Shown here in pieces: positions 1 through 32,308 of a stretch of 32,308 nucleotides of DNA. The notes under the pieces were generated by a model. The model made no database searches, was not told the DNA's origin, and was given only the letters and a program-made list of their open reading frames with translations. Position 1 is the stretch's first letter. Every line of letters begins with the position of its first letter. The translations under genes and the position numbers were made by a program. Origin of the DNA: a virus; IMG/VR virus record IMGVR_UViG_3300021254_000013, positions 1 through 32,308 of that record; one strand, 5' to 3'.

Positions 1-127
1 GAAGAGTTCTGACAGGAATCTTCAAATACAACTGCGCAGTCAACGAAATCAAGTAAAGGTTAGGGCTTAACCACAAAGCCCTTCTTAATGTCGCCGAAGG
101 CGGTCACAAGCCCGCAAAAAGACAGAG
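1..127. repeat. Terminal direct repeat, copy 1 (identical to 32182..32308)
   Basis: Base-by-base reading: gaagagttctgacagg...cccgcaaaaagacagag occurs at both ends. It contains the 3' end of the CDS 32019..32237. Confidence 0.95.
62..82 (+). other. Intergenic stem-loop AGGGCT-taaccacaa-AGCCCT
   Basis: 6-bp perfect stem and 9-nt loop, with no following T-run. It is related to the stem-loop at 31974..31996. Confidence 0.4.
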
Positions 128-147
128 TGAGAAAGAGAGAAACAAAG

Positions 148-357
148 ATGACTAAGAAAGAAATGATTAAAGAGCTTGTCCTTGCCTGGGTCAGAAACGC
201 ACCGACAAAGGAATATCGAGAGAACCGCTTCGTTGGCCATGACACAATGGAAAACCGCCTTGACAGAAAATGGACGAAAGAAGGAATCGAGTTCATCATG
301 AAGAAGTTCAAAGAAGGAAAGAACATCGACATCCTCATTGATAAATACGCATTCTAA
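148..357 (+). CDS. Hypothetical small protein (69 aa), accessory operon gene 3
   Basis: ORF track 88..357. The ATG at 148 follows a purine-rich gagaaagagaga, while the ATG at 88 has no RBS. The N-terminus is MTKKEMIKEL. Confidence 0.55.
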   Translation: MTKKEMIKELVLAWVRNAPTKEYRENRFVGHDTMENRLDRKWTKEGIEFIMKKFKEGKNIDILIDKYAF

Positions 358-373
358 GAAAGGAGAAAAAAAC

Positions 374-577
374 ATGAAAAACACAATGGAAGAGATGATG
401 CAGAAGATGAAAGAGCTTCAGGAAGCGAGACAGAACGACTTCATTGACAAGCTCTCTGACATGGTTGAGAATCTCTACGAAAAAGCCATGCTAAAGGATT
501 ACAAGCCCACCAGCCACGAGAAAGAGCAATTCAAGAAGATTCTCGAAACTATCCAAGCAATGGAGCCCTGGTTCTAG
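374..577 (+). CDS. Hypothetical small protein (67 aa)
   Basis: ORF track 338..577. The internal ATG at 374 is preceded by aaaggagaaaaaaac. Confidence 0.6.
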   Translation: MKNTMEEMMQKMKELQEARQNDFIDKLSDMVENLYEKAMLKDYKPTSHEKEQFKKILETIQAMEPWF

Positions 578-594
578 TAAAGGAGCAACGCACA

Positions 595-768
595 ATGAAA
601 TATCACGGACATATCATCAAGAAAGTTTATGACCCATCCATCGACGATGGCGGAAACCCCTGGTATTATGAAATCTACACCAAAGACGGAAAATATCTGA
701 ACAACACCTTGTTTCTTCAGAGTGCCAAGGACTACATCGACAGCAACTATGACGAAAATTATCTATGA
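595..768 (+). CDS. Hypothetical small protein (57 aa, below the ORF-track cutoff)
   Basis: Hand translation gives MKYHGHIIKKVYDPSIDDGGNPWYYEIYTKDGKYLNNTLFLQSAKDYIDSNYDENYL then TGA. The RBS aaaggag lies upstream and the ORF fills the gap between its neighbours. Confidence 0.5.
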   Translation: MKYHGHIIKKVYDPSIDDGGNPWYYEIYTKDGKYLNNTLFLQSAKDYIDSNYDENYL

Positions 769-790
769 TAAAGAAAGGAGAAAAAACATC

Positions 791-1105
791 ATGAAGCAAG
801 TCACAATTTGGAGGAGAGACATCCTGGAGAGAACAGGATTCATCAATCATCCCTACAAAGAAGTCACTCAGTTCATTGTCACTTATGGCAAGAATCTTGA
901 GTTCAAGAACGGACACCGCGAGAAGCTCGACAATCCTCGTCTCAAAGTCAAGTTTCAGAAGCGGTTCGAGACTAGAAAAAAGAAGGCGGTCGAAAACCTC
1001 GCCCAGAGCCTTGGAAGAAGCGATGCAGATAAATGGCTCAGGGAAAGACTTCAGTGTCTCCTAGGGCTAGAAAGCGCGCGTTCTGGAGAGGATTTGAAAC
1101 AATGA
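791..1105 (+). CDS. Hypothetical protein (104 aa)
   Basis: ORF track 722..1105. The ATG at 791 follows aaaggagaaaaaac. Its stop overlaps the next start (ATGA at 1102..1105). Confidence 0.65.
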   Translation: MKQVTIWRRDILERTGFINHPYKEVTQFIVTYGKNLEFKNGHREKLDNPRLKVKFQKRFETRKKKAVENLAQSLGRSDADKWLRERLQCLLGLESARSGEDLKQ

Positions 1106-1308
1106 AAAAGAAAATCAAAAACTTAAATCAAAAAGAATTAGATAAATTATGTTTAACGCATAGTTGTAGTTATTGTCCTCTTTGTATTTTAGAAGGTTCT
1201 GACTCTAATTCTAACTACTATTGTTTGACTCCCCTTGTTTTAGACAAAAAAAGGGTAAAAGAAATAATGGAAACAGAAGTTGAAGTTGAGGTTGATAAAC
1301 ATGACTGA
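1102..1308 (+). CDS. Cys-rich small protein (68 aa; C-x4-C-x2-C-x2-C plus one more Cys), AT-rich gene
   Basis: ORF track 1033..1308 with an ATG at 1102. The start overlaps the upstream stop and the stop overlaps the next start. GC is about 28-32% against about 50% in the flanks. Confidence 0.6.
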   Translation: MKKKIKNLNQKELDKLCLTHSCSYCPLCILEGSDSNSNYYCLTPLVLDKKRVKEIMETEVEVEVDKHD

Positions 1309-1495
1309 AAACAAAACAAAATACGCTCCCCAGGCGCGTTATGCCGAGAAGCTCAAGGCAAGAACTAAGATGTATCGATTCCGTCTTTACATCGACAAGG
1401 ACGCTGACATCATCGAGTTCCTGGAGAACTACTCAGGAATGGCGAGTCGATTCATCAAGGAAGCCATTCGCGAGAAGATGAGAAAAAAGAAATAG
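1301..1495 (+). CDS. Putative ribbon-helix-helix (Arc/CopG-like) protein (64 aa)
   Basis: ATG at 1301. The pattern KMYRFRLYID (strand), DADIIEFLENY (helix) and ASRFIKEAIREKM (helix) fits RHH topology. This is inference only. Confidence 0.5.
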   Translation: MTENKTKYAPQARYAEKLKARTKMYRFRLYIDKDADIIEFLENYSGMASRFIKEAIREKMRKKK

Positions 1496-1499
1496 AAGA

Positions 1500-1508
1500 T
1501 GATATAAT
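1500..1508 (+). promoter_or_regulatory. Possible internal extended -10 element TGaTATAAT
   Basis: tgatataat lies 28 nt upstream of the ATG at 1536. There is no good -35. Confidence 0.3.
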
Positions 1509-1535
1509 GGAAAAAGAAAGAAAGAGGACATTAAA

Positions 1536-1880
1536 ATGGAAAGAAAATCAGTTAACTTAAATGAAGAGAGAATCAACACCGCCGACTTACCCTTTGGAAT
1601 TAGTGAGTTCGAAGTCAGATGTGGAAGAAGGGTCTTGATTCTCGAGATTACCAAGAACGCGAATCACACCACCTTCGCTCTCTCCACCAAAGAAGGGAAG
1701 AGCAAATATGATGGCAAAGGATTGGGATTTGTCACTCTTAATACAAGAGATATGATTATCGACAAGGAGTTTGTCGCCGAATTACCTAACTTCGCCGTAT
1801 TATTCGAAGCCTTCGAGAAGTCGGCGAACAAGATGAACATTCATCAAGGCGACTTGTTGTTCCATAACATCGTAAAATAA
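1536..1880 (+). CDS. Hypothetical protein (114 aa), last gene of the accessory operon
   Basis: ORF track. RBS aagaggac upstream. Followed by a terminator. Confidence 0.65.
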   Translation: MERKSVNLNEERINTADLPFGISEFEVRCGRRVLILEITKNANHTTFALSTKEGKSKYDGKGLGFVTLNTRDMIIDKEFVAELPNFAVLFEAFEKSANKMNIHQGDLLFHNIVK

Positions 1881-1895
1881 AAAACGAACATCACA

Positions 1896-1934
1896 AAAAG
1901 AAAGAGCGGAGACAATTCTCCGCTCCTTTTTTTT
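1896..1934. terminator. Bidirectional rho-independent terminator between convergent operons
   Basis: 9-bp perfect stem gagcggaga (1904..1912) / tctccgctc (1917..1925) with loop caat. It is flanked by an A-tract upstream and ctttttttt downstream. Confidence 0.8.
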
Positions 1935-1960
1935 AAGCTTTGCAAAGATTAAAAAGACAA

Positions 1961-2650
1961 CTACATGAGAGTCTTCATCCCACCGCCAGAGTCATTCTCC
2001 TGGGTGGATTGTTCTTTGCTTTCTTTGACCTTCTTTTTGCCTTCAGAAGTGGTTGGATTTTTTAATCTCTCAACCATCGCGAGTAAATCATTGATTTTCT
2101 TATCGCGAGCTTCCTGTGCCTTCTTTTCGCGCTCCTGGCGAGCTTTCTCTTCGGCTTCGAGACGTTGCTTTTCCTTCTCGGCTTTCTTCTTCGCCTTTTC
2201 ATCGTTGAGCTTCTGAGCAGTTTCCAAAGCTTCTTGAGCTTTGCGTTGCTTTTCGGCAATTGCTTGAGGGTCAGATTTCTCGGCGAGGGACTCTACGAGA
2301 GCATTGTCGTGAGCCTCTTGAAAGTTCTCAACGATGGCAACGATGATTGCAGGGAGACCTGCGACAGCTCCAGTCTCTTTGAGGACTCGAATCCAGTCGA
2401 ACTCGCTTCCGAAAAGGGACATGATGTCGCCACTACGAATCCAAGTGTCAACGATTGCCCCAACGAAACCGAGAACGATGGGAAGGAAGACAAGGTATTT
2501 GGTGACCTTTTTCTTGCCTTCATCGCCAAGTTTCTTAATGGCAATTTTCTTGACTGGAATCTTGATGAGTTGAGTTCCAAGAAATGCGAAGATAGCGATA
2601 AGAAGAATCGAGACCCCCCATTCGGTCAAAAGATTTGCGAAAGCATCCAT
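1961..2650 (-). CDS. Holin-like membrane protein (229 aa)
   Basis: Three hydrophobic segments in the first ~115 aa, then a long K/E-rich tail. It is the last gene of the late operon after the tail fibre. RBS aaaggag. Confidence 0.5.
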   Translation of the reverse strand: MDAFANLLTEWGVSILLIAIFAFLGTQLIKIPVKKIAIKKLGDEGKKKVTKYLVFLPIVLGFVGAIVDTWIRSGDIMSLFGSEFDWIRVLKETGAVAGLPAIIVAIVENFQEAHDNALVESLAEKSDPQAIAEKQRKAQEALETAQKLNDEKAKKKAEKEKQRLEAEEKARQEREKKAQEARDKKINDLLAMVERLKNPTTSEGKKKVKESKEQSTQENDSGGGMKTLM

Positions 2651-2811
2651 TTTAAGATTTCTCCTTTCTCCTTGTTAGTTATTCGGAGTCAAGGTCTCCG
2701 TTCTTCTATATTTTCAATTAAATATAAAAGCCTTTACTAGATTTTTTGAAAGGGGAGCGAAAACTCCCATTTTTATCGACATTTTTTAGAGAAGTGGTGG
2801 AACGCTCCTCT

Positions 2812-3051
2812 TTATTTTTTGGAGAGAGAAAGTCGAACTCCTTCAATCTTGGTCTTGAGCTGTGCCTTGATATTCTCCACGAATTGATTGTATTCAGCGA
2901 ACTCTTGGGGTTTGGAATCTCTTTGTCGAAGAATAGCGAGTTCTTCGTTGATGGAATATTTTTGGCGAATTAGAGTGATGACAAGTTCTTCATAGGTCTT
3001 GTTAATTCGATTATTCTTGATAGCAACAGCGATTTTAGTTTCGAGTTTCAT
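2812..3051 (-). CDS. Hypothetical small protein downstream of the tail fibre (79 aa)
   Basis: ORF track. RBS aaaggagac. Position is typical of small conserved post-fibre genes. Confidence 0.6.
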   Translation of the reverse strand: MKLETKIAVAIKNNRINKTYEELVITLIRQKYSINEELAILRQRDSKPQEFAEYNQFVENIKAQLKTKIEGVRLSLSKK

Positions 3052-3080
3052 ATTTTAAAAAGTCTCCTTTCGTTCTTGTG

Positions 3081-5942
3081 TTATTGATTATCGACAACAA
3101 CATTTACAGCGATGTCGACTTCTTTGGCGATGAGTGCTGAAGTGTCGGTAGTGTCGACTTGTTGAGTGATTGAGCCACCTTGAATGAGATTGTCAATCCA
3201 CCCATCGTTGGGAATGGAGACATCAGTGACAATGGGGGTGGCTCTTCGATAAGCAAAAGAAACACCATTCACATAAGCTTTAAATTGTTCAGATGTCATA
3301 GATAGAGTGTCTTTGTCATGAAGGACTACCTTTTCTCCAACGACATTAAGTCTAACACCATAATCTACATCTTTTGGCTCATTAACAATTGGATATTTTG
3401 AACACAAACATTCAAGCATTTGCTTTCCAGTTATTTGAAGATTGTTGGAAACCCAGTTGCCATAACTATCAATAGTCCACGATAAATCGCCAAGATTCAA
3501 AGTGACCGACTCCTCATATCTCTTCCCTTCTTCCACATCAACATAGTCCCATTCATTTCCCTCAAACTCAATTTCAAGCGTGTCTTCTTCGTAGGGAGTA
3601 AAAGGCAAAGCGGTATCGCCAAAATTAAGCATAATTTCATTATAGATTGTTGACCTTAAACCAAACGCTACCACTCTAAAATTGACTTTGCTTTGTTCTG
3701 ACAAAGTGAAACTATATGTGGTCATTCCAGTTCTTGGATGTAAAACTGTGTCTGAAAGAAGAACTCCATTTAAGTCATATTGATTAACTTGAAGTCTATC
3801 ATCGGTTGCATAATAAGACACACAATTTAAACTGAATGTGTAAGTTCCAGCCTCTAAGATAACGGCATTTGGCAATAAATACTCTTGTGCTTGCGAAGTG
3901 TTATCATATGTCCCATTTGGAATATTTAGTAAATTAGTTTTCGTAGTCTTTAACCCAGTGATGTGGGTGTGCTTTAAGCCATCGTAGCCTTGACTCCAAG
4001 TGGTAGGAGCGACAGAACCTTGAACGAGCATTGGAGCAACTCTCATATTGTTAAAAGAGGCATTTGGTTGAATTCTTATACCAATTTTTGTTCCAATAGC
4101 TACCCCATCTGAAGCAGTTGTCAAACCACTACGTTCAATATAGTTGTAGTAATTTTCATTTAATCCAATAACGCTAGAGTTATTCACATAATTTTGAGTA
4201 AACCATTTGAGAGAATATTTAGATGTATCCATTGTATCAACTTGTGATTTGATTACATTTGGAATGTGAAAAGAAAACTCTTCACCTAAAGTATTAGAGC
4301 CATTTAAAACAAGCCAACCACCCTCGATTTTATATCTAACACCATTGATAGTTTGTTCTGCAAAATCAAGGGTTTCAATCAAGTTCTCGCTCTTCTCGGT
4401 TTTGCCAATAATCTTCGTGACTTTGCCACTGGGCATTAAATTATCCGTGATGTAGTTAATCTCGGAAGTGTAGACTTTCTCGACTTCACTCGAAATCTCA
4501 CCACGCTTTAAGGCTTCGTAAAGCTCTAATTTCGTGACATAAGTTCCCTCGACTTTTGTAAGTCTCTCATTATATCCGTTCAAAATTGCGATTGCTTCAT
4601 CGGCTTCGGAAAGTTTATTATCGACTTCCCCTTCAAGTGTGTCGATTCTTCCTTCCAACTGGGTCTGCAAAGTGGAGAACTGGGAGTCGATTTGGTTCGA
4701 CAAAGTTGTGATTCTTCCCTCGAGTTGAGTTTGCAAGGTGCTGAATCTCGTGTCGAGATTTGCCAGTTCTTGCTGAATCGTGGACTCCATATTCGTGAGA
4801 GATGTGGAGATGGTAGTGTTCATCGTGGAGATAGCTTCATCAACTCTCTGGTCAAGTGCTGTCAACTCGCCTTGAATGGTGGTCTCCATTCCAGTGATTG
4901 AGGCATTGACTTGGTTTTGCATTTGAGTGATGGCTTGCGTGATTCGAGCTTCCATCACTTCAGTTTCGTGAGTAATGATTCCGACCAAAGAATTATATTT
5001 CGTGTCGGTGTATTGTTTGCCTTCAACAAGTAAGCCGTCCGCATAACTCTTCGCAGTGGCGAGATTCGCGTCAGAATAAGCCCGTAGGAGCTCTTTGGCA
5101 CTTTCAATGGCAGAATATACCGCCCCACTATTTACGAGCTTTGTGGAGCCACTTGTGGGGGCATTGTCGAAGGAATTGTTGAGAGTAAAGGGAAGGCATG
5201 CAATGACCGCCTTGACGCTGGTTTCATCCAGATAGATGGTCACGATGGCGGTGTAGTTTTGACCTAAAGGAAGAAGGTCGGCGACATAGTAGGCATTTTG
5301 AGCGTTGTATCTTGTCTCGGTGGCCACTAAAGTGTCGTGATAAGTTGTGGCTCCGATTGTGAACTCGTAGGGAATAACGATTTGGTTATAAATAGACTTG
5401 AAGTCGGCAAAGCTCTTCTCGGTGGTTCCGAGAAGCACTCCATCTAGGAAGATGATTTCGCCTTGAGCTGTTCCGCGGATGGTATAGTCAGAAATAAACT
5501 TGTTGGATTCGAACTCATCATTGAGAGAGATTGTGACGATATCGCCTTCTTGTTCAACGGAAATCGCATCATCTCCACTTCGAATTGCCACAGGGACAAC
5601 TGCGGTGGAATCCGCAAGAGAGGGAGCAAACTCGACAGGGATATTCTCGATATTTGTCGCCATGATAGCTCCGTTCTGAGCATAGCCACGAATCATGACT
5701 TTGAATCCAGGCTTTGCCAAGAACTCGCGAGGAACTAGGACTTCATTGTCGTTGGAAAGTTCCACGTATTTCCAGTTCGAGAAATGATACTGAAAATAAG
5801 CACGTCTAGTCGGATAAGATTCCCATGAATCATCGAAAGCAAAAGCCAGTTTGACAGAGTTGTCACTCCCCTGAACTGGAAGGCTCTCGAGTGAATCAAG
5901 GGTCAAGGTCTGCTTTTCAATTGTTAAATTGATTGTTCTCAT
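3081..5942 (-). CDS. Tail fibre / receptor-binding protein (953 aa)
   Basis: Largest tail gene. It has a BppU_N-like N-terminus, a central heptad coiled coil with repeated FSTLQTQLEGRI, and two C-terminal beta-rich modules ending in ML..G motifs. Confidence 0.8.
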   Translation of the reverse strand: MRTINLTIEKQTLTLDSLESLPVQGSDNSVKLAFAFDDSWESYPTRRAYFQYHFSNWKYVELSNDNEVLVPREFLAKPGFKVMIRGYAQNGAIMATNIENIPVEFAPSLADSTAVVPVAIRSGDDAISVEQEGDIVTISLNDEFESNKFISDYTIRGTAQGEIIFLDGVLLGTTEKSFADFKSIYNQIVIPYEFTIGATTYHDTLVATETRYNAQNAYYVADLLPLGQNYTAIVTIYLDETSVKAVIACLPFTLNNSFDNAPTSGSTKLVNSGAVYSAIESAKELLRAYSDANLATAKSYADGLLVEGKQYTDTKYNSLVGIITHETEVMEARITQAITQMQNQVNASITGMETTIQGELTALDQRVDEAISTMNTTISTSLTNMESTIQQELANLDTRFSTLQTQLEGRITTLSNQIDSQFSTLQTQLEGRIDTLEGEVDNKLSEADEAIAILNGYNERLTKVEGTYVTKLELYEALKRGEISSEVEKVYTSEINYITDNLMPSGKVTKIIGKTEKSENLIETLDFAEQTINGVRYKIEGGWLVLNGSNTLGEEFSFHIPNVIKSQVDTMDTSKYSLKWFTQNYVNNSSVIGLNENYYNYIERSGLTTASDGVAIGTKIGIRIQPNASFNNMRVAPMLVQGSVAPTTWSQGYDGLKHTHITGLKTTKTNLLNIPNGTYDNTSQAQEYLLPNAVILEAGTYTFSLNCVSYYATDDRLQVNQYDLNGVLLSDTVLHPRTGMTTYSFTLSEQSKVNFRVVAFGLRSTIYNEIMLNFGDTALPFTPYEEDTLEIEFEGNEWDYVDVEEGKRYEESVTLNLGDLSWTIDSYGNWVSNNLQITGKQMLECLCSKYPIVNEPKDVDYGVRLNVVGEKVVLHDKDTLSMTSEQFKAYVNGVSFAYRRATPIVTDVSIPNDGWIDNLIQGGSITQQVDTTDTSALIAKEVDIAVNVVVDNQ

Positions 5943-5999
5943 TGTTCACTTTTCTCCTTTCTTTGTTAACTGCTATAAAGTGAAATAAAATGACTAATT

Positions 6000-6314
6000 T
6001 TAGAAGACCACCGAGAGCGTCAGGATGTCGCTCTGGAAGACTTCTTTCTTGCTGTTCTCGCCACGAAGGCGGACTTTGAATCCAGGCCGAGCGAGAACGA
6101 ACTCGGGCACGAGCGCGGTCATGTTCTCATCAAGCGTGACTTCGATTTCCGCGCTTTCACGATAAGAGAAGAAGGCTTTCTTTACTGGATACCTTTCCCA
6201 CTCCTTAGAAGTCTTGAATGCTACAGAAACGCTGTCCTCGGAGCTCTGGGAAGGAATCAAGAACGCTTCTTCGTTGATGAGATGGGATTCTTTAGCTTTG
6301 ACATGAATTATCAT
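6000..6314 (-). CDS. BppU_N-like baseplate protein (104 aa), paralogue of the tail-fibre N-terminus
   Basis: Aligns by eye to residues ~20-105 of the 953-aa protein (SV..AF, W..YP, LVP, LA.PGFKV..RG). Confidence 0.6.
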   Translation of the reverse strand: MIIHVKAKESHLINEEAFLIPSQSSEDSVSVAFKTSKEWERYPVKKAFFSYRESAEIEVTLDENMTALVPEFVLARPGFKVRLRGENSKKEVFQSDILTLSVVF

Positions 6315-6331
6315 GGTTCTTTCTCCTTTCT

Positions 6332-7420
6332 TTACTTGCTCAATAGGCGCTTGATTTTTCCTGTCAATGAGCTTCTATAATAGCCAAACGTGACCGACAC
6401 GGAATCCTTTGAAACGAAGGAAACGGAAGTCAATGTAGTCTCAATTGGGTCGTTTCCCTTGTAGGGATATACAATCCCCTTTTTGAAGGGTTCGAAACTC
6501 TCCAGGGGGATATAGTTGTTCTTATCGATGTTCGCGATGATTTGTTGTTCTTCTTCGGTCTCTGCGAAGACTTCCTTTGCTTTGGCAAGGGGTGGAATGT
6601 CGCCGTCTTCGAATTGCCAGTCATCGTAGTAGAACACCTCAAGTCTTGCCGGCCTTTGCTCATCCGCAGAGCTTGTCGAGATAGTTCCATCGGATTGCAA
6701 GAAGTAAAAATATGTTTCCGTGTGGAGAGTGTTCTCCGCCTTGGGATAGCAGATGAGTGTTGTTGGCGACTCATCCGAGCCATAGTCGATTGAGGTGTCT
6801 TTGATGAAGGAATCCCTCAAGGAGAGGGTCACGCTAGTTCTCGATGGGTTTGTAATGCTTACATAAAGACCATTCTCTGCAGTTAAGGAGACAACAACTC
6901 TCAACGCGATGTCATGGACTCGGTTGATGTTGTTCAAGTAGTCGCCCATGACTGGGTTCTGGTCGCTTTCTCTCAAGAGAGCGAGTCCGCTGGTGTTGCG
7001 GTTTGTGATGTTCATGTGAAGAAAGCTCGGAAGATGATTCAAGAGAGAGTTCATCTGGATTTCGAGTTGCCTCTCCACGGATATGAGTTGAGCACTTTCA
7101 TTGTTCGGCTTGGTCGCCATTTGGAGCGATGCAATATAAGAATAAAAGTCCTTGAACGTGAAGGACGTCTCAGTTCCGTTGTCGGTCTTGCCGATGATGA
7201 ATCCACCGAATCCAGTTCCCTGGAATGGTGTTCCACGCAGTTCTTCAGTGCTTAAGACAACAACATCATTGAGTCCGATATTTTGCGCTGGATAGCTTTT
7301 AGAATCAACGACAACAAGGCTTTTGGAACCGCCTGACACATCAAAGTTGACCTTCTTTGAAAGTGATTCGACAGCGCTGTAAAATGCAAAATTATTTTGC
7401 TTTTTGAAGAATAAAGCCAT
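6332..7420 (-). CDS. Tail-associated (Tal-like) baseplate protein (362 aa)
   Basis: Synteny only: it follows the Dit-like gene after the tape measure. Confidence 0.45.
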   Translation of the reverse strand: MALFFKKQNNFAFYSAVESLSKKVNFDVSGGSKSLVVVDSKSYPAQNIGLNDVVVLSTEELRGTPFQGTGFGGFIIGKTDNGTETSFTFKDFYSYIASLQMATKPNNESAQLISVERQLEIQMNSLLNHLPSFLHMNITNRNTSGLALLRESDQNPVMGDYLNNINRVHDIALRVVVSLTAENGLYVSITNPSRTSVTLSLRDSFIKDTSIDYGSDESPTTLICYPKAENTLHTETYFYFLQSDGTISTSSADEQRPARLEVFYYDDWQFEDGDIPPLAKAKEVFAETEEEQQIIANIDKNNYIPLESFEPFKKGIVYPYKGNDPIETTLTSVSFVSKDSVSVTFGYYRSSLTGKIKRLLSK

Positions 7421-7421
7421 G

Positions 7422-8342
7422 TTAATCGCTCCAGTATTTCCTGTAATAACAAAGATACAAAATCGTGATGTCGATGGTCTCTGCGGTCACGACATCGCCA
7501 TTTTCAACAATGCACTTTGTAAAATATCCATCCGCGAAGCTCATTCTTGAGTAAGCCGGATAATATGTCGGAAGTGAAGTGCCAGAGCCATAGAGACACA
7601 CATCAACACCGCGAACATTACCAACGAAGGCGCTTTGCTCCTTGACAGCGAAACTGAGTCTCTTCGTTCCTAGTGGGCTATAGGTGGCGAGATGAGAAGT
7701 CTTGTCTTGACTCCATTTAAGATTGACAGCGGATGTTCCGATATTTCCATAGAAGAACCAGAAGGAGACTTCGGTCGGCGCTTCGGTTTGCACTTGGAAA
7801 GTCAATGCATCGCTTGTGTTCTTGGTGTAGTTGATTTCTTCAAGCCACAACGAAGTCGCCACCATTGTGAGAGTTGCGATGATGTCAGCTCCCATTCTTT
7901 GGATTTTTGAAAGAGAGATGGCGGTCACATAACAGAATAAAGTCTTCCCTGTGTCGCTGTTGGTGCTCTTCAAGATTTTCCTCTGGAAGTATTTCTCAAG
8001 GCTTGCCTTTGTCACCCTGTGTGCGTCAGTTGATTCGAACAAATCAAAGTCGATTTCAGGTTCCGAAGAGAAGGCGATGAACTCTTGCATGAGTGCTTCT
8101 GCCTTTTTCAGGGCGGTGCCTTTGAAAATGATATTTCCGGTCAGTGTTCTTCTTGCCGGTTCGAGTTTAGTCTGGCTAAATCCAAAATCATTGTTGTTGA
8201 TGTAGCTTGCGTTCTGGGAGTAGCTTCTATTCAAAGTAAAAGGAGAAGCGGATGTGAGAGCCATATTCCACTCTCTCTCCACCTCGGTGTTGTTCTCCAC
8301 GTAGGCTTTGTTTGCAGTGATTGCGAGTGAGTAAGTTCTCAT
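7422..8342 (-). CDS. Distal tail protein (Dit)-like (306 aa)
   Basis: Synteny: immediately downstream of the tape measure. RBS gaggaga. Confidence 0.55.
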   Translation of the reverse strand: MRTYSLAITANKAYVENNTEVEREWNMALTSASPFTLNRSYSQNASYINNNDFGFSQTKLEPARRTLTGNIIFKGTALKKAEALMQEFIAFSSEPEIDFDLFESTDAHRVTKASLEKYFQRKILKSTNSDTGKTLFCYVTAISLSKIQRMGADIIATLTMVATSLWLEEINYTKNTSDALTFQVQTEAPTEVSFWFFYGNIGTSAVNLKWSQDKTSHLATYSPLGTKRLSFAVKEQSAFVGNVRGVDVCLYGSGTSLPTYYPAYSRMSFADGYFTKCIVENGDVVTAETIDITILYLCYYRKYWSD

Positions 8343-8365
8343 CTTCGATTCTCCTCTCTGTTCGT

Positions 8366-9886
8366 TTAGATTTGTCTTCCGATTTCTTCGTCAATCTCAT
8401 CAATTGAGAAGTGGGAAGCGGTTGTGTAAATAGTCACATTGTAGGTGTTGCCACCGGTTGAGGCTTGAGCGTTATTTCTTAAACGAGTTCCCATATGCCA
8501 GTTTCCTTTATCGTCTTTCCAGTCATACCCATTCGCAAAGTTGTGTTCTTGGCCAGATGCCGGGATTCCTTCGGAGAGGCTTGGCGTTGGAAAGCCATTA
8601 TTTCCGTCCTCTTTTAAGCCGAATACTTTATCTAAGAAGTCCGCAAGCTTGCTCAATAAGTTTAAGAGAATATCGTGCTCCAAGAGTTTGTTCAAGATTT
8701 TGGCGATTCTGTCAATAACCTCTAACAAAGGGCTCAAAAGAGTGAGAATCGGTTCGAGCCTCTCAAAGATGATTTCGAGGGCGTCAATAACATTCAAGAG
8801 AGTTTCTCCGACAAAGTTCATCAATTTTTCAATGAGAGGCGCGAGTTTACCTGTCAAAAGAGTATGCAATCTTTCAAAGAACTCTTTCAAATTAGGAAGA
8901 AGGTCTGCAACCAAAATCAAGAAATCGTTCTTGATGTCTCCCATCGTGTTTGCGATGTCGGCGGACACATCCGCTTGCTCTTCCGTCCAGATTCCTTCTG
9001 CGTTGTCAGCGAGGTCTTTGACTGCTTCTGACCCCTTCTCAATCATCGGAAGAATGGCGGTGGCATATCTTTGGCCGAAGATTTGGGTTGCATAGTTGAG
9101 TTTCTGGTTCTTATCTTCGACTTGATTCAAAGCGTTGATAATCTCGTAGAAGGCGCCCTCGGTTCCCATCTCAGAGAGTTCTTGCAAGTTAAGTCCAAGA
9201 CGTTCGAGAGTTTTCGTGGCTTCAGTTGAGTTATGACCGGCGATGTCAGAGAGCACTCCGTTGACTTCAAGGAGTGACTTCTTCACGGAGTTTTGCGACA
9301 CACCCAGCATTTGACCAGCGTTGGCAAGTCTTTGGAAAGATTCCATCGCGATGCCAGCTTCGTTCGCTTCCTCACGGATGTCGCTTGCAGTTGTCACGGC
9401 GGACGTTGCTGTCTTAATGACTGCGGCGATAGCTGCAACCACAATCGCGACTTTGCTCTTAATGTTGGAAGCCATTTGGCCGATATTTTTCGACCCTTTA
9501 TCACTCATTTGACCCATGTCATGTTCGACTTTCTTGGCTTCCATTGAGGTGGTCTCAAGTTCGTCGTTCAAGCGCTGGACTTGTTGGACTTGTTTCTGAA
9601 GTTTGCTTTCCGGAATCAAGCCTTTCTCGCTTGCTTCCTTCATCTGGGCGAGGATGTTCTTCTCTTTGGCCAGTTGCTCATTTAAGAGCTTGATTCTTTG
9701 GCGGAGAAGGTCGAACTTCTTCTGCATGGAGTTGATGGGAGTGATGTCAAACTTCATGTTCTTGTTGACTTTCTTGAGCTCCTGTCCGTTCGCCTTTAAG
9801 TCGTTTTTAACATTAGAAAGACCACGCTCAAGTTGAGTCGTGTCAAGTCCGATTTCAATGTTTAATCCTTTAACATTTTCAGCCAT
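8366..9886 (-). CDS. Tape measure protein (506 aa)
   Basis: Follows the G/GT chaperones. Helical, with a hydrophobic AIVVAAIAAVIKTATSAV segment and a typical N-terminus. Confidence 0.8.
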   Translation of the reverse strand: MAENVKGLNIEIGLDTTQLERGLSNVKNDLKANGQELKKVNKNMKFDITPINSMQKKFDLLRQRIKLLNEQLAKEKNILAQMKEASEKGLIPESKLQKQVQQVQRLNDELETTSMEAKKVEHDMGQMSDKGSKNIGQMASNIKSKVAIVVAAIAAVIKTATSAVTTASDIREEANEAGIAMESFQRLANAGQMLGVSQNSVKKSLLEVNGVLSDIAGHNSTEATKTLERLGLNLQELSEMGTEGAFYEIINALNQVEDKNQKLNYATQIFGQRYATAILPMIEKGSEAVKDLADNAEGIWTEEQADVSADIANTMGDIKNDFLILVADLLPNLKEFFERLHTLLTGKLAPLIEKLMNFVGETLLNVIDALEIIFERLEPILTLLSPLLEVIDRIAKILNKLLEHDILLNLLSKLADFLDKVFGLKEDGNNGFPTPSLSEGIPASGQEHNFANGYDWKDDKGNWHMGTRLRNNAQASTGGNTYNVTIYTTASHFSIDEIDEEIGRQI

Positions 9887-9909
9887 TTTGCGTGGTTCCT
9901 TTCTTTTAA

Positions 9910-10532
9910 TTAAAGTCTATCCATGTCCGCTTGGGTGGCAATCCTGACAAGTGCTTTTTTCTCTTGTCTTGATGGAATAGGATTTCCGAACCAGCGGAAG
10001 CACATCTTCCAAAAAGTGATATAAGAAATCTCTTCTAATTCATCCAGGGAGAAGCCCATCTCTTTTGCAGATAAGATGATGTCTATCGCCATGAAGTGAT
10101 GATGGATTCTTTCCTGGTGGATTTCTTCCTCGCTTTTGATTTCGTTCTCACTTTTGGTTTCTTTTGAATAAGAAGCCAGAGCTTTTGACTCTGGCTCTAC
10201 AAGTTTTTTGTGTCTGCGATTTCCTTTGATTCGTTTTGAAACACTTCAGCGATGAAGGGAACCACCTCTTGCGAGATGGGAACCAAAGCGTCAAAGGGAA
10301 TAGTGTCGCAGAACTCTTCAAAAGACACTTTTCCGAACAGGCAAGGCTTTGCCAGTGCGTAGGCGAGTTTGATTCCGATTAGAATGTCTTTATCACTCTT
10401 TTCCAAAGCGTCGAAGATTTGTTCTCCGAAGGCTTGATTGTAAGTGACGACAGCTCTCACGGAATTGAAGAGAACGAGCTCTTTTTCTTCGCCTTTGGTG
10501 TCTTTGTATTTAATCACTTTTGATTCAGTCAT
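9910..10532 (-). CDS. Tail assembly chaperone G-T fusion made by a -1 frameshift
   Basis: After the slip at A_AAA_AAC the -1 frame stays open (KKLVEPESKALASYSKETKSENEIKSEEEIHQERIHHHF MAIDII...) through to the stop at 9910. This joins ORF 10197..10532 to ORF 9910..10092. Confidence 0.75.
10197..10532 (-). CDS. Tail assembly chaperone G (111 aa)
   Basis: Lies between the major tail protein and the tape measure. Ends at TAG just after the slippery heptamer. Confidence 0.8.
   Translation of the reverse strand: MTESKVIKYKDTKGEEKELVLFNSVRAVVTYNQAFGEQIFDALEKSDKDILIGIKLAYALAKPCLFGKVSFEEFCDTIPFDALVPISQEVVPFIAEVFQNESKEIADTKNL
10203..10209 (-). other. Slippery heptamer A_AAA_AAC for -1 programmed frameshifting
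   Basis: The minus strand reads aca aaa aac ttg tag. The heptamer is in the X_XXY_YYZ register of the zero frame. Confidence 0.75.
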
Positions 10533-10555
10533 CGTTCTTTCTTTCCTTTCATCAA

Positions 10556-11134
10556 TTAAGCGGTAAAGGTGGGAAGAGTGAAGGCATTTGTGAAGAGAGT
10601 CGCATATCCGCTCTGACCTTCATCAATGCGCTCTTTGATAGCGAACTTGCCGTTTGCGAGTTGAACAGGATAAGCGGTCAAGTTGATGGTGTCATTTGCA
10701 AAAGTGACGCTCTCGGTGTTGGTGGAGTGGTCTCCCTCATCAATGGAGTTGACTTCACAGATAAAGAAGACATGTCTTGCGTGTTTGGCATCGCCTTTGA
10801 CCTCGAAGCCGAGGGCAATCTTTTTCTTGACATCGTTGACGACTTGAACAAGTCCGCCTCTGGTGCTCTCTAAGTAGCCGAGAACATCCTTCTTGAACTC
10901 GTCAGAGACAACGCTCATCTCGAGTCCTAAGGTGGTCGATGTGGTAGAGGTTGCGACATAAATGACTTGGTCATCCGCATATTGAGCGGAAGTGTTGCTA
11001 TTCTCGGAGACATTAAGAGAAATCGCGGTGGGAAGGCTCTTCCATTCTCCGAAGGTGGGAGTAGTGCCTTCTGTGACCACGGCATAGTGGACGTTAGAAA
11101 GTCCAAACTTGACTTTGTTTGCTGTAGTAGGCAT
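10556..11134 (-). CDS. Major tail protein (192 aa, phi13-like)
   Basis: Position upstream of the chaperones. N-terminus MPTTANKVKFGLSNVHYAV is typical of this family. Confidence 0.8.
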   Translation of the reverse strand: MPTTANKVKFGLSNVHYAVVTEGTTPTFGEWKSLPTAISLNVSENSNTSAQYADDQVIYVATSTTSTTLGLEMSVVSDEFKKDVLGYLESTRGGLVQVVNDVKKKIALGFEVKGDAKHARHVFFICEVNSIDEGDHSTNTESVTFANDTINLTAYPVQLANGKFAIKERIDEGQSGYATLFTNAFTLPTFTA

Positions 11135-11162
11135 TTTTTATTTTCCTTTCTTTTTGGAGATT

Positions 11163-11588
11163 TCATAAGCCTTCTCCTTTGGCTATTGTTTGCTTGACTT
11201 TGGTCTCCATGATGGGAGAATACTTGTCAATGAGGTGTTGCAAGAAGTGGCGACCCTGGAAGGTTCCCCCTGACTTGGTCAGGTGGTCATTCTCCAGAAG
11301 GTGGACGATTCGATATTTTCCGTTGATAGCATGAACTCGGACAACTTTTTCCGTGGCTGTGTCGACAATTGGTGTCGCTCTCCAAGAATCCACCAAGTGG
11401 TGGCGATGATTAGGAGTTCGACCGATTCCGGTTGTTGACATCTCCTGGGGAATGTCGCTCTTGAAGTCTTCAGCGACTTCGCCGACAACATCCGCTAGGT
11501 TAGAAGCCACGGCAACTCCATATTTCTCGATAATGTCGGCGACTTGTTCGCCTAACTCGTCAAGACTTATGGTTTTTGCGTTGTTCAT
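11163..11588 (-). CDS. HK97 gp10-like tail completion / neck protein (141 aa)
   Basis: Synteny and size. ATGA overlap with the upstream gene. Confidence 0.6.
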   Translation of the reverse strand: MNNAKTISLDELGEQVADIIEKYGVAVASNLADVVGEVAEDFKSDIPQEMSTTGIGRTPNHRHHLVDSWRATPIVDTATEKVVRVHAINGKYRIVHLLENDHLTKSGGTFQGRHFLQHLIDKYSPIMETKVKQTIAKGEGL

Positions 11589-12010
11589 TTTTTGAAGACC
11601 TTTCTCGCGGTGTAAGTGACCACGCTCTTCTTAGAATTGTAATCATAGAAGGTGGAGTCGTAGACAAGGCGCCATTCGGTGTTCTCGAAGGCTTCCTCAA
11701 GGTCTGTTCTTATCTGTTGGAATCTTTGGTTCTCAAGTGAGTCAGGAGTCACTATATCAAGACCAAAGATGACATCCACATCGGTGACTTGATTGTCCGC
11801 CCAGTGCCGTCCATTAAAGTTCGTGACGTCGTAGATGAGACATGTCTTTGTTTGCGTTTGCTCCACGTTATTGACGGAACGGAAGAAGGGAGTTTTTCTT
11901 GCCTTAGACAAGACTTCTTGAGAAGTTGTGTCTCCATTGATGAAGCCCTTCGCCTCAAGAACCCCTCTAAAGTCGGCATAGACGACGTTTTCAAACTCTT
12001 GCCATGTCAT
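11585..12010 (-). CDS. Neck / head-tail joining protein (141 aa)
   Basis: The first M in the ORF track is a GTG. The ATG at 12010 has RBS gaggtgg and an ATGA overlap with the upstream stop. Confidence 0.5.
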   Translation of the reverse strand: MTWQEFENVVYADFRGVLEAKGFINGDTTSQEVLSKARKTPFFRSVNNVEQTQTKTCLIYDVTNFNGRHWADNQVTDVDVIFGLDIVTPDSLENQRFQQIRTDLEEAFENTEWRLVYDSTFYDYNSKKSVVTYTARKVFKK

Positions 12011-12378
12011 AAGCCCCACCTCACTTTGTCGAAGGCTCCTGGCTCGATTTCGAGCGCCCTGAGCACATATCTTGTCCGCCCTTTATCGTCATAGGCATCC
12101 ACGCTCGTGATTGAGTATGTCTTCAATCCGAAGAGCGGTCTTTCAAACTCAATGAAGTCGCCAGCTTTAACCGGTCGCCGATTGATTTTGAACTGGCAAG
12201 TGGACTCGATGGAAGCCTCTCGATTTCGAATGATTTCATTCGCCGAGAGCTCTCTGAACGAGCACTTGAACATCTCTTCTTCATCAGCGTTGTAGTAGTG
12301 TTTTACCCTAACAAGACCGGAGACAGAGTTGATTTCTTCGGCGTGGTAGATTCTAATTTTTCTATCGAGTCGTTCCAT
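12007..12378 (-). CDS. Head closure (head-tail adaptor) protein (123 aa)
   Basis: Synteny after the gp6-like connector, plus size. Confidence 0.6.
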   Translation of the reverse strand: MERLDRKIRIYHAEEINSVSGLVRVKHYYNADEEEMFKCSFRELSANEIIRNREASIESTCQFKINRRPVKAGDFIEFERPLFGLKTYSITSVDAYDDKGRTRYVLRALEIEPGAFDKVRWGL

Positions 12379-12664
12379 CTTGCTCTTCTCCCTTCTCTTC
12401 GTGTGCTATGTCGATAAGGTCGGCCAGATACATGTCAATGGTCTTCTGGTGGTCGGCGGAGCGATAATACATGTCAATCGCCACGAACTCAGCGCATACT
12501 TTGGCAATAGAGGAACTTTGACCCCAGTTCTTGCCGGTTCTGCGAAGAATGAAATCGGAGACACGCTGGGAAAGTTCTTGAGCTTCTCCATTGGATATGG
12601 AATCGGTCTCAAGGTCAAGCGCGTTTCGAACTTCTTGAATTGTTAGAATTGCGGTTGCTTTCAT
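12362..12664 (-). CDS. gp6-like head-tail connector protein (100 aa)
   Basis: The ATG at 12664 follows aaaggagacacgca. LTIQEVRNALDLE is typical of the family. First gene after the capsid gene. Confidence 0.7.
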   Translation of the reverse strand: MKATAILTIQEVRNALDLETDSISNGEAQELSQRVSDFILRRTGKNWGQSSSIAKVCAEFVAIDMYYRSADHQKTIDMYLADLIDIAHEEKGEEQDGTTR

Positions 12665-12715
12665 TGCGTGTCTCCTTTTTTTCAATTAGTTTTTAGTTGG
12701 TTTTATTTGCCTAAA

Positions 12716-13963
12716 TTAGGCGGAAAGTTTAGCGTATTTGAAGGCGCCAGGGACAGCCTTGGCAGAAGCCTGTTGATTGACCACATAAGTGGTGGTTCCC
12801 TTAGTGGCGCTTCTTTCGGTCTCGAAGTGCATAGGCGCCATGAAGTTGACTTTGAAGAATCTTCCAACGTCGCCGAAGATGATGTCGCCAGCGACAAGAT
12901 TTTCATCGGCTTCAACAGGAGCATTGGCGATGAAACGGATACCTTCAGGGTTGTTGACAATGGGAATGACATAATCGCCGTGACTATCTTTGGAGAAGGC
13001 GACTCCGTCATAGGCAGTCTGGGAGAGATAGAGCTTAGCTCTTCTTCTATATTTGCCAGTCAAGCCTTTGATTAAGGTTTCAATGACGGCGAGTTCGCCA
13101 CCAGCGGAGTAGGTGGAAGCAGTCACTCCAGCAGTGATGCCAGAGATGTGGCCATTTAAGCCAGTGCCATAAATAACTTCGCCACCCCAGTCTTCGGAGA
13201 AGTCAGCTTCTAAGGTTTGGAGCACATAGGAGCCAAGGTCGAAGTCGGTCATGTTATTTAATTCATCAGTGACAACGAGTTGAGTCTGTAAGTTGCCGAC
13301 AACAAGGTTGAGTCTGCTCCATTCCCATTGGGCATCGGCGACGTCAGAGCCTTCAGTCTTGACTTGGGCTTTGGTTCTGGAAGCTCTATAAGGAAGAGCG
13401 ACAGCGCCTTTAATGTAAGTGGGGATTAAGTCAGCGAGAATAGGAGATAAAGCTCCGTCTTCTCTCAATAAATCTAAGACAATTAAGGTGGGGATAAGCT
13501 GACCGCCATTGTTGACACCATCGGCATTGGCGGTTGCCTGGACGAAGGTGGTGGCAGTTGTAGTCAAGGAAGTGTCAAGGGCTCTCTCCTTGATGGTTTC
13601 TTCAGTGATGGGCTTATTTCTAAGAGCCATACCGAATAAAGTGATTTGAGATTCTCTTCTGGTTAACATTTTGGGTTTTTCCTTTCTTTGAGCGACATCA
13701 TTTTTCTTTGCTTGCTCGAGTTCGCTCTGTTCTTTCTCAATCAAGCTGTCTCTTTCCTTAGTCTTGGAATCTTTTTCGGTTGCAATTTCAGCAAGGCGTT
13801 TCTCAAGATTGGAGACTTCGAGAGTTCTCTCTTCAATGCCTTTTTCATCGGCTTCTTTTAATTCGTTTTGAATCTGAGAAAGTCTTTCCTTTGATGCTTT
13901 TTCCTCGTTTTCCAAGGCAAGGAGTGCCTCGTTTAAGGCTTGAATCAATTCACGATAATTCAT
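12716..13963 (-). CDS. Major capsid protein, HK97 fold, with N-terminal coiled-coil delta domain (415 aa)
   Basis: Follows the prohead protease. Has a coiled-coil N-terminus, then a capsid-like body. Size fits. Confidence 0.9.
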   Translation of the reverse strand: MNYRELIQALNEALLALENEEKASKERLSQIQNELKEADEKGIEERTLEVSNLEKRLAEIATEKDSKTKERDSLIEKEQSELEQAKKNDVAQRKEKPKMLTRRESQITLFGMALRNKPITEETIKERALDTSLTTTATTFVQATANADGVNNGGQLIPTLIVLDLLREDGALSPILADLIPTYIKGAVALPYRASRTKAQVKTEGSDVADAQWEWSRLNLVVGNLQTQLVVTDELNNMTDFDLGSYVLQTLEADFSEDWGGEVIYGTGLNGHISGITAGVTASTYSAGGELAVIETLIKGLTGKYRRRAKLYLSQTAYDGVAFSKDSHGDYVIPIVNNPEGIRFIANAPVEADENLVAGDIIFGDVGRFFKVNFMAPMHFETERSATKGTTTYVVNQQASAKAVPGAFKYAKLSA

Positions 13964-13983
13964 GAATGGTTCTCCTTTCGTTT

Positions 13984-14655
13984 TTAGTGACTCTCTCCAG
14001 AGTCTAGCAAGCCTTTGATTTTATCGAGAAGGGCTTGTCTCTTCTTCTCGACCTCGAGCGCGTTCTTGCGGTTCTCCAACTCATCCTTTAACTTCTCCAA
14101 GTCAACGGAACGAACAGCACTAATTGAGGTGTTATCATACGCGGGGAACTCCACCGCGGAGACATCATATAATTTGCGGACTTTCTGAACATGGAAGCAG
14201 TGATTGTCCTCGTCATAGGCTTCTTGAGAGGTCGTGAAGGCGAAGGACATTCTATCGAGAAGTCCATCGCGGACATCCTTGTAGAACTGAGCGCATCTCT
14301 CGTTGTCCTTGGGGAGTTTGGCTTTGAAGTAGACGCCATCCTCACGGACTTCTAATTCAAGAGATTTGTTTCTTGTTCTAGCGACTGCGAAGTTGCCGTC
14401 TCCGTGATTGACGTTGAGAACAACGTCGGTCATGTCGGTTCCTTCAAACGAATCTCTTTCGATGACTTCTTTGATGTCATATCCGAGTCCTGTCATAGAG
14501 CCAGGATAGAGGACTGTCTCTTCTCCAAAAGTGACAGGTTTTCCTTCGACGTGATAGAAAGCATCATCGACGTTTTGAGCTTCTTCTCTTGCTTTGAGAG
14601 CTAAATCGAGAAGGCGGATTTCTCTGTCTTTTCTTTCAAAAGGGTTTTTATTCAT
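13984..14655 (-). CDS. HK97-family prohead protease (223 aa)
   Basis: The ATG at 14655 follows aaggagac and overlaps the portal stop by 8 nt. Lies between the portal and capsid genes. Confidence 0.85.
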   Translation of the reverse strand: MNKNPFERKDREIRLLDLALKAREEAQNVDDAFYHVEGKPVTFGEETVLYPGSMTGLGYDIKEVIERDSFEGTDMTDVVLNVNHGDGNFAVARTRNKSLELEVREDGVYFKAKLPKDNERCAQFYKDVRDGLLDRMSFAFTTSQEAYDEDNHCFHVQKVRKLYDVSAVEFPAYDNTSISAVRSVDLEKLKDELENRKNALEVEKKRQALLDKIKGLLDSGESH

Positions 14656-15892
14656 TGTTTTGGTCTCCTTCCTGACTCTCTTCATCTGGAGTCGGATTGT
14701 TGTCTATGTTTTCATCTTGCGGAAGTCTATCAAGTCTCTTAATGAGAATGTTCTCTTCAGGGGGAAGAGGGTCGACTCCAGCAAGACGTCGAATGTCGTT
14801 GGTATAGTAGTATCCGGATTGAACGAGTAGCTGTCCGGCTTGCAATCGGTGCGCCTGGGATGCAGTGAAGAGGTATCTCGTATCCACGACGATTATTCGA
14901 CCGCCGGCGATTGCCTTTCTTGATAAGAGCTTCAGAGATAGCTCAACTCCTAGCTCATCGGCGAAGGGGTCAACGGAAGTCTCGACCCAGTTGTTGTATT
15001 GGTCATCCGTTGCGGTTCCATCAACAATGGATTTGCTGACACCGAAGTAAGTGTATATTTGGTCAATGAATGGAGTGACTTTGTCGGTGCCAGTCCATTG
15101 ATTGTTGGAGTTGATGGGAACGATGCCTTCACTTGCGTCAGAATAAAGAGCTCCGTTGGCTCCCACTTCTGAGATGAGTTGATTCAATCGTTCTTGACGT
15201 TCTCTTCTTTGGTCTTCATTTAAGACACGCGTTGAAGTGGCGATGAAGCGCACGATTCCAGCGTCCTTGATGGATTTTGTTAAACCTGTGAAGTTGTCCT
15301 CGACCAGTTGAACGATTTTCTTCAGTGCCTCGTTGTTTGAGGCATAAGGATTGGCGATTGTAGGTCTTCTCGCGAGAACTATCATGTCATCGGCTTTGAC
15401 TGCTTTTTGAACGCCATTGAGATTGAATAAAAAAGTCTCAACTGGTGCCGAGGTGCTTTCATCGACAGCAACCTGGAAATTGACATCGGCGATGTCTAAA
15501 GCGTATAAAGCGCGAACTTGTTCATCGAGTTTGACCTTTCTCAAGTCGCGGTCAATCCAGATGAATGCGAGGTTTGAGGTGTAGTAGCTATCAATGACCT
15601 GGCGCCAGAAGTTGATGGCATTTTGCGTCGGATTCGGTTGGAATCTAAGAAGATAGTCGATGTTTGGATAGTCCTTATCCTGGTTTTTTTCGAAGAACAC
15701 CATCGGCTTTAATTTGCTTAAAACGCGGACATAAAGGGAAATACAGCTCTCGTATGTTGCGTTTGCTTTCTCATTCGCCTTGGTGTCAGCTCCGAAGGGA
15801 TTGAGCGTGATTAGAGTCTGGAAAGAACTTCCGACTGCTTTGTTGTTTTTTTTGCCTGTGAAGATTTTGACAAGATTTGACCAGATTCCCAT
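14648..15892 (-). CDS. Portal protein (414 aa)
   Basis: Follows TerL. Size, acidic C-terminus and family-like sequence. Confidence 0.9.
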   Translation of the reverse strand: MGIWSNLVKIFTGKKNNKAVGSSFQTLITLNPFGADTKANEKANATYESCISLYVRVLSKLKPMVFFEKNQDKDYPNIDYLLRFQPNPTQNAINFWRQVIDSYYTSNLAFIWIDRDLRKVKLDEQVRALYALDIADVNFQVAVDESTSAPVETFLFNLNGVQKAVKADDMIVLARRPTIANPYASNNEALKKIVQLVEDNFTGLTKSIKDAGIVRFIATSTRVLNEDQRRERQERLNQLISEVGANGALYSDASEGIVPINSNNQWTGTDKVTPFIDQIYTYFGVSKSIVDGTATDDQYNNWVETSVDPFADELGVELSLKLLSRKAIAGGRIIVVDTRYLFTASQAHRLQAGQLLVQSGYYYTNDIRRLAGVDPLPPEENILIKRLDRLPQDENIDNNPTPDEESQEGDQNNE

Positions 15893-15962
15893 GTCGGCAG
15901 TCTCTCCTTTCTTTGGTGTTTTATATCGTCTCTATTTTCGAATTATGGCATGTCGAAAGTCA

Positions 15963-17720
15963 TTATTTTTCGCTCTCTGGCTTTCCGAGCGGATACTGGT
16001 TCATGTAGCTCGATGGCTCATCCAGGAACTTCACGAGAGCGTTAAGTGATGCCATGAATCCATCAATCTTCTTCTCTCTCTTATCGTTGACCTTTTTCGG
16101 CATGATGTTTCCGTTGATGTCCGGTTCCATTTCAACGTTGGAGAGTTGCCACTTCATCACAGGGTTTCCAAGGTATGTGATGCGCTTTTCACGCATTCTG
16201 ACAAGAAACTCTTTGCAAGGCTCCGACAAGGTTTGGCGACCTTGGCGGACTGCGCTTTGAACATACTTCTCGGAGTATCCTCTAAGGTCGAGAGCATCCA
16301 CCACCATGGAAGAGTTCCATGGGTCGTAGGCAATGAATTGATACACATATCCAAACTGACTCGGAAGCTCTTCTGAGATATATGACACGATGGCGTTGTA
16401 GTTGACCCTTTCCCTTCCAGCGATTCGGATGAGTCCGCGGTCAACCCACTGGCGGAACGGAACCTTGGACGTGATGCAGTCTTCCGATTCCAAGAAGCTC
16501 TCAGTGATGAAGAACATCGGCAACAGGATGATGGAATCTCTCGCGCCATCGAAGAGCAGAACTGACACGGAACTCATGTCGAGACTCATTGATAAGTCAT
16601 AGCCGAGAATCGTGATTTGATTGTTGAACTTCTTCACGAAATCCCACCACTTTGGAGTGCCCCACTCGCCGACTTCTTCCTTGGAGTAAAGCCCCCACTC
16701 TCCGTTGTTGATTTCTTGTGCGGTCAGCCACACTTGTCTTTGCACACCGATAATGTTGAAGTCTTTAATCTTGACCGAAAGTCCAAAGTTCGCGTCAGAT
16801 TGCATTCTAATAACATTCTGGCGGAGCTTATCCCTGTCTTTGATGACATCAATTCCAGGATTCGCTTTTATCCAGCACTCTTCATCCGCCACTTCATTTG
16901 GGTCGTCGAGTTCATAAAGCAACGGAAAGAGCGTGTCATCGTTCACGAGGTTGTCGATGACTTTGACCGCATACTCGTATTCATCATCGAACAACTGGCC
17001 ACGCTGAAATCCAGCAGTTGAAATCATCGAGAGAAGGGGTTCTTCTCTTGCTGTCATTGATTGTTTTAAAATGTCATAAATCGAACGAGGCAACTCGTGA
17101 ATCTCATCTATCAAAGCTCCTGAAGCGTTCAAACCATCGAATGTCTTGACGTTCTTTGAGAGCACTTTGTAGTTGCTCGGAATTGCCGAGTAGCCCTTTG
17201 TGGTGTAGATTGTCGGTTGAGGAAAGACCTTGTATTTCATGCACTTGGAGAGCGTGGCGCTTTGGTCGAGAATCGACTGACTCTCTTCCCAGGTTCTCAA
17301 CGCTTGCGCTCTGGTTGTTGCTGACACATAAATCTCGGCGCCTTTCTCGACCATGGTCAAGTAAAGTCCAAGGCATGCGTGCTCGGATGTCTTTCCGTTC
17401 TTTCTTCCACGTAGGTCGAAGATTTCCTGGAAGCGTCTCAGTCCAGTGTCTTTGTGAACGATTCCGAATATCGCTTGCCATTTTGCTTTTTGGAACAGCA
17501 ACAACTCGAAGGGCTTCCCTGCCCACTTTCCCTTTGATTGCTTACAAAAGCCCTCGACGAACTTGATGAACTTTTCGCCTTTCGCTTCTTTAAAAGTGTA
17601 TTTGTCTGACTTGCCATCAATGATGGGAAGTATGTGGTCTAGATACCACTTCGCGACTCTCTTTGAAACGATGATTTCCCCTCTTTGGATTTTGTCGATA
17701 TATTCGCGAGTGTAATTCAT
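15963..17720 (-). CDS. terL: Terminase large subunit (585 aa)
   Basis: Terminase_1-like N-terminus (FVEGFCKQSKGKWAGKPFELLLFQK), Walker A-like GRKNGKT, then a nuclease half. Confidence 0.95.
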   Translation of the reverse strand: MNYTREYIDKIQRGEIIVSKRVAKWYLDHILPIIDGKSDKYTFKEAKGEKFIKFVEGFCKQSKGKWAGKPFELLLFQKAKWQAIFGIVHKDTGLRRFQEIFDLRGRKNGKTSEHACLGLYLTMVEKGAEIYVSATTRAQALRTWEESQSILDQSATLSKCMKYKVFPQPTIYTTKGYSAIPSNYKVLSKNVKTFDGLNASGALIDEIHELPRSIYDILKQSMTAREEPLLSMISTAGFQRGQLFDDEYEYAVKVIDNLVNDDTLFPLLYELDDPNEVADEECWIKANPGIDVIKDRDKLRQNVIRMQSDANFGLSVKIKDFNIIGVQRQVWLTAQEINNGEWGLYSKEEVGEWGTPKWWDFVKKFNNQITILGYDLSMSLDMSSVSVLLFDGARDSIILLPMFFITESFLESEDCITSKVPFRQWVDRGLIRIAGRERVNYNAIVSYISEELPSQFGYVYQFIAYDPWNSSMVVDALDLRGYSEKYVQSAVRQGRQTLSEPCKEFLVRMREKRITYLGNPVMKWQLSNVEMEPDINGNIMPKKVNDKREKKIDGFMASLNALVKFLDEPSSYMNQYPLGKPESEK

Positions 17721-17732
17721 GAGAGCTCTCCC

Positions 17733-18233
17733 TTAGTCTCCGCTCATCAACTCCTTGAGTCCTTCGAGCTCTTGCTCTTCTTTGCTCTTGTTCGCGATGC
17801 CGATTCCGAATCTTGCTCTTCCAACTGGCGAGAGGCAAAGCTGTTCGGCGAGAGAAATGACCACCTTGACTTGCTCATTCATAATAGTTCGGACTTTGTT
17901 GAGTGTTCTCTGCTCGTCTTTGTCTTCAGAGAAAACCTTTCCGCATGCCTTCCACTGCGCTTGTGCTTCCTTCCACATGGCGACCGCCTCGCAATACATT
18001 GACAATGCGGATATATCCAAGTCGTTCATGATTTTGGCATCCATTTTGCGATAGAGTCTCATAACCCTTCGCCACTCTTTCTGGGCGACTGCGGAGAGCT
18101 CCTTTGGGCACGATAGATTGTTGTCAGTCTTCAATCGGTTCTCGGTGTTCTTTCTCGCCTCTAAAAAAGCGTTGGATTTCTTCGCTTTTTTTTGGTCATA
18201 CATTTCAGCTGGCTTTGCTTTTCTTCCGCCCAT
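17733..18233 (-). CDS. terS: Terminase small subunit, P27 family (166 aa)
   Basis: The ATG at 18233 follows aagggagat. MGGRKAKP...SCPKELSAVAQKEWRRV is P27-like. Lies directly upstream of terL. Confidence 0.8.
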   Translation of the reverse strand: MGGRKAKPAEMYDQKKAKKSNAFLEARKNTENRLKTDNNLSCPKELSAVAQKEWRRVMRLYRKMDAKIMNDLDISALSMYCEAVAMWKEAQAQWKACGKVFSEDKDEQRTLNKVRTIMNEQVKVVISLAEQLCLSPVGRARFGIGIANKSKEEQELEGLKELMSGD

Positions 18234-18396
18234 AGTCAATCTCCCTTTTCTTTGTATAAAATCCGATAACTGCTCACAACTTCCCTCAAGTGGTCGCCAT
18301 TTGCTTGAAATATCGAACAAAAGTGGCGAAAGATTTCGGAAAGTCGGTCATATATATAATTCGTGTGAGGCGCCGGTATTTTTTAGGCGCTTTTTC

Positions 18397-18729
18397 TCAC
18401 TTTGACCCCTGGGGGGGTATCCCTTGAGGGTCACTTATTGTCACGTTTCCGTTTTCATCGAACTCCACAATCTTGCCAGTTTCATCGACAGAACGAATGG
18501 AATCGTGGCAAGATTTGCAAAGCACCATCAAGTTATCTTTGCCCAGTGCGATTGTTGGGTCGTCGACGTTCTCGTCAGTGACTGGGATGATGTGGTGGAC
18601 TTCGGTTCCTGGGTTCTTATGGCATCGTTGACAGATGCCACGAGCTTCGGCAATCATAGCAAGGCGACACTTCTTCCATTTGGTCGACCGATAGAACTTG
18701 TCGACCTTCTCTCCATACTTTGACGGCAT
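18397..18729 (-). CDS. HNH endonuclease (110 aa), packaging-associated
   Basis: CQRC...EVHHIIPV...LCKSCH motif. Positioned just upstream of P27 terS, as in cos-type HK97-like phages. Confidence 0.9.
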   Translation of the reverse strand: MPSKYGEKVDKFYRSTKWKKCRLAMIAEARGICQRCHKNPGTEVHHIIPVTDENVDDPTIALGKDNLMVLCKSCHDSIRSVDETGKIVEFDENGNVTISDPQGIPPQGSK

Positions 18730-18739
18730 AGCTTAGACC

Positions 18740-18991
18740 TCACTCAATTGGTAGCCATGGGAAGAAGTAGTGAACACCCTTTGGAGCGGATGCGCCACCG
18801 ATAGCACTCCAGAGAAAGAAAGCCACATAAATGGCAATAATAAGAAGCACGAGGATGAAGAAAAACCACTTTGCAATTCTTAACATGAGTCTCGAATCTC
18901 CTTTCTTTTTCTCTCCGGAATGGGTTGTCTTGTCTTCCTGGTTGTCGGATGGATTCTCTCGTTCTTCTTGTTCTTCGTTGTAGTCAATCAT
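18740..18991 (-). CDS. Small membrane protein (83 aa), first gene of the late operon
   Basis: The ORF-track start at 19054 is a TTG. The ATG at 18991 follows aaggagaccgcatc. Has one strong TM segment, WFFFILVLLIIAIYVAFFLW. Confidence 0.5.
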   Translation of the reverse strand: MIDYNEEQEERENPSDNQEDKTTHSGEKKKGDSRLMLRIAKWFFFILVLLIIAIYVAFFLWSAIGGASAPKGVHYFFPWLPIE

Positions 18992-19244
18992 GATGCGGTC
19001 TCCTTGTGCTGGTTCTCTTTGGTTATTTGAATAAGTGAGCTCCCTCGCGTCCAAGAGAGAAAACGCGACAAGGTCAGGTGTAAAACCCTTAATGGCTTTT
19101 GTGTGTATGTGATGAGCTTATCAAGGCAAGAGACAAGGGAGCTCTGTTATCTCTCCGTGGAGTATGGAAGAAATAGGAGGACTCCACGCGTGGCATCAAA
19201 ACACTCGTCGGAAGAAGAGAGAAACATCCATCCCCCTTCTTCCT

Positions 19245-19285
19245 AGAAAGAAAAAGAACGAGACAATCACGAATGATTGCTCGTT
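19245..19285 (-). terminator. Rho-independent terminator ending the early operon
   Basis: The minus strand reads acgagcaatca-ttcg-tgattgtctcgt (12 bp, one bulge) followed by tctttttctttct. Confidence 0.7.
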
Positions 19286-19379
19286 CATTATCAAGTAAGT
19301 CACAAGTTAAGTCTAATTTTGAAAGCTTCGGTGCCTAGAAAGTGGCGGATTTATGGGAATAATTTGTTGCAAGTGGTGC

Positions 19380-19598
19380 CTAGTTGATGCTGAAGATATA
19401 GCCTCTTTCTCCCATGTCCGCGTAAAGAGGTGCCAAAGTATAGTCTTTTCCATAGGTTTTCTCGAGGAACTCAAGTGCTTCTTGTTTGTTTTCTTCCAGG
19501 GATTCGCCCATCCAGTATTTGCGATAATAGACACGCTTGTCGCCTTCGTAGATGGCTATGTCTCCATTGTCCTGGAGAACGAGTGTAATTGTTTTCAT
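19380..19598 (-). CDS. Hypothetical protein (72 aa)
   Basis: ORF track. ATGA coupling to the upstream gene. Confidence 0.6.
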   Translation of the reverse strand: MKTITLVLQDNGDIAIYEGDKRVYYRKYWMGESLEENKQEALEFLEKTYGKDYTLAPLYADMGERGYIFSIN

Positions 19599-20383
19599 AC
19601 GTTCAATTGGTCTTCTTCCACAAGGACAGAAAGAACATCTATGTAGTTTTCTATAATCAGCTCTTTCTTTTTCTTCATGAGGTTTTTGAACTCGGCATCA
19701 TCTTTCTCCATTGTAAGCAATCCGACAAGATACTTTTTCGGATACTTCATCAATTTACTTTTGGTCATTTCGTCTTCTCCCACATAGCACCATGATTGAG
19801 GCGCTCTCTTTAATCCGAAGTCGCTTAGTTTCTTTGGCTCATCGAATATTTCTAGGTCAGAGATGAACCATGCGCCGAAGCCACCGAACAACTCCGATTT
19901 CTCACTAATATACAGCGCAAGTTCCTTTTCCGTAAGGCATGAGGCTTTAAGGATTTCTTTTAGTCTAGGTTCTTCCCACCCCCACTTTTTTGCATCTGCA
20001 ATACCGATGTAGGGGTCGTATTCTTGACGAAGGTTAACCTTGTGAGGCAACACTATTCCATCTTCTGGGATATAGGTAGAACAACCGAAGGCTTTTATTT
20101 TTTCTAAGCGGAACTTGGCAACGACTTTGCCATTTAGAAAATCACAATCCGCATATTGTGGTATGTTTCTTTTATCGTTAAATAGTGAATACCCCTCATA
20201 TCCACCAAACCCAGTGTTAGGCAGTTCTTCATAAACAAGTGTTTGGCTACCTTTCGTGCAGTAGATGAACACGTCAATCGGCAACGTGCATTTAGGAGCG
20301 TCTCCCCTTATCTCGATTGTCTTCTCGCCGTTTAGGATTTTGGCTACCCATTCGGGCTTAATACTTATTAGAATTGATTTCAT
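19595..20383 (-). CDS. ASCH (PUA-like) domain protein (262 aa)
   Basis: N-terminus ISIKPEWVAKILNGEKTIEIR and distal RAPQSWCYV are typical of phage ASCH proteins. Confidence 0.7.
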   Translation of the reverse strand: MKSILISIKPEWVAKILNGEKTIEIRGDAPKCTLPIDVFIYCTKGSQTLVYEELPNTGFGGYEGYSLFNDKRNIPQYADCDFLNGKVVAKFRLEKIKAFGCSTYIPEDGIVLPHKVNLRQEYDPYIGIADAKKWGWEEPRLKEILKASCLTEKELALYISEKSELFGGFGAWFISDLEIFDEPKKLSDFGLKRAPQSWCYVGEDEMTKSKLMKYPKKYLVGLLTMEKDDAEFKNLMKKKKELIIENYIDVLSVLVEEDQLNV

Positions 20384-20547
20384 ATCAGTTCCAATTCTCC
20401 TTTTATTTCTTTCTTTCCGACTCTTCGCACAATTTTGCGAAGGTAGTGTTTGTCATCTCTTATCTGGTTTCGCCTAGCGTTCTGGCAATAGAACTTCTTT
20501 GCGAACTTATCCATTGGATGGAGTTTTCGATATTGGTTGCCTTTCAT
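20380..20547 (-). CDS. Small very basic protein (55 aa, below the ORF-track cutoff)
   Basis: Hand translation gives MKGNQYRKLHPMDKFAKKFYCQNARRNQIRDDKHYLRKIVRRVGKKEIKGELELI. RBS gaggtgga. ATGA overlaps at both ends. Confidence 0.45.
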   Translation of the reverse strand: MKGNQYRKLHPMDKFAKKFYCQNARRNQIRDDKHYLRKIVRRVGKKEIKGELELI

Positions 20548-20777
20548 TCTTCCACCTCGATTCTTTGTTTAAGATTTTTCGTGATACGATATTTTCTATA
20601 AGGGATTTTGATAAGAATATCCGTCTCGGCTTTTTCAGGGTTTTCCATTTCCGACCATTTTATGCCTAACTCAAGACACAAGAGTTTGATTCTATCAATT
20701 TTGTCTTGTGCCTTTTCAGTTTCTGTTCTTTCGTGGTCTTTCTCTTGAACATTTTCAAATACTATTGGGACAATCAT
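20544..20777 (-). CDS. Hypothetical protein (77 aa)
   Basis: ORF track. ATGA coupling at both ends. Confidence 0.55.
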   Translation of the reverse strand: MIVPIVFENVQEKDHERTETEKAQDKIDRIKLLCLELGIKWSEMENPEKAETDILIKIPYRKYRITKNLKQRIEVEE

Positions 20778-21094
20778 TTTCTCTCTTCCTCTTCAAGTAA
20801 TTCTTGGTTGAGATTCCAGCGGATGTTGTTCAGATATTTGAGCTCCAAGGAGATGGTATCCTTGACGGAACCACTCTCCCAGGCTTGATATTTATCCAGT
20901 GCTGTGTCCTTCTGCGCTTCAGAGATGATGTCACATCCATACGCTTCGAGAATCTCTTCTTCGCTGTTGTATTCTTGCCCATCAATCTCGATTTTGAAGG
21001 CTTCCTTCTTGACTACATTTGCCTTCTTCCTGGCGATGATTTTGTCAAACTCTTTGAGTAAGTTTTTTAAAGCAGTGATTTTCTCTTTGTCCAT
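20774..21094 (-). CDS. Hypothetical protein (106 aa)
   Basis: The internal ATG at 21094 (MDKEKITALK) follows aggagaacgaataaa. The longer ORF-track start would overlap the upstream gene by 70 nt. Confidence 0.55.
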   Translation of the reverse strand: MDKEKITALKNLLKEFDKIIARKKANVVKKEAFKIEIDGQEYNSEEEILEAYGCDIISEAQKDTALDKYQAWESGSVKDTISLELKYLNNIRWNLNQELLEEEERK

Positions 21095-21095
21095 T

Positions 21096-21767
21096 TTATT
21101 CGTTCTCCTCGTCAGTGGCTTGGATGATGTATTCTTGCTCGGCCAAGAACTTCTCGGCATAGTCATGGCAGAAGATTGACTTTAACGCGTAGGCGATAGA
21201 CCACTCCGACACCGAGTAGTCGAGAACCATGACTCTTGATAAGAAGGAGCTTGCCTTTTCATTCAAGAGTTTTTCCCAGTCGACTTGGAAAACGTTCTCG
21301 ATGTTCAAGAAAGTGAAGGTTTGAAAGAAGATAAGACTTCTCCAGCCCATCAACCCTTTGCATGTTCTAGTTCTTAGAGCGTTCTCGATACTATGCTGGT
21401 ATCTCTCCAGGGTAGGGAACTCCTTCACAATGCGCTTGGCTGTTTCCTTGTAATCAATCGAGGAGCGGTTCATGCGGAAGAGGTTCTCGGCAATTTGTGC
21501 CGGCTCGAAGTTAAGAATCTCTTCCTTTGAAATCCGGTTGCATGTCATCTCGGTTTCGGTCTCGTTCAGAACACGAACACCAAGTTCTTCTTCGACAAGG
21601 GTCATGTTGATGTTGTTTCCGAGATAGATTTCACGGACTCCTTCTTTCTCTCTCATGACTCTCCATGGCACATCATAAGTCTTTGTCATGTCTTGGATGC
21701 GCTTGAATGCTCGGAGAGCGAACTCTCTGTTGGGTGTAATTCTTCCGACAATTGTTTCTTCGTTCAT
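21096..21767 (-). CDS. Hypothetical protein (223 aa)
   Basis: ORF track. RBS gaaaggaaaaaaag. Confidence 0.7.
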   Translation of the reverse strand: MNEETIVGRITPNREFALRAFKRIQDMTKTYDVPWRVMREKEGVREIYLGNNINMTLVEEELGVRVLNETETEMTCNRISKEEILNFEPAQIAENLFRMNRSSIDYKETAKRIVKEFPTLERYQHSIENALRTRTCKGLMGWRSLIFFQTFTFLNIENVFQVDWEKLLNEKASSFLSRVMVLDYSVSEWSIAYALKSIFCHDYAEKFLAEQEYIIQATDEENE

Positions 21768-21783
21768 TTTTCTTTTTTTCCTT

Positions 21784-22155
21784 TCAAAACAGACTCAGCT
21801 GTTCGTTAACTTCGTATCTTCTTAATGGGTGGTCAAGGTGCATGTCGATGAAGTCGATGATTTGTGGAGTTAAGTCTTCATCATCGGCAACTTTCAATCG
21901 ACCTCCGCCAGCGTCTTTTTCTTCCCAGTCGAATGAGAGGCAAAGATGATTCGCTAGACTTTCGGCACAATAGGCGCTCGAGTCATTTCTATGGTCTCGG
22001 AATCCGAAGACCACCTTTCTCTTCACATTTTTTCTTGTGACTTCGATTTTCTCGAACACGTTCTTCTTGATTTCAAGCTCGGCGAAGGTGTTTTTGATGA
22101 GCTCCGTCAGTGCTTCTTCATTTGTGATTTTTGCTTTTGTTCTTTTTTCTTCCAT
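21784..22155 (-). CDS. Hypothetical protein (123 aa)
   Basis: The internal ATG at 22155 (MEEKRTKAK) follows gaggaaaccgc. Confidence 0.6.
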   Translation of the reverse strand: MEEKRTKAKITNEEALTELIKNTFAELEIKKNVFEKIEVTRKNVKRKVVFGFRDHRNDSSAYCAESLANHLCLSFDWEEKDAGGGRLKVADDEDLTPQIIDFIDMHLDHPLRRYEVNEQLSLF

Positions 22156-22264
22156 GCGGTTTCCTCGCTTTGATTCTTTTTCTTTGGAACGCGAACACGA
22201 TGACAACCGGAAGGAGCAAGGCTCCGAGAACAAACAGAACAGCTTCCAGTGCTTCATTCATCAT
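22118..22264 (-). CDS. Possible single-pass membrane peptide (48 aa)
   Basis: Hand translation gives MMNEALEAVLFVLGALLLPVVIVFAFQRKRIKARKPHGRKKNKSKNHK. RBS aaggagacgaaacg. It overlaps the next start by 38 nt. Confidence 0.3.
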   Translation of the reverse strand: MMNEALEAVLFVLGALLLPVVIVFAFQRKRIKARKPHGRKKNKSKNHK

Positions 22265-22391
22265 CGTTTCGTCTCCTTCTCTTTGGTCTCCTGGAGATGT
22301 GACTCCTTGACTTGCTGTTGATGATTAAGACCATCACTGCGAAGAGTAGGAATGTTCCCAGAAGGATTGACAAGATTTGTTTAATTGTCAT
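22254..22391 (-). CDS. Possible single-pass membrane peptide (45 aa)
   Basis: Hand translation gives MTIKQILSILLGTFLLFAVMVLIINSKSRSHISRRPKRRRRNDDE. RBS aaaggagaaacgcacgcac. Confidence 0.35.
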   Translation of the reverse strand: MTIKQILSILLGTFLLFAVMVLIINSKSRSHISRRPKRRRRNDDE

Positions 22392-22478
22392 GTGCGTGCG
22401 TTTCTCCTTTTCAAGATTTGGCGAGGTAGGGAGCCAAGGCTATGCCTCGCCGGAGTTTATGTGAGTTGGGATTTATTG

Positions 22479-22808
22479 TCATTTCATGTTGATGAAGGCT
22501 TTGAGTCCTTCAATGGTTTGCTCAAGCTCTCGTTTTATGCCCTCTAAGGCTTGCAAAGCTTCAAGGGGTGTAATTGTTCGTTTTTCTCTCTCAATGCGCT
22601 CAGCGCCTCGATTTGAGGGGGTCTCGCGTGTTTTAGCGATTGTTGGTTCCCCACGTTGGAGCTTTTGACTCTCTTTCTTAGCTCTATCTATGGTTTCGGA
22701 GAACTCTTGGAGAGCCTTCTCACACCATGCAAGACAAGTCTTCTTCTTTGAGCAAGTAAGGCATGCCTCAGCAAGTAGCCCTTCGGTTTTCTCAGGAACT
22801 GGACTCAT
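22479..22808 (-). CDS. Hypothetical Cys-containing protein (109 aa)
   Basis: The ATG at 22808 overlaps the replisome-organizer stop (ATGA). Contains CLTCSKKKTCLAWC. Confidence 0.6.
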   Translation of the reverse strand: MSPVPEKTEGLLAEACLTCSKKKTCLAWCEKALQEFSETIDRAKKESQKLQRGEPTIAKTRETPSNRGAERIEREKRTITPLEALQALEGIKRELEQTIEGLKAFINMK

Positions 22809-23704
22809 AGGATGCGGAGCTCCTTGAGGTTTTGGGAGAGTTGGGATTGTAGGTCTTCCGGAGTGGATTTGTTCATCTCGATTCCCTCTGGTGTGTATTC
22901 CCACATCTCAAGGCAACGATTGTCTTCTCGCTTCCAGTATTGGTCGGAAAGGTATCTCTTAATCCCTGGAATGAATCGACCATCTTGTCGGCGCCATTCG
23001 TCACCCAGTTCGGAGTCGATAAGTTTGTGATGGAGAACGGTCAGAAGGAGTGGATATTCGGTGCTCGGAATGGCTAGGAAATCGTCACGAATTGAGTCGA
23101 TGGTTTTCTTGCGAGTTTCCGGATAGAGTTTCCAGAAAATGTTGAGGCATTCCGTGTCGTAATCCGTAGAGGTTTGAGAGAGATTTTTTTCTGGGTCAGC
23201 GCTCGCGCATGCGTGCGCGCCCGTCTTGTCTTTTACTTCTTCTTTTACCTCTTCTTTTAATTCTTCTTTTGGTGTGACAATTTGTCGTAGGGGGTGTGAC
23301 ATTTTGTCACAGGGGGTGTGACATTTTGTCACAGGGGGTGTGACATTTTGTCCTAGGTGGTTGTGACATTTTGTCACTTGTTCTTGTGACATTTTGTCAC
23401 ATCTTTTTAGCCACTCTTTTTTGTCAGTGATGGTGTATTCTGAGGCGGTTCCGTTGACCTTGATTGCGGTCACGAGTTTCCTATCTTTTAGGGTCTGGAG
23501 AACTCTTATAATTGTTCTCCTGTTTGCTCCTGTTCTTGCACTTAAATTATCTTGGCTTGGATGAACGTTGTTGAAGCGTGTTGAGTAGTCATAAATGACC
23601 GCGAAGACAAGGAGCTCATTTCCAGCAAGACCGAGTTCTTGAACCATCCAGTCATAGACTTTGAAAAATGATTCGCTGGCATAGATTTGGGATGATTCTT
23701 TCAT
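22805..23704 (-). CDS. Replisome organizer / replication initiator (299 aa; alternative start 23719)
   Basis: Winged-helix-like N-terminus (LLVFAVIYDYS...SQDNLSARTGANRRTIIRVLQTLKDRKLV). Iterons lie inside the gene. The ATG at 23704 follows aaaggaga. Confidence 0.7.
   Translation of the reverse strand: MKESSQIYASESFFKVYDWMVQELGLAGNELLVFAVIYDYSTRFNNVHPSQDNLSARTGANRRTIIRVLQTLKDRKLVTAIKVNGTASEYTITDKKEWLKRCDKMSQEQVTKCHNHLGQNVTPPVTKCHTPCDKMSHPLRQIVTPKEELKEEVKEEVKDKTGAHACASADPEKNLSQTSTDYDTECLNIFWKLYPETRKKTIDSIRDDFLAIPSTEYPLLLTVLHHKLIDSELGDEWRRQDGRFIPGIKRYLSDQYWKREDNRCLEMWEYTPEGIEMNKSTPEDLQSQLSQNLKELRIL
23274..23400. repeat. Six iterons GTGACAtttTGTCAC at 22-23 bp spacing (putative phage ori)
   Basis: Copies start at 23274, 23296, 23318, 23340, 23363 and 23386. 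Four are perfect and two are degenerate. Each is itself a 6-3-6 palindrome. Confidence 0.85.
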
Positions 23705-23715
23705 GTGGTCTCCTT

Positions 23716-23970
23716 TCATTTCTTAGTTGTGGTTTTCTTGCTCACACGTGGAGCGATTGTGTTCTTTTTCAGCTTGGCTATTTCCTCTTCGTTTTTTTTG
23801 ATGGCATCTCTTGCCTTCTTCCTGTCATCGGATTCCATATCCATTCGAGTGACGAGATTCGCCACCATGTAATTATCCATGGAAGCTCTCAGCATGGATG
23901 CCGTTAAGGTGCAGCCTTTGGCAAGTTCCGAGAGAAAGAGGAGCTCTCTGTCTGTTAACTTCAGCGCCAT
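23716..23970 (-). CDS. Hypothetical protein (84 aa)
   Basis: ORF track. RBS gaggt. Confidence 0.6.
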   Translation of the reverse strand: MALKLTDRELLFLSELAKGCTLTASMLRASMDNYMVANLVTRMDMESDDRKKARDAIKKNEEEIAKLKKNTIAPRVSKKTTTKK

Positions 23971-24224
23971 GTGGCGACCTCTTCAATCTTGTTGGGGTGT
24001 TGGTAGTAGTGGTTCATGTCGACGACATTGTAGGAGATGACTTCGCGATACATCGTGACTGCTTTGTAGCGTGGGTCACGCTTGAGCTTGTGATAGAGAT
24101 TGACCATGTCGAGGTCAGTCATTCTTCCTTTTTGGTGGATTTTATGTGTCGCAGTTCGGAAGCCGTAGGGCTCCTTTGCGACCAGTTCTTCAGTGACTAT
24201 CATCAACTTTCCGAGTGTTTTCAT
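23961..24224 (-). CDS. Hypothetical protein (87 aa)
   Basis: The ATG at 24224 (MKTLGKL) has an ATGA overlap with the upstream stop. RBS aaaggagtg. Confidence 0.55.
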   Translation of the reverse strand: MKTLGKLMIVTEELVAKEPYGFRTATHKIHQKGRMTDLDMVNLYHKLKRDPRYKAVTMYREVISYNVVDMNHYYQHPNKIEEVATWR

Positions 24225-24541
24225 TGCTTGTTCACTCCTTTCTTGTTCGTGACGGATGCGAAGAGGATGTTCTCTGACTGACCAGCTCTGACTTGGCATT
24301 CCTGGAGAGCAATGAAGCCTTCACGGAGTTTCAAGTCGCTGTTGAGAAGGATTTCGTTTGCGAGAGCTTTTTCAAGAAACTGGAAGGTGTTGATTGCTGT
24401 CTCTTTATTGCCCATGATGAACTCCATGTGGTAGTTCTCGGAGTCATCATCAATGGTTTTTTTGTCAATCATGATTTTGTATGAAACGAGGGAAGTATAT
24501 CTTCTCTCGAACTCTTCAACTTTCAATTTGTCTTTTGGCAT
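24221..24541 (-). CDS. Hypothetical protein (106 aa)
   Basis: ORF track. RBS gaaaggaaag. Confidence 0.6.
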   Translation of the reverse strand: MPKDKLKVEEFERRYTSLVSYKIMIDKKTIDDDSENYHMEFIMGNKETAINTFQFLEKALANEILLNSDLKLREGFIALQECQVRAGQSENILFASVTNKKGVNKQ

Positions 24542-24575
24542 GTTTCTTTTCTTTCCTTTCGAGTGAGGCGGTCTC

Positions 24576-25379
24576 TTAGGAGAAACCGCCGTATTTTTTA
24601 CAGATATAAATTGGGATGTTTGGGAAGTCCTGTCCGATGGCAGTTCTCATCTCGAACTCTCTTGCGTTCTTGTCACTTAGGTGCATCAAGAATATGGCTC
24701 GACATCTGCTCAAGTTCAGTGATTTCAGGAGCTTTCTCGTTCCGTAAAGACCCATGTGGGAGTTGTAGATTCTCTCATATCTCTTGACCAGTGGAATGTC
24801 GTTCTCCTTCTTGGCTTTGCTGTATTCGATGTGCAAAGATTGGTCAAGGTAGTTGCATTCCACAAAGGCAAGGTCAATCGGAATGGATGAAAGGTCACGC
24901 TTCACGCTTCTCGAGTCATTGATGAAGAGAATGTTGTCTCCGTTCATCTCATCGCGGATGATGAATCCCATCGATTCTGGAGCGTCATGTTCCACGTAGA
25001 AGGGCAAGACCATGACTTGAGGTGCGATGTATATTGGTTGCCAGTCGTGAAGGGTGTTGTATCGGTTCGGAGTGATGTCGACTTTGGAATCCTTGAGAGT
25101 GGATTCGGAAGCAAAGCACTGAATGCCTCTATCGTTGAGAATGTGGGCGCCTGCGCTGTGGTCATGGTGCAAGTGAGTGACAAGTAGCGCTTCGCTTTCT
25201 AGTGGACTAGGAGCGCCGTTTTTGAGGGCTCTCATGATGAGTTCTTTATAGGGGAACCCAGCTTCCACCATGATTTGGTGGAAGTGGGTGGGGTCGGCTG
25301 GGTCATAGAACTTGAAGATGTAGCTGTTGCCGGATGATGAACTTCCGAGGCAGAAGACCTCTGGAGAGTTCTCACTCAT
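24576..25379 (-). CDS. MBL-fold metallo-hydrolase (267 aa), probable nuclease partner of the recombinase
   Basis: HxHxDH motif (THLHHDHSAG). Lies immediately downstream of the RecT-like gene. Confidence 0.8.
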   Translation of the reverse strand: MSENSPEVFCLGSSSSGNSYIFKFYDPADPTHFHQIMVEAGFPYKELIMRALKNGAPSPLESEALLVTHLHHDHSAGAHILNDRGIQCFASESTLKDSKVDITPNRYNTLHDWQPIYIAPQVMVLPFYVEHDAPESMGFIIRDEMNGDNILFINDSRSVKRDLSSIPIDLAFVECNYLDQSLHIEYSKAKKENDIPLVKRYERIYNSHMGLYGTRKLLKSLNLSRCRAIFLMHLSDKNAREFEMRTAIGQDFPNIPIYICKKYGGFS

Positions 25380-25381
25380 AG

Positions 25382-26428
25382 TTAGAAGGGGAGCTCCTCA
25401 TCGTCTTGCTTAGGTTCTTCCTGTTTCTTCGCTTTCTGAGCGAACTCGTTGTTGGTGGCCTTGGGTTGCTCGAAGTCGGCGACTTTAGGAGAGGCGATGG
25501 ATGCAACTTCCTTGTCGATTCTCTTGGGTGTTTCTTCATCGGCTTTGTTTTGAGACAAGTCGATGATGGTTCCTTCATCTTCGTTCCTGGCGATGTCGTT
25601 GACTGCATCGGCGATGATGGTTGTCTTGTAGTCTTTGGGATAATTTTTGAGGACGTTGTTCTTCATTTTTCTGACAATCATCAATTCTCTGGAAGAAGGA
25701 CTTCTCCACGCAGGGGAGACCTTTCCTCTTGTGCAGATGGAAGTGTCGTCAAGAATCTCATCCAAGGTCTTGTTCTCGCATTCCTTCATGAGTTGATTGT
25801 AGGTGTTCAAGTCTTTATCCATGCCCTTTGTGAGGTTGTTCTGAATGTGAGCGAGGAGGTTGTTCTTGACATCATCTCTGGAAGAGAACAGCCATTGCCA
25901 GGAGCCATCATTCTTCTCGATTCCGTAGACAACGAGAACGACTTTGCCATGGGGTGGGAAGGCAGGAGTCCATTCAGGGGGATTTCCACCATTGCCTTTG
26001 AAAGTAGGCATCTTGAAGTCATCTCCTTCGCGAACGAGCCAAGGTTCAGAGATTGACTTGACTCCTCTTCCGAACTTCTCGGTCAAGGTTCTCCATCCTT
26101 CGCCCTGGGGAGCAATTGTCATTTTGTCGCCCTTGATGGCAAGGTAGCCTTCGGAAGGATAACTGGCGAGGTTAATTTCCATTAGTGCGACTTGAGTCAA
26201 GGTTTGAGAGATTGAACTCTGGTCAAGTTCCTCGAACTTGTGAATGTTCTTGTTTGCGTTGATGGTGTCTTGCATTTTTTGGATGGCGAGAATGACGCAC
26301 TGTTTTTGATAGTTTGTCATGTCGATTCCGGAGTTCTTGAGAGAGCTCGCGATGGACGCGACATAAGTGTCTTGGACTTTTTGAAGACCGGATTTGAAGA
26401 CCGGTGCTGGGGTTAATTGTTCAGCCAT
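25382..26428 (-). CDS. recT: RecT-like single-strand annealing protein (348 aa)
   Basis: The family pattern A..M.INLAS.PSEGYLAIKGDKM.I.PQ.EG.....EKFGRGVKSI...LVREGDDF matches the RecT core. The acidic C-terminal tail also fits. Confidence 0.7.
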   Translation of the reverse strand: MAEQLTPAPVFKSGLQKVQDTYVASIASSLKNSGIDMTNYQKQCVILAIQKMQDTINANKNIHKFEELDQSSISQTLTQVALMEINLASYPSEGYLAIKGDKMTIAPQGEGWRTLTEKFGRGVKSISEPWLVREGDDFKMPTFKGNGGNPPEWTPAFPPHGKVVLVVYGIEKNDGSWQWLFSSRDDVKNNLLAHIQNNLTKGMDKDLNTYNQLMKECENKTLDEILDDTSICTRGKVSPAWRSPSSRELMIVRKMKNNVLKNYPKDYKTTIIADAVNDIARNEDEGTIIDLSQNKADEETPKRIDKEVASIASPKVADFEQPKATNNEFAQKAKKQEEPKQDDEELPF

Positions 26429-26451
26429 TTTGTTTCTTTTCCTTTCTGCTT

Positions 26452-28497
26452 TTATAAAGCGACTACTTGTGGCTTTTCGAAGTCATCGCGAACAATGGTT
26501 GTGATGACTTGGGAAGTGGTGTCAATTTCTTTGATTGACTGAGAATCGAGTGTCTCGCCTTCATCGAAGATAATCGGGATTTGTGGAAGTTCGAGCGCTT
26601 TTCGAATGTCTTCAATTATGGCGATTCCGGTTAAGATTCTTTCTGAGTTTGAACCATGCTCGAAGGGGGTTTCTTTGCCCTTGATGAGCGGATAGCAGAC
26701 TTGATTGAAGGAGCCTTCCTTGATGTTGTTCTCGAAGAGGACAAAGTCGATGTCTGGGAACACTTTCTTGGTGGAATCCTTAATCATCTCGAGCTTAGTG
26801 ATGGAGAAGGCTTTTGCCAGGATTTGCTTTTGCTCGCATTCGCCAAGGTGCTTGTTGAGTTTCTTTCTCTCTTCAATGCACTTGTTCTTGTCCGCGTTGG
26901 CGCTGTTCCAGAAGACTCTCTTCATGAGTGTGCTTTCGGTGCTCTGGAGCTCTTCTGCAACGCTTGCCTTATAAGATGCCACTCTATCTTCAATTGAGTG
27001 TTCTTGAGCGGATTTGGCGGTGTTTGCTTCATCCAGGAGCTTGTCGGCCAAGGCTTTGACTTCTTCCAGTTCTTGTTGGTGAGAATTGGCCTTCTTTGTG
27101 ATGGAGTTGAGAAGTTGTTCCTTTTGGTTCTTCTGCTGTGTGAGCTTGGAGATTTCGAGTTCCATCGCGTCCACATCCACGAAGGTGTTGTTGCTCGCTT
27201 TGTTCTTGAGTTCTTCGAGTTCCGCGTTCAATCGACTCATCTCGGTGTTGTTAGCTGTTCCCTGTTCCTGGATGCGTTGAAGTCTCTTTGCCTTGTCGGA
27301 TTCGAAGTCGGCTCTCGCCTTGTCTTTGATTTCTTGATTCAAGACACATCCGCATTGAGGACAGACCACATCCGTGATGGAATCTTCTTCAAACTGGCTT
27401 GCTTTGATTGCCTTGTAGTTGGCGAGAAGGGTGTTTCTTCTGGACTCGCATTCTAGGATTTGAGCTTCGATTTGTTTCATCTTTCTTCTTAACTCTTCTT
27501 CGGCGTTTTTGCCTTCATCAATCAGCTTTCTTTGGCTTTCGATTTTGCCTTGAAGAGTAGAGATTTCGTAGCGGATGCCATTCTTCTCGTTGAGGAAGGC
27601 GGTGTTGTTGGTTTCCTCTTCATGGAACCATGCAGTCTTGACTTCCTGGAGTTGATTCCTTGCGTTTTCATATCTCTTCCAGGCTTCTTCGTATTCGACC
27701 GAAGAGTTAGGTGTATTTTGTAAGTCGTAAATCGCCTTGTTGATGCGGTTCTTGGTTTGCTGGGCTTGGAAGAGTTCATCATCGGTCACTTCGTTTTCGC
27801 CCATCTTCGCTGTCGCGTTCTCGAGAAGGGTTTCCTGCTTTGCGAGTTCTTCCTTGTCCTTCTTGATGTCATTTGCGTATTTCTTCAAGAGGTAGTCGGT
27901 TCTCCCGTTTTGAAGTTCCAAGTCGGTGGAGATGGGAATATATTGAGGATAAGCGTTGAAGACATCGGAATCCTTAACTTCCTTGACCAGTGAGAAGATG
28001 AACTCTCTCGCTTTCTTGTAGTCGACTTGTGCGAACAAATAGAGTGGATTCAAGAGAGCGGATGCAAGGTCGATTTGATATTCGTTTGCGAGTGTTTTGG
28101 AATTGAGCAGTTTCTCATTGATGATTTGTTTTGCTTCGGAGATTTTGGCGATAGGAGTTCCGTTGATGGAATAGGTGGTTTCATGTCCTTGAAGTGTTTC
28201 TTCGTTCTCCTTGCCTCTGGTCTTGACCCATTTCTCTTTGTATGTCTTCTTGATGACATCTCCAGTGTCGGTTGTGATTTCCACGCTTGCGGTGGCTCTG
28301 GGTTCGTCCTGGGAGATGATGGTGTCGACTTCGTTCGAGCCATCAATAAGGGTGTCAGTTAATAACCAGTAAATGGCTTGGATTGTGTTCGTTTTACCGA
28401 TGTGGTTCTTTCCCACGATGGCGGTTCTTTGTGTCAAGTCGAACTCACTTGACTTGATGTTTCTAAAGTTTTCAATTTTTACATTTGTGATTTTCAT
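26452..28497 (-). CDS. Rad50/SbcC-like ABC ATPase with a central CxxC hook (681 aa)
   Basis: The ATG at 28497 follows aaaggaaaaagaaca. Walker A GKNHIGKT, long coiled coils, CPQCGC near the midpoint (27346..27363), a signature-like GSNSERILTG and Walker B IPIIFDEGE. Confidence 0.8.
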   Translation of the reverse strand: MKITNVKIENFRNIKSSEFDLTQRTAIVGKNHIGKTNTIQAIYWLLTDTLIDGSNEVDTIISQDEPRATASVEITTDTGDVIKKTYKEKWVKTRGKENEETLQGHETTYSINGTPIAKISEAKQIINEKLLNSKTLANEYQIDLASALLNPLYLFAQVDYKKAREFIFSLVKEVKDSDVFNAYPQYIPISTDLELQNGRTDYLLKKYANDIKKDKEELAKQETLLENATAKMGENEVTDDELFQAQQTKNRINKAIYDLQNTPNSSVEYEEAWKRYENARNQLQEVKTAWFHEEETNNTAFLNEKNGIRYEISTLQGKIESQRKLIDEGKNAEEELRRKMKQIEAQILECESRRNTLLANYKAIKASQFEEDSITDVVCPQCGCVLNQEIKDKARADFESDKAKRLQRIQEQGTANNTEMSRLNAELEELKNKASNNTFVDVDAMELEISKLTQQKNQKEQLLNSITKKANSHQQELEEVKALADKLLDEANTAKSAQEHSIEDRVASYKASVAEELQSTESTLMKRVFWNSANADKNKCIEERKKLNKHLGECEQKQILAKAFSITKLEMIKDSTKKVFPDIDFVLFENNIKEGSFNQVCYPLIKGKETPFEHGSNSERILTGIAIIEDIRKALELPQIPIIFDEGETLDSQSIKEIDTTSQVITTIVRDDFEKPQVVAL

Positions 28498-28513
28498 TGT
28501 TCTTTTTCCTTTT

Positions 28514-28720
28514 CTAGAAATTAAGAGCCACGACCTCGGTGTCTTCGTCCAACCAGACGGAGTGATGGAGAATGACTGGCACTCCATGAAGGCTCACTTC
28601 TTCATCGCATAGACACAAGATTTTTCTTCCCTTTTGGTTCGTGCTTTTATGCCATTTAAGAGGAAGCTGTTCACTCATTTCTCGGAAGGATGCTTCCTGA
28701 GGGATGTCTTTTAATTTCAT
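28514..28720 (-). CDS. Hypothetical protein (68 aa)
   Basis: ORF track. RBS aaaggaaagaaaaag. Confidence 0.55.
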   Translation of the reverse strand: MKLKDIPQEASFREMSEQLPLKWHKSTNQKGRKILCLCDEEVSLHGVPVILHHSVWLDEDTEVVALNF

Positions 28721-28740
28721 CTTTTTCTTTCCTTTCTGTA

Positions 28741-29145
28741 TTAGATTCTTTTCACGACTTCATCAACTGAGTCAGGAGTCATGTCGTAGTAGATGTTGGA
28801 GATGTCGTTGTTGGACTGGTCGCCATCAAAGTGACCCACTTTGGATGGCTTGATTTCTATTAAGGATGGGAAGATTGCCCTTGCCATCAACGTGTCAATG
28901 TAGAACCTTCTTGTGGCTCCGTTGACATGAATCTTGACGGATGGTCTTTTTCTTCTTGGGGTGCTCTTGGATGTGGTCATCTTGGTCATCTTCCGACTCT
29001 TCTTGTCTTGCCTGTAAACATTGCCGATATAGTCGACAAAGTAGCGAGCACTTCTTGTGGAGAAAAGTCGGAAGAGTTGGTCGGTCTTATACTCATGATT
29101 CTTGAGATAAGCCACTCTCTTGCCTTGGTAGAGTTTGAAGTTCAT
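28741..29145 (-). CDS. NUMOD4/HNH_3-like homing-endonuclease-like protein (134 aa)
   Basis: YFVDYIGNVYR...VKIHVNGATRRFYIDTLMARAIFP...VGHFDGDQSNNDISNIYY resembles the HNH_3 pattern (vdHiDGnk.NN...NL). Confidence 0.5.
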   Translation of the reverse strand: MNFKLYQGKRVAYLKNHEYKTDQLFRLFSTRSARYFVDYIGNVYRQDKKSRKMTKMTTSKSTPRRKRPSVKIHVNGATRRFYIDTLMARAIFPSLIEIKPSKVGHFDGDQSNNDISNIYYDMTPDSVDEVVKRI

Positions 29146-29402
29146 TTGCCACGCTCCTTGACTGCTTTGTCGAGGTCAAAAAGGAACACTCGGCGACAAT
29201 AGGATTTGACCATCTCTGACGGCACTCCCCTGACTCCTGGGTTCACGTAGTTGTTCTCCTGAAGCATATTGAGGTAATTTTTGCGAAGTTCTTGGAAAGT
29301 GTGGATTGATGCCTTTTCCGTGACTCCGAAGGTGGTCAAGATGAGAACTATCTCTTTGCGACCCCAGAAGACTTTGTTGAAGATTGATTTAATTTCTTCC
29401 AT
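29142..29402 (-). CDS. Hypothetical protein (86 aa), second gene of the early operon
   Basis: ORF track. RBS aaggagagaacaacaa. Confidence 0.6.
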   Translation of the reverse strand: MEEIKSIFNKVFWGRKEIVLILTTFGVTEKASIHTFQELRKNYLNMLQENNYVNPGVRGVPSEMVKSYCRRVFLFDLDKAVKERGK

Positions 29403-29472
29403 TTGTTGTTCTCTCCTTGTTCATTTTGGGTTAACTTCTTGTTAATAAATCGTTCACTTTTTCGGACACTTT

Positions 29473-29670
29473 TTAGAAAAAAATGTCGGCGATTTCAGCT
29501 TTCGATAATTTCATGAAGTCTCCCATGACAGAGATTTCTTTTCGAGAAAACTCATATTTGCCATTTAATTTGGCGGAGAAGGTAGAAGGAGAGACCTTCA
29601 AAGTTTCGGCCATTTCTTTATTTGTGATGCCGAGTTCTCTCATTTTGCCTTTGAGTTTGTTCAATGCCAT
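29473..29670 (-). CDS. Cro-like HTH regulator (65 aa)
   Basis: HTH ITNKEMAETLKVSPSTFSAKLNG. Divergent from the CI-like gene and first gene of the early operon. Confidence 0.75.
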   Translation of the reverse strand: MALNKLKGKMRELGITNKEMAETLKVSPSTFSAKLNGKYEFSRKEISVMGDFMKLSKAEIADIFF

Positions 29671-29686
29671 GCTTATATGCTCCTTT

Positions 29687-29706
29687 CTGTCCGTTGTTTC
29701 GGACAG
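29687..29706. promoter_or_regulatory. Operator palindrome CTGTCCG-ttgttt-CGGACAG
   Basis: Perfect 7-6-7 inverted repeat over the predicted +1 of the cro promoter. A further TGTCCG half-site lies at 29724..29729 in the promoter spacer, and a CGGACA at 29463..29468. Confidence 0.6.
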
Positions 29707-29710
29707 TTTA

Positions 29711-29738
29711 ATTTTACCACGCTTGTCCGATTTGTCAA
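29711..29738 (-). promoter_or_regulatory. Early (cro) promoter: TTGACA - 16 nt - TGgTAAAAT
   Basis: On the minus strand the -35 ttgaca is 29738..29733, and the extended -10 tggtaaaat is 29719..29711. Confidence 0.65.
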
Positions 29739-29790
29739 TTAAAAAGTTTTAAATCTCGCATTTTTTATTTTAAAAATCGCACGAGCCATT

Positions 29791-29796
29791 TATAAT
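29791..29796 (+). promoter_or_regulatory. Candidate -10 (TATAAT) of the repressor promoter
   Basis: A perfect TATAAT lies 21 nt upstream of the ATG at 29817. The -35 is poor. Confidence 0.35.
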
Positions 29797-29816
29797 ATAG
29801 TTGGAGGTGCAATGTC

Positions 29817-30164
29817 ATGAACTTGGAAGAAATGAAAACTTGTTCCCAGCGCATCAAGGCTCTAAGAGAAGAGAGAGACATGTCTTTGAGACAATTCGCC
29901 GAGCTCCTTGATGTTAAGAAGTCGACCCTTTATGACTGGGAGAATGGTCATGTTGAATCAATGAAGACCTCATCCATTAAAAAGATTGCGGACATGTGTC
30001 TGGTCTCCCCTTTGTGGGTTATGGGATACGATGTGCCAAAGGAAAGAGAAACGAAAGAACACGAAGGTCTCAGGAAGAAGATTGAGGATGAGATGCTCTC
30101 CATGTCGATGGAAGACCTCATCAACTTGGAGAAGTTCATCCACACATTTATAAATAAGGAGTGA
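29817..30164 (+). CDS. CI-like XRE-family repressor (115 aa), no peptidase domain
   Basis: HTH MSLRQFAELLDVKKSTLYDWENG. Divergent from cro and upstream of int. RBS ggaggtg. Confidence 0.8.
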   Translation: MNLEEMKTCSQRIKALREERDMSLRQFAELLDVKKSTLYDWENGHVESMKTSSIKKIADMCLVSPLWVMGYDVPKERETKEHEGLRKKIEDEMLSMSMEDLINLEKFIHTFINKE

Positions 30165-30170
30165 GCACGC

Positions 30171-31325
30171 ATGAGTTATAAGAAAATAAATGGAAAATAT
30201 CGAATCACGATTTCATATCCATTGAGCAACGGAAAATATGGGCGACTTTATGCGAGCGCAGAAACGCTCAAAGAGGCGAAAGAGAAAGAAGCCCTCATGA
30301 CTGCTCAAGTAAAGGGTCAGAAGCCTTCAGTGGCGACTTTTGGAGCCCTCTCGGAGCTTTATCTTGAGAGCTGTGTGGGAAAGCTCCGAACCACCACAAT
30401 TCAACAATATCGGAACTCATTGAAACATCATGTTCTCCCTTACTTCAAAGACTCGGTCTTCATCAAGATTTCGATTGAAGAGCTTCGAAGATGGAGAGCC
30501 AGTGAGATTGAGAAGGGTTATTCTCTGGAGACCTTATCCAAGGGAAAGAAAGCCATCAACTGCGTTGTTGCCTTTGCTCAAAGAGAGTATGACTTGACGA
30601 ACAACGCATTCCATAAGCTTGAACCATTCAGAAGGAATCCGGATGAAGTCGAAGAAGAAGGGATTCGGTTCTGGACGCTCCCTCAGTTCCAAGAGTTCGA
30701 GAGAACAATCAAAGCCGAACTCGAGAGAACTGACCCATGGTCTCCTAAGTATATCGGACTCTCTTCCACGTATGCTTTGTGCGCCATCTGCTTTTTTGCC
30801 GGTCTTAGAAGAGGCGAAGCGAACGCTCTCAAGGTCGAGGACTACCACGACAATGGAGTCCACCCCTTCCTTGATGTCAAGCGCTCCGTTGCTCAAAAAG
30901 CCGGAAAGGGAATCGGCTATCTCGTGACCCCACCGAAGAGCAAACGCTCCGTGAGGAAGGTTCCTGTTCCTTACGCTCTGGAAGCCATCCTTCGTGACCA
31001 CTTGCGTGTTCTCGCTCGCGTTCCTGGGTTCTCCCCTTCCTTCTGGTTAGTTGGCGGATATAAAATCACTCCAGACGAAACCATCAACGTGAACTTCAGG
31101 CGCTTGGCCGACAAAGCCGACCTTCCACCCATCACGATTCACGAGTTGCGTCACTCTTATGCCACGATGCTATATAACAGCGGAGCTTCTTTGGCAGTCA
31201 TAGCCAAGTTGATGGGTCATACTATAACCAAGGTCACGGAGCTCTATTCTCACACTTATGATGAGACTCTCGACAATGCAGTTGCTCTCCTGGATAAGCT
31301 CGAGAACAGCGCACTTCATCGTTAA
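30171..31325 (+). CDS. int: Tyrosine integrase (384 aa)
   Basis: AGLRRGEANAL (box I Arg), HELRHSYAT (H-x-x-R) and GHTITKVTELYSH (catalytic Tyr region). Confidence 0.9.
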   Translation: MSYKKINGKYRITISYPLSNGKYGRLYASAETLKEAKEKEALMTAQVKGQKPSVATFGALSELYLESCVGKLRTTTIQQYRNSLKHHVLPYFKDSVFIKISIEELRRWRASEIEKGYSLETLSKGKKAINCVVAFAQREYDLTNNAFHKLEPFRRNPDEVEEEGIRFWTLPQFQEFERTIKAELERTDPWSPKYIGLSSTYALCAICFFAGLRRGEANALKVEDYHDNGVHPFLDVKRSVAQKAGKGIGYLVTPPKSKRSVRKVPVPYALEAILRDHLRVLARVPGFSPSFWLVGGYKITPDETINVNFRRLADKADLPPITIHELRHSYATMLYNSGASLAVIAKLMGHTITKVTELYSHTYDETLDNAVALLDKLENSALHR

Positions 31326-31330
31326 TAAAA

Positions 31331-31376
31331 GAGGGCTACTTGAGTATATACTTAAGTATATTCAAGAGCCCTTTTT
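31331..31376 (+). terminator. Terminator-like hairpin after int
   Basis: agggct (31332..31337) pairs with agccct (31367..31372). The inner palindrome is atatacttaagtatat. Followed by ttttt. Confidence 0.6.
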
Positions 31377-31379
31377 CGA

Positions 31380-31640
31380 TGGAAAAACTGACCGAAAAAA
31401 AAACGAAAAAATTATAAAAAACGAAAAAAAACCGAAAATATTTTAAGACTTTTTTAAGCTATAAGTCACACTAAATCACACAAAAAGCCCATAAACACGA
31501 TACTTTTTCGCTTTTTGTCACATTTGCTCATTTGTTTTTTTCAGCCTCTTCAGCTCCACCATATCGCCAAAAAACGCCCATTTTATGGGCTTTTTTTAAT
31601 TCTCGACCGAAAATAAAACGAAAATATTTTTAATTTTTTT
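31380..31640. other. Putative attP region with repeated A-rich arm-type motifs
   Basis: Lies downstream of int. ACCGAAAATATTTTAA (31431) matches ACGAAAATATTTTTAA (31618), and GACCGAAAA occurs at 31390 and 31605, all flanking a ~150-bp centre. Confidence 0.4.
31569..31597. terminator. Bidirectional terminator inside the att region
   Basis: aaaaaa-c-GCCCAT-ttt-ATGGGC-ttttttt. Confidence 0.7.
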
Positions 31641-31649
31641 ATTTTTTTG

Positions 31650-31678
31650 TTGCATAGTGTCCTACACTAGTTTATAAT
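31650..31678 (+). promoter_or_regulatory. Near-consensus sigma70 promoter of the accessory operon: TTGCAT - 17 nt - TATAAT
   Basis: -35 at 31650..31655 and -10 at 31673..31678. The palindrome TAGTGT-cct-ACACTA (31655..31669) sits in the spacer, and a third half-site TAGTGTC lies at 31678..31684. Confidence 0.7.
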
Positions 31679-31724
31679 AGTGTCAGAAGCAAAGAAATGA
31701 ACGCTTCGGAACAGGAGACCTTAA

Positions 31725-31961
31725 ATGACCACAAAGAGCATTTACAACAAAATTGAAGCCATCGTCGAAGCCATCGACGAACTCAAGGAAGAACTCGAAG
31801 ACAAGAAGACAGCAATCGAGGACAAAGCAGCCGAGCACGACAGAGACCTGACTGACAAAGAACAAGAGCGCTGGGATGACCTAGACGAACAAATCAACGC
31901 CCTTGACGATTGCATCGACAATCTGCAAAGCGCACAATCCGACATCGAAAACTGGGCATAA
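31725..31961 (+). CDS. Hyper-acidic helical protein (78 aa; 25 D/E, 9 K/R)
   Basis: ORF track. RBS caggagacc. First gene after the promoter. Confidence 0.7.
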   Translation: MTTKSIYNKIEAIVEAIDELKEELEDKKTAIEDKAAEHDRDLTDKEQERWDDLDEQINALDDCIDNLQSAQSDIENWA

Positions 31962-31973
31962 GCCAAAGGGTTC

Positions 31974-31996
31974 CAGGGCTCCCACCAAAAGCCCTG
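31974..31996 (+). other. Intergenic stem-loop CAGGGCT-cccaccaaa-AGCCCTG
   Basis: 7-bp perfect stem and 9-nt loop, with no T-run. Related to the stem-loop at 62..82. Confidence 0.4.
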
Positions 31997-32018
31997 AGAA
32001 ATGAAAGAGGAAAGAAAA

Positions 32019-32237
32019 ATGACAAAGAAAGAAATCATCAAGGAAATCGGACTCGATAACTACTACGGAGCAAAGCAAGGAATTGCTGACATAGCTTTGT
32101 TTAGTTGTAGCAAGGAACTCTTGGAGACTGCTCTCATCACTTGGAAATCCAATCCAACATCACAAACAAGAGAGTTTATTGGAAGAGTTCTGACAGGAAT
32201 CTTCAAATACAACTGCGCAGTCAACGAAATCAAGTAA
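32019..32237 (+). CDS. Hypothetical small protein (72 aa; alternative start 32001)
   Basis: The ATG at 32019 follows aaagaggaaagaaaa. The N-terminus is MTKKEIIKEI. Its 3' end lies in the terminal repeat. Confidence 0.6.
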   Translation: MTKKEIIKEIGLDNYYGAKQGIADIALFSCSKELLETALITWKSNPTSQTREFIGRVLTGIFKYNCAVNEIK

Positions 32238-32308
32238 AGGTTAGGGCTTAACCACAAAGCCCTTCTTAATGTCGCCGAAGGCGGTCACAAGCCCGCAAAA
32301 AGACAGAG
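32182..32308. repeat. Terminal direct repeat, copy 2 (identical to 1..127)
   Basis: Same 127-nt string as 1..127. Confidence 0.95.

Follow-up and report, generated by a model that had tools for sequence, protein, structure and literature searches.

We found that the nine small plus-strand genes beside int in this phage genome form a modular operon, in which independent single-gene cassettes, transcribed from one sigma-70-type promoter, are swapped, gained and lost in relatives. The spacer between the second and third genes encodes, judging by its sequence and covariation, a type-P1 twister ribozyme preceded directly by a stable hairpin, and this ribozyme probably cuts the mRNA of the block into two parts. 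With moderate confidence, we interpret the block as a cargo operon located beside the phage attachment region and belonging to the ribozyme-associated prophage kind; loci of this kind are already known, since 2011. The length of the block reflects accumulated single-gene cassettes and not a large machine. Hereafter, the window is the whole stretch of DNA that was analysed (32,308 nucleotides), and the genes are called g1 to g9.

Layout, insulation and promoter of the block

The nine genes have the following coordinates and products:

31725..31961, plus strand: g1, 78 aa, very acidic (pI 4.1, net charge -16), coiled-coil-like; variable cargo
32019..32237, plus strand: g2, 72 aa; variable cargo; its last 56 nt recur at window positions 1-56
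148..357, plus strand: g3, 69 aa, basic; variable cargo; would open the downstream cleavage product
374..577, plus strand: g4, 67 aa, helical, acidic; found in the window and in the identical copy in L005 only
595..768, plus strand: g5, 57 aa; variable cargo
791..1105, plus strand: g6, 104 aa, basic (pI 10); variable cargo
1102..1308, plus strand: g7, 68 aa, five cysteines, 28% GC; window and L005 only
1301..1495, plus strand: g8, 64 aa, very basic (pI 10); present in all arrays, that of the distant lineage included
1536..1880, plus strand: g9, 114 aa; last gene throughout the close lineage

All nine open reading frames were confirmed where the original prediction had placed them, each with a purine-rich Shine-Dalgarno (SD) sequence on its 5' side (9/9), and public gene calls contain eight of the nine exact proteins, while the remaining one, g1, is encoded identically in the relative L005. 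Six genes have full-length orthologues in relatives (g1, g2, g3, g5, g8 and g9), and their dN/dS values of 0.04-0.34 denote purifying selection, so these six are real genes. The overlaps described earlier, ATGA at 1102 and ATGACTGA at 1301, are present in the sequence; gene-gene junctions are mostly of 16-22 nt and hold a ribosome-binding site alone. Some genes had also been said to lie across a junction. Window positions 1-127 repeat 32182-32308 exactly; the contig is therefore a circle of 32,181 bp, and that junction is an assembly overlap.

The signals bounding and driving the block are these:

31328..31376, plus strand: int terminator, also the first of two insulators on the upstream side; long hairpin with a U run behind it, directly after int (dG -26.4 kcal/mol, z -7.3)
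31569..31597, unstranded: two-way terminator hairpin, second insulator; GCCCAT...ATGGGC between A and T runs
31650..31678, plus strand: block promoter; -35 TTGCAT, 17-nt spacer, -10 TATAAT, with an A/T-rich tract upstream
31655..31669, unstranded: candidate operator, the perfect 15-bp palindrome TAGTGTCCTACACTA between -35 and -10
1500..1508, plus strand: extended -10 motif TGATATAAT, candidate separate g9 promoter, in the 40-nt g8-g9 spacer
1901..1928, unstranded: two-way intrinsic terminator at the end of the block and of the convergent late operon (dG -20.6, z -5.7)

A strong bidirectional terminator had been foreseen at the end of the block and was found there, and the expected insulation is reinforced upstream by the two further terminators, which separate the block from int. 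The second of them has the presumed attP region on one side and the block promoter on the other and is conserved in relatives; 33 nt at this site are 91% identical in the distant phage L023. The block runs opposite to the late genes, in the same orientation as cI and int, and adjoins the int/attP region. Its reported position between attP and the lysis end holds as regards the int/attP side and the orientation against the late genes, but the neighbouring 229-aa gene is holin-like at most and no endolysin is recognisable. Together with the database searches, in which none of the nine proteins matched a family in Pfam, PHROGs, NCBIfam or PADLOC (g1 gave coiled-coil noise only) and the proposed ORFan status was borne out, these features support the block as an autonomous, insulated transcription unit of ORFan genes.

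The block promoter is present and conserved as predicted, but to call it near-consensus was an overstatement, as its -35 element matches the consensus at three of six positions, which is why a consensus scan missed it. Its conservation in L001, L002 and L003 reaches the SD sequence even where the first gene differs, and promoter, palindrome and 5'UTR are retained together as far as the start codons of unlike first genes. The palindrome TAGTGTCCTACACTA has a single perfect copy in the window, where 0.41 matches are expected at two mismatches or fewer, and is invariant in relatives. It may act as an operator, with g8 as the most likely repressor. Other candidate signals did not hold: control by cI was rejected on the grounds that the palindrome of the cI/cro spacer differs from TAGTGTCCTACACTA, a third half-site at 31677-31684 lacks conservation in relatives, and a 5'UTR hairpin at 31686-31707 is thermodynamically undistinctive (z -0.24). 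At the other end of the array, TGATATAAT is the sole TGnTATAAT in the window and is retained in 7/7 relatives, within a g8-g9 spacer that is 95% conserved. In this sense, g9 may also be transcribed from its own extended -10 promoter.

This architecture bears on the possible, albeit doubtful, explanation that the block is moron-like lysogenic-conversion or prophage-defence cargo, expressed from the prophage and protecting or changing the host. Its own promoter and terminator, an orientation shared with cI and int against the lytic genes, and the adjoining attachment region are all in favor of it, and the candidate g9 promoter would escape control by the palindrome. However, the candidate operator inside the main promoter suggests that the latter is shut off for part of the cycle. 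Besides, the products are soluble proteins of 52-166 aa, acidic or basic, without membrane segments, known domains or PADLOC matches, whereas large enzymes predominate among known defence proteins and membrane-bound proteins among exclusion factors. Morons are promoter-gene-terminator units inserted between conserved genes of lambdoid and HK97-type phages. The block resembles them in being autonomous, in its place, with the attachment region on one side and the end of the late operon on the other, in having genes present or absent in close relatives and in the foreign composition of g7, but it differs from a single-gene moron as a multi-cassette array with predicted internal RNA processing.

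Under the modular cargo operon that we prefer, the cargo proteins would most likely bind and modulate host proteins, in counter-defence or host takeover, rather than form a defence system, and the block may thus carry anti-defence or host-interaction cargo controlled by g8. Since the products show no resemblance to known anti-defence, defence, toxin or regulator families in the family libraries searched, this proposed function is read from architecture only.

The twister ribozyme and the spacer hairpins

Three structured elements were located in the spacers of the array:

31975..31995, plus strand: hairpin A (AGGGCTCCCACCAAAAGCCCT), after g1 (dG -17.5, z -2.0)
62..82, plus strand: hairpin B (AGGGCTTAACCACAAAGCCCT), directly 5' of the ribozyme; repeated at 32243-32263 within the overlap
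82..133, plus strand: type-P1 twister ribozyme, predicted to self-cleave, without the optional P3, in the g2-g3 spacer; RF03160

The g2-g3 twister (82-133) had gone unnoticed in the original prediction. It matches RF03160 over the whole model (54.1 bits, model positions 1-68 of 68), with an E value of 7.9e-11 in a 2-kb search and of 1.3e-9 in the search of the whole window, where it is the single such element. The score falls below the Rfam gathering score of 67.2 because the optional P3 stem is absent. Stems P1, P2 and P4 occur in family order, with both the 5' and the 3' end in P1, and the minimum-energy fold agrees. The element shares with the family T1 and T2, the UAA cleavage-site motif and the GGUC(A/C)CAAGCCCG loop; besides lacking P3, it differs in T1, which is GUG/CAC or GGA/UCC, compensated, instead of GGG/CCC. 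The core nucleotides are present (UUAA, GC, GGUCACAAGCCCG, AAAG and GAG), and a lone C-to-A change in the loop is offset in T1.

Covariation among nine distinct copies of the twister argues for this fold. Paired cells amount to 99.3%, and compensatory changes occur in 9/16 pairs, against two compensated pairs at most in slid controls. P2 and P4 have three such pairs each. The nine copies are 100% paired both in T1 (columns 24-26 with 50-52), where two pairs have compensatory changes, and in T2 (columns 12-13 with 29-30), where one pair does. Cleavage is predicted between U86 and A87, the U-A cleavage step of twister being U5-A6 (PMC6154101).

The twister lies 1.1 kb downstream of int. Independent RF03160 matches were obtained in L001, L002 and L023, and the neighbours of the ribozyme are unrelated across relatives, as it follows g2, x2, x5 or x6 and precedes g3, x7, x8 or g8. 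A hairpin always stands directly 5' of the twister, with a varying sequence: a different one occurs in L001 and another in L027, an unrelated gut phage contig that has two twisters and one hammerhead in a similar gene-array pattern. The spacer hairpin motif appears once or twice per array, and the hairpin A element is also found after the unrelated gene x1 in L001. In L013 the ribozyme was lost and the hairpin kept, so the ribozyme is dispensable at least sometimes. The possibility that the spacer hairpins mimic CRISPR repeats or belong to another RNA family was rejected, as Rfam E-value scans gave the twister alone above noise. A sensitive blastn search of the block against GenBank phages recovered the ribozyme core alone, in one gut phage contig, and scans of genome collections with the hairpin-plus-twister pattern, and with the g9 protein, gave no matches.

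If the twister severs the polycistronic transcript at the U86/A87 step, the 5' product (g1-g2) would end in hairpin B and a 2',3'-cyclic phosphate, with the hairpin capping its 3' end, while the downstream piece (g3 to g9) would begin with a 5'-OH and carry the folded ribozyme body just before the ribosome-binding site of g3. The two products could therefore differ in stability and translation.

Bacterial hammerheads have been described near prophage integrases, flanking variable genes that include the anti-restriction gene ardA, and were proposed to process long phage RNAs (PMC3088659). Twister has the same gene associations as bacterial hammerheads, for a reason still undetermined (PMC6765202). 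The closest precedents of the block are thus the ribozyme-flanked variable gene blocks of prophages, namely the hammerhead arrays of Perreault et al. 2011 (PMC3088659) and the shared twister/hammerhead neighbourhoods (PMC6765202, PMC8782182). As in these, the block is adjacent to an integrase in a temperate phage, its small neighbouring genes vary and the ribozyme sits in a polycistronic spacer. Unlike the several hammerheads of those arrays, there is a single twister per array here, and around it one can follow cassette shuffling at the population level, a conserved promoter with its candidate operator and a terminal gene that is conserved.

The clustering of twister and hammerhead ribozymes of bacteria with small phage genes close to integrases has called for an explanation since 2011-2014 (PMC3088659, PMC6765202). 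This phage lineage constitutes a compact natural comparison set, with one promoter, a hairpin-preceded ribozyme, changing flanking genes and the ribozyme loss of L013; therefore the idea of a differential fate of the two mRNA halves is directly testable. A more specific and, in our opinion, unlikely proposal is that the twister is a post-transcriptional switch of a counter-defence operon, which would uncouple a burst of promoter-proximal inhibitors from the distal g8 repressor and g9. If true, it would represent the first defined natural role for bacterial twister ribozymes, the at least 19 ORFan cassettes would constitute a pool of new anti-defence proteins, and the fold of g9 would be new.

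The g8 and g9 proteins

Of all the proteins of the block, g8 is conserved best (95-98% identity), and all its relatives among 5.8 billion proteins are at 95% identity or above. No Pfam family, ribbon-helix-helix (RHH) included, matches it at E values up to 1, and neither does any excisionase or HTH family. Its AlphaFold monomer is all-helical (pLDDT 68, with residues 10-31 helical at low confidence). Of the structure searches proposed earlier, Foldseek gave no match for g8, whose model, like that of g9, has no counterpart in PDB or BFVD. RHH proteins have a beta strand at the N terminus and then two helices. As for the possible RHH fold raised earlier, Pfam, AlphaFold, Foldseek and hhalign gave it no support; for g8, the hhalign probability of 0.4% equals that of shuffled controls, in a test that is weak given its hand-made RHH profile.

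The relatives of g9 among the same 5.8 billion proteins are all at 83% identity or above, and an exhaustive HMMER search against 1.84 billion representatives added two true distant relatives at 33-35% identity, each located on a short contig together with other small genes and no visible relative of g8. The g9 model (pLDDT 76) predicts a five-strand sheet and a C-terminal helix and has no structural match in PDB or BFVD, nor any domain match. PDB sequence searches gave no matches either.

A small conserved gene at the end of an array recalls the acr-aca operons (PMC13551039, PMC9410906, PMC6765145), in which Aca repressors, Aca14 with its ribbon-helix-helix fold among them, bind to inverted repeats in the acr promoter (PMC13551039, PMC9410906). 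The block has in common with them small, fast-changing ORFans upstream, a conserved small distal gene and an inverted repeat in the promoter. It differs in that its cargo matches no known Acr or anti-defence family in Pfam or PHROGs, that g8 has no Aca, HTH or RHH match and that g9 stands after the putative regulator.

The conservation of g8 also fits an explanation by housekeeping or regulatory genes, in which g8 would be an excisionase (recombination directionality factor) or a lysis-lysogeny regulator and the others dispensable early genes. No excisionase is recognisable elsewhere in the genome; g8, at 64 aa, is basic, lies near int and attP and is conserved in both lineages, and its L023 homologue adjoins a repeat-rich spacer that probably holds attP. 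Nevertheless, the absence of any excisionase or HTH family match, and the location of g8 in the window lineage, 1.9 kb from the presumed attP and behind seven cargo genes, make this explanation rather improbable.

Far less probable is that g8 and g9 constitute a toxin-antitoxin or addiction pair, a small DNA-binding antitoxin with its toxin, and that the upstream genes are passengers. It would agree with the constant adjacency of both genes at the end of the array in the close lineage, the small size and basic character of g8 and the palindrome in the promoter. However, the L023 lineage keeps g8 without g9, the distant g9 relatives occur without a visible g8 relative, g9 has no toxin domain or fold match, and the two genes are 40 nt apart, with a candidate promoter in between.

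Variation of the slot among relatives

The modular cargo operon finds its main evidence in the comparison of relatives, which share a backbone of about 90% identity. In the same slot they carry between 4 and 9 genes from at least 19 unrelated ORFan families, in 8 arrangements. The block is the most variable part of this otherwise conserved backbone and so behaves as accessory cargo, in agreement with the autonomous cargo unit first proposed. Cassette order is collinear and the ends are constant, with the promoter and 5'UTR on one side and g8, g9 and the terminator on the other, g8-g9 being always last in the close lineage. Between them, g1 is present in 5/10 of the arrangements examined and g5 in 6/10. 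Most cassettes match the composition of the phage; only g7, which was inserted recently between g6 and g8, has a foreign one (28% GC). In L023, the distant phage, the slot holds an x5-like gene, a new 100-aa gene and, in last position, a g8 homologue at 38-43% identity, without g9.

That the nine genes make up one undescribed multi-protein defence or anti-defence system, working and moving as a unit, was suggested by their tight packing, the one promoter and one terminator and the overlaps at two junctions, but it is scarcely credible when the genes fail to co-occur in this changing slot, g4 and the AT-rich g7 are confined to the window and L005, g8 and g9 are the only constant members in close relatives, and L023 shares x5 and g8 alone.

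An integron cassette array was likewise rejected, as the integrase is a phage-type tyrosine recombinase and neither an IntI-type integrase nor an attC-like element at each boundary was found; the likeness lies in one promoter followed by a row of exchangeable single-gene cassettes with structured elements in some spacers, and the structured spacer of the block is a ribozyme. The cassettes are candidates for new host-interaction or anti-defence proteins. Ten alternative cargo proteins compared with Pfam and PHROGs matched two PHROGs of unknown function and nothing functional. IMG/VR and GenBank phages alike contained no match to g6, a tblastn search of 50,697 GenBank phage records with g5, g6 and g7 gave none, and megablast of 25 kb against GenBank phages was also negative. 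The block further advises caution, as a long ORFan operon need not equal one system. With regard to the host, these contigs come from rumen samples, such as the SHIW14 sheep-rumen set, the window contains no tRNA, and the closest TerL proteins belong to Clostridioides phages, at 37% identity.

A temperate phage with an operon of small genes

The window genome is a temperate siphovirus-type phage, encoding on its minus strand TerL, an HK97-type capsid protein, a tape measure protein, a RecT-like annealing protein, a replication initiator and a Cro-like HTH protein. Positions 1-127 are an exact 127-bp copy of 32182-32308, which makes the contig a circle of 32,181 bp and the junction seen by the original prediction an assembly overlap; this overlap duplicates the end of g2, hairpin B and a portion of the twister. 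No DNA-level likeness was found among GenBank phages, and the closest TerL proteins are those of Clostridioides phages (37% identity). Sample names of related contigs suggest a rumen metagenome origin, and genome collections scanned for the g9 protein and the hairpin plus twister pattern did not show the locus in any cultured genome.

29817-30164, plus strand: cI-like HTH repressor
30171-31325, plus strand: tyrosine integrase, starting seven bases after the cI-like gene
31328-31376 and 31569-31597: further terminators, shielding the block promoter from cI-int read-through
31650-31678: block promoter, TTGCAT-17-TATAAT, with an A/T-rich tract upstream
31725-31961, 32019-32237, 148-357, 374-577, 595-768, 791-1105, 1102-1308, 1301-1495 and 1536-1880, plus strand: block genes g1 to g9, in this order
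1961-2650, minus strand: holin-like gene (229 aa), three hydrophobic segments and a charged Lys/Glu-rich tail
2812-3051, minus strand: 79-aa soluble product

The ORFan operon is real. All nine ORFs are present, each with a purine-rich ribosome-binding site, as are the overlaps ATGA and ATGACTGA that had been read as translational coupling. Public gene calls contain eight of the nine exact proteins; the ninth, g1, is identically encoded in L005, a related contig with an identical copy of the block. For the genes with full-length orthologues in relatives (g1, g2, g3, g5, g8 and g9), dN/dS was 0.04-0.34, so they are real genes. As predicted, no family is recognisable: searches of Pfam, PHROGs, NCBIfam and PADLOC gave no match for any product. 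The cargo proteins are all small and soluble, with 19-residue hydropathy peaking at 1.19, and are either acidic (g1, pI 4.1, net charge -16) or basic (g3, g6, g8). The N-terminus MTKKE(I/M)IKE(I/L) is common to g2 (32019-32048) and g3 (148-177), the remainder of the proteins being unrelated; a hairpin element precedes both genes, and this common stretch may be a recombination joint.

The block ends, as proposed, at a strong bidirectional terminator (two-way, 1901-1928). Its promoter is present but hardly near-consensus, since the -35 matches only 3/6 and was for this reason missing from a consensus scan. The spacer of this promoter is taken up by a perfect 15-bp palindrome, TAGTGTCCTACACTA (31655-31669), invariant among relatives and without a second perfect copy in the window. 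It is unlike and unrelated to the perfect 20-bp palindrome CTGTCCGTTGTTTCGGACAG of the cI/cro spacer (29687-29706), which adjoins a TTGACA-16-TAAAAT promoter and is likely the cI/Cro operator. The stretch between g8 and g9 is conserved at 95%, exceeding the flanking coding DNA, and holds TGATATAAT, the window's only TGnTATAAT, 27 nt before the g9 start, so that g9 may have its own promoter. An A-rich repeat, CGAAAA(T/A)AAAACGAAAATATTTT..., occurs in three copies (31393-31454 and 31608-31640), two of them within the presumed attP region, the third immediately before the -35 of the block promoter; these may be integrase arm sites or an UP-like element. On the other flank, the supposed lysis end of the late operon is only partly borne out: it does have the adjacent holin-like gene, but no endolysin is recognisable anywhere near it, and neither the 229-aa nor the 79-aa product matches Pfam or PHROGs.

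Exchangeable cassettes between conserved ends

Related contigs were gathered via g9, g2 and the holin-like protein. Their backbones share about 90% DNA identity, yet the contents of the slot differ.

Slot contents in the window phage and related contigs (L numbers); x1 to x10 are alternative cargo genes
Window, L005: g1-g9
L001, L019, L020: x1 x2 g3 x3 g5 g8 g9
L002, L003: x4 x5 g8 g9
L004: x6 x7 g3 g5 g6 g8 g9
L006: g1 g2 x8 g5 g6 g8 g9
L013: x9 x5 g6 g8 g9
L021: g1 g2 g3' x10 g5 g8 g9
L007, L009: partial arrays beginning x9 g1 g2 g3

The block does not travel as a unit: the slot shows eight arrangements, built from 19 or more unrelated families. The arrays are collinear in order and, in the close lineage, g8-g9 come last in every case, while the promoter and the entire 5'UTR are kept up to the start codons of unrelated first genes. 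The locus has a single promoter, conserved ends and, between them, exchangeable cassettes of one gene each; what stays constant is the promoter end and g8, joined in the close lineage by g9. The ten extra cargo families gave no functional match in Pfam or PHROGs. Both g4 and g7 are confined to the window and L005. With 28% GC and GC3 of 22%, against 39-48% GC in its neighbours, g7 (1102-1308) appears from its sequence to have been acquired recently from a low-GC source; it encodes five cysteines (CxxxxCxxC...C) and lies between g6 and g8, its start and stop codons overlapping theirs.

In L023, a more distant phage whose holin-like protein is 49% identical to that of the window lineage, int is followed directly by a promoter and then by a homologue of x5, a new gene of 100 aa and, in last place, a 63-aa g8 homologue (38-43% identity); g9 is absent. 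This operon begins 139 bp after int, and a repeat-rich spacer (TGGCACACTTTTGGCACACTTTTT, twice) follows the g8 homologue (coordinates 10657-10983 and 12112-12250); the block is apparently located across the presumed attP from its position in the window.

The putative twister ribozyme and its hairpin

The g2-g3 spacer is the sole non-coding DNA common to the window block and L023. At 82-133, an Rfam E-value scan gave a match to the type-P1 twister ribozyme (E 7.9e-11, 54.1 bits) that runs the full length of the model (positions 1-68 of 68). It is the window's only such element, and for lack of the optional P3 stem it does not reach the gathering score of 67.2. L002 (54.3 bits), L001 (41.2) and L023 (35.5) have independent matches; L013 gave no match, having kept the hairpin and lost the ribozyme. 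With the family structure mapped to nine distinct copies, paired cells amounted to 99.3% and 9/16 pairs had compensatory changes, against at most 2 pairs in slid controls. P2 varies (UGUC/GACA, UGCU/AGCA, UCAU/AUGA), as does P4; the pseudoknots are CAC/GUG or UCC/GGA (T1) and GC/GC or AC/GU (T2), and the minimum-energy fold recovers P1, P2 and P4. The family rule of cleavage at U5-A6, with P3 and P5 optional (PMC6154101), puts the predicted cut between U86 and A87. Immediately 5' of P1 there is in every case a stable hairpin, of different sequence in L001; the hairpin motif AGGGCT-N-AGCCCT is restricted to these blocks (0.02 expected per window) and follows unrelated genes. The comparison gives structural support to a predicted twister preceded by a hairpin.

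The same design is found in an unrelated 80-kb human-gut phage contig, MT835475.1, where two sub-threshold twister-P1 ribozymes stand either side of an 81-aa ORF, a different hairpin directly precedes the first, and a type II hammerhead above its gathering score lies 3.5 kb upstream of the twisters (hammerhead at 409-473, twisters at 3997-4048 and 4409-4467). Its twister core is the block's only similarity among 50,697 GenBank phage records.

Possible working of the locus

The ribozyme would split the transcript in two. In the g1-g2 part the hairpin would cap the 3' end; the g3-g9 part would start with a 5'-OH and carry the ribozyme body immediately ahead of the g3 ribosome-binding site. Such a split might uncouple the stability or translation of the two parts, as proposed earlier for self-cleaving ribozymes of this sort, though never firmly established (PMC3088659, PMC6765202). 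The block-promoter palindrome may be an operator and g8 its repressor, on the model of acr-aca operons, which include the RHH regulator Aca14 (PMC13551039, PMC9410906); the likeness, as far as it could be traced, is one of layout (promoter repeat, variable cargo with a constant terminal gene), and no further defining feature of those operons was recognised. The cargo would act on host proteins, most plausibly in counter-defence; in Agrobacterium, hammerhead arrays flank the anti-restriction gene ardA (PMC3088659). Conserved ends, together with the RecT-like recombinase of the phage, would help cassette exchange.

Cargo expressed from the prophage for conversion or defence is an unlikely alternative, though the best of those considered. 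Orientation and autonomy agree with it, as does the possible promoter for g9 alone. However, the products are small, soluble and domain-free, and the block promoter bears a candidate operator.

The repressor proposed here, g8, is strongly basic and the best-conserved block protein (95-98% identity). Its sequence pattern hints at ribbon-helix-helix, but the RHH fold suggested originally found no backing in Pfam or in fold searches with the monomer model (helical, pLDDT 68). With hhalign, a hand-made RHH profile reached 0.4% probability, no better than shuffled controls. That g8 is instead an excisionase or other core regulator is somewhat less probable still; no excisionase is recognisable elsewhere in the genome. 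For g9, a search of 1.84 billion representatives yielded no more than two true distant relatives (33-35% identity), each on a short contig and surrounded by other small genes; its model (pLDDT 76, pTM 0.71) has five strands and a helix, and no structural match in PDB or BFVD. A g8-g9 toxin-antitoxin pair is improbable, contradicted by L023 with its g8 homologue and no g9. A single nine-gene system is the least credible: the gene sets do not co-occur among relatives, so the reading as one undescribed system, which the original prediction had itself tied to co-occurrence, is not supported.

The kind of locus is already known, without explanation: small variable phage genes near integrases, punctuated by self-cleaving ribozymes (PMC3088659, PMC4604425, PMC8782182). 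What deserves notice here is the putative twister ribozyme lying within a shuffling cassette array that is well resolved.

In the close relatives L001, L002 and L019, the stretch from the tail genes to the holin-like gene encodes a reverse transcriptase (RVT_1, 370 aa; 11374-12486, 5915-7027 and 11585-12697, respectively) along with two small products and a DUF6273 protein of 471 aa, which together look like a diversity-generating retroelement; the window counterpart (about 2650-5942) is a 953-aa fibre gene without reverse transcriptase. L023 encodes, at 13949-14377 on the lytic strand and adjoining the repressor gene, a 142-aa protein matching the S-AdoMet synthetase N-terminal domain. Between cI and int lies a second variable accessory slot, empty in the window and occupied in some relatives by a 176-aa DUF4352 gene (L002, 1014-1544; L013, 3543-4073).
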